A stretch of 64,000 bases of DNA, from positions 539-64,538 of the forward strand of contig JALOCE010000001.1 of the NCBI GenBank assembly GCA_023227925.1, read 5' to 3'. The first letter of the stretch is position 1. Each line of letters opens with the position of its first letter. Position numbers and translations under genes: made by a program. The notes under the pieces were generated by a model, which saw only the letters and a list, made by a program, of their open reading frames with translations, ran no database searches and was not told the origin of the DNA. The DNA comes from Candidatus Omnitrophota bacterium. GTDB lineage: Bacteria > Omnitrophota > Gorgyraeia > Gygaellales > Profunditerraquicolaceae. Shown here in pieces: positions 1-64,000 of this stretch.

Positions 1-722
1 AAAATTATGTAAAATATTTGCATGCCGCAAAATCACTAGGTTTTTGGGTGTCTACCACCACCAACTGCTCGTTATTAAATAAAGAAATAGCAGAGGCTAT
101 TATAAGGGAAAAATTAGACCGCATTAACTTAAGTATCTATAGTTCAGATCCTTTAGAGCATCGAGCTTATACGGGAACCGATACTTTTGGGCAAGTGGTG
201 GAGAATGTAAAGTATCTTATAAAATTGTGGCAATCAAGTAACAGGGATACTTTAATTAAGTTCAAATTTTTGAAGATTCCCGGTATAAACGATTATGAAA
301 AATTTAAAGAATTTTGGCAGCCCTTAATTAAGAATACCGGTTTTGAGATCAGTGTCAAGGATCCCGTCAATTGGGGAAGCAGAGTAAATTTTCAAAATAA
401 TAAGCTATTTTTTGGATATCGCCGCCGCAGGCTTTGCAAACAGATAAGGTACCTTTTTTATATACTGCATAACGGTGATGTTTTACCGTGTTGCTGCATA
501 ACTGAAGGTGCAGGTTATGGTGAGGTTGTGTTTGGCAACATGGAGAATGATACTATTATTAAAATCTGGCAGAGCGATAAATATCTAGCCTTTAAAAATA
601 ACCATTATAGAGGTAAATTATCAGCTTACCGGCCCTGCAGGAATTGTTCAGAAGTTTTTTCAGAATTAAATTTTTTACATTGGGTTAAAAAATGTTTGCA
701 TATAAAATTAGCTGTGCTATAA
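1..722 (+). CDS. Radical SAM/SPASM-domain protein, 5' truncated at window edge
   Basis: The reading frame is open back to position 3, so the N-terminus lies outside the window. The C-terminus carries Cys-rich SPASM/twitch-like motifs (VLPCCCITEGAGYG ... YRPCRNCSEV). The upstream portion resembles a radical SAM barrel. Confidence 0.5.
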   Translation, partial: NYVKYLHAAKSLGFWVSTTTNCSLLNKEIAEAIIREKLDRINLSIYSSDPLEHRAYTGTDTFGQVVENVKYLIKLWQSSNRDTLIKFKFLKIPGINDYEKFKEFWQPLIKNTGFEISVKDPVNWGSRVNFQNNKLFFGYRRRRLCKQIRYLFYILHNGDVLPCCCITEGAGYGEVVFGNMENDTIIKIWQSDKYLAFKNNHYRGKLSAYRPCRNCSEVFSELNFLHWVKKCLHIKLAVL

Positions 723-770
723 TTATTTAATTAAGTAATTTAAAAGTAGCGCAATCCAACAATTTAATAG

Positions 771-1796
771 ATGCCAGAATTAAGAAAAGATCCGGTTTTA
801 GGAAGATGGGTTATTATTGCTACGGAACGGGCAAAGCGCCCTGACCAGTTCGCTGGTAAGCCGCAAGAAGGGCCGTTAGAAGAGCCTTGTCCTTTTTGCG
901 AGAATAATGAACCACGCACCCCTCCGGAAATATATGCCATAAGGCCAAAACACACGCCTTCAAATGGGCCAGGTTGGGAATTAAGGGTTGTCCCCAGTAT
1001 CGCGCCATTTTTGAGGATAGAAGGAGAATTGGAGCGCCGGGGAGAAGGCTTGTTTGATCTTATGAACGGCATTGGCGCGCATGAAATAGTCATTGAGACA
1101 AATCAGCATATCGCCAATATGGCAGATTTAAGCGAAGAGCAGATAGCAAAAGTAATAACTTGCTATATTGACAGGACAATAGATTTAGAGAAAGATAAGC
1201 GTTTTAAATATGTTTTAGTCTTTAAAAATTACGGCTGGAGTGCCGGAGGCGGCCGCGTAAAACATTCCCGGTCCCAATTGATCGCGACCCCGGTTAACCC
1301 CAAACGCGTTAAAGAAGAGTTAGTGGGGGCCAGGCAATATTATGATTATCACGAAAGATGTATCTTCTGCGATTTGATAAAGCAGGAGATAGCATCAAAA
1401 GACAGGGTTATCCTCGATATCGATGGTTTCATCGCGGTAACCCCATTTGCCGCACGTTTTCCTTTTGAAGTCTGGATCCTTCCTAAGAAGCATTCCTGTG
1501 ATTTTACCAGTATGGATATGGCGGCGCGCTACTCCTTAAGTTGCATATTGAAAAAAACCTTAGCTAAATTAAAGAAAGGCCTTAATGATCCGCCTTATAA
1601 TTATGTCTTGCATAGTGCGCCTTTCCGTCGCCAAAAAGTAGGCTATTGGAAGAGCATAGATTATGATTATCACTGGCATATCGAGATTATCCCGCGTTTG
1701 ACCAGGGTAGCAGGTTTTGAATGGGGAACGGGTTTTTATATCTGCCCGCTCCCGCCTGAAGATGCAGCCAAGTTTTTAAGAGAGGTCGAGGTTTAA
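771..1796 (+). CDS. Galactose-1-phosphate uridylyltransferase-like HIT-family nucleotidyltransferase, paralogue A, likely catalytically impaired
   Basis: Motifs: CPFCENNE zinc-knuckle and HWHIEIIPRLTRVAGFEWGTGFYI (GalT C-terminal half). The canonical HxHxQ active-site motif reads KHSRSQ here, so the nucleophilic second His is replaced by Arg. Confidence 0.75.
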   Translation: MPELRKDPVLGRWVIIATERAKRPDQFAGKPQEGPLEEPCPFCENNEPRTPPEIYAIRPKHTPSNGPGWELRVVPSIAPFLRIEGELERRGEGLFDLMNGIGAHEIVIETNQHIANMADLSEEQIAKVITCYIDRTIDLEKDKRFKYVLVFKNYGWSAGGGRVKHSRSQLIATPVNPKRVKEELVGARQYYDYHERCIFCDLIKQEIASKDRVILDIDGFIAVTPFAARFPFEVWILPKKHSCDFTSMDMAARYSLSCILKKTLAKLKKGLNDPPYNYVLHSAPFRRQKVGYWKSIDYDYHWHIEIIPRLTRVAGFEWGTGFYICPLPPEDAAKFLREVEV

Positions 1797-2792
1797 ATGT
1801 CTGAATTAAGAAGAGACCCTATCGGTGGAAGATGGGTTATAGTGGATACCGACCATCCAAGCAAGCCCGAAGAATACGAATACGAACCGAATTCTTTTCG
1901 CGGCGGCGTATGCCCTTTCTGTTATGGTAATGAGTCACTTACTCCTCCGGAAATAGAAGCGATCAGGGATCCCAACACTGCACCGAATACTTCCGGTTGG
2001 CAGGTGCGCGTAGTTGCTAATAAATTTCCCGCACTTGGGATCGAAGGGGACCTGGAGAGGCGGGGCCTTGGTATGTATGATATGTCTAACGGAGTGGGAG
2101 CGCACGAAGTTTTGATCGAGACGCCTTACCATGAAAAAGACATTCCGGATCTATTAAATTCTGAAATCGAGAATTTCCTTTCTATGTATTGCCGACGGGC
2201 GCTGGATCTGATAAAAGACAGGCGCTTTAAATATATCATGATCTTTAAGAATTACGGTGCAGCGGCAGGGGCTTCGTTAGAGCATCCCCATACGCAAATG
2301 GTTGCCCTTCCGATGGTGCCCAAGAATGTCATGGAGGAGATAAGGGGGGCACATAACTACTTTGAATATCGCGAACGCTGTATTTTTTGCGATATTATCA
2401 GGCAGGAGACACAAAAGAAAGAAAGGCTTATTTTAGAGAATAAACATTTTTTATCTTTTTGCCCTTTTGTTTCGCGTTTTCCTTTTGAGATTTGGATAAT
2501 CCCCAAGAAACACAATGGGCTCTTTTATCATATGCCTCAGGAGGAAATACCCGACCTGGCTTCAATATTAAAAGATACTATAGCAAAATTAAAGAAGATT
2601 TTCCCCAATGTTTCATATAATTTTATAGTGCATTCTTCCCCTGTAAACGGTGATGGCGGCATAGAGGGTTATCATTGGCACATCGAATTTATGCCTAAAC
2701 TGACTCGTGTTGCCGGTTTTGAATGGGGCACGGGTTTTTACCTTGTCGCCACCCCCCCGGAATTAGCAGCCGAATATCTAAGGAGCAAATAG
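1797..2792 (+). CDS. Galactose-1-phosphate uridylyltransferase-like HIT-family nucleotidyltransferase, paralogue B, intact active site
   Basis: Motifs: CPFCYGNE, EHPHTQMVALP (intact HxHxQ), HWHIEFMPKLTRVAGFEWGTGFY. The start codon directly abuts the stop of paralogue A. Similarity to paralogue A is evident by eye. Confidence 0.8.
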   Translation: MSELRRDPIGGRWVIVDTDHPSKPEEYEYEPNSFRGGVCPFCYGNESLTPPEIEAIRDPNTAPNTSGWQVRVVANKFPALGIEGDLERRGLGMYDMSNGVGAHEVLIETPYHEKDIPDLLNSEIENFLSMYCRRALDLIKDRRFKYIMIFKNYGAAAGASLEHPHTQMVALPMVPKNVMEEIRGAHNYFEYRERCIFCDIIRQETQKKERLILENKHFLSFCPFVSRFPFEIWIIPKKHNGLFYHMPQEEIPDLASILKDTIAKLKKIFPNVSYNFIVHSSPVNGDGGIEGYHWHIEFMPKLTRVAGFEWGTGFYLVATPPELAAEYLRSK

Positions 2793-2812
2793 GGTTTTTG
2801 TTAAACATATAA

Positions 2813-3899
<1,087 letters not shown>

Positions 3900-3924
3900 A
3901 GTTTAGTTTTTATGTGCATCATAA

Positions 3925-3951
3925 GGGCGGATTAGAATCCGCCCTTTTTTT
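3925..3951 (+). terminator. Rho-independent terminator downstream of gap
   Basis: GGGCGGA-ttagaa-TCCGCCC stem-loop followed by TTTTTTT. Confidence 0.8.
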
Positions 3952-3969
3952 CTAAAAAAATATTAAAAA

Positions 3970-5463
3970 ATGGATATTCTTCTTATTTCCCCGGACTATA
4001 ATAATAAATTAAGCAACTTTCCCTGGGGTGTATTATCCCTAGCCAGTTATTTGTCTAAAGTTAAGAATTACAAAGTCGTGCTTTTAGACGCCAGCGTTTA
4101 TTCCGAGCCTGATTTCTACCGCAGATTAGAAGAATCCTGTAAGGGGATTAGCCTTGTTGGGGTAAGCCTTATGTCTACGGATACATATTTTGGCAAGAAA
4201 GTTATTGACCGCATCAAAGAGATCGATCCTGAGATAAAAATAATCGTCGGAGGGCCGCATGCCAGGCTCCAGCCGGTATCTACCTGCGCGTATAAGAATA
4301 TTGATTTTGTCGCTTACGCTGATGGAGAGCATACCCTTGAATCCCTCTTTGAAAAAATAAAATCGAAAGATACTGATTACAGTCAAGTGCCCGGGCTTGT
4401 TTATAAAGAGGGAGGTCTGATTAAACGCACGCCTATCTCCAGTTCTCCTGATTTTTACGACATTAACTATGAACTTCTTCCCGAAAGGACAATAAAAGGG
4501 TTTGCAAGGTATATCCAGGTTTTAACCGGGAGAGGATGTAATTTTAAATGCACATTTTGTTTTAATTCCGTCTGTGGGCAGAAATGGCGGGGAAGGCCCA
4601 TGAAGGATGTTGTACGGGAATTAGAGGGTATTGTTGCTGAATATCATCCGTCGATAGTATATTTCAGGGACGACAATTTTTTTCAATCAAAAGAAAGGAT
4701 TTTCGAGTTTATAGAATTATATAAGCATAAAAAATTCACTTTTCAGTGGCGGGCGAGTTGCCGGGTGAATTACTTCAATGAAGGTTATATCACTCCTCAT
4801 GTAATAAAAGAGCTGGAAGCGATTAATTGCCAGGTGCTTAAGTTTGGCCTGGAGAGTGGTTCGCAAAGGATGCTTGATTACCTGAAAAAAGGAATAAATC
4901 TGGAAAAGGTAAAAGAATTGATACTGGTTTTAAGTAAGAGTAAAATAATCAAACCCGAATATTCGCTTATGATAGGGATGCCGAAGGAAACTACCCGGGA
5001 TTATATGGATACCCTTCGGCTCGTAGGTTTTATAAGAAAACATGACCCTCGCGCTGCGATCATCGGCCCTCAGTATTTCCGGGTTTACCCGGGAGGAGAG
5101 CTTTACGAAGAAATAAAAAAGATCTATGGTTACTTTGAGCCGGATTCTTTCGAGGGATGGGCAGAGAAAAGCTCTGACGCTAAGAACAAGTTATTAGGCC
5201 TGGGGCAAGATTTACGTTATCCGTGGGTGCCGGGTAAGTACTTATTTTTGGCCCAAAATGTTTGGCAGCTTGTGCTTTTTAGCCGTCAGGACGTCAAAAG
5301 ATACCTTAGCCTAAAGCTAATGGTGCAAATGCCTTTTATCCTGCTTGCCAAATTAAGGGTAAATTTATGCTGGTATAGCTTCCTCATTGATTTGAGGTTT
5401 GCCGTCTTGCTTAAAGATATAAAGAAACGCCTTCTCACAGTAGGCCATAATGAGATTAATTGA
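3970..5463 (+). CDS. B12-binding (class B) radical SAM protein
   Basis: The N-terminal domain has a cobalamin-binding-like layout (LISPDY...VVLLDAS...IIVGGPHARL). Radical SAM CxxxCxxC motif: LTGRGCNFKCTFCFN. The C-terminus has a hydrophobic tail. Confidence 0.7.
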   Translation: MDILLISPDYNNKLSNFPWGVLSLASYLSKVKNYKVVLLDASVYSEPDFYRRLEESCKGISLVGVSLMSTDTYFGKKVIDRIKEIDPEIKIIVGGPHARLQPVSTCAYKNIDFVAYADGEHTLESLFEKIKSKDTDYSQVPGLVYKEGGLIKRTPISSSPDFYDINYELLPERTIKGFARYIQVLTGRGCNFKCTFCFNSVCGQKWRGRPMKDVVRELEGIVAEYHPSIVYFRDDNFFQSKERIFEFIELYKHKKFTFQWRASCRVNYFNEGYITPHVIKELEAINCQVLKFGLESGSQRMLDYLKKGINLEKVKELILVLSKSKIIKPEYSLMIGMPKETTRDYMDTLRLVGFIRKHDPRAAIIGPQYFRVYPGGELYEEIKKIYGYFEPDSFEGWAEKSSDAKNKLLGLGQDLRYPWVPGKYLFLAQNVWQLVLFSRQDVKRYLSLKLMVQMPFILLAKLRVNLCWYSFLIDLRFAVLLKDIKKRLLTVGHNEIN

Positions 5464-6508
5464 TAAGGAAATATTAGCTAGCCTTTGCTTAAGAAAGAAG
5501 GATCTCCCTTTTCCGGAAGAGCTTATCTTTGAGCCAACCTCCCGCTGTAACTTTAGATGTAAAATGTGTTTTTATGACAGTGAATACTTTAAAATTCAAG
5601 ATAAGGAGATGAGCCTTTCTGAGATTGAAATTTGTATTTCTAATCTTCCCAAAACAATAAAGCGGGTGCTTTTGATAGGCGGAGAGCCCCTACTTAGGAA
5701 AGATATTGTTGATATTGTACGTTTATTTTCACAGAAAAAGATAAAAGTCGCCATTGTTACAAATGGATATTTGTTGACACCTGTTTTGACTGACGAGCTT
5801 AATAAAATAGGAAATATCGATAAAATAGCAATTTCACTCGATGGCCCTCCCGAAATTAATAATAAAATCAGAGGAGTCAAAGATGCTTTTGAGCGTTCTT
5901 ACGCCAACCTAAAGTACGCAGCTGATTATTTCAATACAGAAGTAGTATCTGTGCTTCAAGATGACAATGAAGCAGCATTGCACAGGTTGCTTCCTTATTT
6001 AAAAGAAATTCCTAATGTAGTTTTTATTGTTGAAATTATGCGTAAATATACCCGTCAACTAATCGACGATACGGCAAAGATCCTCCATATGCGCCCAGAA
6101 AATATACATTTACAAGCGTCAGATATTGCTCTTGATAACCGTTCGGTATCGAATATTCTATCTACCTTATCTAACATTAAGCGCGATGCGATTCATATGC
6201 AATTGAAATTACGTACAATTCCAGAAAATGCTTTTGAACGAATACCAAATTTACTGGGAAAGAATGAGAACCTTAATTATCCGCAAATTTGTGGCAGGCT
6301 TCCAAAGGTTAGGTTGGATAGCGTAGGAAATATAATTCAATGTTATGCTATACGTAAACCATTGGGTTCGCTTTTGGAGAAAAAATTAGAAGAAATATGG
6401 AATAGCGAAGATCTTAAAAATTTCCGTAAAGAAATGGTAGAAAAAAACCTTTTTCCGGTTTGTTCGCTTTGTTTTGCAGTAAAAAACCTGGATATTAAAA
6501 AAAAATAG
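5450..6508 (+). CDS. Radical SAM protein with C-terminal SPASM/twitch-like Cys motifs
   Basis: Radical SAM motif: EPTSRCNFRCKMCFY. C-terminal Cys-rich motifs: ICGRLPKVRLDSVGNIIQCYA and FPVCSLCF. Its start overlaps the end of the upstream gene. Confidence 0.7.
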   Translation: MRLIDKEILASLCLRKKDLPFPEELIFEPTSRCNFRCKMCFYDSEYFKIQDKEMSLSEIEICISNLPKTIKRVLLIGGEPLLRKDIVDIVRLFSQKKIKVAIVTNGYLLTPVLTDELNKIGNIDKIAISLDGPPEINNKIRGVKDAFERSYANLKYAADYFNTEVVSVLQDDNEAALHRLLPYLKEIPNVVFIVEIMRKYTRQLIDDTAKILHMRPENIHLQASDIALDNRSVSNILSTLSNIKRDAIHMQLKLRTIPENAFERIPNLLGKNENLNYPQICGRLPKVRLDSVGNIIQCYAIRKPLGSLLEKKLEEIWNSEDLKNFRKEMVEKNLFPVCSLCFAVKNLDIKKK

Positions 6509-6573
6509 ATAAGCAAATATGGAATAGGGCTTGTTTTTTAAGCTAAAGGGCGGTATTAAACCACTCTTTTTCC

Positions 6574-6602
6574 TTGACTTTTTAAAGGGCATTCCCTATA
6601 AT
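6574..6602 (+). promoter_or_regulatory. Consensus sigma70-type promoter (TTGACT, 17-nt spacer, TATAAT) 8 nt upstream of the ATG at 6611
   Basis: The -35 box TTGACT is at 6574-6579 and the -10 box TATAAT at 6597-6602, with an exact 17-nt spacer. The predicted transcription start lies about 1-2 nt before the start codon, implying a leaderless or near-leaderless mRNA. Confidence 0.5.
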
Positions 6603-6610
6603 ATTGTTCA

Positions 6611-8515
6611 ATGAATGAACATATTTCCAGGGAAGATATCTTTAATATTCTCCGTACGTTAGCCACAAATAATAATCCTACCCAGAGAGAGCTATCTACT
6701 CATTTAGGCTTCTCCTTAGGCAAGACTAATTACCTGATCAAAGAGCTGGCCAAAAAAGGCCTGGTAAAGACACAGGCTTTTAGCCATAAAGATAATAAGC
6801 TCAAGAGGATTTCGTATGTTTTGACCCCTCGGGGATTTAAAGAAAAGGCCGGGCTTACTTTACATTTTTTAGAGAAGAAAGAGATTGAATATAATGAACT
6901 TAGGAATGAATGGGAGCATATCAGGAGTTCTCGGCCAAAGGCGGACTTTAATAAAAAAAATCATACTGATATAAACTTCAGGAACTTTTCAGAGGTTATA
7001 GAGTTTAATGCCAGCCACTATCCGCAGAAGTTATTCTGTGCCGATCATTCGACCGATAGGAGCATAACCTATGCGGAATTCAATAGTTATGTGAATCGGT
7101 GTTGTAATTTTCTGAAAGATATGTCTGTAGGCGAGGGTGATATTGTTTCGGTCTGTATAAAAAATGGCATAGCTTTTATGATTATCTATTTCGCCAGTAT
7201 GCGGCTTGGCGCCTCGGTTAATCCGCTTCCTGCCTCTTTATCGTATCAGGAGATTAAAAAGAACATGGAGTTTTTGCCTGTTAAACTGCTATTCGCAGAG
7301 GATAGATTCAAAGGCAATGATTTCACTGGCAAGGGCAGCGTCTTTTTTATGGATTATAAGCATGATTGTTTTTTTGACGCTATATCAAAATACCCTCCGA
7401 GTTATAAATCTATTATAAATGAAGATAGTATCGCCTGTTATTATTACACTTCCGGTACAACCAGCAATCCTAAGTGTATTATGTACACACATAAAAATAT
7501 GGTTTCTCTTGTCAGGTCTATGACTAAGTCTTTTCATTATACTTTGGGCGATATCCACTTAGGGTTTTTGCCGTTAGGCCATACAGCGATTACAAATTAT
7601 CAACTGCTCCCCGCAGTGTATAATGCCAGCACGCTCTTGCTCTATGAAAATTTTATGAAGCTGCGGGCTGATTTTTGGAAGATCGTCCGGGATAATAGCG
7701 TTACTTATGTAGAAGTAGTACCAAGTGTATTATTCATGATGCTAAATACGCCTTATCAAGATGCTGATGTTGCCGGAAATACCACCTTGAAATATATAGG
7801 TTGTGGTTCTGCTCCATTGGCAGTAGATATACAAAAACAAGCCCGGGAAAAATTTGGTATTCCCGTTGCCAACTTGTATGGCCTTTCCGAGACAGGGCCG
7901 ACGCATTTCGATGACCCGTTCAGGGATGGCTGGCGGCCTGGTAGTGTCGGTAAACCCATAGACGCATGCGAATGCAGGATTTTCAGGGAGGATAAAACCG
8001 AGGCCGATATCGGCGAAGTCGGGGAGATCGCGGTTAAAGGCGACAATGTCTTTAGAGGTTATTACAAAAACGACGCAGCCTATCAGCAAGTAATGCATAA
8101 TGGGTACTTTTTGACCGGGGATTTAGGCTATAAAGATGAAGACGGCTACTTTTATTTTGCCGACCGTAAAAAAGACTTGATTATCAAGGGGGGGGTTAAT
8201 ATTGTTCCGGCTGAAGTTGAGGAGGTCCTCTACCAGCTCCAGGAAGTTCAGATCGCCGCAGTAGTAGGCATTGAGGATGTCATTTACGGGGAAGATGTAG
8301 TTGCCTTTGTAAAATTAAAAGATAGTTTCATTATCGGAGAAGACAAAATCAAGGTTTTTTGCGCAGAAAACCTGCAGGGTATTAAGTGCCCGAAAGAAAT
8401 CTATATCATAGGCGATATGCCGCTAGGGCCATCCGGTAAGATCCTTAAGAAAGAGCTCAAGAAAAGATATGCCGAAAATTACTATGGAAGAAAGCAAGCT
8501 GGACAATTACCTTAG
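6611..8515 (+). CDS. Fusion protein: N-terminal MarR_EPS-like winged-helix domain plus AMP-dependent acyl ligase
   Basis: The first roughly 110 aa (QRELSTHLGFSLGKTNYLIKELAKKGLVKTQAFSHKDNKLKRISYVLTPRGFKEKAGLTLHFL) match the EPS-associated MarR family pattern. The rest has the adenylate-forming motif YYTSGTTSNPKC and a C-terminal TGDLGYKDEDGYFYFADRKKDLIIKGGVNI. Confidence 0.75.
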   Translation: MNEHISREDIFNILRTLATNNNPTQRELSTHLGFSLGKTNYLIKELAKKGLVKTQAFSHKDNKLKRISYVLTPRGFKEKAGLTLHFLEKKEIEYNELRNEWEHIRSSRPKADFNKKNHTDINFRNFSEVIEFNASHYPQKLFCADHSTDRSITYAEFNSYVNRCCNFLKDMSVGEGDIVSVCIKNGIAFMIIYFASMRLGASVNPLPASLSYQEIKKNMEFLPVKLLFAEDRFKGNDFTGKGSVFFMDYKHDCFFDAISKYPPSYKSIINEDSIACYYYTSGTTSNPKCIMYTHKNMVSLVRSMTKSFHYTLGDIHLGFLPLGHTAITNYQLLPAVYNASTLLLYENFMKLRADFWKIVRDNSVTYVEVVPSVLFMMLNTPYQDADVAGNTTLKYIGCGSAPLAVDIQKQAREKFGIPVANLYGLSETGPTHFDDPFRDGWRPGSVGKPIDACECRIFREDKTEADIGEVGEIAVKGDNVFRGYYKNDAAYQQVMHNGYFLTGDLGYKDEDGYFYFADRKKDLIIKGGVNIVPAEVEEVLYQLQEVQIAAVVGIEDVIYGEDVVAFVKLKDSFIIGEDKIKVFCAENLQGIKCPKEIYIIGDMPLGPSGKILKKELKKRYAENYYGRKQAGQLP

Positions 8516-9278
8516 TCTTGCCAAGAAGGCAGTAACTAAAGTCGGCGAGATTATTGAGGCAGAAAAAAGAAAAGGTTACCGGGTGATCCGGAAAGAAAAA
8601 AATGAACTCGTGACCGAGCTTGATGTATTGGCGCAAGCCCGGTTAATCGATCTTTTGAAAGAAGAGGCCGAATGCCGGACATTTATTGCCGAAGAAAAAC
8701 GGATATTAGATTTACCGGAGAACGATTTTTGGGTTATTGACCCCATAGATGGGACACATAATTTTATTGCGGGATTACCGTTTTATAGCGTTAGCCTTGC
8801 ATATTTTCATAAGGGGATACTGATGCTCTCCGCCGTATATTTTCCGGAATCCAGGGATTTATATTATGCGCAGAAAGGCAAGGGCGCTTTTTGTAATAAC
8901 GCGCTGATCCGGATTTCTTCAAATAAAGATTTAGCAAAAGGCATTGTTGCCTATGATAATCAGTTTTATCTTACCAAAAACAGCCTTGCTAATTTTATCG
9001 AAATTCAAAAGAGCGTGTTTACTACCAGAATCCTGGGCGTGGCTTCGCGCGATGCATGTTTCGTGGCTGAGGGAGTTTTGGATGCAAGGATCTGGAATTC
9101 TACAAAACTCTGCGATATTGCTGCGGGTAGTTTGATCGTGGAGGAAGCCGGTGGAAGGGTGAGTGATTTTTCTGGAAAGCCGTTAGATTTTCATTCAGTA
9201 AAAGACGTAATCGCCTCTAGCGGAAAATTTCACGGCGATTTAATAAAAATTTTAAATCATGAAGATAATAATGACTGA
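8469..9278 (+). CDS. Inositol monophosphatase / CysQ-family phosphatase
   Basis: Motif WVIDPIDGTHNF plus the rest of the IMPase fold signature. The true start may be the ATG at 8484. The ORF overlaps the 3' end of the ligase gene. Confidence 0.75.
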   Translation: MPKITMEESKLDNYLSLAKKAVTKVGEIIEAEKRKGYRVIRKEKNELVTELDVLAQARLIDLLKEEAECRTFIAEEKRILDLPENDFWVIDPIDGTHNFIAGLPFYSVSLAYFHKGILMLSAVYFPESRDLYYAQKGKGAFCNNALIRISSNKDLAKGIVAYDNQFYLTKNSLANFIEIQKSVFTTRILGVASRDACFVAEGVLDARIWNSTKLCDIAAGSLIVEEAGGRVSDFSGKPLDFHSVKDVIASSGKFHGDLIKILNHEDNND

Positions 9279-10308
9279 CAAGAGACCGATCATAGGCATA
9301 ACTATCGGTGAGCCTGCCGGTATAGGCAGTGAGATTGCGGTAAAGTTGCTTAGTGACCCGGAAGTCTATAAGATAGGGAGGCCGATAATCATCGGCTCGG
9401 AGTTTTTAATCAAAGAAGGAATGCGCATTGCCCAAGTAAATAAAAAAGCCTATGCGATAAAAGATGAAGAGATTGATAAGGTCGAATACTCCGAAGAAGA
9501 AATAAAATATATCGATTGTAAGAATATCCGGGAAGGTGATTTTGATTACGGAAAGATCTCTGCTAAAGCTGGAAGGGCTGCCGGTGAGTATATTAAAAAA
9601 GCAGTGCAATTGGCTTTAGAGAATAAGATCAATGCGATTGTCACTTGTCCTATTCATAAGGAATCCTTTACCCTGGGAGGCTGGGGAAAACGCTATGCCG
9701 GGCATACAGAGATGATCTCGGATTTAACCGGGACTAAGAAATACGCAATGGTGTTAGCCTGTGATAAGCTGCGCGTCATTCATGTTACCACACATGTTTC
9801 TTTAAAGAAATCTATCGAAGATTGTAAGAAAGGAAGGATTTTAGATGTGATCCAGCTTGGCCATAATGCCTGCAGAAAGCTTGGTATCCAGAAGCCCAGG
9901 ATCGGTGTTGCGGGTTTAAATCCTCATGCCGGTGACGGGGGGATCTTTGGCGATGAAGAGATAAAAGAGATTATGCCGGCGATTAAAGAAGCCCAAGATC
10001 TGGGTTTTGATGTTTCCGGCCCGATTTCTGCTGATACTATTTTCTGTAAGGCCAAGGGCGGCATGTTTGATATAGTAATTGCTATGAATCATGACCAGGG
10101 CCACATCCCGTTGAAATACGCAGGTTTTCTTTATAATGACCAGGCTAAATCCTGGGGGATCCGGGGAGTAAATATTACGGTAGGGCTACCGATAATCCGG
10201 GTCTCTGTTGATCATGGCACGGCCTTTGGTAAAGCAGGGAAAGGGACCGCAGATTATACCAGTTTAAAAGATGCTTATAGGTATGCCGTGGAGATGGCCA
10301 GCAATTAG
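9259..10308 (+). CDS. PdxA-family NAD-dependent 4-hydroxy-acid phosphate dehydrogenase (4-hydroxythreonine-4-phosphate dehydrogenase-like)
   Basis: Motifs: GITIGEPAGIGSEI, GHTEMISDLTG, GLNPHAGDGG, MNHDQGHIPLK. An alternative start at 9271 overlaps the upstream stop codon. Confidence 0.8.
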   Translation: MKIIMTDKRPIIGITIGEPAGIGSEIAVKLLSDPEVYKIGRPIIIGSEFLIKEGMRIAQVNKKAYAIKDEEIDKVEYSEEEIKYIDCKNIREGDFDYGKISAKAGRAAGEYIKKAVQLALENKINAIVTCPIHKESFTLGGWGKRYAGHTEMISDLTGTKKYAMVLACDKLRVIHVTTHVSLKKSIEDCKKGRILDVIQLGHNACRKLGIQKPRIGVAGLNPHAGDGGIFGDEEIKEIMPAIKEAQDLGFDVSGPISADTIFCKAKGGMFDIVIAMNHDQGHIPLKYAGFLYNDQAKSWGIRGVNITVGLPIIRVSVDHGTAFGKAGKGTADYTSLKDAYRYAVEMASN

Positions 10309-10316
10309 AATTTATA

Positions 10317-10562
10317 ATGGAAGAATTAAACAACATTATCAGCCAGGTGTTCGGGATCAAGCAAGACCAGATAAAGGATGAATATGGCCCCAATAATATT
10401 CCTCGTTGGGATTCATTATCGCAGCTTGCTTTGATTTCGGCAATCGAAACTCATTATAAAGTCACGCTGGAGATTGAAGAAATATTTCAGATAATGACCA
10501 TAGGAGATGTCCGTTCTGTCCTGGCAAAGAAATTAAATCAAAATAAGGAAAGTTTAAAATGA
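10317..10562 (+). CDS. Acyl carrier protein
   Basis: The product is 81 aa with a DSLSQLALISAIE phosphopantetheine-attachment motif. Its length and acidity are typical of an ACP. Confidence 0.75.
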   Translation: MEELNNIISQVFGIKQDQIKDEYGPNNIPRWDSLSQLALISAIETHYKVTLEIEEIFQIMTIGDVRSVLAKKLNQNKESLK

Positions 10563-11236
10563 GCGCGGTTAAAAAAATAGTTATTTTTGGGGCAGGTAGA
10601 GGTTCGCGTGATGTTTTGCAGCTTATCAGGCAAATAAACGCTAAGTCTTCTGTATGGGAAATCCTGGGTTTTGTGGATGCCGACCCGGAATTAAAAGGAA
10701 AGCTGATTGATGATTGCCTGGTGTTAGGAGATAAATATGTTGTGCCTGCGCAGGAAACCATATACGGGATAACTGGCGTGCAAATCCCCCAACTCAGGCG
10801 CAAGATCATAGAGAATGAAATTGAAGGCAGGGGTTTATGCCTGGCAAATTTGGTCCATCCGGCAATAGAATTGCCTGCTGATTTACAAATGGAAGCAGGG
10901 TGCATAATCTACCCCGGAGTAATCATTGCTTCAAATGTGAAACTGGGGAAGGCTGTGATCGTCAATTACAATACTCTGCTGGGTATTGATCTGAAAGTCG
11001 GAGACTATGCATTTATCGGCCCGGGAGTAAACATCACAGCCAGTTGTTCTATAGGCAGGGAATGCATCATTGGCACAGGCGCGATTTTTATGCCCGGAGT
11101 TTCCGTAGGCAATGAATCTATTGTCGGATTAGGAACAAAATTATTTATTAGTGTGGGCGACAAGAAAAGTGTTGTTGATTTGCCGCGTAAAATAATGAAG
11201 GATATTAATGAAGCTCCGAAGAAGGTTTCCTGGTGA
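10559..11236 (+). CDS. NeuD/PglD-family sugar N-acyl/acetyltransferase (hexapeptide repeat)
   Basis: N-terminal Rossmann-like KIVIFGAGRGSRDV followed by a left-handed beta-helix with hexapeptide repeats. Its ATG overlaps the ACP stop codon (ATGA). Confidence 0.7.
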   Translation: MSAVKKIVIFGAGRGSRDVLQLIRQINAKSSVWEILGFVDADPELKGKLIDDCLVLGDKYVVPAQETIYGITGVQIPQLRRKIIENEIEGRGLCLANLVHPAIELPADLQMEAGCIIYPGVIIASNVKLGKAVIVNYNTLLGIDLKVGDYAFIGPGVNITASCSIGRECIIGTGAIFMPGVSVGNESIVGLGTKLFISVGDKKSVVDLPRKIMKDINEAPKKVSW

Positions 11237-12246
11237 AAGATAGCCCCATGAAGAAAGTATTTATTATTGCCGAAGCAGGCGTTAATCATAACGGCTCTTT
11301 AGCATTAGCTAAGAGATTAATTGATGCGGCGAAGAAAGCAGGAGCCGATGCCGTTAAATTTCAGTCTTTTATTGCAGAAGAAGGTATTAGTATAAATGCG
11401 CCAAAGGCAGATTATCAGCTTAAAACTACTACCAGGAATGAAAGCCAGATCGAGATGCTTAAAAAGCTGGAACTTTCTTATAGCGACCATCTCAAGCTTT
11501 TAGCTTATTGTAAGAAAAAGAAGATAGGATTTCTCTCAACTGCCTGCGACTTAAAGAGTGTTGATATGTTGAAGCGGTTAAAGGTTAAAGCAATAAAGAT
11601 TGCCTCTTGTGATTTGGTGAATATTCCCCTTTTGCGTTGTGTCGCTAAATTAGGTAAAAAAGTATTTCTTTCAACCGGTATGTCTACGCTTGGCGAAGTA
11701 AGTAATGCAGTGGAGGAGTTAAGAAAGAACGGAAGCCCTGATATTACGCTTTTACATTGCGTTACGGAATATCCCTGTCCGCCTGAAGAAATCAATTTAC
11801 GAAAAATGCTTACACTGAAGAAAAACTTTAATCTACCCGTTGGTTTCTCGGATCACAGCCAGGGGGTATCAACTTCTTTGGCGGCAGTGGCATTGGGGGC
11901 AGAAGTCATAGAGAGGCATTTTACCCTGGATAGAAATCTTAAAGGGCCCGATCATAAGGCATCGCTGGAGCCCGATAGCCTGTTTTCTTTGGTAAAATCA
12001 ATACGGGAAATCGAATCGGCCTTAGGCAGTCCTGAATTTGTGCCCGCGAAATCAGAATTAAAAAATATTAATATCATGCGAAGAAAAATAGTAGCTGCAA
12101 GGGCAATAAAGAAGGGAGAGGTGCTTAGCGCTGGTAACTTAGCATTTAAAAGAGCGCAAGGAGGACTTATTCCCGATAATTATGATTTGGTTGTAGGCAG
12201 GACCGCTACAAAAAATTATAATCCGGATGACGTCATAATATTATGA
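11233..12246 (+). CDS. N-acetylneuraminate / legionaminate / pseudaminate synthase family (NeuB family)
   Basis: Motif FIIAEAGVNHNGSLALAKRLIDAAKKAGADAVKFQ and a C-terminal SAF domain. Confidence 0.85.
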   Translation: MKDSPMKKVFIIAEAGVNHNGSLALAKRLIDAAKKAGADAVKFQSFIAEEGISINAPKADYQLKTTTRNESQIEMLKKLELSYSDHLKLLAYCKKKKIGFLSTACDLKSVDMLKRLKVKAIKIASCDLVNIPLLRCVAKLGKKVFLSTGMSTLGEVSNAVEELRKNGSPDITLLHCVTEYPCPPEEINLRKMLTLKKNFNLPVGFSDHSQGVSTSLAAVALGAEVIERHFTLDRNLKGPDHKASLEPDSLFSLVKSIREIESALGSPEFVPAKSELKNINIMRRKIVAARAIKKGEVLSAGNLAFKRAQGGLIPDNYDLVVGRTATKNYNPDDVIIL

Positions 12247-13124
12247 TCTATGTTTCATCGGAGTGTATCCAGGCAAGGTATATAGTTGAGAATGTCAAAG
12301 AGCTGGCATCTTCGGGATTCAGGCGGATCGAGCTTTCCGGAGGGACAAGTTATTATAATAGTTACCTTGGAGATTTACTCAAGCTAAAAAAAGAACACAA
12401 ACTGGAATATTTAGTGCACAATTATTTCCCTCCCCCTGAAGAAGGCTTTGTTTTGAATCTGGCCTCTTTAAGCGAGAAGGTGAGGAATAGGTCAGTCGAT
12501 TTTTGTAAGAAGGCAATTGAGGTTGCAGCTGTCTTAGGTGCTGGTTATTATTCGGTCCATGCAGGTTTTTACTTTGACCCGGAGATTACAGAGCTGGGAA
12601 AGGTCATTAAACCGCGCAAATTATATCCGGCCGGAGATTCGATACAGGTATTTATAGATAATTTTAAGGCGCTAAAGCAATATGCGTTAGCGCATCGGAT
12701 TAAATTGTACCTGGAAAATAACGTAGTTAATCTTAAGAGTTTTCAATCGTTGAATAAAATGATACCTGCGATGCTGCTTACTTTTGAAGATGCCCGGGAA
12801 TTAGGCAGGAAAATAGATTTTAATCTTCTCTTAGACGTCGGTCATTTAAAAGTCACGGCTCAGACGCTGGGCCTGGATTTTCAAAAACAATTTTCCGGGC
12901 TTTTTAAGATCTCTGATTATCTGCACCTTAGCGATAATAACGGATTGATGGATGAACATGGCTTGATCTTCGATGACTCGATGATCTATAAGATGTTTTT
13001 GGGGCATGATTTAACGCAGAAAACTTTTGTCCTGGAGACACACGGGGAAATAAATGATGTTAAAAAATCCTATGTGCTTATTTCAAACCTGCTGACGCAG
13101 AAAACCAAACAACCCCCGGGGTGA
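12243..13124 (+). CDS. Xylose-isomerase-like TIM-barrel sugar-phosphate isomerase/epimerase (tentative)
   Basis: The length and spaced E/H/D residues (VHAGF ... LYLENN ... LDVGHLK) resemble the AP-endonuclease-2 / sugar phosphate isomerase barrel. There is no stronger motif. Confidence 0.35.
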   Translation: MIYVSSECIQARYIVENVKELASSGFRRIELSGGTSYYNSYLGDLLKLKKEHKLEYLVHNYFPPPEEGFVLNLASLSEKVRNRSVDFCKKAIEVAAVLGAGYYSVHAGFYFDPEITELGKVIKPRKLYPAGDSIQVFIDNFKALKQYALAHRIKLYLENNVVNLKSFQSLNKMIPAMLLTFEDARELGRKIDFNLLLDVGHLKVTAQTLGLDFQKQFSGLFKISDYLHLSDNNGLMDEHGLIFDDSMIYKMFLGHDLTQKTFVLETHGEINDVKKSYVLISNLLTQKTKQPPG

Positions 13125-14572
13125 GCATGGAAATACATAAGTTTACGGTGAATACAGAGGATACGATATTGCGGACAATGCACGCCATTAATGAGGGCGG
13201 TATTGGCGTCGCGGTTATAGAGGATAAGGATAAAAAATATTTTGGCCTGGTCACGGATGGAGATGTAAGGAGGGCCTTACTTGACGGCGTAGATTTACAT
13301 GAGCCGGTAAAGTCAATTGCCAGAAAAGACGCAGTTACTGCATCGGAGAAGACGTCTTATGAGAGCATCTTTTCTCTGATGAATGAAAAAATCCGCCATA
13401 TCCCCATCATTGATGCAAAGGGAAGAGCAAAAGATCTGGTTTATTTTTCTTATAGAAAAGAGATTCCTGTTGCCAAGCCTTTTTTAAGAGGTAACGAATT
13501 AAAATATGTAACGGAATGTATCCTGGGTAATTGGATATCTTCCCAGGGCAACTATGTAAATGAGCTTGAGAGGCGTTTCTCCGAATTCTGCGGGGTAGAC
13601 TATAGCCTGGCTGTTTCTAATGGCACTGTAGCTTTACATCTTGCCTTAGTTTGTTTAGGTATAAAAAGAGGCGATGAGGTGATCGTTCCTTCGCTTACTT
13701 TTATTGCCACCGCTAATGCAGTGACTTATACAGGGGCAAAACCGGTTTTTGTAGACTCGGAGTGCGATACTTATAATATCGATCCTCGAAAAATTGAAAA
13801 AGCTGTGACTCGCCGCACAAAAGCGATTATCCCGGTCCATCTCTACGGGCAACCGGCAAAGATGGATGAGATCATGGCTATTGCCCGAAAGCATAAAATT
13901 CATGTAGTAGAAGATGCCGCGGAAGCCCATGGCGCTGAGTATAAGCAAAAGAAGGTCGGCTCTATAGGCGATATAGGTTGTTTTAGCTTTTTTGGCAATA
14001 AGATCATAACTACCGGTGAAGGCGGGATGGTAGTTACGAATAATCATAAAATTTATCAGAAGGCCAGGATATTAAGAGACCATGGTATGTCCCTGGAAAA
14101 AAAATATTGGCACGAGCAGGTCGGCTTTAATTATCGGATGACCAATGTCCAGGCAGCTATAGGGTGCGCCCAGATGGAGAAAGTCGAAGTTATTTTAAAA
14201 GAAAAGCAAAAAATTGCCCGGATGTATAAAAAATATCTATCCCCGGATTCCCGTCTTATCCTGCCGCAGGAATTTGACTGGTCAAAAAATGTTTACTGGA
14301 TGTATCCGGTAACTTTTAAGACTACAGGTAAAAATAAGGAGAATGTAAGAAACAAGATCATTGAATTTTTAGCGCAGGATAGCATAGGAGCCAGGCCGTT
14401 CTTTTATCCTATCCATACTATGCCGCCGTATTATTCTAAGTCAAGGCTTCCTGTAGCCGAATCTGTTTCTGAAAACGGGATCGTGCTTCCCGCTTATATG
14501 GGTATGCAGGAAAAAGAGATCCAGAGAATATGTAATTTAATAAAAACTACTTTAGATAAAATATTAAGCTGA
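13121..14572 (+). CDS. CBS-pair domain fused to DegT/DnrJ/EryC1-family PLP-dependent sugar aminotransferase
   Basis: The N-terminal roughly 120 aa carry two CBS-like repeats (GLVTDGDVRRALLDG ... IRHIPIIDAKGRAKDLVY). The remainder has the aminotransferase signature GNWISSQGNYVNELERRFSEFCGVDYSLAVSNGTVALHLAL. Confidence 0.8.
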   Translation: MSMEIHKFTVNTEDTILRTMHAINEGGIGVAVIEDKDKKYFGLVTDGDVRRALLDGVDLHEPVKSIARKDAVTASEKTSYESIFSLMNEKIRHIPIIDAKGRAKDLVYFSYRKEIPVAKPFLRGNELKYVTECILGNWISSQGNYVNELERRFSEFCGVDYSLAVSNGTVALHLALVCLGIKRGDEVIVPSLTFIATANAVTYTGAKPVFVDSECDTYNIDPRKIEKAVTRRTKAIIPVHLYGQPAKMDEIMAIARKHKIHVVEDAAEAHGAEYKQKKVGSIGDIGCFSFFGNKIITTGEGGMVVTNNHKIYQKARILRDHGMSLEKKYWHEQVGFNYRMTNVQAAIGCAQMEKVEVILKEKQKIARMYKKYLSPDSRLILPQEFDWSKNVYWMYPVTFKTTGKNKENVRNKIIEFLAQDSIGARPFFYPIHTMPPYYSKSRLPVAESVSENGIVLPAYMGMQEKEIQRICNLIKTTLDKILS

Positions 14573-14573
14573 G

Positions 14574-16010
14574 ATGAAAAAAAAGGGAAGAGTACTTCTG
14601 ATCGTACACGATGTTTATCAGGATGATAATGTATTTCCTATGGGCGTAGGCTATCTGGCATCTTTTTTGGAAAGAGAAGGAGCAGGCGTAACCGTATATT
14701 CACAGGATGTTTTTCATTATACAAATCAGGATTTAGCTAAATTCCTGCTCGAGAATGAGTTTGATTTAATAGGTGTTGGCTTTCTGGCGGCGAGATTCAA
14801 AGAGACTATTCTCGATCTATGTAAAATCGTAAATGAATGCAAAAAAGATGCTTTTCTGGTGTTAGGTGCCCATGGCCCTTCGCCTATTCCGGAATATATC
14901 CTGGATAAAACCAATGCCGATATCATAGTTATTGGCGAAGCAGAAGAGACAATGGCAGATTTACTTGAATGTAAATTATCCGGTGGCAAAGACCTGCATA
15001 AGATCAGAGGAATAGCGTATAGAAAAAACTCCGTTTGTTGTATCAATCCCAGGCGCACCCCTGTTAAAGATTTGGACTTAATCCCTTTTCCTGCCTGGCA
15101 CTTATTCCCGATTGAGAAATATGCTACTTGTCTTAAGCTCTTTGGCCATAAAGAAACCAATAGATATATGCCTATTATTACAAGCAGGGGCTGCGTCAAT
15201 GAATGCAACTTTTGTTATAGAATCGAAAAGGGGTTCAGGCTAAGAAGCATAGAGAGCATTATCCAGGAAATAAAGATTTTAAATAGCGAATACGGCATAA
15301 ATTATTTTCTTATTTTTGATGAATTATTCCTTATCTCCAAGAAACGCTTGAAAGATTTCAAGGGTGCCTTAGAGAAGAATAACCTTAAAATAGAGTTTTC
15401 TTGCAATGCGAGGGCGGATATCCTGGATGAAGAATCTCTCCGGATGATGAAAGAATGCGGATGCAGATTGATCAGTTTTGGTCTGGAATCGACGGATCAA
15501 AGCGTGCTGAATTTAATGAATAAAAATACTACAGCCGAACAGAATCTTAGAGCGGTAGAATTAACAAAAAAAGCAGGTATTGGCATAGGGTTATGTTTTA
15601 TATGGGGCAACAAAGGGGATAATGAGGCTACTCTTAAGTCAAACCTGGCATTTATAAAGAAGTATAATACCTATGATCAGATCAGGACTATAAGGCCGGT
15701 TACGCCTTTTCCAGGCAGTAAGTTGTATTATGAGGCGATAGAGAATGGGTTATTAGGGGGCCCGGAAGATTTTTTTGCGAAATTTAAGAATTCCGATCTC
15801 CTGACAGTGAATTTTACGAATATACCGGATAAGAATTTTTATGAGCTGCTGTTCGAGGCAAATAGAGAACTTATCCTGGATCATTATAACCATACCGGTG
15901 GAAATACGGAAGCCGCCAATACCCTGATCGATCAATTCCAAAGGTTATATTTTTTAGGCGAGCATAAATTCAGAGGGGCGCGGCATTACAAACGGATAGA
16001 AGTAAAATGA
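14574..16010 (+). CDS. B12-binding (class B) radical SAM protein
   Basis: N-terminal B12-like domain (VLLIVHDVYQDDNVFPMGVGYLASFL) and radical SAM motif ITSRGCVNECNFCYR. Confidence 0.7.
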   Translation: MKKKGRVLLIVHDVYQDDNVFPMGVGYLASFLEREGAGVTVYSQDVFHYTNQDLAKFLLENEFDLIGVGFLAARFKETILDLCKIVNECKKDAFLVLGAHGPSPIPEYILDKTNADIIVIGEAEETMADLLECKLSGGKDLHKIRGIAYRKNSVCCINPRRTPVKDLDLIPFPAWHLFPIEKYATCLKLFGHKETNRYMPIITSRGCVNECNFCYRIEKGFRLRSIESIIQEIKILNSEYGINYFLIFDELFLISKKRLKDFKGALEKNNLKIEFSCNARADILDEESLRMMKECGCRLISFGLESTDQSVLNLMNKNTTAEQNLRAVELTKKAGIGIGLCFIWGNKGDNEATLKSNLAFIKKYNTYDQIRTIRPVTPFPGSKLYYEAIENGLLGGPEDFFAKFKNSDLLTVNFTNIPDKNFYELLFEANRELILDHYNHTGGNTEAANTLIDQFQRLYFLGEHKFRGARHYKRIEVK

Positions 16011-16891
16011 AGATGGATAATAAGATCCAAACCCTGCTTTTTTCATTAGGTATTTGTAGCCGAGACTCGATTGAGCAATTTTATCCTCATGCAAGAGATA
16101 GAGAGGATGTTTCTGTGATGAGATGCAGAAAATCCGGAATAATATTCCTGTCGCGCACGGATCATATAAAAAGTTATTACTATCAGGATCAGAAGGGTTT
16201 TGATTATTGGTCAGCTAAAGATAGAGATAGCGCGATATCAAGTACGATTTCTGATAACCGTAGAAGATTTCGCCAATTTTATGATTTAGTCCGCAATAGA
16301 AAATGGCTGGATTTTGGCACAGGGGCAGGCGGTATTTTAGAATTATTAAGTCCTGTTGCCTTAGAGGCCGTGGCAGTCGAGCCTCAGAAAGAAGCCCGGA
16401 ATATGTTATTAGGTTGCGGCTATAAAGTTTACGCTGATATAGGGGAAGTCCCGGAAGCAGAGTTTGATACAGTGACTTTATTCCATGTTTTTGAGCATCT
16501 TGATGAGCCAATCGAGACGCTTAAGAAAATTGCGCATAAAATAAAGGGAGGAGGAAGGCTGATTATAGAAGTTCCTCATGCTAATGATGCCCTCATCTCA
16601 TTTTTTAAGTTGCGGGATTTCAAGTCTTTTACTTTTTGGAGTGAGCATCTTATTTTGCATACACGGGATAGCTTAAAAATTTTCCTTGAAAATGCTGGTT
16701 TTAAAAATATCCATATCTATGGTTGCCAAAGGTATCCGTTTACTAACCATCTCTACTGGTTGATTACCGGTAAACCAAAGGGCCATCTGGTATGGAAATC
16801 ATTGAGGATCCGGGTATTGGAAAATATATATGCCAAATTGCTTTCGCGTTTTAATAAGACCGATACTTTAATCGCTATTGCGGAAAAATAA
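16007..16891 (+). CDS. Class I SAM-dependent methyltransferase
   Basis: Motif I LDFGTGAGGILE, a FHVFEHLDEP post-motif II region, and GGRLIIEVP. Confidence 0.7.
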   Translation: MKMDNKIQTLLFSLGICSRDSIEQFYPHARDREDVSVMRCRKSGIIFLSRTDHIKSYYYQDQKGFDYWSAKDRDSAISSTISDNRRRFRQFYDLVRNRKWLDFGTGAGGILELLSPVALEAVAVEPQKEARNMLLGCGYKVYADIGEVPEAEFDTVTLFHVFEHLDEPIETLKKIAHKIKGGGRLIIEVPHANDALISFFKLRDFKSFTFWSEHLILHTRDSLKIFLENAGFKNIHIYGCQRYPFTNHLYWLITGKPKGHLVWKSLRIRVLENIYAKLLSRFNKTDTLIAIAEK

Positions 16892-18568
16892 ATGCATCTT
16901 GCCAAAAGAAATAAAATAAACGTGTTGTTTATCAATCTCCCCTATCTTCCTTACGATACTATACTTGAAAAAATACGCAATGAAGATAAGATAGCCCATC
17001 GTTTAGAGATGCCGTTAGGTATCTTGTACTTATCCGCGTATCTGAAAAAACATAATCATCTTTGCGATATCAGGCTCCTGGATTATTCACTGCATATCGA
17101 TGATATCCGCACTTATTCGAATATAGATAATTTTATAAAGTCCCTTGCTAAAAAGGTTGATTTTGTCCCTGATATATTGGCTTTTTCGGCGATGTTTTCG
17201 ACATCGCATCGTTTTTTTGTTGAAACGCTTGATATCCTTAAGTCTCTTTGGCCCAAGGTTACTACCATTGCCGGAGGCAATCACGCTACTAATGCGGTTG
17301 GTAAATTACTAGAATTAGAAAATCTTGATTATGTTGCGATAGGGGAAGCGGAAGCGTCTTTTTCCGAATTCGTCAGTCAAATCGCAGCCTCAAAACAAAT
17401 CAATATCAAAGGCATTTATGCTAAAAAAGATATTCATTCTGCCGCATCTTTTTCAAGCCCCGGTTATATTGAGGACTTGGATAGTTTGCCTTTTCCGGAT
17501 TGGGATCTTTTAAATATGGCGGCTTATATCAATTCTAAGGGGCGAAAGCGGAACATAGGCGAGTCTAAAGAAAGTAGATGCGCCACCATCATGACTAGCA
17601 GGGGCTGCCCTTTTTGCTGTACTTTTTGTGCTGCCCATACGGTTCATGGCCGAAGGGTGCGCTATCGTTCAGTTGAAAATATATTAGAAGAAGTAAAGCT
17701 CCTGTATCGTGCGTATGAAATAACGCTATTTATCCCAGAGGATGATATGTTTACGCAAGATAAACAAAGAACGCTAAATTTACTTTCTGCTTTTAAAGAA
17801 CTTAATATTCCAGGCCTGGAGTTGCAGTTTCCTAATGCGCTGTCTATTAATACTTTAAGCGAAGAAGTATTGGATGCTCTTATTAATTCCGGCATGAAAG
17901 TAGCTTGTCTGGCTATCGAATCAGGGTCTGAATATGTCCAGAAGAATGTTATCAAGAAGAATTGTAATTTAAAAAAAGCTAAAGAATATGTGGAGTATTT
18001 AGGAGATAAAGGGACTATCGTCAGGTGTTATTATATCTTAGGATTCCCCGGAGAGACAAAAGAGCAAATGATGGAGACTGTCGAATATGCCAAATATTTA
18101 AATGCGGACTGGTCAGTATTCAGCATAGCAACGCCTCTATTAGGCTCAGAAATGTACAATCAGTTTTTGCAGATGGGTTGTATAACAGGTGAATTGTATT
18201 GGGGGGTTAACGCCTCCTATGCAAAAAGAAATTTTGATACCAAGGAAATAACCGCCGAAGAATTAAATGCCTTTGCTTATCAGGCGAACATCGATGTAAA
18301 CTTTATTCATAATCCTAATATTGTAAACGGAAATTTTACCCGGGCAATAGAAATTTTTAATGATATCGTCATACATTTTCCTTTTCATATTATTGCCTGG
18401 CATTGTTTAATGCGTTGTTATCAGGGCTTAGGAGATATAGAAAAGGCTAAGGAAATCACCAGGAAGATCGCCGTTTTAATCAATTCCGATAAAAGATCCG
18501 CGGAGATGTTTGCTAAATACGGTCGGCTATTACCTGAATCCTCCGGAGAGGAATTATTAAGAATATGA
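16892..18568 (+). CDS. B12-binding (class B) radical SAM protein with C-terminal helical (TPR-like) extension
   Basis: N-terminal B12-like domain (INVLFINLPY...) and radical SAM motif MTSRGCPFCCTFCAAH. Confidence 0.7.
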   Translation: MHLAKRNKINVLFINLPYLPYDTILEKIRNEDKIAHRLEMPLGILYLSAYLKKHNHLCDIRLLDYSLHIDDIRTYSNIDNFIKSLAKKVDFVPDILAFSAMFSTSHRFFVETLDILKSLWPKVTTIAGGNHATNAVGKLLELENLDYVAIGEAEASFSEFVSQIAASKQINIKGIYAKKDIHSAASFSSPGYIEDLDSLPFPDWDLLNMAAYINSKGRKRNIGESKESRCATIMTSRGCPFCCTFCAAHTVHGRRVRYRSVENILEEVKLLYRAYEITLFIPEDDMFTQDKQRTLNLLSAFKELNIPGLELQFPNALSINTLSEEVLDALINSGMKVACLAIESGSEYVQKNVIKKNCNLKKAKEYVEYLGDKGTIVRCYYILGFPGETKEQMMETVEYAKYLNADWSVFSIATPLLGSEMYNQFLQMGCITGELYWGVNASYAKRNFDTKEITAEELNAFAYQANIDVNFIHNPNIVNGNFTRAIEIFNDIVIHFPFHIIAWHCLMRCYQGLGDIEKAKEITRKIAVLINSDKRSAEMFAKYGRLLPESSGEELLRI

Positions 18569-19518
18569 ACAATAATAAAAAGTGTTTAGTAGTCGGGTTT
18601 GGTTCTGCAGGCGCAAGACATACCAGGAATGCTGAATCTCTTGGTTACGAGGTCGCGCTAGTCACTTCGCAAAAAGTTAAAAAACATAAATGCTATTTTG
18701 ATATTGCCAAGGCAATAGCTATGGAAAAACCGAAATTTGCAGTGATTGCTTCTCCTACCTATAAACATGTAAAGGAATTAAGGCAATGTATTTTGCATAA
18801 TGTACCGGCCCTGGTAGAGAAACCCCTGGCGATTAACCATTCGGAATTTAGAAATAAGATAGGTACAGATAGTATTAAAACAGGTAATTATCGTGTTGGC
18901 TATTGCCTGCGTTATCATCCTATGATTTTAGATTTAAAGCGCCGGATAAGTTCTCTTGGGCCTCTTTATAATGCAAATATTGTTTTTGGGCAATATCTGC
19001 CGATATGGCGTCCATGGAGAGATTATCGTAAGAGTTATAGCGCTTCCTTTAAGAAAGGCGGCGGCGTCCTCTTGGATTCTTCGCATGAGATAGATTTAAT
19101 CACGTATCTGTTCGGGCCGGTAAAAAAGCTGGTTGCTGTTTCTAAAAAAGTAAGTTCCTTAAAGATAGATAGTGATGATATATGCCTCCTGATTTGCCAG
19201 ATGCGTTCAGGCGGATTTGTGCAGGTTACCCTGGATTATTTGAATCGTATCCCGGAACGCAGGATAGTTATAAACGCTAAAAAAGGAAGCGTGCATTTGG
19301 ATTTAATACGGGGTAAGTGGTGTTCCCAGGTTGGTTCCGCGGTAAAAAATATACCGTATAGCGTGGAAAGAAATAAGCTGTTTCTTCAGGAATTAGATGA
19401 TTTTATTAATCGGCCTAAGCGGTGTTTGCTGCCGGATTTAAAAGAATCAGAAGTAACTTTGAGGATAATCGAGGCAGTGCGTAAGTCAGCGCAAAAAGGG
19501 AAATGGATAGAGCTATGA
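18565..19518 (+). CDS. Gfo/Idh/MocA-family NAD(P)-dependent oxidoreductase
   Basis: N-terminal Rossmann motif KCLVVGFGSAGARH, the EKPLA motif, and overall length consistent with the family. Confidence 0.6.
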   Translation: MNNNKKCLVVGFGSAGARHTRNAESLGYEVALVTSQKVKKHKCYFDIAKAIAMEKPKFAVIASPTYKHVKELRQCILHNVPALVEKPLAINHSEFRNKIGTDSIKTGNYRVGYCLRYHPMILDLKRRISSLGPLYNANIVFGQYLPIWRPWRDYRKSYSASFKKGGGVLLDSSHEIDLITYLFGPVKKLVAVSKKVSSLKIDSDDICLLICQMRSGGFVQVTLDYLNRIPERRIVINAKKGSVHLDLIRGKWCSQVGSAVKNIPYSVERNKLFLQELDDFINRPKRCLLPDLKESEVTLRIIEAVRKSAQKGKWIEL

Positions 19519-20207
19519 AAATATTATGTATTATCTGCGCAAGGGCCGGCTCAAAGGGCCTGCCGGGTAAGAATATACGTTCTTTGCTGGGTAAACCTTT
19601 AATCGCGCATACTATCAAGCAGGCGATTTCCTCAGGTTTATTTGAGCATGTTGTAGTCAGCACTGATTCTTCCAGGATTGCCGGTATCGCTAAAAAATAT
19701 AAAGCGGAAGTACCTTTTTTGAGGCCAAAGAAGCTTGCCGGAGATACGTGCCCGAAATTACCATCTATAAGGCATGCGTTGCTTGAATGCGAAAAGTTAT
19801 TTAATACAAAATTTGATATTATTGTTGATCTTGATCCTACTTCGCCGTTAAGAACAATAGAAGATATCAGGAATTGCGTAGAGATTTTAATAAAGAAGCA
19901 TGCTAGTAATGTGATTACTGCTATGCCTGCCAGGAGGTCCCCTTATTTTAATTTGATAGAGATCTATCCAGGCGGCCGTATCGGATTATCCAAAAAAACT
20001 AAGCCGCCGATTACCTGCCGGCAAAACTCTCCGAAGTGTTTTGATATGAATGCTTCTATCTATGCCTGGAAGAGACAGGCATTATTGAAAAATGATAGCT
20101 TATTTTTGAAGAAAACTGCGCTTTATGTGATGCCGGAAGAACGCTCTATTGATATTGACAATGAAATTGATTTTAAGTTTGTGGAGTTTTTAGCCAACAG
20201 GCACTAA
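19503..20207 (+). CDS. CMP-nonulosonic acid synthetase (acylneuraminate cytidylyltransferase family, NeuA-like)
   Basis: N-terminal motif ILCIICARAGSKGLPGKNIRSLLGKPLIAHTI. A possible alternative start lies at 19515. Confidence 0.8.
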   Translation: MDRAMKILCIICARAGSKGLPGKNIRSLLGKPLIAHTIKQAISSGLFEHVVVSTDSSRIAGIAKKYKAEVPFLRPKKLAGDTCPKLPSIRHALLECEKLFNTKFDIIVDLDPTSPLRTIEDIRNCVEILIKKHASNVITAMPARRSPYFNLIEIYPGGRIGLSKKTKPPITCRQNSPKCFDMNASIYAWKRQALLKNDSLFLKKTALYVMPEERSIDIDNEIDFKFVEFLANRH

Positions 20208-20219
20208 ATTTATCAAACT

Positions 20220-21569
20220 ATGAAAAAAGTCGCAATTTTTATATTAAGGAATAATCAACTTAGGAATTTTCTGCCGGTTATCAAAGAAATGCTTTTAAGC
20301 GGCAGGATAGTCCCTGTGTTAATTACCACGAAGACTATGAATATCGGAATAAGAGCGGCACAGAATTATGATCCTGCCTTGAATCCTTTTCATGATCAAA
20401 TGGAGGTCCATTATATTGAGCATATAGATGAGATATCCGCTTTATTAGAGAGATTAGATATAAAAGTGCTTTTTAGCAATATCATTTTACCTTTTTTGTC
20501 GAATCTGGATTACGAAAATAACAGCGGGTCTGGTTTATTGAGAAGATTAAAAGAAAAAGGCATCAAATATATTCTATTACAATATTGCACTGAAGAAGTA
20601 GCGAACCTGCCAAAATTATTTTCTCGCGAATCCTTGGATTTAGTGAGCGGTTTTTTGTGCCAGAGCCAGTATTGGCTAGAGAGTATGGTTGAGGCATTTG
20701 CGCGGCAACTTAAACTTTCAGAGGAGGATATCCTGGGAATACGGAATAAGTCTTTTGTAGTAGGATGGGCCGAACTAGACGGTGTTAAAGGATTAGATAA
20801 AGAAGCAATCCTGGGAAAATACGGTTTAAAGAAAGGAAAAAAAATAGTTTTTTTTGATCCGGTAGGGAATGTCAATCATGTCCCCAATTTTTTATATAAA
20901 TACCATTTTTGCATGAGCCAGACAGGTAAAAAAAAGCTATTAAGGATGTTGCGTAATTTAAGCGGGGATATATGGATTTCTCCCGGGATGCTTTGGAAAC
21001 TTCCTTCTTACCTGAAGGCCCTCATTGCCTATCGAAAAGTGCCGAATTATGAGGCATTATTTTTTAACCTTCAAAAATTCTGTAAGGAAAACGATTACCT
21101 ATTGATTTGTAAATCACGGGAAAAAAATAATGATGGAGATTTTATAAAATCCGGATGTGATTTATATACTTACGATAGAAGCTATCTTCCTTTTACCCTT
21201 CTTGAGTTATTATCCATTTCTAATGTTTATGTGGGATTTAATAGTTTTTCGACTGTAGAGGCGGCATATTTTAGGCTGCCGGTCTTATCTATCAACATCT
21301 TTCTCGCTAAATATGAATTCAGGGAATATGGCGGAAAAGCATATCAATACATCGAAGAATGTTTTGATACTCCGGGCGAATGGTTGAATTTTCCCGGTGT
21401 CAACCAGGTCTATCGTTTATACAGGGATAGGATAGATTTTGCTAAAGCGATTAGCGGATTGAAAACTAATCCCCAAAGCCAGGATGAATATATCGCCAAA
21501 TTTATTGGTTCCGAGGATGGAAAAAGCAGCAAACGGATCCTTGATGTAATAGAAGAAAAATTTCTTTAA
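20220..21569 (+). CDS. Hypothetical protein, paralogue 1 of an uncharacterised family (possible GT-B-like / capsule-type sugar transferase)
   Basis: This 449-aa product is clearly homologous to the 448-aa product of 22413-23759, sharing MKK.A.F.LR..QLR..LP.I.EML.SGR..PVLITTKTMN.G..AAQNYDP..NPFHD.ME.HY throughout. There is no canonical motif. A C-terminal YVGFNS...E.....LPVLSI segment is reminiscent of a GT-B C-domain. Confidence 0.4.
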   Translation: MKKVAIFILRNNQLRNFLPVIKEMLLSGRIVPVLITTKTMNIGIRAAQNYDPALNPFHDQMEVHYIEHIDEISALLERLDIKVLFSNIILPFLSNLDYENNSGSGLLRRLKEKGIKYILLQYCTEEVANLPKLFSRESLDLVSGFLCQSQYWLESMVEAFARQLKLSEEDILGIRNKSFVVGWAELDGVKGLDKEAILGKYGLKKGKKIVFFDPVGNVNHVPNFLYKYHFCMSQTGKKKLLRMLRNLSGDIWISPGMLWKLPSYLKALIAYRKVPNYEALFFNLQKFCKENDYLLICKSREKNNDGDFIKSGCDLYTYDRSYLPFTLLELLSISNVYVGFNSFSTVEAAYFRLPVLSINIFLAKYEFREYGGKAYQYIEECFDTPGEWLNFPGVNQVYRLYRDRIDFAKAISGLKTNPQSQDEYIAKFIGSEDGKSSKRILDVIEEKFL

Positions 21570-21581
21570 AAGGAAGGCCTT

Positions 21582-22406
21582 ATGAAAAAAAATAAAGGAA
21601 ATAAATTTTCTTTATCCGGAAAGACCGCTATTGTCACCGGCGCTTTAGGTTTATTAGGCAGGAATTTTTGTTTTGGGTTAGCAGAGGAGGGAGCGGATAT
21701 AGCAGCAGTGGATTTAAATCCGGAAGAATGCGCAAGATTTGCGCTGAAGTTGAAGAAAAAATATCAGGTTAAGGCTGCGGGATTCCATTGTGATGTTGCG
21801 GATGCGCTTTCAGTCTCCGAGATGGCGGAGAGCGTAAAAAACAAATTTGGCAGGATCGATATTTTGATAAATAGTGCTTGTTATCGTTCGCAAAACCCTA
21901 AGTTGCTGCACGCGCGTTTTGAAGACTATTCGCCAGAAGAATGGCAAAGGATGATGGAGGTAAATGTGACCGGGGTGTTTTTGTGTTCGCAGGCGGCCGG
22001 TAAGGTCATGCTTAAACAAAACTCCGGAGGCTCGATAATCCAAATTTCTTCAATATATGGCCTGTTAGGCACAGACCACAGGATCTATAAAAAATCAGAT
22101 GCTCCAGGCAAAAGGACTAATAATCCTGCTGTGTATTCGGCTTCCAAAGGGGCAGTGATCAGTTTAACTAAATACCTGGCTAGTTATTGGGCAGATAAAG
22201 GGATCAGGGTAAATGTTATTTCTCCCGGAGGGGTAGAGAATAAGCAGGATAAATATTTTATACAGGCCTACTCCAGCCGGGTCCCGATGCAAAGAATGGC
22301 AAAAGCAAAAGAATTAGTTGGTGCTTTAATTTATTTAGCTTCTGATGCGTCAAGCTATGTAACCGGGCAGAACATTATAGTTGATGGAGGCCTTAGCATC
22401 TGGTAA
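21582..22406 (+). CDS. Short-chain dehydrogenase/reductase (SDR)
   Basis: TAIVTGALGLLGRNF glycine-rich motif and YSASKGAV catalytic YxxxK motif. Confidence 0.8.
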   Translation: MKKNKGNKFSLSGKTAIVTGALGLLGRNFCFGLAEEGADIAAVDLNPEECARFALKLKKKYQVKAAGFHCDVADALSVSEMAESVKNKFGRIDILINSACYRSQNPKLLHARFEDYSPEEWQRMMEVNVTGVFLCSQAAGKVMLKQNSGGSIIQISSIYGLLGTDHRIYKKSDAPGKRTNNPAVYSASKGAVISLTKYLASYWADKGIRVNVISPGGVENKQDKYFIQAYSSRVPMQRMAKAKELVGALIYLASDASSYVTGQNIIVDGGLSIW

Positions 22407-22412
22407 AGGAAT

Positions 22413-23759
22413 ATGAAAAAAATAGCTTTTTTTGTCTTAAGGATTAGCCAGCTAAGGGTTTTATTACCGATTATAGAAGAGATGCTATCAAGCGGGAGGA
22501 TGATCCCCGTATTGATCACCACTAAAACCATGAATTTCGGAATGAAGGCAGCGCAGAACTATGATCCTTCTTTTAATCCATTTCATGACCGGATGGAGAT
22601 CCATTATGTCGATAATTTCGGTGAGATACCCGTAATTATGGATAAAAATAATATAAAGATTCTGCTTAGCAATATCCTCTTGGCATTTTCAAGTAGTGAG
22701 AATAACGATGGTTCTGCGTTGCTAAAGAGCCTTAAGGAGAGGGGGGTCAAGTTTTTTTATCTAGAATCTACCCATGATGCGATATGCGTATTGCCTGAAA
22801 TCCTGAGTTTCGATTGTTTTAGGCTGGTTGACGGATTTTTTTGTTTGAGCGAATACTGGAAAGAGGGCATAGTCAGCGCCCTTAAAAGAAAGTTTAAGCT
22901 TACAGACAGCGAAATTATGGAACTTAGTAAGAAGTTCTACGTCGTGGGATGGCCCGAGCTCGATAGTGTAGAGAAACTTGACAAAAAAGCAATCCTGGAA
23001 AAATACAGGCTTACGAACATCAAAAAAATGATAGTTTTTTTCGACCCGGTGGGGAACGTTAACTACGTCCCGAATTTTTTTTACAAGTATTATTTCCGGA
23101 TCTTTGGATCAAAAAAGGAAAAAATATTACGGTTCCTGAAAAATTTGTTAATCGATATGTACTCTTCTCCTAAGATTTTTTGGAAACTGCCTTTTTACCT
23201 GAAAGCCTATTTAACTTATCGAAAAATACCGAATTACCAGGAGTTATTTTTTAGCTTAAAAAAGTTTTGTCAAGATAATGACTACCTCTTGATTTGTAAA
23301 TCCAGAGAAAAGAATAATGATCCCGATTTTATAAAAACCGGTTGCGATCTTTATACTTATGACCGGGGGTATTTGCCTTTTACCCTTCTTGAATTGATGT
23401 GTATTTCCGATGTCTATGTAGGTTTTAATAGCTCATCCATTATGGAAGCCGTGTATTGTAAATTACCGGTTTTATCGATCCATGTTTTCCCCATGAGATA
23501 CCAATTCTCTGATTATAGGGGCAATATCTACGAATATTTAGAAGAATGCTTCAATTCACCGGGCGAGTTCCTGAATTTTCCCGGGGTTAATCGCGTTTTT
23601 TTTCTTTATAAGCAAAAAATAGATTTCAAAGAGGCTTTTAAGGGCCTGAAGCTTGATCCTCAACGCCGTGATGATTATGTGGCGAAGTTTATCGGCTTTA
23701 TGGACGGCAAGAGCAGTAACCGTATTTTAAATATATTAGAAGAAAATTTCCTTTCGTGA
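22413..23759 (+). CDS. Hypothetical protein, paralogue 2 of the same uncharacterised family as 20220-21569
   Basis: Homologous to the product of 20220-21569 along its whole length. Confidence 0.4.
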   Translation: MKKIAFFVLRISQLRVLLPIIEEMLSSGRMIPVLITTKTMNFGMKAAQNYDPSFNPFHDRMEIHYVDNFGEIPVIMDKNNIKILLSNILLAFSSSENNDGSALLKSLKERGVKFFYLESTHDAICVLPEILSFDCFRLVDGFFCLSEYWKEGIVSALKRKFKLTDSEIMELSKKFYVVGWPELDSVEKLDKKAILEKYRLTNIKKMIVFFDPVGNVNYVPNFFYKYYFRIFGSKKEKILRFLKNLLIDMYSSPKIFWKLPFYLKAYLTYRKIPNYQELFFSLKKFCQDNDYLLICKSREKNNDPDFIKTGCDLYTYDRGYLPFTLLELMCISDVYVGFNSSSIMEAVYCKLPVLSIHVFPMRYQFSDYRGNIYEYLEECFNSPGEFLNFPGVNRVFFLYKQKIDFKEAFKGLKLDPQRRDDYVAKFIGFMDGKSSNRILNILEENFLS

Positions 23760-23765
23760 AAATTA

Positions 23766-25100
23766 ATGAAGAATAAACTCGCTTTAGTTTTTTGCGTGCA
23801 TCATAAGCCATGGTTGGTGATGTCTACTCTAATCACGACTATGGCACAGGATTTTAAAGATTTTGATATTTTTTTTATCCATCAGAAAGGCGATGGTACG
23901 ACAGCGCAAAGCCGGCTTTATAAAGAATATTTTGATGAGTATTATTCTTTAGCGAAAAAATACAATATAAATAGCCAGCTTGATCCTTACGATCCGAGGA
24001 CTGTCGAGGTATGCAGGATGGGAAGGGCAAATACTTATGAGGTTTTTTTTGAAAATGACCATGCCTTGGACTCCGGAGCCTGGTATAAATTCATCAGGTC
24101 CGGTTTATGGAAAGACTACGAATACTTGATTTTTGCCGGCGAAGGGATTTTGTTTACCGGAGAAACTGTTTTTTCTGACACGTTAAGGTTTGCCAAACAA
24201 TACGGCGCCCATTTTATTACCGCTTCGCATGCAAAAAGGCGTATCCCGAAAGACAGGTTTTTTGGCAATTTTGCCAGTTTTAAAAATAAAACCGAAATGA
24301 ATTCTTTTCACGACAAGATGATAAAGGAATCCCTGGCGGTGTTTTGCAGAGATCGCGTTTTCAAAGAAAAATTAGATTTATGCAGGTCTGATTTTCAAAC
24401 AGAACAGCAGAATCATGTCCCGGATATTTGGGGGCATGATGGTTTATGGATGCGCGCGGTTAATTTATTTTATCCTAACGTCAAAAATTTTAAAGGGCCT
24501 ATCCAGAAACAATTTATTGCAAGCCTTAACGGGACTTTTTTCTTATGGATTAAAACTCAGGCGCTTTTAAGTATTTTTTTTAGAGAGCATTTCGGTATGT
24601 TTTATAGTAAAGGCTGTCTGAAAAGGGATGACGATTATATTTATACCAGCGGGGGAAGAAGGAGATTACAGGATACAGTTTCTTATTCAAGCGAAGGGGC
24701 GCTAAAATTCCATCGCTCTGGCGATCCTGAATGGTATGGCGCCAGCTGCAGCCATTTTGTAAGCAGGGAATTTTTAGAAAGATTTTCCTGGAAATTAGAA
24801 GAATATAAGATCTATGATGTAATCGAATTGCCATTTTCCGCCACGTCATTAGAGGTAATTTGGGGATTGATTCCTTTATGGTTAGGTTTTGACAAGTGGT
24901 TTTTTAACGGTATGCACCGCGTGCATAAAAATTTTGTTAACTATAGGAGAGAAGATAACGCTAGGGATATGGCGCGCTATATTAACCGTTATTATCAAGG
25001 CAGGCTCTATGTTGATTATCAAGACGATTACCTTAAGATAAAAAAATATAGCAGAGATTTTAAGAATTTAAAAGAATATTTTAACGAACTTTATTTTTAA
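23766..25100 (+). CDS. Hypothetical protein (no recognisable domain)
   Basis: A long ORF with good coding periodicity, embedded in the operon. There are no motifs I can assign. Confidence 0.5.
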   Translation: MKNKLALVFCVHHKPWLVMSTLITTMAQDFKDFDIFFIHQKGDGTTAQSRLYKEYFDEYYSLAKKYNINSQLDPYDPRTVEVCRMGRANTYEVFFENDHALDSGAWYKFIRSGLWKDYEYLIFAGEGILFTGETVFSDTLRFAKQYGAHFITASHAKRRIPKDRFFGNFASFKNKTEMNSFHDKMIKESLAVFCRDRVFKEKLDLCRSDFQTEQQNHVPDIWGHDGLWMRAVNLFYPNVKNFKGPIQKQFIASLNGTFFLWIKTQALLSIFFREHFGMFYSKGCLKRDDDYIYTSGGRRRLQDTVSYSSEGALKFHRSGDPEWYGASCSHFVSREFLERFSWKLEEYKIYDVIELPFSATSLEVIWGLIPLWLGFDKWFFNGMHRVHKNFVNYRREDNARDMARYINRYYQGRLYVDYQDDYLKIKKYSRDFKNLKEYFNELYF

Positions 25101-25101
25101 A

Positions 25102-26058
25102 ATGATCCGGTTAAAAAAACAATACGAAGGAAAATCCGCCGTAGTTATTATGGGAGGACCTTCTATAATAGAGAATAACCTTGATTTGGGCTTAATAGAC
25201 AAAAATAAGTATACTATTTTTTTAGAATCCAAGTCTTTGACTCCGTATTTTTTAAGTTATAAGCTTATTCCCGACTTTTTTTTGATGTTTTTTCCGGAGA
25301 AATGCCACGCTAATGCCTTGCAGCAGGTAATATACCAGTCTTTGCTAGCCGGCATAGATTTATCAAGGCTTTTAAAGCCGGATTATCTCCGGCAATACTA
25401 CGATTTGAAAGATAATTTCGATAATTATTTTGAGGTATGGAATCCCGAAAGGAGCCCGCATAAAAAATATAAATTTAAAAACCATGTAGTATTGGAGAAT
25501 TCGCCTTTCTCTCTGCTCCCGGAATTACCTAATACAGCTATAATTACGCGGATAAAATCCGAAGAAAGGTTTGCTTATTTAAATAAGCTTAAGAACGAAA
25601 GATTTGTTTATGGCGACAGGCTTATAAAAGAAAATTTCCAGTTGGAAAAGTATTTTAATCCCGAAGAGGTTAACGGTTGCCTTATGTTGAACGGCTATGG
25701 CTCCGTTAATTCTGCGGCTATTGCTTTATTTCCCATTTTAAATTATATGGGTTTTAAAAAGATATACTTTATCGGTATGGATATGTCTATGCTGGGAAGC
25801 CTTGAATACAGCTCATTGTATACTTTCCGCTCCTTAAGGCATTATGCCAAGTTTTTCAAAAAAGCAAGAGCTGTTTTTAATTTCAATTTTATAGAAAATA
25901 AGAAGAAATTTATGCGTCCTCCTTATGAATTTGAAAACTTTAAGCAGATATTCAGATACGACAAAATAGAATTTATTAATATATTCGAGCCGTTTGAATT
26001 TGCGCTCCCATTGGAAGGCATGCGCCATATTACTTTTTACGAATTTCTCAATGAATAA
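25102..26058 (+). CDS. Possible DUF115 / MptE-like (Maf-like) protein, a candidate nonulosonic-acid transferase
   Basis: A GKSAVVIMGGPSI segment and a later GYGSVNSAAIALFPILNYMGFKKIYFIGMDMS segment resemble the conserved cores of the MptE-like/Maf family. The assignment is tentative. Confidence 0.4.
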   Translation: MIRLKKQYEGKSAVVIMGGPSIIENNLDLGLIDKNKYTIFLESKSLTPYFLSYKLIPDFFLMFFPEKCHANALQQVIYQSLLAGIDLSRLLKPDYLRQYYDLKDNFDNYFEVWNPERSPHKKYKFKNHVVLENSPFSLLPELPNTAIITRIKSEERFAYLNKLKNERFVYGDRLIKENFQLEKYFNPEEVNGCLMLNGYGSVNSAAIALFPILNYMGFKKIYFIGMDMSMLGSLEYSSLYTFRSLRHYAKFFKKARAVFNFNFIENKKKFMRPPYEFENFKQIFRYDKIEFINIFEPFEFALPLEGMRHITFYEFLNE

Positions 26059-27103
26059 GATAGCCGAAAAAATAAGCATCGATAAATTAAGAAATTGCAT
26101 AAAGAGGGAATTGGATGATTCGAATGAATATCTTTCTCGCTGGCTTGAAGTATTTGTGAATAAGGCTAAACTTTTGCCTGATAGCCGGCGCCCTTGGGCT
26201 CCCCGAGGAAGAGAGTACCTGGATTTTTATGAGACATTTTATTATGTATTGCATTGGTATTGCCAATTCAAGTCCGGTCGTTTTAAAGATATGGGCTGGA
26301 AAATAGACGAAACAGTCGCAGAGAATATAAGAGAGAAATTCCTACGATTGAATAGAGAGGCCCTCTCAAACAAGAATAAGAACCAGTTCCACGAATACTT
26401 CAAAAATTACGATTTTTATCCGCTTTCCCTCTATACGGCTATAGATTATAAGTTTCAAAATATCACCGGTACAAAGGTAGATAATATTTTGGACTTTGGC
26501 TCTGGTATAGGCAGGCAGGCTTTTCAGTGGTGCTCTCAGGGAAGCGTGAATTTATTTTCCGTAGATGCGATAGAGAGCCTTTACATGCTGCAAAACGATG
26601 TTTACAGCTTGCTTTTTCCGGATAAATTAATTGAATATTTTTATGGCCCGGAGAGATTCTGCGATCCCGGTTTTTATTCGATGAGAGATAAGCTTTATCA
26701 TCTTCCGACATGGAAATTGGATCTTTTACCGGATAGATATTTCGATTTGATTATTTGTGTACAAGTCCTGCAAGAACTTAACAAAGAGACTTTGAGGTTT
26801 TTATTGAGGCAGTTCAGAAGGATAGTGAAAAAAAACGGGATTTTATATATAAGAGATAATGAATTCTGGAAACCGGCCCATAAACTAAGGGTTGGCAGGG
26901 AACTTTTAGAGCAAGGCTGGGAGCTAATTTTTAAGTATACAGGCCACGAAGGGGCAGATATTGCAGGGATTCCGCGGTTGTGGGTTTTTACGGATGCAGA
27001 TAACCGTAAATCTTTCCGGCATCTAACTCGTATCAAAAGGGTATTTTTCCCTTCACATCCATTTGATTACAGCGCCTGGCGGGATTATGGATTGCCGATA
27101 TAA
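26051..27103 (+). CDS. Class I SAM-dependent methyltransferase-like protein
   Basis: Motif I-like ILDFGSGIGRQAF, FDLIICVQVLQEL, and NGILYIRDN. The likely ATG at 26051 overlaps the upstream gene by 8 nt. The ORF-track start at 25994 is less likely. Confidence 0.5.
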   Translation: MNKIAEKISIDKLRNCIKRELDDSNEYLSRWLEVFVNKAKLLPDSRRPWAPRGREYLDFYETFYYVLHWYCQFKSGRFKDMGWKIDETVAENIREKFLRLNREALSNKNKNQFHEYFKNYDFYPLSLYTAIDYKFQNITGTKVDNILDFGSGIGRQAFQWCSQGSVNLFSVDAIESLYMLQNDVYSLLFPDKLIEYFYGPERFCDPGFYSMRDKLYHLPTWKLDLLPDRYFDLIICVQVLQELNKETLRFLLRQFRRIVKKNGILYIRDNEFWKPAHKLRVGRELLEQGWELIFKYTGHEGADIAGIPRLWVFTDADNRKSFRHLTRIKRVFFPSHPFDYSAWRDYGLPI

Positions 27104-27121
27104 TACTAAGGAGGGTATCCA

Positions 27122-27790
27122 GTGAATAATACAGATATTGGAGTATGGTCGTGCGCCCGTACATCAAGCAAGCGCTGCCCGGAAAAAATGGTCCGTTCAT
27201 TCCACGATACTACTTTGACGGATATTTTTTTAGCGAAGCTCTCAAAATTAAAAAATAATGTTTTTTTTGCAGGTTTTGAAAGTATATTTAAAGAGAAATG
27301 CCAGAAGTACGATGTTACTTTTGTGCAGAGGTCGTACGAGTCTGCGAATGTCGATGAGCCGGCAGCTAAAATATACGAATTTCTTTTATCCCAGCCTTAT
27401 GATTATTTTTTACAGGTTAATGCCTGCGCTCCTTTCTTGAAAGTGGATACTATCGTTAATTTCCTTAAAGAATGTACCCATGATAGAAGGCCAAGTTTTG
27501 CTGTGGTCAAAAAAAAGAATTATTTAGTCCATCCTAACGGAGAGCCTATAAATTGGAGCCGCGGCATCACTACGATAAACACCAAAAAAGTAGATTATGT
27601 GTATGAATTTGCGCATCTGTTTTATTTTTTTAAAAAAACATATTTTGCAGAACATGGCTGGTATTGGGATTGGAATGACCTGCGTTATATAGAGATACCC
27701 GAAGGCTTAGAAGTTTTTGATATTGATACTGAAGAACAGTTTTTAATGGCAGAGTCTATCTGGAAGGATCGGAATTATCCTAAAATGTAA
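27122..27790 (+). CDS. Hypothetical protein with weak similarity to the N-terminus of acylneuraminate cytidylyltransferases
   Basis: GTG start. A CARTSSKRCPEK segment resembles the ARxxSKxxPxK motif of CMP-NeuAc synthetases. Nothing else supports the call, so this is a low-confidence, divergent paralogue. Confidence 0.3.
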   Translation: MNNTDIGVWSCARTSSKRCPEKMVRSFHDTTLTDIFLAKLSKLKNNVFFAGFESIFKEKCQKYDVTFVQRSYESANVDEPAAKIYEFLLSQPYDYFLQVNACAPFLKVDTIVNFLKECTHDRRPSFAVVKKKNYLVHPNGEPINWSRGITTINTKKVDYVYEFAHLFYFFKKTYFAEHGWYWDWNDLRYIEIPEGLEVFDIDTEEQFLMAESIWKDRNYPKM

Positions 27791-27808
27791 TTTTCAGGAG
27801 GCGGCATA

Positions 27809-30193
27809 ATGAAGATGAAAAAAAATATAATTATAGGCGCAGGGCCGGCAGGCTTAGCTACCGGTTTGGGGCTGGTTGAGCGCTCTGTCGAGACAGAAAT
27901 ATATGATGCCGGGATCGTGCCCGGCGGCTTAGCAGCCAGTGAATCGATAGACGGTATGGTTTTTGATTACGGCCCCCATATTTTTCATACGCACGACGAG
28001 GAAATGAAAAAACTATGGCTGGATTATTTTGCGGATTTGCTGGTCGAAAAGGAATTTTATTCGAAAAATTACAAGGATGGTATTTTTTATGATTATCCAT
28101 TATCTTATGAGTCGATCAGTAAGTTTCCCTCCAAAATAAAAGATCAGGTGCAGAAAGAACTTAAGGAGCGGAAGCCGGAGAATCTAAAGCGAGCCCAGAA
28201 TTTCAAGGAATGCTTGATTGCTATCCTCGGGCCTACCTTACAGGAGCTGTTTTTTGAGAAATATACTAAAAAACTCTGGGGCATATCTCCCGAAGATATG
28301 TCTACAAATTGGGCTCCTAAAAGGATAGAGATACGTAAAAAATATACTTCGTTCTGGCACAACCAGTTTTCAGCGGCTGCAAAATACGGCTCGGGAAGCG
28401 TGATGCAGCGTATAGCCGATAAAATCATAGCAAAAGGAGGAAAGGTTTTTTTAAGGCATAAAGTAACAAAATTGTTCTTGGAAGATTCGCGGATAAAAAA
28501 AATATTTTTTGAAAACGGCAAAGCTATTGATACCGAAGACGCGATTGTCATCTCGACAATACCGCTTGATCGCCTTTGTGATACCCTGGGAATAAAATGC
28601 ACCCTTGATTTTAATTCGATTATAATAGTATATTTAGTTTTTAATAAAGAATATATTTTGCCCGAAGGGGTCCAGTCTGTTTATTTCGCTCATGACGATT
28701 GCTATTTTCATCGCGTATCGGAACAGAAGAAGTTCAGCGATATAGGTTACCCCAAGGGCAAGACAATGCTTACTTTTGAGATTTCGTATAATAACAAGCC
28801 ATTTTTAGCCGAAATGGATGAGGAGAGATTGGTCAGGGAAACTTTGTCTCAGTTCTCCGCTTTCGGCTTGGCAAAGGAGAAAGATTTCGTAAAGGGGTTT
28901 ACTAGAAGATTCACTTCGGTAAACCCGATCTTAAAATATGCATACGAAGGCGAGTTGATGCGGGTTAATTCTATCTTAAGCTTGATTAAAAATTTACATA
29001 CAGTAGGCGGCAGCGCAGAATTCATTTACGGCGATATGCAGGTAATGTTTTCTAAGGCCAGGGATATTGTTGATTTATTGACATCGGAGCATTATGTGAT
29101 CAATAAAAATATTAAATCAGGCGAGCAATTCAGATTTAATGAAGAGGTCCAAATATGCGATTATAAGGTAGGAAAGGAGAATCCTACGTTGATCATCGCC
29201 GAGATGGGGATCAACCATAATGGCGATGTGAATTTGGCTAAACAGCTTATCTCTGAGGCGAAAAGATGCGGCTGTGAAGTCGTTAAATTACAGACTTTTT
29301 CAGCTGAGGCCAGAGTTTCGAAGACCGCCAAAAATGCAAAATATGCAGATAAAACGCTGGATATGGAAGAGACTCCGTATGAGACCTTTAAGAGGCTAGA
29401 GCTTTCCCGGGAAGATCACAAAATTTTATTTGATTATGCCAAAGATATCAAGATGCCGCTTATATCCACTCCATTCAGCGAAAGCGATGTCGATCTATTA
29501 TGCGAGCTTGGCGTAAAGGCTTTTAAAATAGCTTCCTTTGATTTAGTCAATTTGCCATTTTTACGGTATGTGGCTTCTAAGAGGCTGCCTATTATTCTTT
29601 CCTGCGGCATGAGCGGAATGGCTGAAATTGAAGAGGCGCTGGAGACTATCGCATTAGAAGAGAATCCAAATGTAGTCTTGCTGCATTGTGTTTCTTCTTA
29701 TCCTGCCGATCCCAAAGATGCTAATCTTCGTGCGATGCATACCATGAGGCAGGCCTTTAAAGTCCCGGTGGGCTATTCCGACCATTCGATCAGCCAGCTG
29801 GTTGCTATTATGAGCATGACATTGGGCGCGCATATACTTGAGCGCCATTTTACTTTAAATAAGAAGTTCGAAGGTACAGACCATATTCTTTCTTCCACTC
29901 CGGAAGAGATGGCCCAGTTAGTAGATGACCGTAATAGCATTTATAGCGCGTTAGGTAGCGGTATCAAGAAGCAAAAGCCTGTTGAGTATGGTACGATAAA
30001 TAAACAGAGAAAAAGCATTTTTACTACTAAACCTATAAAATCTGGCGAGAAGATCACTCTCGATAATATTACTATTAAAGGCCCCGGCCATGGTATTCTG
30101 CCGCGATATATCCATCTTATTCTAGGTAAACGGGTGGCTAAGCGCGTTAATGCCGATAGCCCGTTGACCTGGGATGATTTACTCATAAGTTAA
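27809..30193 (+). CDS. Fusion: UDP-galactopyranose mutase-like FAD domain (N-terminal, about 430 aa) plus NeuB-family nonulosonic acid synthase domain (C-terminal)
   Basis: N-terminal IIIGAGPAGLATGL dinucleotide motif and FDYGPHIFHTHDEE (UGM hallmark YGPHIFHT), with a later GGSAEFIYGDMQV segment. The C-terminal half has IIAEMGINHNGDVNLAKQLISEAKRCGCEVVKLQTF plus a SAF-like end. An AGGAGG RBS precedes the start. Confidence 0.75.
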   Translation: MKMKKNIIIGAGPAGLATGLGLVERSVETEIYDAGIVPGGLAASESIDGMVFDYGPHIFHTHDEEMKKLWLDYFADLLVEKEFYSKNYKDGIFYDYPLSYESISKFPSKIKDQVQKELKERKPENLKRAQNFKECLIAILGPTLQELFFEKYTKKLWGISPEDMSTNWAPKRIEIRKKYTSFWHNQFSAAAKYGSGSVMQRIADKIIAKGGKVFLRHKVTKLFLEDSRIKKIFFENGKAIDTEDAIVISTIPLDRLCDTLGIKCTLDFNSIIIVYLVFNKEYILPEGVQSVYFAHDDCYFHRVSEQKKFSDIGYPKGKTMLTFEISYNNKPFLAEMDEERLVRETLSQFSAFGLAKEKDFVKGFTRRFTSVNPILKYAYEGELMRVNSILSLIKNLHTVGGSAEFIYGDMQVMFSKARDIVDLLTSEHYVINKNIKSGEQFRFNEEVQICDYKVGKENPTLIIAEMGINHNGDVNLAKQLISEAKRCGCEVVKLQTFSAEARVSKTAKNAKYADKTLDMEETPYETFKRLELSREDHKILFDYAKDIKMPLISTPFSESDVDLLCELGVKAFKIASFDLVNLPFLRYVASKRLPIILSCGMSGMAEIEEALETIALEENPNVVLLHCVSSYPADPKDANLRAMHTMRQAFKVPVGYSDHSISQLVAIMSMTLGAHILERHFTLNKKFEGTDHILSSTPEEMAQLVDDRNSIYSALGSGIKKQKPVEYGTINKQRKSIFTTKPIKSGEKITLDNITIKGPGHGILPRYIHLILGKRVAKRVNADSPLTWDDLLIS

Positions 30194-30203
30194 GGGGGAT
30201 GCG

Positions 30204-32093
30204 ATGGTAGCTAAGGAAACGAAACCCACATTTTTATCATTGGTACGCAGGTATGCGTTCCCCCTGCGTAAACAGATAGCCCTTTTGGTTCTCCTTACTC
30301 TTTTAGCTAACCTTTTTACCGTTATTCAACCGTTAATTCTCTCGGGCGTAATGGAAGTAGTCTTGGATGCCCAGGATGGCGGGATAGGCACGATAAAAAA
30401 CATTGATACTAAGAGCGAAGTAAATGCCAATTTTTTCGACTTAAATTATATAGGCAAGAAAGTAAAAAAAAGTATATTAGATTTCGCACATATAGATGCT
30501 AAGAATCTATGGGCAAACCTGGGGATTCTTTTTACCTTATTTATTGCATCTGTATTTTTTGCTTCCGTTTTAAATTATCTTTCCTTATTGGTAACGCGAT
30601 GGATCCGCGGCAAAGCCACTGCAATGATAAGATTGGATATTTTGCGCCATCTATTGTCTTTGAATCTAGGTTTTTTCCATAAGCAAAAATCAGGAGAGCT
30701 TATTTCGCGTATAACCCAGGATGCAGAAAATACCGGCCAAGGATTGGGGCCATTAATTCAATGCTGGATTAATTATACTCTTTTAATCATTATTTATGGC
30801 ACTTATCTGTTTAGCACCAGTCACTGGATGGCTATCGCGGCCATAGGGATGGTTTCGGTCCATTTCGGTTTTTCCCACTTTATTAAAAAGCCCGTACAAA
30901 GGAATACCAGGGGCCTTTTTGACCGGACTGCGGGTTTAACTACTACGTTACAAGAGACTTTTACCAGTATCCGCGTAATCAAGTCTTTCGGAGCCGAGAG
31001 CTATGAATTAAATAAGCTTGGCAGAGATATCGAAGCCGTAAGGATCGCAAGTTTCAGGGAGGGGGTTGTGCGGCACGTAGAGCCGCATGCACGGGAGTTT
31101 TTAGACTCCTTCGCCTTTACGGGAATATTTTTAATCGCCGTGTTCCAATTGATGCGCCACAGTTTATCCGTTCAGGGATTCTTGTTATTTATTTATGTCG
31201 GGCGCCTCCTTATCGTGCCTATAAATAACTTCGCGGTTAATTTTATTTGGGCAAAAGCAATGCTTGCTTCTTATGAGCGCTTGGCGGAGTTATTTTCGGA
31301 GAAACCCTTTGTTTTGGATGGCAATATTATCAAGACGGATTTCCGGGAGAATATAGTATTAAATAATGTTTCTTTTTCTTATGGCGCGGCTAATGTAATT
31401 GAAGATGTTTCTTTAACCATCAATAAAGGCGAAGTAGTGGCTCTGGTCGGCCCTTCCGGAGCAGGTAAGTCTACCTTGACGGATTTGATTTTAAGAGTTT
31501 ACGATCCCCAGAAAGGAAAAATTTTGATTGACGGTGCCAACTTAAGGACCTTGAAGGTTTCTGATTATAGTAAAATTTTTGGCGTGGTGCCCCAAGAGAG
31601 CTTATTATTTAACGATACAATAGAAAATAACATTCGTTATGGGAGGGGGCGGATTACCGATGATCAGATACGGGAGGCAGCGAAAATATCCAATGCGCAC
31701 GATTTTATTATGGAATTACCCGATGGTTATCAAACTTACGTCGGGGATAGGGGTGTGCGTCTTTCAGGGGGGCAGCGCCAACGTATAGCTATAGCCAGGG
31801 CTATTGTTTCTGATCCGGAAATCATTATTTTTGATGAAGCTACCAGTTCTTTGGATAGCGAGTCAGAGAGGCAGGTGCAGATAGCCATCGATAGGGTGCT
31901 TGAGAATTCAACCGCGATAATTATCGCGCATAGGCTATCTACGGTACTTCACGCGCATAAAACTATTGTTTTGCAGAAAGGGAAGATCGAAGCGATAGGC
32001 AGGCATGATAAACTTTTATCGGAATCACCGACTTACAAGTTACTCTATGAATCGCAATTCCGTAATATTAAAATAGGTGTAAAAACTCCGTGA
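30204..32093 (+). CDS. ABC transporter, fused permease/ATPase, exporter type (MsbA-like)
   Basis: Six predicted N-terminal TM helices, Walker A GPSGAGKSTL, ABC signature LSGGQRQRIAIARA, and Walker B IIIFDEATS. Confidence 0.85.
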   Translation: MVAKETKPTFLSLVRRYAFPLRKQIALLVLLTLLANLFTVIQPLILSGVMEVVLDAQDGGIGTIKNIDTKSEVNANFFDLNYIGKKVKKSILDFAHIDAKNLWANLGILFTLFIASVFFASVLNYLSLLVTRWIRGKATAMIRLDILRHLLSLNLGFFHKQKSGELISRITQDAENTGQGLGPLIQCWINYTLLIIIYGTYLFSTSHWMAIAAIGMVSVHFGFSHFIKKPVQRNTRGLFDRTAGLTTTLQETFTSIRVIKSFGAESYELNKLGRDIEAVRIASFREGVVRHVEPHAREFLDSFAFTGIFLIAVFQLMRHSLSVQGFLLFIYVGRLLIVPINNFAVNFIWAKAMLASYERLAELFSEKPFVLDGNIIKTDFRENIVLNNVSFSYGAANVIEDVSLTINKGEVVALVGPSGAGKSTLTDLILRVYDPQKGKILIDGANLRTLKVSDYSKIFGVVPQESLLFNDTIENNIRYGRGRITDDQIREAAKISNAHDFIMELPDGYQTYVGDRGVRLSGGQRQRIAIARAIVSDPEIIIFDEATSSLDSESERQVQIAIDRVLENSTAIIIAHRLSTVLHAHKTIVLQKGKIEAIGRHDKLLSESPTYKLLYESQFRNIKIGVKTP

Positions 32094-32107
32094 GGTAAGT
32101 TTTTATT

Positions 32108-32920
32108 ATGCAAGATAAATATTTGCTTTCGGTCCTGATTACAAACTATAACACATTGGATTTCATAAAATTATCCCTATTCGCCCTAAAAAAACTTACT
32201 AAAAATAAATACAAGGTTTTAATAAATGATAACGGTTCAAGGAAAAAAGAGGTGGATGAGCTTAAGCGGATCGGGGATACGAATAAAAATATCTTCGTTA
32301 ATTTCAGGCGCGCTCAACATGCGCATGCTTCTTATGCCCATGCAGAAGCATTAGATATATTAATCGATATGGCAGATACGGAATATACAGTTGTTTTAGA
32401 TAGCGATTGCATTTTTCTATTAAAAAACTGGGATGAGGCATTGATTAACGGCCTGAACGAAAAAATAAAGATTATAGGGACGCCTCTTCCGCAGGGCAGG
32501 AGTGGATTAAAGCCATACGATTTTCCATTCCAATTTGCCGTCTTGTTTGAGACTAAGATTTATAAAGAGCTTGAGATAAGTTGTATGCCGAAAGATATTT
32601 TAAAAGGCCAGGACACTTGCTGGGAATGGATGCCGAAATTTGTAAATAACGGTTACCTGGGAAGGATATTCACCGTTGAGAACACTAGGGACTTTAAGGA
32701 TGGGCCATTTAATAAAATAATTTGTGAAGAATATTATATTGATAATGGAAAATTAATTGTTTCTCATTTTGGTAGGGGTAGCAGCGGTGGAATAGTAAAG
32801 TATTATCATAAGTGGTATTTTAATATGCCTATTATCTCAAGAGCCATAAGGAAATACGCTGCATCTAAACAAAAAAAACGCTGGATGGATATATGTTATA
32901 ACTTGATTGTTGATCAGTAA
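32108..32920 (+). CDS. Family 2 glycosyltransferase
   Basis: N-terminal LSVLITNYNTLDFI and a DxD-containing region (LDSDCIF). Confidence 0.7.
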   Translation: MQDKYLLSVLITNYNTLDFIKLSLFALKKLTKNKYKVLINDNGSRKKEVDELKRIGDTNKNIFVNFRRAQHAHASYAHAEALDILIDMADTEYTVVLDSDCIFLLKNWDEALINGLNEKIKIIGTPLPQGRSGLKPYDFPFQFAVLFETKIYKELEISCMPKDILKGQDTCWEWMPKFVNNGYLGRIFTVENTRDFKDGPFNKIICEEYYIDNGKLIVSHFGRGSSGGIVKYYHKWYFNMPIISRAIRKYAASKQKKRWMDICYNLIVDQ

Positions 32921-33079
32921 TTTTCCGCCTAAAATGGAGATACAACGAGGAACTGTTGGTAGTATAAAAAACGACTCTTTGATAAAGGGGGTAACCGATA
33001 AAAAGTCTGAAGCGTTAAGTGGAGCATTTAAACGAAGTAGTTAGGTTAATGTTGTATAACGAAAGCCCTCTTTTTAAAT

Positions 33080-34444
33080 ATGAATAATTTTATGCGTACA
33101 TCCAGGAATATCAAAAATAAGTTATTAGGTTGTCAATCGGCTATTCGAAAAAAAGAAAATTATAAATACGAAATCAGTAAAAAACGGATTATCCTCATAG
33201 GGAATAATGAAAATCGTGGGTATGTTTTTGTCGATAGGTGGAGTTATTATGGTCACAGTACTTTTAGCGGTTTTCATTCTAATGATTTATTAGTTATTGG
33301 TTCATTCTGTTCAATTGCAGATAATGTCAAATTTATAGTTTGTAATGGGGACCATTATCCAAAGCGTACAGCTAATTTTCCCATTGGTACCTTCTTTCAC
33401 GAAGAACATCCAGATATTCATCGTAACTATACTAGAATAGGAAACGATGTTTGGATTGGTAATGGTGTCATAATTTTGCCTGGTGTTCGTATCGGTAACG
33501 GTGCAATTGTCGGGGCTGGGAGCGTGGTAACAAAAGATGTTGAGGATTTTGCTATTGTAACGGGAAATCCTTCAAGTAGAATTAAATGGCGTTTTGATAA
33601 TGAGGCAATTCGAAAAGCTATGCAAAATATCTGCTGGTGGGAATGGACAGATAAGACAATAGAAGAACGTCAGGAGTTTTTTTTACTGCCAGCAGGAGAA
33701 GCCGTTCAACTTGCCGTAAAAAATGGATGGATTAAAGCAAGAGATATTCCATCAAGCTATTTAAATGAAATAAAAGATTTTTTCCCGACGATTCTTTCCG
33801 TAAATGAACTTGATAATTTGGTAAGAGATTTTTTATATAGGGAGGACTCTGCGTTAATGATAAACAGACATAAAACATTAAGTTTTGAAAATATAGCTGT
33901 ATGGATCGCTTTACTTAAACAGAATACTCCTAAGGTTATCGTTGAATACGGAACACAATTGGGATGTTCCTCCGTAATTATCGCAAGGCTTTGCCGATAT
34001 TTAGGAATTAATGCAAGAATTATTACGATAGATAACAAAAGAGAATTAATTTATCGCGATCCAGCAGTAGAATACATCAGAGATGATTTTACAAATAAAA
34101 TATCGCAAATATGGAAATTTTGGAATCCCGATGTTATATTTCAAAATGCTAATACATATAACTTAATTCACAAATTACTTATTGAAGGAGAGTGCCATCG
34201 GGGTACGATTCACTTGCTTCATAACGTTGGATTCCGGTCATTTAAAAATCCCATGGAAATATCATTTGAAACGGTGCCTTCGGGTAGCTTGGGCTATTGG
34301 GAGCGTCATGCTCTTACGCACTACTCTAAGGATTTATTGGAAGTTAATATAAGAATTTTTTCCAATGATAAAATAAAAATTCATATTTTTGACGCTTGTG
34401 CTGATTCCAATGAATATGGGATAGGGGTTTTGAAATTCGCTTAA
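33080..34444 (+). CDS. Fusion: hexapeptide-repeat (xenobiotic/CAT-like) acetyltransferase plus CmcI-like class I methyltransferase domain
   Basis: N-terminal hexapeptide repeats: VWIGNGVIILPGVRIGNGAIVGAGSVVTKDVEDFAIVTGNPSSRI. C-terminal TPKVIVEYGTQLGCSSVIIARL resembles the macrocin-O-MTase/CmcI fold. The gene has markedly lower GC than its neighbours. Confidence 0.55.
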   Translation: MNNFMRTSRNIKNKLLGCQSAIRKKENYKYEISKKRIILIGNNENRGYVFVDRWSYYGHSTFSGFHSNDLLVIGSFCSIADNVKFIVCNGDHYPKRTANFPIGTFFHEEHPDIHRNYTRIGNDVWIGNGVIILPGVRIGNGAIVGAGSVVTKDVEDFAIVTGNPSSRIKWRFDNEAIRKAMQNICWWEWTDKTIEERQEFFLLPAGEAVQLAVKNGWIKARDIPSSYLNEIKDFFPTILSVNELDNLVRDFLYREDSALMINRHKTLSFENIAVWIALLKQNTPKVIVEYGTQLGCSSVIIARLCRYLGINARIITIDNKRELIYRDPAVEYIRDDFTNKISQIWKFWNPDVIFQNANTYNLIHKLLIEGECHRGTIHLLHNVGFRSFKNPMEISFETVPSGSLGYWERHALTHYSKDLLEVNIRIFSNDKIKIHIFDACADSNEYGIGVLKFA

Positions 34445-34470
34445 AATTGTAGCTTCGATTTATCGGAAGA

Positions 34471-35589
34471 ATGAAAAAAGCAACTCTTTGCAACAAAAGA
34501 AAACTGGGGGAAAATTTGTTACGGCTTAATCGATTCCCAATGATTACTAAATATTCGTTTATAAAAAATTTACTTTTTAAAAATGACGTTTATTACATAA
34601 CAGAAAATAATGATTGGATAATAACTCAGATAGGTAAACAGATTAGAAAGTCACTCAATAGGATAGGGATAAAATCCTCGGTTACGGTAACACAAAAAGG
34701 AATCTATAATTCTGTAATCCATTACGGATCGATAAATACTTTTTATCCCGAATGTAACAGGTTGATTATGCCGCATAAAAGTAATAAGACGATAGTCACG
34801 TATTTTCATGTTGTTCCCGGTGACAAGAGGCTCGCGGATATTAAGAAAATAGACGGATTTGTCGATATATGGCATACGGCATGCAATAAGACAAAGAATG
34901 ATTTAATAAAGATCGGTATCCCGCAAGAAAAGATCAGGGTTGTCCCGGTGGGTATTGATTTAGGGTTTTTTAAACCTGTCTCTCAAGAAGAAAAAAATAC
35001 ACTTAGGCTTAAACTTGGCATTCCGCAGGGAAGCATCGTTATCGGATCTTTCCAAAAGGATGGGATCGGCTGGGACGAAGGCCTTGAGCCAAAACTTATT
35101 AAAGGGCCAGACCTGTTTTGCGAAGCCGTAAAAACACTAGCGAAAAAATACCCGGTTTATGTTTTACTTACAGGGCCGGCCCGCGGGTATGTAAAAAATA
35201 AACTTGAAGATTCAAAAATTCCCTACAGGCATTCATTCGTAAGGCGCAGTGAATTGCCAAAACTTTACGGCATATTGGATCTTTATCTGATTACGTCGAA
35301 GATCGAAGGCGTTCCTATGTCCGTGTTGGAATGTATGGCTACCCAAACTCCATTCGTAACCACCAGGGTCGGCCTTGCGCCTGATATAATCAGGGATCTT
35401 GATAATGGCTTACTTTGTGATATCGATGATATCGATGAGGTTGTCAGGAAATCCCAATTGCTTATTGAAGATAATAACCTGAGAGAAAAGATCGCATTTA
35501 ACATGGGGAGAGATATCTTAAAATTTTCCTGGGAGAATATTATCAGGGAATATAAGGAAAAATTATATTCTGAGCTGATTGCTTGTTAA
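34471..35589 (+). CDS. GT4-family (GT-B) glycosyltransferase
   Basis: C-terminal EX7E-type motif EGVPMSVLECMATQTPFVTTRVGLAPDII. Confidence 0.8.
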   Translation: MKKATLCNKRKLGENLLRLNRFPMITKYSFIKNLLFKNDVYYITENNDWIITQIGKQIRKSLNRIGIKSSVTVTQKGIYNSVIHYGSINTFYPECNRLIMPHKSNKTIVTYFHVVPGDKRLADIKKIDGFVDIWHTACNKTKNDLIKIGIPQEKIRVVPVGIDLGFFKPVSQEEKNTLRLKLGIPQGSIVIGSFQKDGIGWDEGLEPKLIKGPDLFCEAVKTLAKKYPVYVLLTGPARGYVKNKLEDSKIPYRHSFVRRSELPKLYGILDLYLITSKIEGVPMSVLECMATQTPFVTTRVGLAPDIIRDLDNGLLCDIDDIDEVVRKSQLLIEDNNLREKIAFNMGRDILKFSWENIIREYKEKLYSELIAC

Positions 35590-36239
35590 AAATTATGCCT
35601 AAATTTATTAACGAATTTTATAGCCGTTCTTTGCACCGGCAATTATTAGAAAAGAATATCAAGCTTTATTCGTCATATGTAAAGGGTAGAGTCCTTGATG
35701 TAGGTTCAAGGAATAGGCGGTACGATCCAATATTTAAAGATGCAGGTAGCATTATCGCTATAGATATAAAGCCGCAAAAAAATAAGAATATAATTCCGGC
35801 AGACGCTATTAATTTACCCTTTGGGGAAAATTGTTTTGACGTAGTTGTTTCATTCGAGGTCTTGGAATATATGGGAGATGTCGAAAGAGCGCTTGAGGAA
35901 ATGGCAAGGGTGATGAAGAAGGACGGTCTGTTGATCTTTTCGGTCCCCTTTTTAGACCCTGTGCATGGCGATGTCGATAATGTCAGATATACGGTTAAAT
36001 CCTGGGAGCAACTGCTTACAAGGCATTTCGAGGTTAAGAAGGTCATTATCCTTGGAGGGCGTTATTCATTAATGTGGGATCTATTTTTTGAGAAAGCAAG
36101 AAATTGTTATCGGACAACAGGTAAGTTTTTGTTATTTCCTGCTTTAGCTTTTTCAAAAAAAATCGTAAGTTTTCTTGATAAGAAAGAAAAAGGCTGGAGA
36201 TTCCCTATGGGGTACTTTTTCATATGCAAAAAAATATAG
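35583..36239 (+). CDS. Class I SAM-dependent methyltransferase (Methyltransf_11-like)
   Basis: VLDVGSRNRRY motif I, FDVVVSFEVLEYMGD, and DGLLIFSVP. Confidence 0.7.
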   Translation: MLKIMPKFINEFYSRSLHRQLLEKNIKLYSSYVKGRVLDVGSRNRRYDPIFKDAGSIIAIDIKPQKNKNIIPADAINLPFGENCFDVVVSFEVLEYMGDVERALEEMARVMKKDGLLIFSVPFLDPVHGDVDNVRYTVKSWEQLLTRHFEVKKVIILGGRYSLMWDLFFEKARNCYRTTGKFLLFPALAFSKKIVSFLDKKEKGWRFPMGYFFICKKI

Positions 36240-37027
36240 CGGCTTTCAGGATTGACGACATATTTGCTGCCAGTAAAGTAAACGAGGCTTACGGTAAAGA
36301 TTACATATCCTTAGGTTCAAAGAGCATACCGGTCTCTATTATCTCTAATTTCCTCTTTATGAAATATATACCGGGCTTCAGGAAGCTATCGCCTTACCGC
36401 GAGATCAGCGTATCAGAATGGGAAGGCATATTTGCGATATTGAAAAATAAAAATGCAAGGCTTACAGTGGGAGTCACGGCAACATGGGTGGAGAAGGACG
36501 GTGCGTTAATCCCGTTTTTTGAGAAGTTCCCTCGCGAGGCTGAAATTTTAAGAAAGGCTCTCCGGGACGGGATAATAGAAATAGCGAATCATGGCCTTAC
36601 CCACTGCGTTATAGGAAAACACCTCCCGCGTTTATTTTCTTCAAACCGTTCCTATCATAGAGAGTTTTGGGATTGGATCCCCATGGAAGTCCATAGAGAG
36701 CATATGAAAATTTCCCAGGAATTGCTTGGTAAATATTTCGGCTGCCAGATCCTTACTTTTATACCCCCGGGAAACGTTTGGAACAGTAATACCGAGAAAT
36801 TTGCTTTTGAATATGGGATCAGGTATTTATCCGGCAGGGAATCGCTTTGTCCCAGCGGCAAGATAAGCAATGGCCTATTGTATATAGGAGAAGCTAATGT
36901 CATTGCTTTCCATGACCGGGAAATTATATTAAATGGGTTACACTGGCTTGAGAATTTAATAAAAATAAACGCCGATAAGAAAATAGTAACAATAAAAGAA
37001 TTAGGTGAAACCTTTGTTGATGCTTGA
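36224..37027 (+). CDS. Polysaccharide deacetylase-like (NodB/CE4-like) protein, tentative
   Basis: RIDDIF (TFDDG-like), NHGLTHCV (HxxxH-like), and IPPGNVWN segments. The match is weak. Confidence 0.3.
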   Translation: MQKNIAAFRIDDIFAASKVNEAYGKDYISLGSKSIPVSIISNFLFMKYIPGFRKLSPYREISVSEWEGIFAILKNKNARLTVGVTATWVEKDGALIPFFEKFPREAEILRKALRDGIIEIANHGLTHCVIGKHLPRLFSSNRSYHREFWDWIPMEVHREHMKISQELLGKYFGCQILTFIPPGNVWNSNTEKFAFEYGIRYLSGRESLCPSGKISNGLLYIGEANVIAFHDREIILNGLHWLENLIKINADKKIVTIKELGETFVDA

Positions 37028-37997
37028 TGGTATAAAGATTGCTTTAGGGTACGAAATAAGAGAAGGCCCGTGGGGAGGGGGGAATCAGTTTTTGGCCTCC
37101 TTTAAGGATTATTTTGAGAAGAAGGGGTCCAGGATAGTGCATCATTTAGAGGAAGGATCAGATCTGATTATTTTGATTAATCCTCTCAGAGGCAGCGGGA
37201 CTTTTAATCATAAGGACATCATAAGATTTAAACGCCGTAACCCAAAAACCAAGGTAATTACGAGGGTTAATGACTGTAATAAATCAAAGTTAAATGATGT
37301 TGGCGACAGGGATACCTTGAGGCTGGAGGCCTGCAAGGTTTCTGATGCGGTTGTTTTTATCAGTGAATGGCTGCGGGATTACTATATCGAGAAAGGTTTT
37401 AACCGCGGTATCCGCCATACAGTAATAAGAAACGGCGTAGATAAAGAAGTATTTAATGCCGAAGGTTATACTCCCTGGGAACCGGGGATCCCCATGAAAA
37501 TAGTAACACATCATTGGTCTTATAATTGGAATAAAGGCGCAGATATATACATATGGTTTGACAAATTATTGGAAGACCCCTGGATGAAAGAACAGTTTGA
37601 ATTTACTTATATCGGGCGTTTACCCAGGATAACGCCAAAGTCTAGCGAGGTTAAATTCAAGAATATCCGCTATATTCCTCCTTTATCAGGCATGGCCTTA
37701 GCCGATGAGCTTAAGGAGCATCATGTTTATTTGACTGCTTCAAGATGGGAGCCGGGAGGTATGCATCAACTGGAAGGTGCCTGTTGCGGGTTACCGCTTA
37801 TTTTTAACCGCGAAGGCGGAGGAATAGTCGAAAGTTGCCGGGGTTTCGGCGTTGAGTTTACAGAAGAAAACTTTCCTATCAGTCTTTTTAAAATGCTCGA
37901 GCAGTATAGGGATTTTGTTTTAAAAATGAATAATTTTTCTTCAACGGCAGATGTGATGAATAAAAAATACGAAGAACTGATCTTGGGTCTGTTCTAA
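37005..37997 (+). CDS. Divergent GT-B-like glycosyltransferase, tandem paralogue 1
   Basis: Shares a KIALGY.IR.GPWGGGNQF N-terminus and the C-terminal motif YLTA.RWE.GGMHQLEGACCGLP (EX7E-like) with the product of 38019-38990. Confidence 0.5.
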   Translation: MKPLLMLDGIKIALGYEIREGPWGGGNQFLASFKDYFEKKGSRIVHHLEEGSDLIILINPLRGSGTFNHKDIIRFKRRNPKTKVITRVNDCNKSKLNDVGDRDTLRLEACKVSDAVVFISEWLRDYYIEKGFNRGIRHTVIRNGVDKEVFNAEGYTPWEPGIPMKIVTHHWSYNWNKGADIYIWFDKLLEDPWMKEQFEFTYIGRLPRITPKSSEVKFKNIRYIPPLSGMALADELKEHHVYLTASRWEPGGMHQLEGACCGLPLIFNREGGGIVESCRGFGVEFTEENFPISLFKMLEQYRDFVLKMNNFSSTADVMNKKYEELILGLF

Positions 37998-38018
37998 AAA
38001 TAATAGGCTATAGTTACC

Positions 38019-38990
38019 ATGATGCTTGAAGGTGTTAAAATAGCTTTAGGATATAAAATCAGAAATGGCCCCTGGGGCGGGGGAAATCAATTTCTTATTT
38101 CTTTCAAAGACTACTTTGAATCAGGGGGCGCCAGAGTCACAGACCATCTGGAAGAAGCATTAGATATGGTGGTAATGGTTAATCCGCGTAAAGGAAGCGG
38201 TACATTTGACTATAATGATGTATTAAAATATAAACGCCGTAATCCTAAAACTAAGATTATCTTTAGAGTCAATGATACGGATAAAAGCGGGAAAATCTAT
38301 AAGGCGGATAAGCTGCGCTTAAAGTCTTGCCGGCTGGCTGATGCAGTTGTCTTTATAAGTGATTGGATTCGCGATTATTATATTGAACGGGGCTTTGATT
38401 GCCGGATTCCTCATATAGTAATAAGAAATGGAGCGGATGAAAATATCTTTAATCCCCAAGGTTATTCTGTCTGGGATAGTTCGCGGCCTTTAAAAATCGT
38501 TACGCACCACTGGTCTGATAATTGCATGAAGGGCGCGGATATATATCAATATTTTGACCAATTGTTGGATGACCCTTGGATGAAGCAGCGTTTTGAGTTT
38601 ACTTATATCGGGCAACTCCCTAGCTACCCTACAAAAGTGCAGTTTCGTAATACCCGCTATATTCCTCCTTTATCAGGCATGGCCTTAGCCGGTGAGCTAA
38701 AGAAGCATCATGTATACCTGACTGCCGCAAGATGGGAAGGATGCGGCATGCATCAATTGGAAGGCGCATGTTGCGGATTGCCGGTTTTATTCATAGATGA
38801 AGGCGGAGGCGCAGTTGAATGTTGCGAGGGATTCGGCATACAATTTACAAAAGATACTTTTGCGATAAGCCTTTTTAAGATGTTGAAGCAATATATAGGG
38901 TTCCAACCAAAAATGAGAACATTTCCCCTTAATGCGACTTTGATGGTCAGGAAATATGCAGATTTTATACTAAGCGTGTTAAAAAAATAA
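38019..38990 (+). CDS. Divergent GT-B-like glycosyltransferase, tandem paralogue 2
   Basis: Homologous throughout to the product of 37005-37997. Confidence 0.5.
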   Translation: MMLEGVKIALGYKIRNGPWGGGNQFLISFKDYFESGGARVTDHLEEALDMVVMVNPRKGSGTFDYNDVLKYKRRNPKTKIIFRVNDTDKSGKIYKADKLRLKSCRLADAVVFISDWIRDYYIERGFDCRIPHIVIRNGADENIFNPQGYSVWDSSRPLKIVTHHWSDNCMKGADIYQYFDQLLDDPWMKQRFEFTYIGQLPSYPTKVQFRNTRYIPPLSGMALAGELKKHHVYLTAARWEGCGMHQLEGACCGLPVLFIDEGGGAVECCEGFGIQFTKDTFAISLFKMLKQYIGFQPKMRTFPLNATLMVRKYADFILSVLKK

Positions 38991-38999
38991 GGAAGCCGG

Positions 39000-39959
39000 A
39001 TGGGAGAAGAGCGCAGGGTGCATGATTATCAAATTATAGATTCAGGCGATAAACGCATTTTAATCTTTGGCGGCAATAGATACGAAACAGTCTATAGCAG
39101 GAAACTTATTGAGCTTATCATCGAGAGAAAAGGTTTGGCCAGGACGCCCGAGTATTTCGTGCATAAAGAAAAACGGGAGTATTTACTTTTACCCCTTTTT
39201 AACTATTTGAATTCCCACGGTTATAAGGGCTTAAGAGTCCTTGAGGTAGGCTGCTCCGGAGGGCAATTTACCGAATTATTGAATAAACAAGATTGTTTTG
39301 GCCAGATATATAGTTATGATATTGATAAATTGCTTGTAGAGGTAACTAAAACGAAGGTAGATGAATTGGGCTTAAATAAGGTAAAACAAGTTGATTGTTT
39401 TTCTTCCCGGGAGACCACAAGCCTTCCCTATGAAAATAATTTTTTTGATGTAATCATTGTTTCGTCCGTTTTAGAACATTTGCCTTTTGAAAATAGATAT
39501 ATATATGTCGATGAGTACTACCGGAAGCTGAAGACAGGCGGATTGATAGCCTTTTTAGATACGCCCAACAGGAATTACCCGCTGGAGTCGCATTCTGTGG
39601 GCTTGCCGTTTATAAGCAAGTTTTCTGCGCAGACGGCATTTATATATGCGAAATTATTCGGTAAATTAAAAGGAGTCGATTTTCCCGAATTTGTGCGTGC
39701 AGGTACGGGATGGAGGAATGCGAGTTACTACGATTGTTTGCCAAAAACTTTATTTTTCGTCGTGAAAGATGTCTCCGAAGAAATGGATTATGGGTACGCA
39801 TTCTTTAAAAAAATGCGCCGGACTATGAGATCTAAAATTTTTATTTTACCTTTTTTATCTCTGATCAGGTTTATCGCGCTAAGGTTAGATTTTCCTGTTT
39901 CTTTCTTTCTGCCGTACCTGAATGTTGTTTTCAAGAAAACCCATGATTATGAAAAATAG
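39000..39959 (+). CDS. Class I SAM-dependent methyltransferase
   Basis: LRVLEVGCSGGQFTE motif I and FDVIIVSSVLEHL. Confidence 0.7.
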   Translation: MGEERRVHDYQIIDSGDKRILIFGGNRYETVYSRKLIELIIERKGLARTPEYFVHKEKREYLLLPLFNYLNSHGYKGLRVLEVGCSGGQFTELLNKQDCFGQIYSYDIDKLLVEVTKTKVDELGLNKVKQVDCFSSRETTSLPYENNFFDVIIVSSVLEHLPFENRYIYVDEYYRKLKTGGLIAFLDTPNRNYPLESHSVGLPFISKFSAQTAFIYAKLFGKLKGVDFPEFVRAGTGWRNASYYDCLPKTLFFVVKDVSEEMDYGYAFFKKMRRTMRSKIFILPFLSLIRFIALRLDFPVSFFLPYLNVVFKKTHDYEK

Positions 39960-39979
39960 TTTTAATCCAGGAGGAGTTA

Positions 39980-40669
39980 ATGCGGATAAAAAATAGCCAA
40001 TCAAAAGAAGAGTATTGTAAGATTCAGATTACCGCGTCAAAAACTAAATTCCGTTATTGTAAAGTCAGTACGCGCTGCGTCCAGCGTTTTAGCGAAGTGG
40101 TCCGTAAGAGTAGCGGCGGAAAAATCAAGGGGCCGGTTTTATGCCTTGGGACGCGTAATGGCCGGGAATTAGACCTCTTCAGGATATATTTCTTTGGTAA
40201 TTTTTTGCATAAGCTCATAGTAAGGCTATTCGAGAGAAGGCGGTATGCTTTTTCTTCCTGGTTTTCTTTCACAGAATTATTCGGCGCAAGCGATATTAAA
40301 AAAATCGGCGAAAGAAGCGTTGTGGGAGTGGAGTTAAACCCTGATGGAAAAAGAAAAGATGTTTTTATCGGCAGTTTTGATGAATTACCCGCAGAATGGA
40401 CATCTAAGTTCAGGGTAGTCTTTGCCAATACCCTGGACCATGCTTTTGATCCTTATAAGGCTGCCGGGGAATGGAATAGGGTGCTTGCTCCGGGAGGCCA
40501 TATTATTATTAGTTTTCCTGGCGAAAAGACTACGGAATCTTTCGTTGATTCGGTAAGTAATATTACATTGGAAGATACAATAAAGTTATTCCCCGGGGAA
40601 CTGGTTTATTTTAACAAATTCGGCACTATTTTCAGCGACGTTATTATTAAAAAAACGGATAATATTTAG
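39980..40669 (+). CDS. Hypothetical protein, possibly a methyltransferase-like fold
   Basis: VLCLGTRNGRELD and VLAPGGHIIISFPGE resemble methyltransferase motifs I and post-III. The match is weak. Confidence 0.3.
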   Translation: MRIKNSQSKEEYCKIQITASKTKFRYCKVSTRCVQRFSEVVRKSSGGKIKGPVLCLGTRNGRELDLFRIYFFGNFLHKLIVRLFERRRYAFSSWFSFTELFGASDIKKIGERSVVGVELNPDGKRKDVFIGSFDELPAEWTSKFRVVFANTLDHAFDPYKAAGEWNRVLAPGGHIIISFPGEKTTESFVDSVSNITLEDTIKLFPGELVYFNKFGTIFSDVIIKKTDNI

Positions 40670-40696
40670 GGCGATTTTTATCAGTAAGATACCGTT

Positions 40697-41875
40697 ATGA
40701 AAGATCCTAGATATAATAAACAGGATAAACTTGCCAACGTCCGTATTTGCCTGTTTTTTACTTACGAAATGAGTTTGCAGAAATGGGATGAATTGGGGAT
40801 CTTTGACAGAGAGATAATTTTATATAACATTTTAGTCAAACGCGGTATTGAGGTAGCTTTCTTTACATACGGAGACAGAAAAGACCTGGATTATGGCAGG
40901 CAGCTCCCAGGCATAAAAATTATACCCGCATACGCAAATATCAAAAAGAGCAAAAATAGAAAATTAGCTTTTTTACGGTCATTTTTGCTGCCATTCAAAT
41001 TCAGAAAAATATTATCCAGTTACGATATTTTTAAGACTAATCAGATGTGGGGTGCCTGGGTACCGTTAGTAGCGAAATTAGTTACAGGCAGGCGCCTTTT
41101 AGTCCGCTGCGGGTACGAACATTATTATACCTTGCTTTCCGAAAAGAGCCCCAAGCTTGAGAAGGTAATTTTTTATATATTTTCGAAGATAGCCTATTTT
41201 TTGTCTGATCATATCATCGTAACCACCAAGAAAATCAAAGATTTTATCCATTCGACTTTTTCTATCGATAGAAATAAGATTTCTATCGTGCCGAATATAA
41301 TCGATACAGAGGCATTTAATTTAAAAAATACCCCTTGCTTATTTAAAGATAGGATAGTTTTTATCGGAAGGTTAAATCACCAGAAAAATATTTTTTCTTT
41401 GATTGGGGCCTGTAAAAAGGCCGGTGTCGGGCTTGATTTGATAGGGCATGGAGAACTAAGGGAAGAGCTTGAGCAATTTACAAAAATAATTAACGCAAAT
41501 GTCAATTTTTTGGGTGTTTACCGCAATAACCTTTTACCCGGTGCATTAGCGAAATATCCTATTTTTATTCTCCCTTCATTTTACGAAGGTAATCCCAAGG
41601 CGTTGATCGAGGCGATGAGCTGCGGAAAAGCCGTTATAGGGACAAATGTCGGCGGTATAGTAGAGATAATAAAAGACGGAGATAACGGAATTCTATGCGG
41701 CACATCGTCTAACGACATATGCGCCGGTATATTGAGAATAAAAAATAATATTGAATTACAAAAAAAGGTCGGTTTAAAGGCGCGGCAATATGTTTTGGAG
41801 CGTTACAGCATTCCCGTGGTTACAGAAAAAGAGTTAAAGGTTTATCACGATACATTGTCAGAAAGACAAATATGA
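40697..41875 (+). CDS. GT4-family (GT-B) glycosyltransferase
   Basis: Motif EGNPKALIEAMSCGKAVIGTNVGG. Confidence 0.8.
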   Translation: MKDPRYNKQDKLANVRICLFFTYEMSLQKWDELGIFDREIILYNILVKRGIEVAFFTYGDRKDLDYGRQLPGIKIIPAYANIKKSKNRKLAFLRSFLLPFKFRKILSSYDIFKTNQMWGAWVPLVAKLVTGRRLLVRCGYEHYYTLLSEKSPKLEKVIFYIFSKIAYFLSDHIIVTTKKIKDFIHSTFSIDRNKISIVPNIIDTEAFNLKNTPCLFKDRIVFIGRLNHQKNIFSLIGACKKAGVGLDLIGHGELREELEQFTKIINANVNFLGVYRNNLLPGALAKYPIFILPSFYEGNPKALIEAMSCGKAVIGTNVGGIVEIIKDGDNGILCGTSSNDICAGILRIKNNIELQKKVGLKARQYVLERYSIPVVTEKELKVYHDTLSERQI

Positions 41876-42861
41876 AATTATCCGTTATCATGTCCGCCTA
41901 TGATAGCCAGAAGACCGTAGCGCAGGCTATTGAATCCATACTTGCGCAGACCTTTGGAGATTTTGAGTTCATTATTATTGATGACGGTTCTAAAGATAAT
42001 ACCGCAGATATAATCAAAGATTATCAAACAAGAGACAAAAGGATAGCTTTCTTAAGGCAGGAGAACCTTGGCCTTACAAAAAGCCTTAATATAGGTATCC
42101 GTAGCGCAAAAGGAGAATATGTAGCCAGGCAGGATGCAGACGATATTTCTTTGCCGGAAAGGTTCAAATACCAGGTAGAGCTTTTAGATAAAAATAGAGA
42201 GATAGGATTTACCGGCTGTAGTTGTGAGATAATCGATGATGAAGGAAAGTTTTTTGACTTTGTTTGTATTTATAATAGGCCTGAAAAGATCATGCGTAAT
42301 CTTAGGCATAATAATATTTTTTGCCATGGCTCAATGATGTTCCGCCGCTCGCTTTTAGAACGGGTATCCGGATACCGTGAATTTTTTAAATATTCGCAGG
42401 ATTATGACTTGTATTTACGGCTTATAGAATTGTCCTTGCCCGGGTCAGTAAATAAGATCCTTTACCGCGAGAGAGCGACCTTGCCGGAGAGTATTTCTAT
42501 CAAGAATATTGATTTACAAGCTGCTTATGCTGATTTAGCAAAAAAATGCTACAAGTCCAGACTGTTAAAAAAAGACGATACCTATATTTTAAACGAAGAT
42601 GTTTTAAATGCTACGTCCAAAATATATCGCGATGATTCTGTGTTGCCCTTTATGGAATCGCTTGCCAGTATAAAACTTAATGACACTAAGAAAGCCAGGG
42701 CTGCAATACGGCCCTATCTGCCTCCTTTCAGGATGAATAAATATAAGCTTTATTTATTATGGTTTTTTAGTTATATGCCTCTGTTTATGAGGGAAGCGAT
42801 ATTTAAGGCAAAAAATAGGGCCAGGAAAGCAAAAATGGCATTAAAGCTAAATTATGATTAA
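41872..42861 (+). CDS. Family 2 glycosyltransferase
   Basis: Motif LSVIMSAYDSQKTVAQAIESILAQTFGDFEFIIIDDGSKDNT. The start overlaps the upstream stop codon (ATGA). Confidence 0.8.
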   Translation: MKLSVIMSAYDSQKTVAQAIESILAQTFGDFEFIIIDDGSKDNTADIIKDYQTRDKRIAFLRQENLGLTKSLNIGIRSAKGEYVARQDADDISLPERFKYQVELLDKNREIGFTGCSCEIIDDEGKFFDFVCIYNRPEKIMRNLRHNNIFCHGSMMFRRSLLERVSGYREFFKYSQDYDLYLRLIELSLPGSVNKILYRERATLPESISIKNIDLQAAYADLAKKCYKSRLLKKDDTYILNEDVLNATSKIYRDDSVLPFMESLASIKLNDTKKARAAIRPYLPPFRMNKYKLYLLWFFSYMPLFMREAIFKAKNRARKAKMALKLNYD

Positions 42862-43756
42862 AGGACTTAGGCTTAAGTTTAGTATTATCATTTCTACATT
42901 CAACCGCTCTTATGCTCTTAAGAAGGCCATAGAAAGCGTATTAAGCCAATCCTATCAAAATTTTGAAATTATTATCAGTGATGATGCCTCTGCCGACAAT
43001 ACGAAAGAATTGGTAGCTAGTTTTAACGATAATAAGATCACCTATATTTGCAACATAAAAAACTCTGGCCTTTCCATGACAAGGAATGCGGCCTTAAAAA
43101 TCGTAAAGGGAGAATACATCATTCTTATGGATGATGATAGCATGCTGGAAAATAATTTTTTAGAGGTCTTAGGCAGGTTGATCGAGCAAAAAAAGGCAAA
43201 TATTTTTTGCCCGAAGATATTGGATCCGGATACCCGGAAGCCATTTTTAGATATCTTTTCAAATCAAAAAGAAAAATATTTAGGATATTTCGACTTCAAT
43301 TATTTCATAGGCCTCGCGCATATAGTCTCAAAGAGGATGGTTGATGAATGCGGGTTTTATGACGATAAATTCGGTGTAGGCGCAAGGTTTTTTGCCGCAG
43401 AAGAAAGTGATTATTTTTTCAGGCTAAAAAAGATTGGAGAGCGGATATTGTATAGCCCGGATCTGACGGTTTATCATAGGAGGCAAGACGAAGTCCCGGA
43501 GCTAAAGGCGTATAGATATTCCTACGGCATAGCGGCAATGCTGACCAAGCAGATAATATGTGATAAGAGGCATTTTTTATTTTATTTATGGTTATTATCG
43601 AAAAGGCTGACGATAAGCTTCCTGCGTACGGTGCAATATGCGGTTATTCCTAAAACGATCGAGTCCAAGAATAGGATGTATAGATATAAACAATTTTTTT
43701 ATGGCTCATTAACAGGCGCAGTTGATTATTTGAAAGAGGGATGTATTTTAAAATGA
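42854..43756 (+). CDS. Family 2 glycosyltransferase
   Basis: Motif FSIIISTFNRSYALKKAIESVLSQSYQNFEIIISDDASADNT. Confidence 0.8.
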   Translation: MIKGLRLKFSIIISTFNRSYALKKAIESVLSQSYQNFEIIISDDASADNTKELVASFNDNKITYICNIKNSGLSMTRNAALKIVKGEYIILMDDDSMLENNFLEVLGRLIEQKKANIFCPKILDPDTRKPFLDIFSNQKEKYLGYFDFNYFIGLAHIVSKRMVDECGFYDDKFGVGARFFAAEESDYFFRLKKIGERILYSPDLTVYHRRQDEVPELKAYRYSYGIAAMLTKQIICDKRHFLFYLWLLSKRLTISFLRTVQYAVIPKTIESKNRMYRYKQFFYGSLTGAVDYLKEGCILK

Positions 43757-44544
43757 GGGAAATATTTTCCGGAGACTACGGTATCATAAACAATAGCCGT
43801 TGGGAGGAAGTAGCTAAGAATGTTCCTTCCGGGAGCTGGGCGGCTTTTCATCCGCTTGTAGAAAAAATAAAAAAAACTATCGGTAGCCAGGGAAAGGTAT
43901 TGGATCTGGGGAGCGGATTGGGGCTCTTTGTGAAGTGTTGCATGGAAAATGGTTTCATGGCGGTTGCGCTTGAAGGATCCAGCAGCGCAGTTGAGTGGTC
44001 AAGGCGTAACCTCGGCATAGATTCCAGGGTGCATAATCTGAAAGACCCTTTGCCTTTCGCAGATTCTTCATTCGATTGCATCATCTATAACGATGTTTAT
44101 GAGCATGTGCCCCAATACATAAACGAGAATGTTTTTCGCGAAGCATTCAGGATCCTTAAACCAAAGGGTGTTTTCTGGGTAATCACGATATGCAGGTATG
44201 ATTTTGTGGAGGCCAGGGAGCTTGAGCATATTAACCTTACGACTCCGAGCGAACTATATCGTTTCGGGGAAAAAATCGGTTTTTCGGGCACCGTTAAATT
44301 AAATAATTTCAATATTACTTTATTTACTCCTTATTTTTATGACAGAGAACTTAAATTCAGCCCACTGAAGAAAAAAATCAGGGATTGGTCAAAGAGAAAC
44401 CAGCGGAAGATAGATTTTGTTTTAGCGCCGTTTTGGATTCCGGTTTCGCTATTAAACTCAAAGTTTTTGCATCTACCGGCGCTTGATTTATTAAGCCATA
44501 AATCAGAAGTCGTTTTCCGGAAAATTAAAACAACTCTGCGTTAA
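43741..44544 (+). CDS. Class I SAM-dependent methyltransferase
   Basis: VLDLGSGLGLF motif I, FDCIIYNDVYEHV, and KPKGVFWVI. Confidence 0.7.
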   Translation: MYFKMREIFSGDYGIINNSRWEEVAKNVPSGSWAAFHPLVEKIKKTIGSQGKVLDLGSGLGLFVKCCMENGFMAVALEGSSSAVEWSRRNLGIDSRVHNLKDPLPFADSSFDCIIYNDVYEHVPQYINENVFREAFRILKPKGVFWVITICRYDFVEARELEHINLTTPSELYRFGEKIGFSGTVKLNNFNITLFTPYFYDRELKFSPLKKKIRDWSKRNQRKIDFVLAPFWIPVSLLNSKFLHLPALDLLSHKSEVVFRKIKTTLR

Positions 44545-44548
44545 GCCG

Positions 44549-45565
44549 ATGGAGATCAAGCTTTCTTTCTGTATACCTACTTATAACTTCGGGGATTTTC
44601 TCGGAGAGACTTTGGAGAGCATAATTTCTCAGGCGGGTGATTCTGTCGAAATAGTCATTGTCGATAGCGCATCTACCGATAACACCCGGGAAGTGGTAGG
44701 GAATTTCCAAAAAAGATTCAGCCGTATCCGCTATTGCCTCCGCGAAAAGAGAATGGATGTGGATACGGATATAGCTAAGGCTGTGGAACTTGCGCAGGGC
44801 AGGTACTGCTGGCTTATGTCGAGTGACGATAAGATCAAGCCTCATGCCGTAGGCAGGATGATCAAAGAGCTAGATTTGGATAATGATATTTATCTTTGTA
44901 ACCGTACGGAATGCAATTTTATGATGGAGCCGATCAGGGACCGCCTATGGCTTTCGAAGGAAACCGGAGATTCGGTTTTTGAATTGTCTCAGAGAGGCCA
45001 GCTTATGGATTATCTCGTAAGGACGCATTCCATAGGGGCCTTGTTCAGTTATTGCAGTTCACTGATTTTTAAGCGGGCAAAATGGGATTCTTTAGGTTAT
45101 AATAATGAATTCAGCGGGACGGGGTATGCCCACGTGTTCAGGCTTTTTTCTTTTAGAAAATCAGGGTGCAGCCTCAAGTATGTCAAGGAGCCGCTTGTTT
45201 TGTGCCGGGGAGACAATGATAGCTTTCTCTCGGGAGGAAAGATAAAAAGATTTCTTCTTGATATAGATGGTTACAGGTTACTGGCGAGCCGTCTTTTCGC
45301 AGAAGAGCCAGAAATAAAAAAAGCCTTTTTGAAGGTAATGACAAAAGAGATGAGGCCGCACTATATTATGGAGATACGTAGCCTGGTTAATGATGAGGCC
45401 GAATGGGCTCAAATAAAGTCTAAGCTTAAGGAATTTGGTTTTAGGAATCTGGTAATACGGATCGCTGAGGCACTGGGTTCGGCGAAACTGATCGCGCCTG
45501 TAGGTATCCGTTTGAAAGAAGAAATCAAAAAAAGGAGATATAGGGATGCACCTAATCCACCGTAA
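44549..45565 (+). CDS. Family 2 glycosyltransferase
   Basis: Motif LSFCIPTYNFGDFLGETLESIISQAGDSVEIVIVDSASTDNT. Confidence 0.75.
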   Translation: MEIKLSFCIPTYNFGDFLGETLESIISQAGDSVEIVIVDSASTDNTREVVGNFQKRFSRIRYCLREKRMDVDTDIAKAVELAQGRYCWLMSSDDKIKPHAVGRMIKELDLDNDIYLCNRTECNFMMEPIRDRLWLSKETGDSVFELSQRGQLMDYLVRTHSIGALFSYCSSLIFKRAKWDSLGYNNEFSGTGYAHVFRLFSFRKSGCSLKYVKEPLVLCRGDNDSFLSGGKIKRFLLDIDGYRLLASRLFAEEPEIKKAFLKVMTKEMRPHYIMEIRSLVNDEAEWAQIKSKLKEFGFRNLVIRIAEALGSAKLIAPVGIRLKEEIKKRRYRDAPNPP

Positions 45566-46805
45566 GACTTGCCGCGTTTGCGGTTCTTCAGCATTGACTA
45601 AAGTGATTGATTTGGGCAAGCAGTATCTACAGGGGTCATTTATCAAATCTGGTAGGTCTATGCCGCCATTACGTAAGATGCCGACATCGCTTGTGCGTTG
45701 TGACCCGATGAAAGCAGAAAACGCCTGCGGGCTGCTGCAGATGGCCTTTACGCTCCCGCCGGAAATACTTTATTCTACTTACTGGTACCGTTCCGGCACT
45801 AATCAGACTATGCGTAGCCATCTACGGGAGATCGCTGAAGAAGCCGCAAGTTTAATAGAAAAGAAAGACGCCCGTGTCCTTGATATCGGCTGTAATGACG
45901 GGACCCTCTTGAGTCATTATCCTGTTGGATTCCTTAAGTTCGGGATTGACCCTTCGGATATCGCAAAAGATGTTAAAGGGGATATAAAGATCGTCCAGGA
46001 CCTTTTTCCTTCCGAGGAACTGGATAAGGAGTCCGGCGGAAAGCCGTATGATATTATTACGGCGATTGCCATGTTTTACGATTTGGAGGATCCCGTTGGG
46101 TTTGTAAAAAGCATTAAGAAACACCTTGCTTCTGAAGGCATATGGATTTTTGAGATGTCGTATATGCCGAATATGCTAAAGATGAATTCTTACGATACGA
46201 TTTGTCATGAACACTTAGAATATTACAGCCTTGCGGTCATCGAATACATCCTTAAAAAAGCGGATATGAAGATAGTGAAGGTTGCGCTTAATGATACCAA
46301 TGGCGGCAGCATCCGCTGTTACGCTACCCATATAGATAATTTTAGCTTTAAGAAACACGAATATGAAGGCGAATTGAAATTATTACGCCGCCAAGAGCTT
46401 GATATGGAACTCGAAACCGATAAGCCTTACCAGGATTTCCAAAAACGCATAGAAAAACACAAAGAGAAATTATCCGGTCTGCTTAAAAAATTAAAGCGTC
46501 AAGGTAAGGCTATACATGTTTACGGCGCATCCACTAAAGGTAATACCATCCTGCAGTTTTGTGGCATTGATAAGACGACCATTGATTTTGCCGCAGATAG
46601 GAATCCGGATAAATACGGTGCGCGCACTATTGGTACGGATATACCGATAATAAGCGAGGAAGAATCAAGAAAGATGAATCCGGATTACTACCTGGTTTTA
46701 CCCTGGCATTTCAGGGAAGAGTTCCTGGAAAGAGAAAAAGGGACTTTAGATAAAGGCATTGGCATGATTTTTCCTTTGCCTTCGATTGAGATCGTAAAGC
46801 GATAA
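45546..46805 (+). CDS. Sugar C-methyltransferase family (TylCIII/TcaB9-like: zinc ribbon plus MTase plus C-methyltransferase C-domain)
   Basis: N-terminal CRVCGSS zinc-ribbon, VLDIGCNDGTLL motif I, and a C-terminal domain of the right size with ICHEHLEYYS. Confidence 0.65.
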   Translation: MHLIHRKTCRVCGSSALTKVIDLGKQYLQGSFIKSGRSMPPLRKMPTSLVRCDPMKAENACGLLQMAFTLPPEILYSTYWYRSGTNQTMRSHLREIAEEAASLIEKKDARVLDIGCNDGTLLSHYPVGFLKFGIDPSDIAKDVKGDIKIVQDLFPSEELDKESGGKPYDIITAIAMFYDLEDPVGFVKSIKKHLASEGIWIFEMSYMPNMLKMNSYDTICHEHLEYYSLAVIEYILKKADMKIVKVALNDTNGGSIRCYATHIDNFSFKKHEYEGELKLLRRQELDMELETDKPYQDFQKRIEKHKEKLSGLLKKLKRQGKAIHVYGASTKGNTILQFCGIDKTTIDFAADRNPDKYGARTIGTDIPIISEEESRKMNPDYYLVLPWHFREEFLEREKGTLDKGIGMIFPLPSIEIVKR

Positions 46806-46828
46806 AATTAAATTCCGAGGATAAAAAT

Positions 46829-47680
46829 ATGAAAGAAAAAATTATAAAAGCTATATCTTGGCTGGTAAATAATCCTCTGCTTTTTTTTATGCATTCTATT
46901 GTGCAGGCCAGGAAATTAATACCGTTACCAAGCTCTCCCGTAAAAAAAGCGATTAACGGGGTAGTATTCGAGTTTGATTTTAGTTATGATCCCGCAATAA
47001 AAAGTATGTATATAGGCGGGTATGAATTAGATACGGTGCAGGCCTTAAAAAAATATATAAAAAAGGGAGATACGGTTATCGATGCAGGCGCAAATATCGG
47101 TTATTTGTCGGCTAATATTGCCGGATTCGTTGGAAAAACAGGCCAAGTCCATAGCTTTGAGCCAGTCCCCCAATATTTCGCAAGATCGAAGAAACTGAGC
47201 ATGATGAACCCGGAATATAAGATCCTGGTAAATCAATCGGCTTTGGGTGATAGAGAGGGGATCGTAAATATTAAAGTTACAAGCCAGCGGAATATCGGGT
47301 TTAATACCATAGTCCCCGGTTCTATGTCGAATGAAAAAAAGATCAAAGAAATACTTCAGGTGCCGATCGGCAGGCTGGATGATTATATCAAAGAAAAATC
47401 GCTGGATAATATATCGCTGATAAAGATCGATGTGGAAGGATATGAGTTCCCGGTTTTAAAAGGGCTCAGCGGCTATCTTGATAACGCAAAGAGATATCCG
47501 GTTATAATCTGTGAAATCGTTCCGTCTGTTTATGCATTGATGGGGCATAAGCTCGGAGAGCTATCCGAGTATATGCAAAAGTATACTTATGATGCGTATA
47601 GTTTAATTAACCATAATAAAAAAATAGATATTTCAAAATTAAGACGTATCTCTGAGGTAGTATTTATACCGGCAAGATAA
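46829..47680 (+). CDS. FkbM-family methyltransferase
   Basis: VIDAGANIGYLS and FEPVP motifs, and overall length. Confidence 0.65.
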   Translation: MKEKIIKAISWLVNNPLLFFMHSIVQARKLIPLPSSPVKKAINGVVFEFDFSYDPAIKSMYIGGYELDTVQALKKYIKKGDTVIDAGANIGYLSANIAGFVGKTGQVHSFEPVPQYFARSKKLSMMNPEYKILVNQSALGDREGIVNIKVTSQRNIGFNTIVPGSMSNEKKIKEILQVPIGRLDDYIKEKSLDNISLIKIDVEGYEFPVLKGLSGYLDNAKRYPVIICEIVPSVYALMGHKLGELSEYMQKYTYDAYSLINHNKKIDISKLRRISEVVFIPAR

Positions 47681-47702
47681 AAAATATAATTATGGAGAAA
47701 AA

Positions 47703-48590
47703 ATGAGCAATTTATATGATGATATAGCCATAGATATTGAAAAGGCGCACGAATTATTGAATGCGAATTCCATCGAGTGCAGCAACAGGGAGTCGTATTT
47801 AGGCCTTGCGCATAAATTTTTATATAAACTAAAGCTTTATAATAAGTTTGTTGATGCCGGATTGATCAGGTATTGGTTTAACGAGTTTTCTGAATACTGG
47901 AGCTCTGTATTAAAGGGAAGGCCGTTACAACTACACGACTTTTTTTATTTGTATTCTTCCTACAGGACTAAATTCCAATACATTTCCGTCAAAGAAAATG
48001 CAAGCAAACAGGAATTCTTATATGCCTGGCAGAGATACGAAAATATCTACCTGACACTTTCCTGTGTTTATAAAAATGCCCTGCAACCATTCTTGTGCTA
48101 TCATTTTTTACCGTTCTTAAAAATGAAAAGGAGGGGTAACATACTTGAATATGGCTGTGGCATAGCCCCTATAATAACAAGTATGATCAAATGCAAAATG
48201 AATAAGTATCAATTTACTATTGCCGATATCAGAAATTATACGTACCATTATGCTAAATACCGCCTTAAACAGCATGGAGTAAAAACCATCGATATTATGC
48301 CATCCCAGGCGCCATATCTCGAAGATAAATATGATGTTATTTTCTTGATAAATGTTTTAGAGCATTTGCCTGCGCCTGCCGAAACGGTAGAGGCATTAAC
48401 GGGGTCTTTAAACAAGGGCGGTTTTTTGATATTTGATTATATCCTAAGTAAAGGCGAGGGGCTTGATACGTTGGAGTCGGTTAAACAAAGAAAGCAGGTA
48501 TTATCTTTTATAAACGATAATTATAGAATGATCAAAGGAGAACCAAAATATAACGAATCAATGGGAATAATAATAGTTCAAAAAGCATGA
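47703..48590 (+). CDS. Class I SAM-dependent methyltransferase
   Basis: ILEYGCGIAPI motif I and DVIFLINVLEHL. Confidence 0.6.
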   Translation: MSNLYDDIAIDIEKAHELLNANSIECSNRESYLGLAHKFLYKLKLYNKFVDAGLIRYWFNEFSEYWSSVLKGRPLQLHDFFYLYSSYRTKFQYISVKENASKQEFLYAWQRYENIYLTLSCVYKNALQPFLCYHFLPFLKMKRRGNILEYGCGIAPIITSMIKCKMNKYQFTIADIRNYTYHYAKYRLKQHGVKTIDIMPSQAPYLEDKYDVIFLINVLEHLPAPAETVEALTGSLNKGGFLIFDYILSKGEGLDTLESVKQRKQVLSFINDNYRMIKGEPKYNESMGIIIVQKA

Positions 48591-49777
48591 ATATCCTATA
48601 CACAATAACAAGTTTTCCTCCCTCGATGGGCGGCGCCCAGTTATATTTGTATCAGACCGCCAAGGGAGCTATGCAGAAGCACGATGTCAATGTAGTTACA
48701 TTTTTTAGCTCCGATAGAAACGACTGGTTGTTAGGGACTACTTTGAAAGCCCCAAACAAAGAAAACTCTTATATATACGATAATATAAGAGTGAAGCAGA
48801 TTTTTTTTAATAAGCTGGAAAAGTTTAGAATGCTGCTTCATGTATGCACATATTATTTCAATAAGATGTATAATATAGGCGCTATATCGAAATTAATAGA
48901 AAAGAAGCTCTACGTCAAGGGGAGTAAAATAGACCTGATCCATAATGTCCGCGTTGGAAGAGAGCCGTTAAGCTATGCAAGTTATAATCTGGCTAAAGCT
49001 TTGAATATCCCTTTTATTTTTACGCCTTTACATCATCCCAGGTGGACGCATAGTTTTTACCGCGAATATCACGAACTTTACCGTAAGGCCGATGCGCTTT
49101 TTGCTTTGACTACTTATGAAAAAGAGATATATAAACGCCTGGGGGTAAAAGATGAAAATATCTTTGTTACCGGCACCGGCCCGGTCCTTGCGCATAATGC
49201 CAATCCGGAAGACTTTAGAAGTAAGTATGGCGTTTCCGGGAATATGGTATTATTCATCGGCCAAGGGTATCCCTACAAAGGGCTTAGCGAATTGGTGAAG
49301 GCGGCAAAAGTGGTTTTACGCCAAAATAAAAATGTGCATTTTATTTTTATCGGCCCTCACACAAAGTATTCGCATAAACTTTTTTTAAAAATCCGCGACC
49401 CAAGAATAAGACACCTGGGGGCGGTCGATCTGCAGGCTAAAACAGATGCATTGGCTGCCTGCGATATTTTCTGTTTACCTTCAAGCCAGGAAAGCTTTGG
49501 TGCGGTTTTTTTGGAGGCATGGTTGTTCCAAAAGCCTGTTATCGCCATCGATATACCCCAATTACGGGAATTGATCGAAGACAAGAAGGACGGGTACCTT
49601 CTTTCAAAAGACCCGGATAATATAGCAAGGGCAATAATAAATTTACTCCAGAATCCGGATTTAAGGAAAGAGATGGGGAATAACGGAAGAAAGAAGGCGG
49701 AAGATAATTTTACATGGGATGCTTTAAATAAAAAAACATTAGCAGCCTACGATAAAGTCTTAGCAAGGTATCTGTAA
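48587..49777 (+). CDS. GT4-family (GT-B) glycosyltransferase
   Basis: Motif FCLPSSQESFGAVFLEAWLFQKPVIAIDI. The start overlaps the upstream stop (ATGA). Confidence 0.8.
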   Translation: MNILYTITSFPPSMGGAQLYLYQTAKGAMQKHDVNVVTFFSSDRNDWLLGTTLKAPNKENSYIYDNIRVKQIFFNKLEKFRMLLHVCTYYFNKMYNIGAISKLIEKKLYVKGSKIDLIHNVRVGREPLSYASYNLAKALNIPFIFTPLHHPRWTHSFYREYHELYRKADALFALTTYEKEIYKRLGVKDENIFVTGTGPVLAHNANPEDFRSKYGVSGNMVLFIGQGYPYKGLSELVKAAKVVLRQNKNVHFIFIGPHTKYSHKLFLKIRDPRIRHLGAVDLQAKTDALAACDIFCLPSSQESFGAVFLEAWLFQKPVIAIDIPQLRELIEDKKDGYLLSKDPDNIARAIINLLQNPDLRKEMGNNGRKKAEDNFTWDALNKKTLAAYDKVLARYL

Positions 49778-49783
49778 AGGTTT

Positions 49784-51223
49784 ATGAATATTTATTATTT
49801 TTTTAAAAAAAATGCCGTAGTAATTTACTTAGCTTTCTTTTTCTGTGTCTTTTCATTTGGCAGGGCATTCTCTGTCATGCATCTAGGCCCTGTCTATATT
49901 ACCGAGATCTTCTTGCTATTGATGATATTCTTGTTGACGGATAAATTCATGGCTATTTTTAAACTTCCGAATATATTCATGCTGTTCAGCATATGTTTTT
50001 TAATATTGCTGTTTCTTCATACGGTTATAGCCTTTATAAGATGTGATATACTTGCCCTAAGAGACATGGCAATTTTTAGTTACATTATTTTTTTACCAAT
50101 AACATTTATATTATTTTCACAAAAAAACCGGTTAAAAATATTTTTATGGACCCTTCTTGCCGCGAATATTTTAGGATTAGTCCTTGGGAGGATATTGCTT
50201 TATCGCAGCTATAATATACCAGCGTGGACGGAGTTTATTACACAGGCAAAAGCGTTTAATTATCTTCTCTATTACGGCATTTCCTTGTCTTTTTATACTT
50301 CCTTTTTTGACTTAATAATCAAACAAAAAAAACAAATTTTCTATCTCATTATTTTTTTATGCATATTTAATATATATATGCTTATTTTTTGGGGATTGAG
50401 GACTGCCTGGATCGCTTTGTTTGTTTTATCCTTATTCGCGTTATGCGTTTCAAAATGGAGAAAAATAATAAAATATTTACCGCTCCTTGTTTGTTTTTTT
50501 CTTGCCTTTTCTATAATTTCATTAACACTTAACGACTCCAAGGATATAAAAGCCGGAATAATCGATTCGAAAATGTCCAGTATGTTTTTCCTTTTTAAAA
50601 CATTGCTGAATAAGAGTGTTAATCCTGGGGCTACAGCTTCTGATCCAGGCAAGGATAAAGATCTAAACCCTGCTAAACAGCTTCCTCCTAAAAATACGCC
50701 TACTTCCGGCTTGAACGAGTCGTTTCTTGCAGTTGCCGGCTCTACCCGCAACCAGGATTTTAAAAATAGTTTTGCCAGCCTAAAATGGCGCTTTGATATC
50801 TGGGATGCGACAATGAAGACTAGTTCTAAAAGTATTATTTTTGGAAAAGGGTTTGGGTATTGGCCTATAACGGCTATGCCGACGACAGAAATTACGGCTA
50901 ATATGAAAATCAAGCCTGTGCATAATCACATCCTGACTATATTTTATAAAATGGGCTTTTTAGGGCTGTTTTTATTCTTATTGATTAATGTATACGTATT
51001 TTTGTTTGCTTTTAGGCATTTAAAGCAAACCAATTCGTTATTTATAAAGTCGTTCCTTACAGGCGCTTTGGGAAGTTTTATTTTCTGGCATACTATGGCA
51101 TTCTTCTTTGATGTCATTGATTCTCCTCCGACAAGTATTTTCCTCTGGATTATTATCGGGTTGATTTTTGCTTGCGTAGAAGCCGACAAGCAAATAACCG
51201 CATCAACATATGAAAAGGTATAG
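49784..51223 (+). CDS. Wzy_C-family polytopic membrane protein (O-antigen polymerase/ligase-like)
   Basis: At least 10 predicted TM helices. WGLRTAWIALF fits the Wzy_C core. There is a large loop rich in Pro/Thr/Asp/Lys (NPGATASDPGKDKDLNPAKQLPPKNTPTSG). Confidence 0.55.
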   Translation: MNIYYFFKKNAVVIYLAFFFCVFSFGRAFSVMHLGPVYITEIFLLLMIFLLTDKFMAIFKLPNIFMLFSICFLILLFLHTVIAFIRCDILALRDMAIFSYIIFLPITFILFSQKNRLKIFLWTLLAANILGLVLGRILLYRSYNIPAWTEFITQAKAFNYLLYYGISLSFYTSFFDLIIKQKKQIFYLIIFLCIFNIYMLIFWGLRTAWIALFVLSLFALCVSKWRKIIKYLPLLVCFFLAFSIISLTLNDSKDIKAGIIDSKMSSMFFLFKTLLNKSVNPGATASDPGKDKDLNPAKQLPPKNTPTSGLNESFLAVAGSTRNQDFKNSFASLKWRFDIWDATMKTSSKSIIFGKGFGYWPITAMPTTEITANMKIKPVHNHILTIFYKMGFLGLFLFLLINVYVFLFAFRHLKQTNSLFIKSFLTGALGSFIFWHTMAFFFDVIDSPPTSIFLWIIIGLIFACVEADKQITASTYEKV

Positions 51224-51250
51224 TTTGAAGAACTATCTTGGCAGGATCAA

Positions 51251-52948
51251 TTGGTTAGATGTGTATCTGGCTATAGTGACGATAATATATATTCTATGGA
51301 GAATATCCCAAAAGCTAAATTCATGAAGTTTTCGCACCTCCCAACTTTCTTATTGATAATCGGCTATCCTGTTTACTGGCTTGAATTATTTATTTTTAAT
51401 AAAAGAGACGGGACGGCTTCATTTTTGGCTCCTGCATTATTCTTGTCCTGCGCCATTTTAACGCTTATATATAGACGCCAGGCTGTTATTACAAATTATA
51501 GGTGGCTGAAATCGTTTTGGAGAAACAGTAATTTTATAATAAAATTAGTTTTAATTGTTTCGGCCGCTTGTATTTCGATAATTATTTTGACTGTCTTGTA
51601 TGCTTATTTATTACCACCGCACCTATCTCAGGAATTTGATGCATTGAATTACCATTTAAGCATACCCCGGCAGCATTTGATCCTTGGTAGTTTTGAGCAT
51701 ATCAGCTGGTCTTCTGCCGATCTTTTTCCTTTACCGGTCGATTTTGCGCTTGCGCCTTATTGGTTTGCTACTGCGCTACCGAATAAAATACCGCAGTTTT
51801 TTTTCCTTATCGGCCTTGTATTAGTGGCGGCGAACCTCCTGATGCGCCTGAGTAATGGCAATCGTTTTGGCGCCTGTTTGGCTGTCATCGCGATATTCGG
51901 TGCGCATTTTATCGGTATCCAAATGGGTACAGCCATGCTCGATACCGCCCTCGCATACCTTTTCCTGGCAGCCCTGGATAGCTTTCTTGAGGGTAACATG
52001 ATTCTGGCAGGGATAGAGGCAGCCTTTTATTTCTGGTCGAAATCTTTTATCCCGCTTCAGACCGGGTTAATCATAATGCTATTGTTATTTGCCTGGTTGA
52101 TTTTTAAAATTAGAGGTTTTAGAACTATCAATTGGAGTTTTGGCAGGCCGATAGAGCTAAAAGAAAAACAGGGTTATCTGCGTAATCTAAAATCTTTTAT
52201 TGTAGTTTTTCTTGTTTCTAGCGTTATTATCGCCGGGCCGTTTCTGGTTAAATCCTGGTATTATTCGGGGACACCTTTGTATCCGTTTGCCGCAGGCGCG
52301 CTAAAAATAAATAAGAATGTTGATGTGAATGACAAGCATTGGGAGTCTATTACCGATTCGGCAAAGACACATATTAACGCAAAAGATAGCTATGGGCACG
52401 GTAGGTCGTTTTTTGATTTTGTCCGTCATTTTTGGTTAATTGCCGTTCCCGAACAGGGAGTTAATAATAGCTACGATTACCCGTTAGGCCTTGTGTATTT
52501 AATTTTTCTTGGCCCTTTTCTATGGTTCCTGGTACAATCTCTCATAAGAAGAGAATTTGTAATTTTGCCGTTTTTAATCATTATTTACTGGGTTATTTGG
52601 TGGTTTGGTTCACAGCAGGCCAGATTCCTTTATGTGCCGGTCTTGTTAATGGTGATAACCGTTCTTTCATATTTAAAGAATCCATCAATTGTTTTTTTGA
52701 CATGTTTATCCTTTGCGCTTGTCTTTAATTGCCTTTCAGTATTTAGCGCGCATAAAACAGATCTTGGTTTGCAGAAAGAAGAAGTTTTACGCGCTAAAGA
52801 CAGGGAGCTTAGCCGGATGAGTAGTGATTACCTTAAGCAAGGCAGGCATGATACGGTTAGCTTTGCTTTTTATGACATCGCATACGCCCGTTTTCCGGTA
52901 AAGGTATCGGGAGTAAGGTCCGCATGGGTGCTAACTGATAATAAATGA
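51251..52948 (+). CDS. Polytopic membrane protein, candidate GT-C-type glycosyltransferase or polymer-modifying protein
   Basis: About 12 or more hydrophobic helices. No soluble-domain motif is recognisable. A more likely start is the ATG at 51296. Confidence 0.3.
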   Translation: MVRCVSGYSDDNIYSMENIPKAKFMKFSHLPTFLLIIGYPVYWLELFIFNKRDGTASFLAPALFLSCAILTLIYRRQAVITNYRWLKSFWRNSNFIIKLVLIVSAACISIIILTVLYAYLLPPHLSQEFDALNYHLSIPRQHLILGSFEHISWSSADLFPLPVDFALAPYWFATALPNKIPQFFFLIGLVLVAANLLMRLSNGNRFGACLAVIAIFGAHFIGIQMGTAMLDTALAYLFLAALDSFLEGNMILAGIEAAFYFWSKSFIPLQTGLIIMLLLFAWLIFKIRGFRTINWSFGRPIELKEKQGYLRNLKSFIVVFLVSSVIIAGPFLVKSWYYSGTPLYPFAAGALKINKNVDVNDKHWESITDSAKTHINAKDSYGHGRSFFDFVRHFWLIAVPEQGVNNSYDYPLGLVYLIFLGPFLWFLVQSLIRREFVILPFLIIIYWVIWWFGSQQARFLYVPVLLMVITVLSYLKNPSIVFLTCLSFALVFNCLSVFSAHKTDLGLQKEEVLRAKDRELSRMSSDYLKQGRHDTVSFAFYDIAYARFPVKVSGVRSAWVLTDNK

Positions 52949-52976
52949 AAACTTCGTTTGAATAGAGGGAAAGGAT

Positions 52977-54404
52977 ATGCAATTGCATGATTACGATAAG
53001 ATAAGAGATTATTTTGATTCCGTTGCTGATGAACGGCCTAAATGGCGTAAGAGGGCGGGTTATTTTCATAAGGAATTGAGGAGGTATGTGAAGTTTCTTA
53101 TCCCTGAAAATAGCTCTGTCCTTGAAATTGGCTGTGAAACTGGGGATTTACTTGCGCAGCTTTCTCCAAAAAGGGGAGTAGGCATTGATTCCAGCAGGAC
53201 TTTTATTGAAACGGCAGCAAAGAATTTTCCTCACCTTGAATTTAAATTAGGAGACCTGGACAATATAGAAAAACTGGAGATAAACGAAAAGTTTGATTAT
53301 ATTATCGTAGGCAGTGTTATAGGTTATGTGGATGACATCCAGAATGTCTTATCGGGCTTAAAGAAATTTTGTAAACCCGAAACAAGAATCCTGGTAAGTT
53401 ATTACAATTATCTTTGGGAGCCCATATTGAAGTTTGCGGAAATGATAAGATTAAGGATGAGGCGCCCGATACAGCACTGGCTTTCTACCAGCGACCTTGA
53501 GAATTTTTTATATATTGCCGGTTTCGAGCTGGTAAAGAAGAAAAACTATTTCCTCATACCTTTCTATGTCCCTTTATTATCCACATTTTTTAATAAGTTT
53601 TTCGCGAATTTAGGTTTTTTCAGGAAGTTATCTTTGGTGCAAATATTGATAACCCGTCTTCCGCATTGTGACAGGCAGGCAAAAGATTTTAGTTGTTCGG
53701 TAATAGTTCCCTGCCGGAACGAACGAGGCAATATCGAACAGGTTATTCTCAGGATGCCTCTTATAGGCAAGCATACCGAGATTATTTTTGTGGAGGGACA
53801 TTCTAAAGATGGGACCTATGAGGAATGTTTACGTGTGAAAAGTAAATATTCAAGCAGGGATATCAAGGTTATGCAGCAGGATGGAGAAGGCAAGGCGGAT
53901 GCGGTTAGGAAGGGGCTTTCTTATACGCAAGGAGATATTTTCATGATCCTGGACGCAGACTTGGGTGTTTCGCCTGAAGAACTGCCTAAGTTTTTCGATG
54001 CGCTAATATCCAATAAGGGCGAATTTATTAATGGCAGCCGCTTGGTCTATAGCAGAAATAAGCAAGTGATGCGTTTCCTGAATATTTTGGGAAATAAATT
54101 TTTTAGTTTCATGTTTACATTTCTTCTGGAGCAATATCTTAAAGATACGCTCTGCGGAACAAAGGCCCTATGGAAGCAAGATTACTATAGGATTCTGTCC
54201 AATCGTGAATACTTTACGGATATCGATCCTTTCGGTGATTTTGACCTTCTTTTCGGAGCCGCAAAATTAAACCTGAAGATAGTCGAAGTACCCGTACATT
54301 ACTATGAACGTAGCTACGGCTCTACGCAGATCAGAAGATTCAGGCACGGCTGGCTTTTATTGAAAATGGCTTTCTTGGCGATGGGAAAACTGAGGTTTAT
54401 TTAG
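52977..54404 (+). CDS. Fusion: class I SAM methyltransferase (N-terminal) plus GT2 dolichyl/polyprenyl-phosphate sugar synthase-like glycosyltransferase (C-terminal)
   Basis: N-terminal VLEIGCETGDLL and FDYIIVGSVIGYV. C-terminal CSVIVPCRNERGNIEQVI, ILDADLG and C-terminal TM helices typical of DPM1/ArnC-like GT2 enzymes. Confidence 0.7.
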   Translation: MQLHDYDKIRDYFDSVADERPKWRKRAGYFHKELRRYVKFLIPENSSVLEIGCETGDLLAQLSPKRGVGIDSSRTFIETAAKNFPHLEFKLGDLDNIEKLEINEKFDYIIVGSVIGYVDDIQNVLSGLKKFCKPETRILVSYYNYLWEPILKFAEMIRLRMRRPIQHWLSTSDLENFLYIAGFELVKKKNYFLIPFYVPLLSTFFNKFFANLGFFRKLSLVQILITRLPHCDRQAKDFSCSVIVPCRNERGNIEQVILRMPLIGKHTEIIFVEGHSKDGTYEECLRVKSKYSSRDIKVMQQDGEGKADAVRKGLSYTQGDIFMILDADLGVSPEELPKFFDALISNKGEFINGSRLVYSRNKQVMRFLNILGNKFFSFMFTFLLEQYLKDTLCGTKALWKQDYYRILSNREYFTDIDPFGDFDLLFGAAKLNLKIVEVPVHYYERSYGSTQIRRFRHGWLLLKMAFLAMGKLRFI

Positions 54405-56585
54405 GTGGACTGTAAATTCCTTTTTATCGAACCCGGAAGTTATTCGCTTGGATTAAATAAGGCTACACTATTCCCTCCTTTGGGATTGGTATATCTGGCA
54501 ACTAATTTGAATGATAGAGGTTTTAGCGCACAGATTTACGACGCATCTATAAAAAGATCTACGCCGCAAGAAACTTTGGCAATCGTTAAACAAAAAAAAC
54601 CCGAAGTGATCGGGTTAAGGATGTATTATTGTAATATCGACTGGGTAAAAGAATTAATAAAGCTCGTGCGCAATCTTGATTCCGGGATTATCGTTGGCAT
54701 AGGAGGGCCTTGCGCTTCTACTGAACCAAAGGCGACGATTAACAAAACAGGGGCTGATTTTTGCATGGCAGGAGAGGGGGAATTTGCTATCCTGGAATTA
54801 GCCAAGAATATTTATGCGCTTAGGCCTTATTATGAAGATGTCCCGGGGATCATGGCCAGGACAAATAATAACGGATATTATAGCGGTTCTCCAAATAACC
54901 GCATAAAAGATATCGACCGGATCCCTTTTCCCGATTATGATTTAGTAGGAGGTTTAGATCCTTATTCGCCAAGGACCAGGTATTCTCCCGCGGCCCCTAT
55001 TATTACAACTAGGGGGTGCGCATTTAAATGTTCATTTTGCGCAAGGCATGTTTTTGGTAATTTAGTGACCTATAGATCGGCTGAGAATGTTATCCAAGAA
55101 ATAGTTTTGTTAAAACAAAAATATGGGATTAGGCAAATAGATATTCTAGACGATAATTTTACAGTAGATAGAAATCACGCTCAACGGATCCTGGATTTGA
55201 TTATTAAAGAAAAGATCGGGCTTTCCTTTGACTTGAGATCGGGGGTAAGGCTGGAGTCTTTAGATAATGAACTTTTAATTAAAATGAGAAAGGCGGGTTT
55301 TTATAAAATAGCCTTTGGAATAGAGTCGGCAGATAAGAGAGTCCTGGAATTATGCAATAAACGGCTCGACCTTGATAAATTAAGAAAAACGGCATTATTT
55401 GCGAAAGATATCGGTTTTAAGACCTCCGGGTTTTTTATCATCGGCCTTCCGGGTGAAACTTTCCAAAGCGTAAGAAAAACGGTAGGATTGGCCCATGAAT
55501 TGAAATTGGATGTTGCTAATTTTTGTATGGCAACTCCTTATCCGGGCACGGAGCTCTTTGACTATGTAAAAAAACACGGGCGTTTTCTTTTTGACCCCGA
55601 GAAAAATTATGATTTTGGATTTTACGCAGGTAAACCATTCTATGCACTGCCTGATTTAGACGAGAAGGAAGTTTCCCGTAGATTTAGCTTTGCCTATCGC
55701 AACTTCTATAATATTTTTCAAATTTTGACAGATCTGTTCTCGATAAGAACTGTCGCAGAGCTAAAATGGTTCGCGGGAGCCGCTCTTTCGGTACTCAAGG
55801 GACAGCTATATAATTTATTTAAACTTACCCAGGTAAAGCATATCGATAATATAAATACGCTCGAGACTTTCGAATTGCATCGTAGGATAATCCGCCAGAA
55901 GCCGTTTCTTAAGAAAGTTTACCGGGATTGGTACAAAATGCTTAAGGATTCCATTAATGGTTTATCCCGGGGCACTATTATTGAATTAGGCAGCGGGGGA
56001 GGCTTCTTGAAAGAGGTAATCCCGCAGGCTTATACTTCGGATATTGTTTTAATGCCGGGCTTAGATTTGAATCTATCGGCATTAGACCTGCCATTTAAAA
56101 ATAATTCCATAAGCGCTTTTCTTATGCTTGATACCATGCACCACATTAATAAACCGGTAGTTTTTTTTAAGGAATTATCCAGATGCCTGAGGGGAGGCGG
56201 AAGGATCATTATGATAGAACCGGCCAATACATTATGGTCCAGGTTCATCTTTGTCAATTTTCATCAAGAAGATTTTGATGTGTCTGCCGGATGGGAATTT
56301 GAAACGAGCGGGCCGTTGTCTTCCGCGAATGGAGCTTTACCTTGGATAGTATTTTCGCGTGACAGAGATATATTCCTAAAAGAATTCCCGCAATTAAAAA
56401 TAAAGAGATTGCGTTACCACACCCCCTTACGTTATATCTTAAGCGGCGGCCTTTCTATGCGCCAGATTGCCCCTTCTTTTACATATGGGTTTTTTGGAGT
56501 TTTGGAGTTTTTAATTTCGCCGTTAAACAAATATCTTGGTATGTTTTTATTGGTGGAGATAGAGAAATGCGCAAATACGGATTAG
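54405..56585 (+). CDS. Fusion: B12-binding (class B) radical SAM domain plus C-terminal class I SAM methyltransferase domain
   Basis: GTG start. B12-like N-terminus (FLFIEPGSYSLGLNKATLFPPLGLVYLATNL), radical SAM TTRGCAFKCSFCARH, and C-terminal GTIIELGSGGGFLKEV ... GGRIIMIEP methyltransferase motifs. Confidence 0.7.
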   Translation: MDCKFLFIEPGSYSLGLNKATLFPPLGLVYLATNLNDRGFSAQIYDASIKRSTPQETLAIVKQKKPEVIGLRMYYCNIDWVKELIKLVRNLDSGIIVGIGGPCASTEPKATINKTGADFCMAGEGEFAILELAKNIYALRPYYEDVPGIMARTNNNGYYSGSPNNRIKDIDRIPFPDYDLVGGLDPYSPRTRYSPAAPIITTRGCAFKCSFCARHVFGNLVTYRSAENVIQEIVLLKQKYGIRQIDILDDNFTVDRNHAQRILDLIIKEKIGLSFDLRSGVRLESLDNELLIKMRKAGFYKIAFGIESADKRVLELCNKRLDLDKLRKTALFAKDIGFKTSGFFIIGLPGETFQSVRKTVGLAHELKLDVANFCMATPYPGTELFDYVKKHGRFLFDPEKNYDFGFYAGKPFYALPDLDEKEVSRRFSFAYRNFYNIFQILTDLFSIRTVAELKWFAGAALSVLKGQLYNLFKLTQVKHIDNINTLETFELHRRIIRQKPFLKKVYRDWYKMLKDSINGLSRGTIIELGSGGGFLKEVIPQAYTSDIVLMPGLDLNLSALDLPFKNNSISAFLMLDTMHHINKPVVFFKELSRCLRGGGRIIMIEPANTLWSRFIFVNFHQEDFDVSAGWEFETSGPLSSANGALPWIVFSRDRDIFLKEFPQLKIKRLRYHTPLRYILSGGLSMRQIAPSFTYGFFGVLEFLISPLNKYLGMFLLVEIEKCANTD

Positions 56586-56604
56586 TCCAGAAAGGGGCAG
56601 GCGT

Positions 56605-58506
56605 ATGAATTACGTCCAGTTTGGGCTATTCATCTTTATTTTCTTTTCTATTCTTTTTTGTGGCATAGCGATTTACAGATTATTGGCAGGCAATAATTCC
56701 AGTTTAAATAGGGGCATTTATCTGGGCGAGACCTTACTTTTGGGCTCGATATTGCTTGTAGGGGAATTTTTGGCATTATCTTTATTTTCGCTATATAAAT
56801 TACCGTTCTTAGCGGCGATAGTAGCTTTAAATTATTTACTTTTCTTCAATAAGGATGTAAAGGGCGGTTTTGTGTCGCTATTCAAGCATCCGCATTTTGA
56901 TTTATTTAACACTGTATTTATTCTATTGATATCGGTACTGATTTTCAGGAATATGTATTTCCTTGTTGATGTTGATTCGGCTTCAACTTATCTTTTTACC
57001 CAGAAAGTATGGTTATTAAAAGGAACGAGTATTATCGGCAGCAATGCCATTGATATGAGGATATTCGCGCCTCAATTTGATACTATTTTTTATAGCTTGG
57101 GCCTGGTGTTTACAAATTTTGAAATTTTATTTCCGCAACTTATAAATATTTTTTGGAAGATAATCGTTCTTTTATTGGTTTACGGGTATACGAGTTACCG
57201 TTTTAACGGGCTCTGCGGTTTAGGCGCCACTATGTTAGTTCTATTTGATATGCATTTTTTCTTTTCAGGCGCAAATCAGTGGGTAATGCTTAACTGTGCC
57301 CTGGTGGCATTTATCTTTGCTGCCGCTTATAATTTTTGGGAAGCAAGGAGAAGCAATGATATTTTTCGTTTTGCTTTAGCCCTGATCTTTTTGGCGCAGC
57401 TGCCGGCGAATAAATATCAGATGGCCTATATATTCATATTCTTCTTAGGGGCAGGGGTCCTGATCCAGCCGCAACCCCTGGAGAAGATAAAAGAAGTCCT
57501 TACTTCAAAAAAATTAGCCCTCGGTATAGCGGGTAGTATTTTTTGCGCCTGCCTCTGGTATGTTAAAAATTGGATAGCTGTCGGCTTGCCTACATTCCCG
57601 ATATTCGCAGGCAATCTGAATGTTGGAGGCTGGACGCCGGAGCAATCCGATATTTTTATTAAATTTTTTACCGGTATAAGCCCTATGCTTTTTTTCAAGT
57701 ATATGACTTATCTTTTTATTTGGCCAGGCATAGTTTCGTCAAAAATTGTGATCATTTTTATATCCTTACTCCCTATAGTATTACTATTATTCCTTAATAG
57801 TGCGAAAAAAGATAAAGAGCATTTAATGGAATTATCATTCTGGTTAGGGATTGCGATATTAAGCGTAATGGGTATTTGTCTGGCCTGCCACCAGGATCCA
57901 CGTTACTATCGTTTCCCGATAGGTATTTTTTCTTTTGCTGCTATTTTTTCCATAGCGTTCATAATAGGGCAATTTTTTAAAGCAAACCGTAATCTGCTTA
58001 CGGGGATCATAGCCATTTGCATCGGCTTGTTAGGATACCCTATTATTTATAGCGAGGGAGGGCATTTTAGCCGCCCCACTTTTCAAGAAAACCTTGCAGT
58101 GCTTAGGGATCAGATCCATACAGACTACGCGATAAAGAAGCACTACCCTATAGCTTTTTCCGTTGCCATTGCTATGGAGAAGAATAAAAGGAAAACGGAA
58201 AACGCGGGATGGGGTTTAAGGGATAGTTTGAATTTCCCCACTTTTTATCTTCCCGTCCGGCCAATGGTATCATTGTGGCTTACTACGGTAATCAGATGGG
58301 ATTCATATGCGAACGAAACGTCGATCATCGAAGATTTGAAAAAAGCCGGCCTTGAGTGGATTATGGAATTAAGAGGTAACGATCTATTATTTCTGAGCCG
58401 GGAAGAATACGCCAAGGAAGCAGTTGCTTATAACCGTCGTCCCGAAAAGGTTTCTTACGATTACGGTTTCCCCAGGGAGCTGTCGCATATTAAATATGGA
58501 GATTAA
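56605..58506 (+). CDS. Polytopic membrane protein (about 14 or more TM helices), function unknown
   Basis: Strongly hydrophobic throughout with no soluble motif. Possibly a GT-C-like or polysaccharide polymerase/export component. Confidence 0.3.
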   Translation: MNYVQFGLFIFIFFSILFCGIAIYRLLAGNNSSLNRGIYLGETLLLGSILLVGEFLALSLFSLYKLPFLAAIVALNYLLFFNKDVKGGFVSLFKHPHFDLFNTVFILLISVLIFRNMYFLVDVDSASTYLFTQKVWLLKGTSIIGSNAIDMRIFAPQFDTIFYSLGLVFTNFEILFPQLINIFWKIIVLLLVYGYTSYRFNGLCGLGATMLVLFDMHFFFSGANQWVMLNCALVAFIFAAAYNFWEARRSNDIFRFALALIFLAQLPANKYQMAYIFIFFLGAGVLIQPQPLEKIKEVLTSKKLALGIAGSIFCACLWYVKNWIAVGLPTFPIFAGNLNVGGWTPEQSDIFIKFFTGISPMLFFKYMTYLFIWPGIVSSKIVIIFISLLPIVLLLFLNSAKKDKEHLMELSFWLGIAILSVMGICLACHQDPRYYRFPIGIFSFAAIFSIAFIIGQFFKANRNLLTGIIAICIGLLGYPIIYSEGGHFSRPTFQENLAVLRDQIHTDYAIKKHYPIAFSVAIAMEKNKRKTENAGWGLRDSLNFPTFYLPVRPMVSLWLTTVIRWDSYANETSIIEDLKKAGLEWIMELRGNDLLFLSREEYAKEAVAYNRRPEKVSYDYGFPRELSHIKYGD

Positions 58507-58522
58507 ATCACCATCAATAAAT

Positions 58523-59620
58523 ATGAGGGATAAAGAGCTAAAAAAATTCGATCTGTTCGGAGTTAATATCTCTGCGATAAACATGGAATATATCCTGGAG
58601 TCTGTAGAAAATTCAATTTTAAACAAAGATAGGATCTATATATCTACCTGCCCCGTAGGAACCGTGATAGAATGCCAGAAAGATGAACAGGTTTTAAAAA
58701 GCGTAAATTCTGCAGATTTAGTTACTCCTGACGGCATGCCGGTTGTCTGGCTCGGCAGATTAAAAGGACATAAGGATATAACCAGGGTTTACGGCCCTGA
58801 TCTTATGTGGGAAATCTGTGCAATTTCCGAAAATAAAGGTTATAGGAATTATTTTTATGGTTCGACTCCCGAGGTGCTTAGCGGATTGAGAAAAAGACTT
58901 TTAGTATGCCTCCCCGGTTTAAAAATAGCAGGTTATTTTTCTCCGCCCTTTTATCCCTTGACAGAGGAAGAGGATAAGAAGATCATTAATATGATAAACA
59001 ATTGCAAAGCTGATATATTATGGGTCGGCCTAGGTTCGCCAAAGCAGGACATTTGGATGCACGAACACAGGGATGCGATAGGCGCCCCGGTTATTATCGG
59101 TGTGGGTGCTGCCTTTGATTTTTTATCCGGCCTGAAAAAACAGGCACCGCGCTGGATGCAGCGTTCGGGGTTGGAATGGCTTTTTCGTTTGATCACTGAG
59201 CCTAAGAGATTATGGAAACGTTATCTTCTGGGAAACTCGCTGTTTATGATTTTAATTGTCAGGGGCCTGATAAGGAAGGTAAAGGAGGAGTTCATGAAAG
59301 ATAAAATAATATTACCCGCTTTTGTTATAACGCTTTTCTTTCTGATGATATTTATAATTGTCTATATGAAAAACCAGGCAGCCTATATGGACAATCTGGA
59401 TGAAAGGGTAAGATTCTTGATGGGTAAAATAACCTCAACTTCAGATTTTAAGAAAGAAAAATCAATGGTTAGTGAGGCTGATAAGGCAGAAAACAAGAGC
59501 CTTCCGCAACAACTGGCAATTATCAGGCAAGATCTTAGTGACCTTCAAGCCAAATATGCTGCTATGGCTGATTCGCAAGAAAAGGAAGGTGCTAAAAAGA
59601 AGAAGAAAAAAGGAAATTGA
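58523..59620 (+). CDS. WecB/TagA/CpsF-family (GT26) glycosyltransferase with unusual C-terminal TM plus coiled-coil plus poly-Lys extension
   Basis: VTPDGMPVVWL and ILWVGLGSPKQDIWM core motifs. The ATG at 58523 follows the upstream stop. An in-frame C-terminal tail of about 110 aa carries one TM helix (ILPAFVITLFFLMIFIIVY), a coiled-coil-like segment, and a KKKKKKGN end. Confidence 0.75.
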   Translation: MRDKELKKFDLFGVNISAINMEYILESVENSILNKDRIYISTCPVGTVIECQKDEQVLKSVNSADLVTPDGMPVVWLGRLKGHKDITRVYGPDLMWEICAISENKGYRNYFYGSTPEVLSGLRKRLLVCLPGLKIAGYFSPPFYPLTEEEDKKIINMINNCKADILWVGLGSPKQDIWMHEHRDAIGAPVIIGVGAAFDFLSGLKKQAPRWMQRSGLEWLFRLITEPKRLWKRYLLGNSLFMILIVRGLIRKVKEEFMKDKIILPAFVITLFFLMIFIIVYMKNQAAYMDNLDERVRFLMGKITSTSDFKKEKSMVSEADKAENKSLPQQLAIIRQDLSDLQAKYAAMADSQEKEGAKKKKKKGN

Positions 59621-59646
59621 CAAAAGCCCTCTTTCTGCGATAATAT
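59617..59646 (+). promoter_or_regulatory. Putative sigma70-type promoter (TTGACA, 18-nt spacer, TAATAT) overlapping the stop codon of the GT26 gene
   Basis: The -35 box TTGACA is at 59617-59622 and the -10 box TAATAT at 59641-59646. An AAAGGAA RBS and the ATG at 59676 follow. Confidence 0.4.
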
Positions 59647-59663
59647 TTTATCTAAATTTATAA

Positions 59664-60611
<948 letters not shown>

Positions 60612-60615
60612 ATAT

Positions 60616-62016
60616 ATGTATAGGGATAAAAGAAAGATATATGCATTATACCTCATCATTGATATCATCCTTATCGGGTTTTCATATTATCTCGCCTATT
60701 TTTTAAGAGACAACCTGCACTTTATCCCCATATCTATGGCTACGTTCCGGCAATATTCCTTAGCGTTTATTTTGTGGGGGGTCAGCCTTATCTTTTTCTT
60801 GAATAATTTCCATTTATATTATACGGACCGGTCTTTGACTATTCCCCAGGAGGCTTATCTTGTTTTTAAGGCTGTTTTTTATTCTGCGATCTTATCGGCA
60901 GTTATTATCTTCGGATTTAAGATAGAGTTCTTTTCGCGTATAATTTTCCTTTCAGTCAGCGTCTTATTATTCATAAATTTATCTTCTTGGCGCATACTTA
61001 AAAGGATTTTTATCCGATATACGATTATAAGGGGATATAATAATTTTAATGTTTTGATCATAGGCGCGGGAAGGAGCGGTAAAGAGTTAGCCGATGAAAT
61101 AAAAGACAACCCTTATCTGGGGCTTAAGATAGTAGGTTTTTTAGACGATTATAAAACTGATGCTATTAATGGTTATAGGGTTATAGGAAAAATCCAGGAT
61201 CTGGAGAAGATAGCCCAAAAAAAGTTTGTGGATGAAATATATATCACTATCCCTTCCGAACGTAAAGTCGTTTCTGAGATCCTGTCAAAAGCTAATCTGC
61301 TTGGTAAAACAGTAAGGGTTTTAGCGGATAATTTTGAAATACCGAGATATCAGGTAAAAATTAATTATCTCGGTTTTCTTCCTTTGGTAAGTTATTATGA
61401 GAAAGGCATACATGGGACCGATTCTTTGATCAAAAGGGCGTTGGATATGATTATAGCTACTACGGCTATGACAATACTCCTTCCTTTGCTTTTGATAATT
61501 TCTTTTCTTATCAAGCTTGATAGCCCCGGCCCTATGCTTTATGTTTCCAGGCGTGCCGGCAGGAAAGGAAGGATCTTTAATTTTTATAAATTCCGTTCCA
61601 TGTACAAAGATGCCGATAGGGAGAAGGAGACATTGCGCCATAAATCGGAAGTCAAAGGCCCGATATTTAAGATAAAGAACGATCACCGTATTACCCGCCT
61701 GGGAAAGTTCCTGAGAAGGTATAGCCTGGATGAATTGCCCCAGCTGATCAATGTATTAAAAGGAGATATGACGCTGGTGGGGCCCCGTCCTCTTCCCGTT
61801 GACGAAAGTGAGCAATGCCAGGAGTGGCAATTGCGCCGCCTGGATGTAAAACCCGGGATCGCCTGTATGGCGCAAGTCCGGGGAAGGAGCGATATAAGTT
61901 TCTATAAATGGATGAAATGGGATCTATGGTATATTGATAACTGGTCTTTAGGCCTGGATTTTAATATAATGTTCTGGATGGTGCCTGCGGTATTAAAAAG
62001 AAAAGGTGCTTATTAA
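60616..62016 (+). CDS. Polyprenyl-phosphate sugar-1-phosphate transferase (WbaP/EpsB-type initiating bacterial sugar transferase)
   Basis: N-terminal TM helices, a central Rossmann-like domain, and C-terminal catalytic domain motifs IFNFYKFRSM and TLVGPRPLPVDE. Confidence 0.85.
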   Translation: MYRDKRKIYALYLIIDIILIGFSYYLAYFLRDNLHFIPISMATFRQYSLAFILWGVSLIFFLNNFHLYYTDRSLTIPQEAYLVFKAVFYSAILSAVIIFGFKIEFFSRIIFLSVSVLLFINLSSWRILKRIFIRYTIIRGYNNFNVLIIGAGRSGKELADEIKDNPYLGLKIVGFLDDYKTDAINGYRVIGKIQDLEKIAQKKFVDEIYITIPSERKVVSEILSKANLLGKTVRVLADNFEIPRYQVKINYLGFLPLVSYYEKGIHGTDSLIKRALDMIIATTAMTILLPLLLIISFLIKLDSPGPMLYVSRRAGRKGRIFNFYKFRSMYKDADREKETLRHKSEVKGPIFKIKNDHRITRLGKFLRRYSLDELPQLINVLKGDMTLVGPRPLPVDESEQCQEWQLRRLDVKPGIACMAQVRGRSDISFYKWMKWDLWYIDNWSLGLDFNIMFWMVPAVLKRKGAY

Positions 62017-63218
62017 TGAAGGAAAAGTTGTTTAGGATATTTGATTATGGAAGCGAATACAGCCTTTATGGGATGATACTTTTTATGCCCATTTCCAATG
62101 CCGGTATTGAATCTTTTTTTGGGTTTGCTTTTTTGTTTTTCCTGCTTAAAAAAGCCCTTAAGCCGGATTTTGGATTCCTTAGATCCACGGCATGCCTTTT
62201 TCTTTTATTTTTCATATTTTTCTTAAGCCTGTCTTTGTTTAATAGCGGCCCTTATCTGCAAAAAAGTTTAAGTTCTTTATTTTTTAAATGGGCCGAATAC
62301 ATCCTTATTTTTGTTATTACGCAAGATACTTTACGTAGCGCAAAAAGAATCCGTAATTCTTTGATCATTCTATTGGTTATAGCAGCCGTGGTTGGTATCG
62401 ATGGGTTATTCCAGCGTTTCATTGGCGTGGATTTCCTGCGCCATAAAAAAATAATTTCCTTATGGGGGGAAACAATGTTGCATGGCATCGGCATAACAGG
62501 GCCATTCCAGCATTATAATTCTTTCGGCACCTATTTGATGTTTAATCTATCCTTACTGTTAGTTTTATTGATCTCAATAAAAGATAAAATCTATAAAATA
62601 TCTTTATTTATGCTGTTCGTTCTGCTGCAGGCGTGTTTTATCCTGACTTTTTCCCGGGGAAGTTGGCTGGGGTTTTTATGCGGCGTATTTTTATTACTGT
62701 TGCTATACCGCAAAGTAAACAAATTAGTCCTCATATTTACAATCTATATTATCCTGATTATTTTTTTCCCCGGCTCAAAAGGAAGAAGCATGCTTGTTGA
62801 TGCAGATAGATTTACTGTATGGAAGGGCGCTTTCGGAATGATCAAGGACCATCCTTTTCTGGGGATGGGCTTAGGCACCTTTATGGATTACTTTCAGGAA
62901 TATGTATCTAAAGATATGTACCTTAGATACACGCATAATTGTTATTTACAGATTTGGGCAGAAAGCGGCATATTCGCTCTTGTGAGTTTTATTTTATTTT
63001 GCGGGTCTGTGATGTATAAGGGGATAAAGGCTTTTAAAAATAATAATTCCAATTTTGTATTATTGGGTTTTATCTGCGCATTCTTTGGATTCCTTGTGCA
63101 AATTTTCTTTGACAGCCAGCTATACTCTTTACAATTATCTGCCCTTTTTTGGTTTATCGCAGGGTTTATAATGGCCTTGGCCAGATTACGGGAAAATGCG
63201 CCATTAATAACTAAATAA
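62016..63218 (+). CDS. O-antigen ligase-family (Wzy_C) membrane protein
   Basis: Multiple TM helices and the motif TFSRGSWLGFLCGVF typical of the O-antigen ligase domain, followed by a periplasmic loop. Confidence 0.65.
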   Translation: MKEKLFRIFDYGSEYSLYGMILFMPISNAGIESFFGFAFLFFLLKKALKPDFGFLRSTACLFLLFFIFFLSLSLFNSGPYLQKSLSSLFFKWAEYILIFVITQDTLRSAKRIRNSLIILLVIAAVVGIDGLFQRFIGVDFLRHKKIISLWGETMLHGIGITGPFQHYNSFGTYLMFNLSLLLVLLISIKDKIYKISLFMLFVLLQACFILTFSRGSWLGFLCGVFLLLLLYRKVNKLVLIFTIYIILIIFFPGSKGRSMLVDADRFTVWKGAFGMIKDHPFLGMGLGTFMDYFQEYVSKDMYLRYTHNCYLQIWAESGIFALVSFILFCGSVMYKGIKAFKNNNSNFVLLGFICAFFGFLVQIFFDSQLYSLQLSALFWFIAGFIMALARLRENAPLITK

Positions 63219-63241
63219 GATCACAAAAGTTTTATTCAACT

Positions 63242-63270
63242 ATGGCAGTTAAAGGCTGCCATTTTTTATT
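63242..63270 (+). terminator. Putative rho-independent terminator
   Basis: ATGGCAG-ttaaagg-CTGCCAT stem-loop followed by TTTTTTATT. It lies 24 nt after the stop codon of the ligase gene. Confidence 0.5.
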
Positions 63271-63279
63271 CCTGCAAGA

Positions 63280-64000
63280 ATGAATAATCCTTTTATCCTC
63301 ACCATAATTATTGTAGGTTTAAGCGGAATAATAGCGCAGGTTATTATTTTGCGTGAACTATTGATCAGTTTTTATGGTAATGAGCTCACCTTAGGGATAA
63401 TCTTAGCAAATTGGGTGTTGCTGGAAGCAATAGGCGTATTTACAATAGGCAGGCTTATCGATAAGGCAAGAAACAAGATAAACATATTTATCTTGTTACA
63501 GATAGTATTTTCCGTATCATTGCCCGTAGCTATCTATTTATCGAGGACGTTTAAGGGTATATTAGGGGTTCCTTTTGGAGAAGCGCTAGGGTTAAACACG
63601 ATATTTTTTTCCTCGTTTCTTATAATGTTGCCGCTGGCTTTTAGCCACGGCGGCTTATTTGGCGCGGCCTGTAAAATATATTCTATTTTTCTTGGAGAAT
63701 CCGATTCTATAGGCAGGGTATATGCGTGGGAAACAATAGGCACGATCATCGGCGGCATAATCTTTACTTACCTTTTTATTCCATACTTAAATTCGTTCCA
63801 AACCGCTTTTATTATATCCATAGCCAATATTATTATTTGCCTTCTTATTTTTAAATATAGGCCGGCCCGGGTATTCAAATATTTGGTTTTATTACTGTTT
63901 ATCGCAGGGGTTTATTCAGGCTTGGCCGGCGGAGTAAATTACCTGCAGCATTCCTCGATAACCAGCCAATGGAATATAGGTAAAGTCCTGGATTACCGTA
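63280..64000 (+). CDS. Spermidine-synthase-like polytopic membrane protein (fused MFS/SpeE-type), 3' truncated at window edge
   Basis: This ORF is not in the supplied track because it is open at the window end. The ATG at 63280 begins MNNPFILTIIIVGLSGIIAQVIILRELLISFYGNELTLGIILANWVLLEAIGVF, which matches the characteristic N-terminal TM region of membrane-anchored spermidine-synthase-like proteins. Hydrophobic periodicity continues to the window end. Confidence 0.45.
   Translation, partial: MNNPFILTIIIVGLSGIIAQVIILRELLISFYGNELTLGIILANWVLLEAIGVFTIGRLIDKARNKINIFILLQIVFSVSLPVAIYLSRTFKGILGVPFGEALGLNTIFFSSFLIMLPLAFSHGGLFGAACKIYSIFLGESDSIGRVYAWETIGTIIGGIIFTYLFIPYLNSFQTAFIISIANIIICLLIFKYRPARVFKYLVLLLFIAGVYSGLAGGVNYLQHSSITSQWNIGKVLDYR

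Follow-up and report, generated by a model that had tools for sequence, protein, structure and literature searches.

The closest described counterparts of the proteins considered here are Tanf_01245 and TFUB4_00887 of Tannerella forsythia, which are genetically validated transferases of Pse/Leg derivatives. Knockouts in this family (the BFO_1060 family) lose the terminal Pse/Leg and keep the CMP-nonulosonate (CMP-NulO) pool; the two enzymes are identical over their last 245 aa, and HP and D/E-D/E-G motifs are conserved in the C-terminal part (PMC5420450). Other enzymes using CMP-activated ulosonic acids (Kdo, Pse), namely WbbB, KpsC/KpsS, A. baumannii KpsS1, and KrkA, act in capsule/O-antigen assembly and have GT-B-derived folds, and in the ulosonic-acid transferases of GT99, GT107, GT118, and GT140 the N-terminal Rossmann domain is strongly reduced (PMC12887879). 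In B. subtilis, the TagB-like protein SpsB is encoded beside the CMP-Leg genes and is dispensable for Leg transfer (PMC7439481).

Two ORFs, A and B, were followed up within a 64-kb stretch of DNA, the whole of which is referred to as the window. The GT-B-fold family to which they belong is called X here, and it is probably a new family of CMP-nonulosonate transferases without the HP motif.

Gene content of the locus

The window encodes the assembly of a lipid-linked glycan, with genes for a Bac_transf initiating transferase, WecG/TagA, two Wzy_C proteins, and an ABC exporter, together with many GT1, GT2, and methyltransferase genes. The features discussed are collected in Table 1. According to Pfam, nonulosonate module 1 encodes a hexapeptide acetyltransferase, NeuB, a TIM-barrel protein, a CBS-DegT aminotransferase, two B12-radical SAM enzymes, a methyltransferase, and a GFO/IDH/MocA oxidoreductase. 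The ABC exporter may act as the flippase for the glycan.

The first-pass annotation had described A and B as homologous over their full length with matching N-termini, separated only by a short-chain dehydrogenase (SDR), and lying directly after a CMP-NulO synthetase. All of this was borne out. BLASTP aligned A and B over their full length with 59% identity and 79% positives (E = 0), the N-termini being near-identical, and the SDR was the sole gene between them, with spacings of 6 to 12 nt around the two ORFs. The gene upstream of A belongs to the CTP_transf_3 family, and its best NCBIfam match was PseF (TIGR03584; 2.9e-41), although its 141.5 bits fell below the equivalog cut-off of 205.7.

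The protein encoded downstream of B, unk444, had no match in Pfam or NCBIfam. Its AF2 model (pLDDT 91.6) matched SpsA, TarP, and TarS in Foldseek at ~1e-5 over about 160 residues, and no structural match was found by Foldseek for its C-terminal half.

Table 1. Positions of genes and predicted protein features in the window
Feature	Position	Strand	Description
Nonulosonate module 1	10559..19518	+	Pfam matches; orthologous and syntenic in L004, L005, L006, L011
Cytidylyltransferase 1, CMP-nonulosonate synthetase-like	19503..20207	+	CTP_transf_3 6.9e-25
ORF A	20220..21569	+	449 aa; extra lineage-specific X paralogue between cytidylyltransferase and SDR; ATG start
Insertion counterpart in ORF A	20877-21095	+	Equivalent of ORF B residues 218-290
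K-S-R-x-K cluster counterpart in ORF A	21111-21125	+	Equivalent of ORF B K296-K300
Helix motif counterpart in ORF A	21228-21263	+	Equivalent of ORF B residues 335-346
SDR oxidoreductase	21582..22406	+	adh_short_C2 1e-57; between A and B
ORF B	22413..23759	+	448 aa; positional orthologue of X (SDR-X-unk444 arrangement); predicted GT-B fold; ATG start
Basic aromatic-rich amphipathic helical insertion, ORF B residues 218-290	23064..23282	+	Between C-terminal Rossmann strands 1 and 2; putative membrane-surface anchor
K296-S-R298-E-K300 basic cluster, ORF B	23298..23312	+	After C-domain strand 2 (E291-297); proposed phosphate-binding site
Y335-VGFNSSSIMEA-346, ORF B	23415..23450	+	GT-B C-domain nucleotide-ribose-binding helix motif (predicted)
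unk444, X partner	23766..25100	+	GT-A (GT2-like) N-terminal domain; invariant D98...D102
MptE-like (DUF115/Maf-type) protein	25102..26058	+	PF01973 1.1e-8, 35.4 bits vs cut-off 34.6
Cytidylyltransferase 2, divergent	27122..27790	+	CTP_transf_3 1.8e-7
FAD amine-oxidase/GLF-like domain fused to second NeuB	27809..30193	+	NeuB 4.6e-84, Amino_oxidase 3.8e-17, GLF 3.5e-10
Fused TMD-NBD ABC exporter	30204..32093	+	ABC_membrane + ABC_tran; candidate lipid-linked glycan flippase

Fold and family affinities of X

The AF2 model of ORF B (pLDDT 85.2, pTM 0.86) contained two full Rossmann-like domains, with alternating strands and helices in both halves. When the model was searched against the PDB with Foldseek, 264 matches were obtained at E <= 0.001, and the best 50 were all GT-B proteins. 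A GT-B fold, of which there had been a hint in the initial reading, was thereby borne out, and as a modeled structure it is solid for X. The top matches were UDP-GlcNAc 2-epimerases, including NeuC, with E values of about 1e-10 and target-normalized TM scores up to 0.65; therefore, the fold alone is no proof of a transferase. TagF, a CMP-releasing polymerase, was also matched (3L7I-3L7M; 1.5e-8, query-normalized TM 0.50-0.53). None of the GT99/GT107/GT118/GT140 group was present among the best 50 matches of ORF B. This group carries HP and QxxxKD motifs, whereas X has no HP and, in the model, two full Rossmann domains. The suggested likeness to capsule Kdo transferases did not hold up, with no match to PF05159 and none among the best 50 structural matches.

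The first-pass annotation had been unable to place the family. Neither A nor B matched anything in Pfam-A at E <= 0.1, including the sialyltransferases GT38/GT52/GT80, the KpsC/KpsS family, and the TagF type (PF04464). Their only NCBIfam match was NF046086, the BFO_1060 family glycosyltransferase, which ORF B matched over residues 162-444 with 32.8 bits (4e-8) and ORF A with 20.4 bits (2.4e-4). The curated cut-off of this model is 200 bits, far above both scores, and A and B are therefore remote relatives rather than members. In a broad alignment of the X family, 51 of the 98 sequences matched NF046086 (best, 3.4e-15). PF04464 was weakly matched by 18 of the 98, with the best at 5.8e-8 still under the family threshold; one relative matched the TarF model, and a "faint" PF04464 match was precomputed for P0006. 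Judged from these profile matches, X is remotely related to the T. forsythia Pse/Leg transferases and to TagF-type enzymes.

Like X, the BFO_1060 family is predicted to be GT-B/TagB-like, has no TM segments, and is encoded beside NulO biosynthesis genes. Its target is glycan rather than flagellin, as is proposed for X, and the T. forsythia pair combines a variable N-terminal part with a conserved C-terminal part, as do A and B with their 79% identical C-core. The two families differ in that the match spans about 250 residues and the model about 365 positions compared with 448-449 aa for A and B, that X has a basic insertion of 73 residues, and that the HP motif is missing and D/E-D/E-G not conserved in X. 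The resemblance to TagF/TagB (PF04464) lies in the GT-B-like fold, in donors that release CMP, and in a peripheral-membrane location acting on lipid-linked acceptors, the latter roles being proposed likewise for X. TagF has two catalytic histidines (H444N and H548A in PDB titles), which lack a conserved counterpart in X, and the X locus differs further in having no CDP-glycerol synthesis genes and two cytidylyltransferases that are both of the CTP_transf_3 type.

Conserved residues and the basic insertion

The insertion in the C-terminal domain was modeled as helical (H222-288 in ORF B). Across 17 close homologues, the block equivalent to ORF B residues 216-290 had a net charge of +4 to +13 in every sequence, an aromatic content of 16-27%, and a hydrophobic moment of 0.42-0.69; the remainder of the protein was near-neutral in each, and the block had no TM segment in any of the 17. 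From its sequence, this conserved basic amphipathic insertion appears typical of membrane-surface transferases.

The first-pass annotation had also expected a CMP-binding HP motif. None was found in A or B, nor was there a conserved HP column or any conserved C-domain histidine among the 98 sequences. The [DE][DE]G motif was absent from B and occurred once in A, near the C-terminus and not conserved. In both motifs X thus differs from the GT-B sialyltransferases (GT38/GT52/GT80). Relative to the model strand, the position of His-Pro in HP-motif enzymes is taken by the basic cluster K296-S-R298-E-K300, whose basic residues were strongly conserved in the broad alignment (K296 in 97/98, R298 and K300 each in 92/98) and which may bind phosphate. 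S340 (95/98) and E345 (89/98) lie on a helix that could be aligned with its counterparts in a GT28 transferase and in Epimerase_2. All of the near-invariant X residues (G, D, K-x-R-x-K, D, P, S, E) are kept in both A and B.

Conservation of the locus and duplication of X

Linkage to neuA/neuB, the co-occurrence proposed at the outset as a check, was observed, with a CTP_transf_3 gene within 10 kb of X in 9 of 11 independent loci with adequate flank. The conserved gene order was cytidylyltransferase, SDR, X, unk444, MptE-like protein, and then the second cytidylyltransferase, second NeuB, and ABC exporter. This block was found in L004, L005/L010, L006, L011, and the P0006 contig, while the short contigs L008, L012, and L013 kept the part around X. 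In the close family, the SDR was always directly 5' of X, with 45-63% identical orthologues in L004, L005, L006, L008, L010, L011, and L012. Orthologues of cytidylyltransferase 2 (45-53% identical) were present in L004, L005, L006, L014, and L016, and those of the ABC exporter (39-56%) in L005, L011, L014, and L016. The gene for unk444 nearly always adjoined X, as seen in 10 independent loci and in the P0006 contig, usually within the second nonulosonate module. No NulO genes were seen on the short contig of L007.

A and B grouped as sisters in the close-family tree, and the duplication is therefore lineage-specific; no copy of X was present at the position of ORF A in related loci. At the DNA level the two were 65.5% identical, with no conversion tracts. 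Their protein identity was 79% in the predicted donor-binding core versus 41% in the N-domain cleft. Hence, the donors of A and B are probably related and their acceptors different, or else each copy handles a nonulosonate derivative of its own.

Proposed function

We consider A and B to be diverged copies of a GT-B transferase family whose most likely activity is the transfer of CMP-nonulosonate to a lipid-linked glycan, a reading to which we assign a probability of roughly 0.55. The surrounding cassette would supply a CMP-activated nonulosonic acid, which X would pass to the lipid-linked glycan built and exported by the rest of the 64-kb locus. The C-terminal Rossmann domain would bind the nucleotide, with the S340/E345 helix at the ribose and K296-x-R298-x-K300 at the phosphate, in place of the His-Pro used by sialyltransferases and TagF. 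The acceptor hydroxyl would be acted on by an acidic residue of the cleft between the two domains, with D/E122, D184, and D312 as candidates. The insertion (residues 218-290) would hold X at the cytoplasmic face of the membrane beside the undecaprenyl-linked acceptor, so that X would be a peripheral-membrane enzyme working with the adjacent GT-A-like unk444. In this scheme we infer the identity of the donor, the roles of the residues, the association with the membrane, and the division of labor between A and B.

The initial proposal that A and B are prime candidates for the NulO transferases thus stands in part. It gains from the affinity to NF046086 and from the neuA/neuB linkage, but the downstream MptE/Maf-like and GT-A-like proteins are candidates as well. 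The MptE/Maf-like protein is a plausible rival or additional NulO transferase. The flagellin nonulosonate transferases of its type (Maf/MptE-like, PF01973) share with X a presumed job and a common cassette, but their fold and family are unrelated, making them competing or complementary candidates.

Alternative functions

A less likely possibility is that X is a true GT-B glycan transferase with a donor other than NulO, either an NDP-sugar or, as in TagF, a CDP-alditol phosphate, and that it forms a two-enzyme unit with unk444 while NulO is moved by the MptE/Maf-like protein, which is itself conserved in the cassette. The strongest association of X was indeed with unk444 rather than with NulO genes, and two glycan loci, L015 with the X-unk444 pair and L009 with X alone, had no NulO genes within 10 kb, both encoding distant members of the family. 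The missing HP motif, the precedent of SpsB, and the weak glycerophosphotransferase (PF04464) and TarF matches point the same way. Nevertheless, no genes for CDP-glycerol or CDP-ribitol supply (PF01467, clear IspD/TarI type) were present among the window ORFs scanned, and the commonest curated-family match of X was to NulO transferases. The CTP_transf_3 linkage in 9/11 loci also argues against a non-NulO donor, as does L003, where X is flanked by the dehydratase and cytidylyltransferase genes of a Leg-type cluster lacking both unk444 and MptE.

It is improbable, and disfavored here, that X is the missing nucleotide-sugar hydrolase or hydrolyzing 2-epimerase of the cassette (NeuC/LegG/PseG-like), a "masked" GT-B protein freeing hexosamine for NeuB. 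UDP-GlcNAc 2-epimerases (NeuC/LegG) share the GT-B-type architecture, are usual residents of NulO clusters, and gave the best Foldseek matches. The 64 kb of the window contained no Epimerase_2 gene, and no Epimerase_2, PseG, or obvious 4,6-dehydratase was found in the window or in the cassettes L004-L006 and L011; in L014, X, the second NeuB, the second cytidylyltransferase, and the MptE-like protein could be read as a NeuC/NeuB/NeuA/transferase quartet. However, since the window has no pathway dehydratase either, the early steps of NulO synthesis are probably encoded elsewhere. NeuC (TIGR03568) was weakly matched by 5 of the 98 X relatives and Epimerase_2 (PF02350) by only 1, compared with 51 for the BFO_1060 family and 18 for the TagF type, and A and B matched neither epimerase model. 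L003 also encodes, besides X, a dehydratase-type SDR and a true Epimerase_2 (2.8e-74), and hhalign gave the X profile a 25% probability against that Epimerase_2, in the C-domain only, with the catalytic N-domain unaligned. Moreover, X occurs in loci without any NeuB (L001, L003, L009, and L015), while L017 has a short NeuB adjoined by unk444 and no X, and a conserved, highly basic, membrane-type amphipathic insertion is unexpected in a soluble biosynthetic enzyme.

It is very improbable that one copy, most likely the extra copy A, is a decaying or noncatalytic duplicate without independent function: two copies occur only in the lineage of the window, the A branch is slightly longer in the close-family tree, and both A and B lack the "LQH" histidine that roughly half of the broad-family sequences carry, but A is an intact full-length ORF with all near-invariant residues, is separated from its operon neighbors by only 12 nt, diverges from B mainly in the N-domain cleft in a pattern of subfunctionalization rather than decay, and is present as a 98% identical copy in the independent sample P0002.

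Two paralogous proteins in a surface-glycan locus

Every gene of the 64-kb window lies on the same strand, and together they make up a surface-glycan locus. The pair under study, ORF A and ORF B, is preceded by a nonulosonic acid (NulO) module containing a hexapeptide acetyltransferase, NeuB, a TIM-barrel protein, a CBS-DegT aminotransferase, two B12-radical SAM enzymes, a methyltransferase and a GFO/IDH/MocA oxidoreductase. Epimerase_2, PseG and an obvious 4,6-dehydratase were not found in the NulO part of the window. The first-pass annotation had described the two ORFs as full-length paralogues separated only by an SDR, and this was accurate: they aligned end to end with 59% identity and 79% similarity. 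Their reported position directly after a CMP-NulO synthetase also held, although the best NCBIfam match of the upstream cytidylyltransferase, PseF (2.9e-41), was below the equivalog cut-off. Spacers among these four genes were 6 to 12 nt. ORF B is followed by unk444 (a GT-A-like protein of 444 aa), an MptE-like/DUF115 protein, a sugar O-methyltransferase-like protein, a second divergent cytidylyltransferase and, further downstream, an FAD-oxidase/GLF-NeuB fusion and a fused ABC exporter. Beyond the exporter were many GT1, GT2 and methyltransferase genes, two Wzy_C proteins, a WecG/TagA transferase and a Bac_transf initiating phosphoglycosyl transferase.

Coordinates of the features discussed (window positions unless another locus is named)
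Feature	Locus	Coordinates	Strand	Length or match
GalT/HIT-like nucleotidyltransferases, tandem	window	771-1796, 1797-2792
Remaining genes of the same upstream group	window	2850-3899, 6611-8515, 8469-10308
B12-binding radical SAM enzymes	window	3970-5463, 14574-16010, 16892-18568, 54405-56585
DegT-type aminotransferase	window	13121-14572
Cytidylyltransferase	window	19503-20207	+	CTP_transf_3
ORF A	window	20220-21569	+	449 aa
SDR	window	21582-22406	+	adh_short_C2, 1e-57
ORF B	window	22413-23759	+	448 aa
unk444	window	23766-25100
unk444	L004	11424-12761
unk444	L014	10001-11266
unk444	L015	10001-11362
MptE-like/DUF115 protein	window	25102-26058		318 aa
Methyltransferase ORF	window	25994-27103
FAD domain-NeuB fusion	window	27809-30193		794 aa
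ORF in glycan locus	window	51251-52948		565 aa
ORF in glycan locus	window	56605-58506		633 aa
X homologue and neighbors (P0009 locus)	L001	7474-11320

ORF A and ORF B, the two window copies of a family here termed X, were sisters in the tree. Identity between them was 79% across the donor-side core (residues 291 to 360, ORF B numbering) and 41% in the N-domain (residues 61 to 175), a split resembling that of the Tannerella forsythia pair, in which Pse or Leg specificity resides in the N-terminal region. ORF A and ORF B probably act on different acceptors or handle different NulO derivatives. A pseudogenized duplicate was ruled out, as both ORFs are intact with conserved residues kept and a 98% identical copy of ORF A was present in another sample; recent gene conversion was likewise rejected, the longest identical DNA run being 17 nt.

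Fold and sequence affinity

ORF B was modeled with AlphaFold2 from an alignment of 11 sequences; the model was confident (pLDDT, 85.2; pTM, 0.86) and consisted of two Rossmann-like halves. Foldseek comparison with the PDB returned GT-B proteins exclusively, with UDP-GlcNAc 2-epimerases at the top (E about 1e-10; target-normalized TM up to 0.65) and NeuC (1.4e-9) and the teichoic-acid polymerase TagF (1.5e-8) among the matches, confirming the GT-B fold that had been guessed from the C-terminal segment. The accompanying suggestion of a likeness to capsule Kdo transferases was abandoned, and membership in that family was excluded, as there was no match by sequence and none among the top 50 structural matches. 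An integral membrane protein was also excluded by the lack of a transmembrane segment.

Neither ORF matched Pfam-A at E ≤ 0.1. The close X family is rare, with 12 clusters among 5.8 billion proteins; scanning with the close alignment picked up a single locus in 185,579 species genomes and four further loci in JGI metagenomes, and tblastn detected no relatives on plasmids. An exhaustive HMM search of a 1.8-billion-protein library yielded a broader family: 516 representative clusters passed E ≤ 1e-3, and 322 of these passed E ≤ 1e-10. Repeating the homology search with the broad alignment added essentially no new proteins. Against solved structures, the close-alignment profile had no match, a single-sequence search gave only noise, and the broad-alignment profile matched a GT28 glucosyltransferase alone (1.7e-5). 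When 98 broad-family members were scanned individually, 51 matched NF046086, the “BFO_1060 family glycosyltransferase” model of T. forsythia Pse/Leg transferases (best, 3.4e-15), followed by PF04464 of the TagF type (18 members; 5.8e-8), NeuC (TIGR03568; 5 members; 8e-5) and Epimerase_2 (PF02350; 1 member; 1e-3); the PseG model matched none. NF046086 matched ORF B at 4e-8 and ORF A at 2.4e-4, both far under its 200-bit cut-off. X belongs to none of BFO_1060, PF04464, Epimerase_2, the HP-motif sialyltransferases and the GT99, GT107, GT118 and GT140 ulosonic-acid transferases (PMC12887879), lacking in each case a defining feature of the group.

Conserved residues and the missing HP motif

In ORF B numbering, residues G179, D184, K296, R298, K300, D312, P322, S340 and E345 were near-invariant in the 98 sequences, with position 122 acidic in 90 of them, and all of the near-invariant residues are retained in both ORFs. 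The His-Pro (HP) motif of CMP-sugar enzymes had been predicted but was absent from ORF A and ORF B, which have no C-domain histidine in common, and no HP column was conserved across the family. To our knowledge, this motif is otherwise universal in CMP binding by such GT-B enzymes. A K-S-R-x-K cluster is found after C-domain strand 2 (E291-297), the site at which HP-type enzymes carry their motif, and is proposed to bind the nucleotide phosphate. Since HP is used to recognize CMP-sugar enzymes, motif-based searches would miss the X family.

In each of the 17 close homologues, an insertion of about 75 residues separates the first two C-domain strands; its net charge is +4 to +13, whereas the remainder of the protein is close to neutral. 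The insertion is 16 to 27% aromatic and forms amphipathic helices with no transmembrane segment, which suggests an enzyme working at the membrane surface on a lipid-linked acceptor rather than a soluble precursor-forming enzyme.

Genomic context and the partner protein unk444

Around close-family members, the gene order was cytidylyltransferase, SDR, X, unk444, (methyltransferase), MptE-like, second cytidylyltransferase, second NeuB and ABC exporter. This block recurred in loci L004, L005/L010, L006 and L011 and on the P0006 contig, and part of it was retained around X on the short contigs L008, L012 and L013. The recurring loci contain a single X each, positioned after the SDR; therefore, ORF B is the positional orthologue and ORF A the extra copy.

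The window's unk444 had no Pfam or NCBIfam match. Its family is well conserved and much larger than the close X family, comprising over 171 clusters, many labeled Candidatus Omnitrophota. In an AlphaFold2 model based on an alignment of database homologues (pLDDT, 91.6), the N-terminal domain was GT-A/GT2-like, with matches to SpsA, TarP and TarS (E about 1e-5) spanning some 160 residues, and an invariant D98...D102 motif was observed; the C-terminal half had no structural match. In nearly every locus examined, unk444 adjoins an X-family gene. In the Omnitrophota-type MAGs L014 and L016 (MptE-like, cytidylyltransferase 2, X, unk444, short NeuB, GT2, ABC), the protein directly upstream of unk444 belonged to the broad X family at E = 1e-105 despite only ~22% identity. 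In L017, unk444 was near a short NeuB and X was absent. The expected co-occurrence with neuA/neuB stood in part: X is usually in a NulO module, but in L015, where it adjoins unk444, the glycan locus has no NulO genes. The two therefore look like a conserved GT-B/GT-A pair that is usually but not always inside a NulO module. X, for which there is neither a Pfam model nor a characterized member, is a GT-B family that lacks HP and has a GT-A protein as its conserved partner.

In the Wzy-type locus L001, the neighbors of the X homologue (38% identity to ORF B) include a cytidylyltransferase and, in place of a NeuB, an HpcH/HpaI-type aldolase. The product there may be a different, aldolase-made 3-deoxy-ulosonic acid, also CMP-activated.

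Probable donor and competing explanations

Transferases are the least-known step of the pathways for Pse, Leg and related NulOs; they are few in number, and further families continue to be described. The experimentally supported families known to us are few: Maf, FlmG, the T. forsythia enzymes and GT118 KpsS1. The findings on X contradict no expectation, and we infer the key functional claim, that the most likely donor of ORF A and ORF B is a CMP-activated nonulosonate (probability, about 0.55). The two would act as peripheral-membrane GT-B transferases, passing the nonulosonate made by the cassette to a lipid-linked glycan, with unk444 as their working partner. By analogy, the T. forsythia NulO transferases and TagF, GT-B enzymes releasing CMP at the membrane surface, would be closest in working. 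In T. forsythia, knockout of BFO_1060-family enzymes stripped the O-glycan of its terminal Pse or Leg derivative but left the CMP-NulO pool in place, and complementation was strain specific (PMC5420450). The narrower assignment of ORF A and ORF B as glycan-assembly transferases is held with good confidence.

Against a NulO donor are the remote homology to characterized enzymes, the missing HP motif, the NulO-free contexts of some X relatives and the competing MptE/Maf-like protein. The dispensability for Leg transfer of Bacillus subtilis SpsB, a TagB-domain protein beside CMP-Leg genes, counts against it as well (PMC7439481). The main alternative, a transferase using a different donor, is considered unlikely; with an ordinary donor, X would be one more divergent GT-B protein of a polysaccharide locus.

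Less probable still is an epimerase or hydrolase of the NulO pathway. The 386-kb MAG contig L003 has the order GFO, Epimerase_2, acetyltransferase, DegT, dehydratase-type SDR, X, cytidylyltransferase, so that an X homologue (30% identity; 399 bits against the broad-family HMM) shares one cluster with a genuine Epimerase_2 (2.8e-74), and the epimerase slot there is already taken. Aligned to this epimerase with hhalign, the X profile reached 25% probability, covering the generic C-terminal domain and leaving the catalytic N-domain unaligned. Homologues in L001, L003, L009 and L015 have no NeuB within 10 kb, and the basic insertion, with its apparent membrane-surface signature, also argues against such a role.

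A confirmed CMP-nonulosonate donor would make X a new glycosyltransferase family, offering a handle on sialylation-like surface-glycan chemistry in uncultured phyla and enzymes for chemoenzymatic synthesis of heavily modified nonulosonates, a description to which the several B12-radical SAM and methyltransferase genes of the cassette correspond. More tentatively, X and unk444 could form an undescribed two-enzyme module for NulO addition to lipid-linked glycans, in which a new HP-less GT-B family binds CMP through K-x-R-x-K and which is widespread in uncultured bacteria, notably Candidatus Omnitrophota. That would amount to a new CAZy family and to a hitherto undescribed means of recognizing CMP-sugars.

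Other features of the locus

The MptE-like protein, a candidate Maf-type NulO transferase, is kept in the cassette and scored 35.4 bits against a Pfam cut-off of 34.6. The methyltransferase ORF listed after it has a TTG start and overlaps it by 65 nt; its true start is therefore probably further downstream. The second NeuB of the window carries a SAF domain and is fused to an FAD amine-oxidase/UDP-galactopyranose-mutase-like domain; in L004, L005, L014, L016 and L017, it is short (~240 aa), stand-alone and without SAF. The DegT-type aminotransferase has an N-terminal CBS domain, a fusion kept in L004, L005, L006 and L011. Of the four B12-binding radical SAM enzymes, the NulO module contains two, and one carries a fused class I methyltransferase. 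These four and the more than 10 SAM methyltransferases of the glycan locus suggest unusually heavy C- and O-methylation of sugars. At E ≤ 0.01, Pfam gave no match for the ORFs of 565 and 633 aa.

Upstream of the NulO module, the tandem GalT/HIT-like genes are grouped with a GAPDH-like dehydrogenase, an HTH-fused AMP-binding (acyl-adenylate) enzyme, an inositol-monophosphatase-family protein and a PdxA-family dehydrogenase. Similar GAPDH-like genes occur in L005, with an acyl carrier protein, and in L011, with an AMP-binding enzyme. This upstream gene set may be a route to an unusual N-acyl substituent, for example of the glyceroyl type.

Follow-up and report, generated by a model that had tools for sequence, protein, structure and literature searches.

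Cobalamin-type (class B) radical SAM enzymes, including TsrM, TokK, CysS, MgmA, GenK/GenD1 and Fom3, are built from a cobalamin-binding Rossmann domain, a radical SAM barrel with a CX3CX2C motif and a helical cap, and in TsrM and TokK the C-terminal cap region binds the substrate (PMC9204698). GenK and GenD1 C-methylate sugars, and CysS and TokK methylate iteratively; HpnJ, BchE and OxsB are non-methylases (PMC9204698). Fusions of a radical SAM enzyme with a class I methyltransferase are not mentioned in a review of the class (PMC9204698). The protein described here, from a Candidatus Omnitrophota bacterium, has the three common elements of the class B enzymes; unlike them it bears an extra, complete class I methyltransferase after the cap, and its gene lies in a cassette with a putative polyprenyl-phosphate GT2 and a GT-C-fold glycosyltransferase instead of an antibiotic or cofactor pathway.

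In hopanoid cyclitol-ether biosynthesis, the GT2 enzyme HpnI is followed by the B12 radical SAM enzyme HpnJ, which acts on the glycosylated hopanoid and performs sugar-ring chemistry, contracting the glucosamine ring (PMC9204698). The present locus likewise pairs a GT2 with a cobalamin-type radical SAM protein that may act on a lipid-anchored sugar. Unlike HpnJ, which has no fused methyltransferase, the radical SAM half scores at a quarter of the HpnJ cutoff and hopanoid genes are absent nearby; unlike HpnI, the GT2 resembles polyprenyl-phosphate sugar synthases and is itself fused to a methyltransferase.

Auxiliary enzymes that act on lipid-linked sugars include ArnD and DprE1/E2. Epimerases are further auxiliaries in the three-component systems, in which lipid-linked sugar donors are tailored and then transferred by a GT-C enzyme (PMC11127046). 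These systems (GtrA/B/V, ArnC/ArnE-F/ArnT and the pentofuranose systems of Kelly et al. 2024, PMC11127046) resemble our locus in combining a GtrB/ArnC/DPMS-like GT2 with a GT-C protein in a Wzy-type glycan locus. Unlike theirs, the GT2 has an N-terminal methyltransferase and no transmembrane helices, the auxiliaries are several methyltransferases and a B12 radical SAM protein instead of epimerases or deformylases, and the GT-C protein belongs to a family without a Pfam match. The genes between 49.8 and 62.0 kb include no recognised flippase of the GtrA, MATE or ArnE/F type, and for this reason the cassette is likened to a three-component system and not classed as one.

Architecture of the fusion gene

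The window, that is, the whole 64,000-nt stretch of DNA that was analysed, contains the fusion gene within a glycan locus (Table 1). It had been predicted that this gene joins B12-binding, radical SAM and class I methyltransferase domains in one polypeptide and starts at a GTG directly behind a methyltransferase-GT2 fusion gene; the open reading frame, Pfam matches, AF2 model and Foldseek searches bear this out. The frame has no internal stop over 726 codons, for which the random expectation, given the base composition, is ~3e-23. The GTG directly abuts the TAG of the preceding gene, with a GAGG 10 nt upstream, and the N-termini of homologs align from residues 3-5 of the fusion protein, which makes this start plausible.

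Table 1. Features of the fusion gene and of the surrounding glycan locus.
Feature	Position (nt)	Strand	Description
Wzy_C gene	49784..51223	+	O-antigen polymerase/ligase-type; context
565-aa polytopic membrane protein	51251..52948	+	Same cassette in L003, L028 and L030
MT-GT2 partner	52977..54404	+	N-terminal class I methyltransferase (residues 31-187) and DPMS/ArnC/GtrB-like GT2 (241-385), both from Pfam
Translation start region of the fusion	54392..54407	+	GAGG 54392-54395; stop TAG of upstream gene 54402-54404; GTG 54405-54407
Whole fusion gene	54405..56585	+	726 aa; GenBank MCK9602800.1; B12-binding, radical SAM and class I methyltransferase
Cobalamin-binding Rossmann domain	54468..54800	+	Residues 22-132; Pfam PF02310 (B12-binding), E 6.8e-18
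Radical SAM core	54999..55490	+	Residues 199-362; Pfam PF04055, E 9.6e-23; CX3CX2C at 55017-55040
Radical SAM C-terminal helical cap	55572..55820	+	Residues ~390-472; ends ...SVLKGQLYNLF, the terminus of stand-alone orthologs
Fusion junction	55800..55844	+	Residues 466-480; without stop, spacer or added linker
MT258 class I SAM methyltransferase domain	55821..56582	+	Residues 473-726; complete
633-aa polytopic membrane protein	56605..58506	+	GT-C glycosyltransferase fold; family without Pfam match
WecG/TagA-family glycosyltransferase, NAD-dependent epimerase and Bac_transf initiating phosphoglycosyl transferase	58424..62016	+	Context

The N-terminal half matches PF02310 with 65.1 bits (cutoff 32.1) and PF04055 with 81.6 bits (cutoff 29.5), and the Foldseek alignments to TsrM, TokK, CysS and OxsB extend over the cobalamin-binding region. 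Both motifs quoted in the original prediction were located: the radical SAM cysteines C205-x3-C209-x2-C212, carried by TTRGCAFKCSFCARH and invariant in the 28-sequence alignment of the radical SAM subfamily (A4), and the methyltransferase motif I ELGSGGG at residues 527-533 (nt 55983-56003). [quoted passage not shown] Both halves are folded in the AF2 model (mean pLDDT 92.4, pTM 0.79). No transmembrane helix is predicted, which suggests that the protein is probably cytoplasmic and at most peripherally associated with the membrane.

Reality and origin of the fusion

The same in-frame architecture was recovered from separate assemblies, which excludes a stop hidden between the domains. The identical protein is encoded both by an 88.6-kb NCBI MAG contig (MCK9602800.1) and by a 67-kb JGI contig (P0508); a relative with 81% identity (P0002, from SRR13727536) and one with 55% identity (P0003, from SRR22387949 and SRR22387800) are each encoded by one open reading frame, and the junction of the latter differs from that of the window by an indel of ~5 aa and is still in frame. 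An internal start or a frameshift at the junction was considered and excluded, there being neither Met nor spacer and the other frames being stop-rich. The fusion is real and rare: it forms one cluster at 50% identity among 1.84 billion representatives, and MT258 occurs as a fusion partner of the radical SAM subfamily only in this cluster.

The unfused arrangement is preserved elsewhere. In L015 the order is MT-GT2, radical SAM gene (483 aa), stop, a 36-nt spacer and MT258 (258 aa), and in L026 it is GT2, radical SAM gene, stop, a 26-nt spacer and MT258. The fusion is a merger of two adjacent genes, in one small Omnitrophota lineage, through loss of the stop and the short spacer. With only these 26-36 nt between the genes, a small sequencing or assembly error could in principle, as a frameshift or a chimeric contig would, turn two genes into an apparent single frame. 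This explanation is essentially refuted by the continuous frame at 100, 81 and 55% identity in separate assemblies with diverged junctions, by the complete loss of the spacer and of the methyltransferase start codon, and by the lack of a compositional break (GC 0.398 and 0.404 on either side of the join).

The MT258 methyltransferase half

Motif I, the PF08241 match and the modelled fold all assign the C-terminal domain to the class I (Rossmann-fold) SAM methyltransferases. Its predicted SAM-binding residues, ELGSGGG and TSD (544-546), are invariant or nearly so across 21 family members; strands and helices alternate over residues 524-721 of the AF2 model, where pLDDT is mostly >90; and its Foldseek matches include 3mgg, RebM (3bus) and the GPP C-methyltransferase 3vc2, with probability 1.0. 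At least 1,844 stand-alone relatives with 50-58% identity are collinear over 98-100% of the domain. The fused copy keeps TSD as well as the family invariants HH, MIEPANT, NFHxE, ANGA-PWI and HTP-RY-SGG, with the exception of H149, which is replaced by Q. By sequence it is a complete member of this large, uncharacterised stand-alone family, for which NCBIfam and the PDB hold no equivalog or solved homolog and give weak generic matches.

Some MT258 homologs lie in unrelated settings, such as among oxidative-stress genes in L005-L008, and the top-scoring stand-alone copy (P0124) is also surrounded by oxidative-stress genes, a context that is uninformative. A 257-aa methyltransferase downstream of the closest stand-alone radical SAM ortholog (L001, 63% identity) was considered as the ortholog of the fused domain and rejected because the two share 22% identity over 116 aa. 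The genes that flank it are 46-66% identical to their counterparts in the window, and the slot of MT258 is occupied in L001 by a different, NodS/BioC-like methyltransferase.

SAM is bound by both halves of the fusion, and class B enzymes need their methylcobalamin regenerated, so that MT258 could conceivably serve the radical SAM half by re-methylating cobalamin or as a SAM-sensing regulatory domain. In class B enzymes, SAM re-methylates cob(I)alamin within the same active site, and a helper methyltransferase is therefore unneeded; MT258 is also widespread and independent, mostly without a B12 radical SAM gene nearby, and is fused to GT-C proteins too. We regard a helper role as very improbable.

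The radical SAM half

Its motif, barrel domain and N-terminal Rossmann domain place this half in the cobalamin-type (class B) group by predicted fold. None of the named NCBIfam equivalogs compared (HpnJ, the Sden_1168 P-methyltransferase, BchE, ApyD, PhpK, HpnR, BzaD and the MgmA-type TIGR04014) is matched at the trusted cutoff; the best score is that of HpnJ (149 against 577.6), followed by Sden_1168 (148.6 against 575) and BchE (138 against 481), and the rest are lower. TsrM, MgmA (9ccb), AprD4, CysS, TokK and OxsB are the best sequence or structure matches, with an identity of 14-21% to any solved member, and no solved chain covers both halves of the fusion (Foldseek, TMq <= 0.50). AprD4 carries a cobalamin-binding domain yet is not a cobalamin-dependent methylase. 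The relatives are thus mixed, with TsrM, MgmA, CysS and TokK as methylases and AprD4, OxsB, HpnJ and BchE as non-methylases. This half falls below every curated cutoff and cannot be assigned as a methylase over a rearrangement or dehydration enzyme. The statement that the polypeptide unites two different methylation chemistries therefore goes beyond the architecture, and the radical SAM contribution to it is to be read as a candidate activity.

The radical SAM half might instead rearrange the sugar by radical chemistry, contract its ring, dehydrate it or epimerise it, with OxsB, AprD4 and HpnJ, which follows the GT2 HpnI, as analogues; MT258 would then be responsible for the sole methylation of the polypeptide. 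HpnJ is the top NCBIfam match, tied with the P-methyltransferase and close to BchE, two of the best structural matches (AprD4 and OxsB) point the same way, and HpnJ, BchE and OxsB are established non-methylases, HpnJ contracting the ring of the hopanoid glucosamine (PMC9204698). In 11 of 14 loci the subfamily is also tightly linked to a GT2 gene, a pairing that mirrors HpnI and HpnJ. These points are offset by the HpnJ score of 149 bits, far under 577.6, by the methylases among the other close structural matches (TsrM, MgmA, CysS and TokK), by a cassette that otherwise consists mostly of methyltransferases, and by the lack of hopanoid genes nearby. A non-methylase is in our view a minority possibility, though one of real weight, and C-methylation is preferred.

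Partner genes and the surrounding locus

The MT-GT2 protein encoded directly upstream is a putative polyprenyl-phosphate sugar synthase, as judged from its relatives: its closest solved relatives are the Dol-P-Man synthase 5mlz (E 2.9e-16), ArnC and GtrB, and its best NCBIfam matches are AglJ (below cutoff) and a Dol-P-hexose transferase. No transmembrane helix is predicted in it.

Downstream of the fusion, the 633-aa membrane protein is kept behind the radical SAM gene in L001, L003 and L012. It models as a GT-C glycosyltransferase: in the AF2 model (pLDDT 93.1, pTM 0.94), the top 25 Foldseek PDB matches are all GT-C proteins with probabilities of 0.95-1.0, including ALG9, AftA, ArnT, Emb, PglB/STT3 and Pmt. 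This is an assignment by fold similarity, with modest scores (TM ~0.4, E ~3e-4). The 565-aa membrane protein upstream of MT-GT2 may be a distant paralog of it, for which an hhalign comparison (E 4.5e-4, probability 33%) is suggestive only. Neither these two proteins nor their homologs have a Pfam match, even at E <= 10, and neither BLAST nor HMM comparison links them to PMT_2 proteins. Related cassettes contain PMT or PMT_2 genes, as immediate neighbours in L002 and L010. The window also contains NDP-sugar-modifying genes for a DegT aminotransferase, a TylC3-type C-methyltransferase and epimerases.

A conserved cassette and its fusion network

Recurrent neighbours were tallied over 57 loci. 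MT-GT2 is adjacent to MT258 in 40 of the 52 MT258 loci; a B12 radical SAM gene is nearby in only four and absent from the other 48, which indicates that the radical SAM protein is an accessory. Among the radical SAM relatives with at least 37% identity, an MT-GT2 or GT2 gene lies within ~3 kb in 11 of 14 loci and MT258 in 7 of 14; below 37%, none of 66 loci has the methyltransferase part of MT-GT2, and 12 have weak GT2 matches (22-34% identity). It is the polyprenyl-phosphate-type GT2, and not the NDP-sugar enzymes, to which the genomic linkage is tightest. Both halves of the fusion belong to a conserved and uncharacterised cassette whose core is MT-GT2 plus MT258 and which is completed by membrane glycosyltransferases of GT-C fold. 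It ranges over Omnitrophota, Planctomycetota, Nitrospirota, Elusimicrobiota, Thermodesulfobacteriota and Auribacterota, with a reduced form in some archaea; a literature search for the fusion or the cassette found no paper describing either.

The same families are joined in other combinations, with partner domains unlike those of the window. P0016 carries the radical SAM protein and MT-GT2 in one chain; P0025 fuses it to MT228, the two being separate genes in L017 and L022; P0249 fuses it to another methyltransferase, grouped with P0025 as MT228-type; and P0248 and P0266 join a PMT_2 (GT-C) protein to MT258. In fusions of the radical SAM subfamily the partner always stands behind the C-terminal cap. 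Several loci have MT258 ahead of the radical SAM gene or fused to a GT-C protein instead, and L001 has no MT258 within 8 kb. The occurrence of MT258 without the radical SAM protein, of the latter without MT258, and of other orders and fusions indicates that the two activities are not mutually dependent. The functional coupling implied by the original prediction is accordingly weakened: 48 of 52 MT258 loci are without a B12 radical SAM gene nearby, and another methyltransferase fills the slot in L001.

Proposed role of the fusion and alternatives

Taking the architecture, the adjacent-gene origin, the cassette association and the fold assignments as established, we propose, with a probability of roughly 55%, that the fusion is a bifunctional cytoplasmic enzyme of a Wzy-type glycan locus and tailors a sugar linked to polyprenyl phosphate; what we infer here are the substrate, the order of the steps and the methylase activity of the radical SAM half. 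At the cytoplasmic face of the membrane, the GT2 would charge polyprenyl phosphate with a sugar, and the class I methyltransferase domains, the fused MT258 included, would methylate heteroatoms. Where present, the B12 radical SAM half would modify the same lipid-linked sugar by radical chemistry, in all likelihood by C-methylating an unactivated carbon. Once the modified sugar is flipped, the GT-C enzyme would attach it to the surface glycan that the surrounding locus produces. The fusion itself may be a simple tether that holds two tailoring activities at 1:1 stoichiometry.

The tailoring might act elsewhere, namely on the nucleotide sugar before transfer, on the polyprenyl lipid, or on the finished polysaccharide or a protein. 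The NDP-sugar-modifying genes of the window (DegT, TylC3-type and epimerases) would fit the first of these, and many B12 radical SAM enzymes modify lipids, as do HpnR and the ladderane enzyme among the NCBIfam matches. The fusion of the radical SAM protein to a polyprenyl-phosphate-type GT2 in P0016 and the tightest linkage being to the GT2 instead of NDP-sugar enzymes argue for the lipid-linked sugar, and the fusion of MT258 to an integral-membrane GT-C protein in P0248 and P0266 puts MT258 at the cytoplasmic face of the membrane, so that we judge another substrate unlikely.

A different chemistry on the membrane-anchored sugar is conceivable by analogy to CysS, in which MT258 would O-methylate a hydroxyl and the B12 radical SAM half would extend that methyl to an ethyl or branched alkyl group, the fusion channelling the intermediate. 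One of the closest solved structures is that of CysS, which has been deposited in complex with 3-methoxy and 3-ethoxy substrates; CysS and TokK methylate iteratively (PMC9204698); and hardly any linker separates the two domains, whose model has a pTM of 0.79. The 48 of 52 MT258 loci without a B12 radical SAM gene nearby, the L001 radical SAM protein (63% identity), which lacks an MT258 within 8 kb and has another methyltransferase in that slot, and the several loci with MT258 upstream or on a GT-C protein all speak against such interdependence. Coupled alkylation, with an O-methyl group or a neighbouring carbon converted to ethyl or branched alkyl on the membrane-anchored sugar and delivered to the surface by an unrecognised GT-C family, is thus improbable, and independent tailoring of one lipid-linked sugar is preferred.

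Significance

By itself the fusion is a modest curiosity, its domains being of known types and its origin a simple merger of adjacent genes. Together with the fusions of the radical SAM protein to MT228 and to MTase-GT2 and of GT-C to MT258 in other lineages, it ties, in the manner of a Rosetta stone, four families into one pathway: a B12 radical SAM subfamily, MT258 (at least 1,844 members), MTase-GT2 and a Pfam-less family of GT-C fold, none of which has a characterised member. The compact four-gene set of the window would offer a tractable entry point for reconstitution. If the coupled chemistry were true, Omnitrophota and other uncultivated phyla would have a new type of surface-glycan modification. 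If the proposed model is true, these organisms would use a lipid carrier to deliver sugars that are heavily methylated, and possibly C-methylated, as decorations of their envelope glycans.

Table. Features of the window, with positions in nucleotides unless residues are stated
Feature	Position	Strand	Remarks
B12-binding radical SAM gene	3970-5463		
CBS-DegT aminotransferase	13121-14572		
B12-binding radical SAM gene	14574-16010		
Class I methyltransferase	16007-16891		
B12-binding radical SAM gene	16892-18568		
GFO/IDH/MocA oxidoreductase	18565-19518		
TylC3-type NDP-sugar C-methyltransferase	45546-46805		Methyltransf_13 zinc-binding domain and Methyltransf_14
FkbM-type methyltransferase	46829-47680		
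Class I methyltransferase	47703-48590		
MT-GT2 gene	52977-54404		class I methyltransferase and GT2
Fusion gene	54405-56585	+	726 aa, GTG start
B12-binding domain	residues 22-132		Pfam, above gathering threshold
Radical_SAM domain	residues 199-362		Pfam, above gathering threshold
Radical SAM cluster motif			C205-x3-C209-x2-C212
Methyltransferase motif I	residues 527-533		ELGSGGG
Methyltransf_11 domain	residues 557-603		Pfam, above gathering threshold
633-aa protein	56605-58506	+	immediately downstream of the fusion gene
WecG/TagA	58424-59620		398 aa, TTG start, mechanical call

The fusion gene and its product

In the fusion protein a cobalamin-type radical SAM module is joined to a class I methyltransferase, both of them complete. 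They are encoded in one open frame of 726 codons, a stop-free run with p ~3e-23 at the base composition of the window. Its GTG start is directly abutted by the TAG stop of the upstream gene (54402-54404), as had been noted, with a GAGG 10 nt before the GTG. The Pfam assignments bear out the original observation of a B12-binding radical SAM region and a methyltransferase in a single chain, preceded by a gene (MT-GT2) that itself joins a class I methyltransferase to a GT2 domain. Both halves are well folded in an AlphaFold2 model based on 53 aligned sequences (mean pLDDT 92.4, pTM 0.79), and no transmembrane helices are predicted. In Foldseek searches the first two-thirds of the model matched cobalamin-dependent radical SAM enzymes, with TsrM (E 9e-25) followed by MgmA, AprD4, CysS, TokK and OxsB, and the final third matched generic class I methyltransferases; none of the matches was a solved chain covering both halves. 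On all sequence and fold criteria testable here, the protein belongs both to the cobalamin-dependent radical SAM group and to the class I methyltransferases; it falls in no named equivalog family.

The fusion is real. The protein is deposited as MCK9602800.1 ('radical SAM protein', on an 88.6-kb contig of a Candidatus Omnitrophota MAG), and a second identical copy lies on a 67-kb JGI contig. The same continuous architecture and flanking genes are found with P0002 (723 aa, 81% identity) and P0003 (718 aa, 55% identity, two SRA runs). A stop or frameshift hidden between the domains is excluded, because these homologs keep the same frame, the P0003 junction remains in frame although its sequence has diverged and is ~5 residues shorter, and GC content is equal on either side of the join. 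The fusion is also rare: in the database search for this architecture, an exhaustive HMMER search of 1.84 billion representatives, a full collinear match occurred in exactly one 50%-identity cluster (query 3-722 against P0003 3-717). Nearly all other relatives of the radical SAM half are stand-alone proteins of ~475 aa.

Origin by merger of neighbouring genes

Stand-alone ~258-aa methyltransferases (family MT258; at least 1,844 matches, 50-58% identity) align over their full length with the last 254 residues of the fusion protein, which retain the family's invariant ELGSGGG, TSD, HH, MIEPANT and SGG motifs; the join falls at the exact starting point of the free proteins. Two genomes carry the halves unfused in the same order: MT-GT2, radical SAM (483 aa), a 36-nt spacer and MT258 (258 aa) in a Thermodesulfobacteriota locus (L015), and GT2, radical SAM, a 26-nt spacer and MT258 in a Planctomycetales locus (L026). 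The window gene therefore arose by lineage-specific merger of adjacent radical SAM and MT258 genes, and in the process lost the stop codon and spacer along with a few residues at the start of the methyltransferase.

Other mergers involve the same families. P0016 (942 aa) joins radical SAM, methyltransferase and GT2; P0025 (699 aa) joins radical SAM to MT228, a separate 228-aa methyltransferase family, its C-terminal part sharing 52% identity with the free MT228 of locus L102, and these two are separate genes in L017 and L022; P0249 joins radical SAM to a third methyltransferase. MT258 itself stands at the C-terminus of PMT_2 (GT-C) membrane glycosyltransferases (P0248, P0266) or of an unassigned domain with about nine hydrophobic segments (P0320), and precedes a domain with several such segments in P0308. 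Independent mergers, classical evidence of joint action, suggest that these families act together, and the GT-C fusions put MT258 on the cytoplasmic side of the membrane. P0248 and P0266, like L096 6753-8747 and L098 4293-6290, are of a type in which an integral-membrane GT-C bears a cytoplasmic SAM methyltransferase domain. Seven giant proteins of 1,800-2,600 aa (P0251, P0254, P0255, P0257, P0261, P0265 and P0282) have up to six separate query-matching stretches each, a pattern suggesting that cobalamin-type radical SAM modules are arrayed in tandem within single polypeptides; two tandem modules were confirmed by Pfam in P0241 and P0317.

Composition of the cassette

In a set of 80 genome loci that encode radical SAM domain relatives, those of at least 37% identity had an MT-GT2 or GT2 gene within ~3 kb in 11 of 14 cases and MT258 in 7 of 14. 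The 66 loci below 37% (mostly Chloroflexota) had no MT-GT2 methyltransferase part, and weak GT2 matches only (12/66, 22-34% identity). From the MT258 side (80 metagenome loci fetched, 52 with usable flanks), MT-GT2 lay next door in 40 of 52 loci, usually in the order MT-GT2, MT228, MT258, ~600-aa membrane protein, and a B12 radical SAM gene was near in only four. Clustering of all ORFs from 57 MT-GT2-carrying loci gave as recurrent partners MT258 (48), MT228 (22), a ~610-aa membrane protein (21), an IF-2B/MtnA-like isomerase (21), B12 radical SAM (16) and the 633-aa protein (6). MT-GT2 and MT258 therefore form the core of the cassette, with the radical SAM gene an accessory in a subset.

The locus with the closest stand-alone radical SAM ortholog (L001, 63% identity) is otherwise syntenic; the slot downstream holds a different, NodS/BioC-like methyltransferase, and MT258 is absent within 8 kb, so the two fused activities do not depend on each other. 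Coupled chemistry, in which O-methylation would precede a CysS-like radical extension to ethyl, is improbable because the two families occur independently.

In the cassette versions without radical SAM covered here, the gene immediately before MT-GT2 is usually of the IF-2B family (methylthioribose-1-P/ribose-1,5-bisphosphate isomerase-like), and a gene for a 677-aa FAD-binding protein is often present as well (21 and 12 of 57 MT-GT2 loci; 4713-5795 and 2622-4655 in L102). This hints at a pentose phosphate or a by-product of SAM as a possible source of the sugar; neither gene turned up in the part of the window compared (44-64 kb). MT258 members are not all tied to the glycan cassette. P0124 (L005-L008), among the best-scoring stand-alone homologs (58% identity), lies in a conserved oxidative-stress cluster with rubrerythrin, flavodiiron protein, desulfoferrodoxin and rubredoxin-flavin reductase.

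Partner genes and the glycan locus

The upstream GT2 domain is closest to archaeal Dol-P-Man synthase (5mlz, E 2.9e-16), ArnC and GtrB, and in NCBIfam it is most like AglJ and Dol-P-hexose transferases, all of which put a sugar onto polyprenyl phosphate. The 633-aa protein, conserved in L001, L003 and L012, belongs to a family of ~129 hypothetical proteins (P0388-P0507) whose few source-named members are all Omnitrophota. The window protein and two homologs had no Pfam match even at E <= 10, and faint PMT_2 matches appear in only a few members. Its model (pLDDT 93.1, pTM 0.94) has GT-C enzymes as all top 25 PDB matches, including ALG9, AftA, ArnT, EmbA/B/C, PglB/STT3, AftD, ALG3 and Pmt1/2, which use polyprenyl-phosphate-linked donors; the family is a candidate new GT-C family, and PMT or PMT_2 genes occupy the equivalent position in related cassettes. 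The 633-aa protein may have a distant paralog in the 565-aa membrane protein encoded upstream (hhalign E 4.5e-4, probability 33%).

The fusion gene sits between genes for a polyprenyl-P-sugar-synthase-like GT2 and a GT-C-fold transferase. The wider window is a Wzy-type surface-glycan locus, with GT4s, GT2s, many methyltransferases, Wzy_C, WecG, an epimerase and a Bac_transf initiating transferase. It is unusually rich in methyltransferases, among them the TylC3-type gene followed by FkbM-type and class I genes. Three further radical SAM genes, 24-27% identical to the fused half, bring the cobalamin-type total to four; two of them flank a class I methyltransferase gene and adjoin the aminotransferase and oxidoreductase genes, a group that looks like an NDP-aminosugar tailoring block. 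The WecG/TagA start is probably further downstream than called, because the ORF as called shares 83 nt with the end of the 633-aa gene; the protein has a long C-terminal extension ending in KKKKKKGN, and syntenic homologs are much shorter (341 aa in L001, 249 aa in L003). Of the 57 window ORFs with 150 aa or more, only three are on the minus strand, each inside a longer + strand ORF, and GC skew is positive across the 64 kb except in one 2-kb bin at 50-52 kb (-0.011).

Proposed pathway and significance

We propose that the GT2 would load polyprenyl phosphate with a sugar, that the heteroatoms of this sugar would be methylated by the class I methyltransferases, and that the radical SAM half would carry out a radical step on the linked sugar, most likely C-methylation; the tailored sugar would then be flipped and transferred onto the glycan by the GT-C. 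No flippase was recognised near the cassette. The radical SAM half reached no curated family cutoff, the best being HpnJ (149 bits against 577.6). An HpnJ-like rearrangement of the sugar ring is a serious rival, if clearly the less probable reading, for the HpnI (GT2)/HpnJ pair provides a precedent and the enzyme group also includes the non-methylases HpnJ, BchE, OxsB and AprD4. The scheme favoured here, with C-methylation as the radical step, resembles in its logic the Gtr/Arn-type 'three-component' systems, where auxiliary enzymes tailor a lipid-linked donor (PMC11127046). On this scheme the fusion would be a stoichiometric tether that brings no new chemistry.

A fusion of B12 radical SAM and class I methyltransferase, or this cassette, is described neither in the 2022 review of these enzymes (PMC9204698), where the words 'fused' and 'fusion' are absent, nor in the literature searched. 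The fusion event is a simple merger of adjacent genes whose domain types were already known, and analogous mergers of radical SAM with other methyltransferases exist in sister lineages. Greater value lies in having delineated the uncharacterised cassette around the fusion, which occurs widely across phyla.
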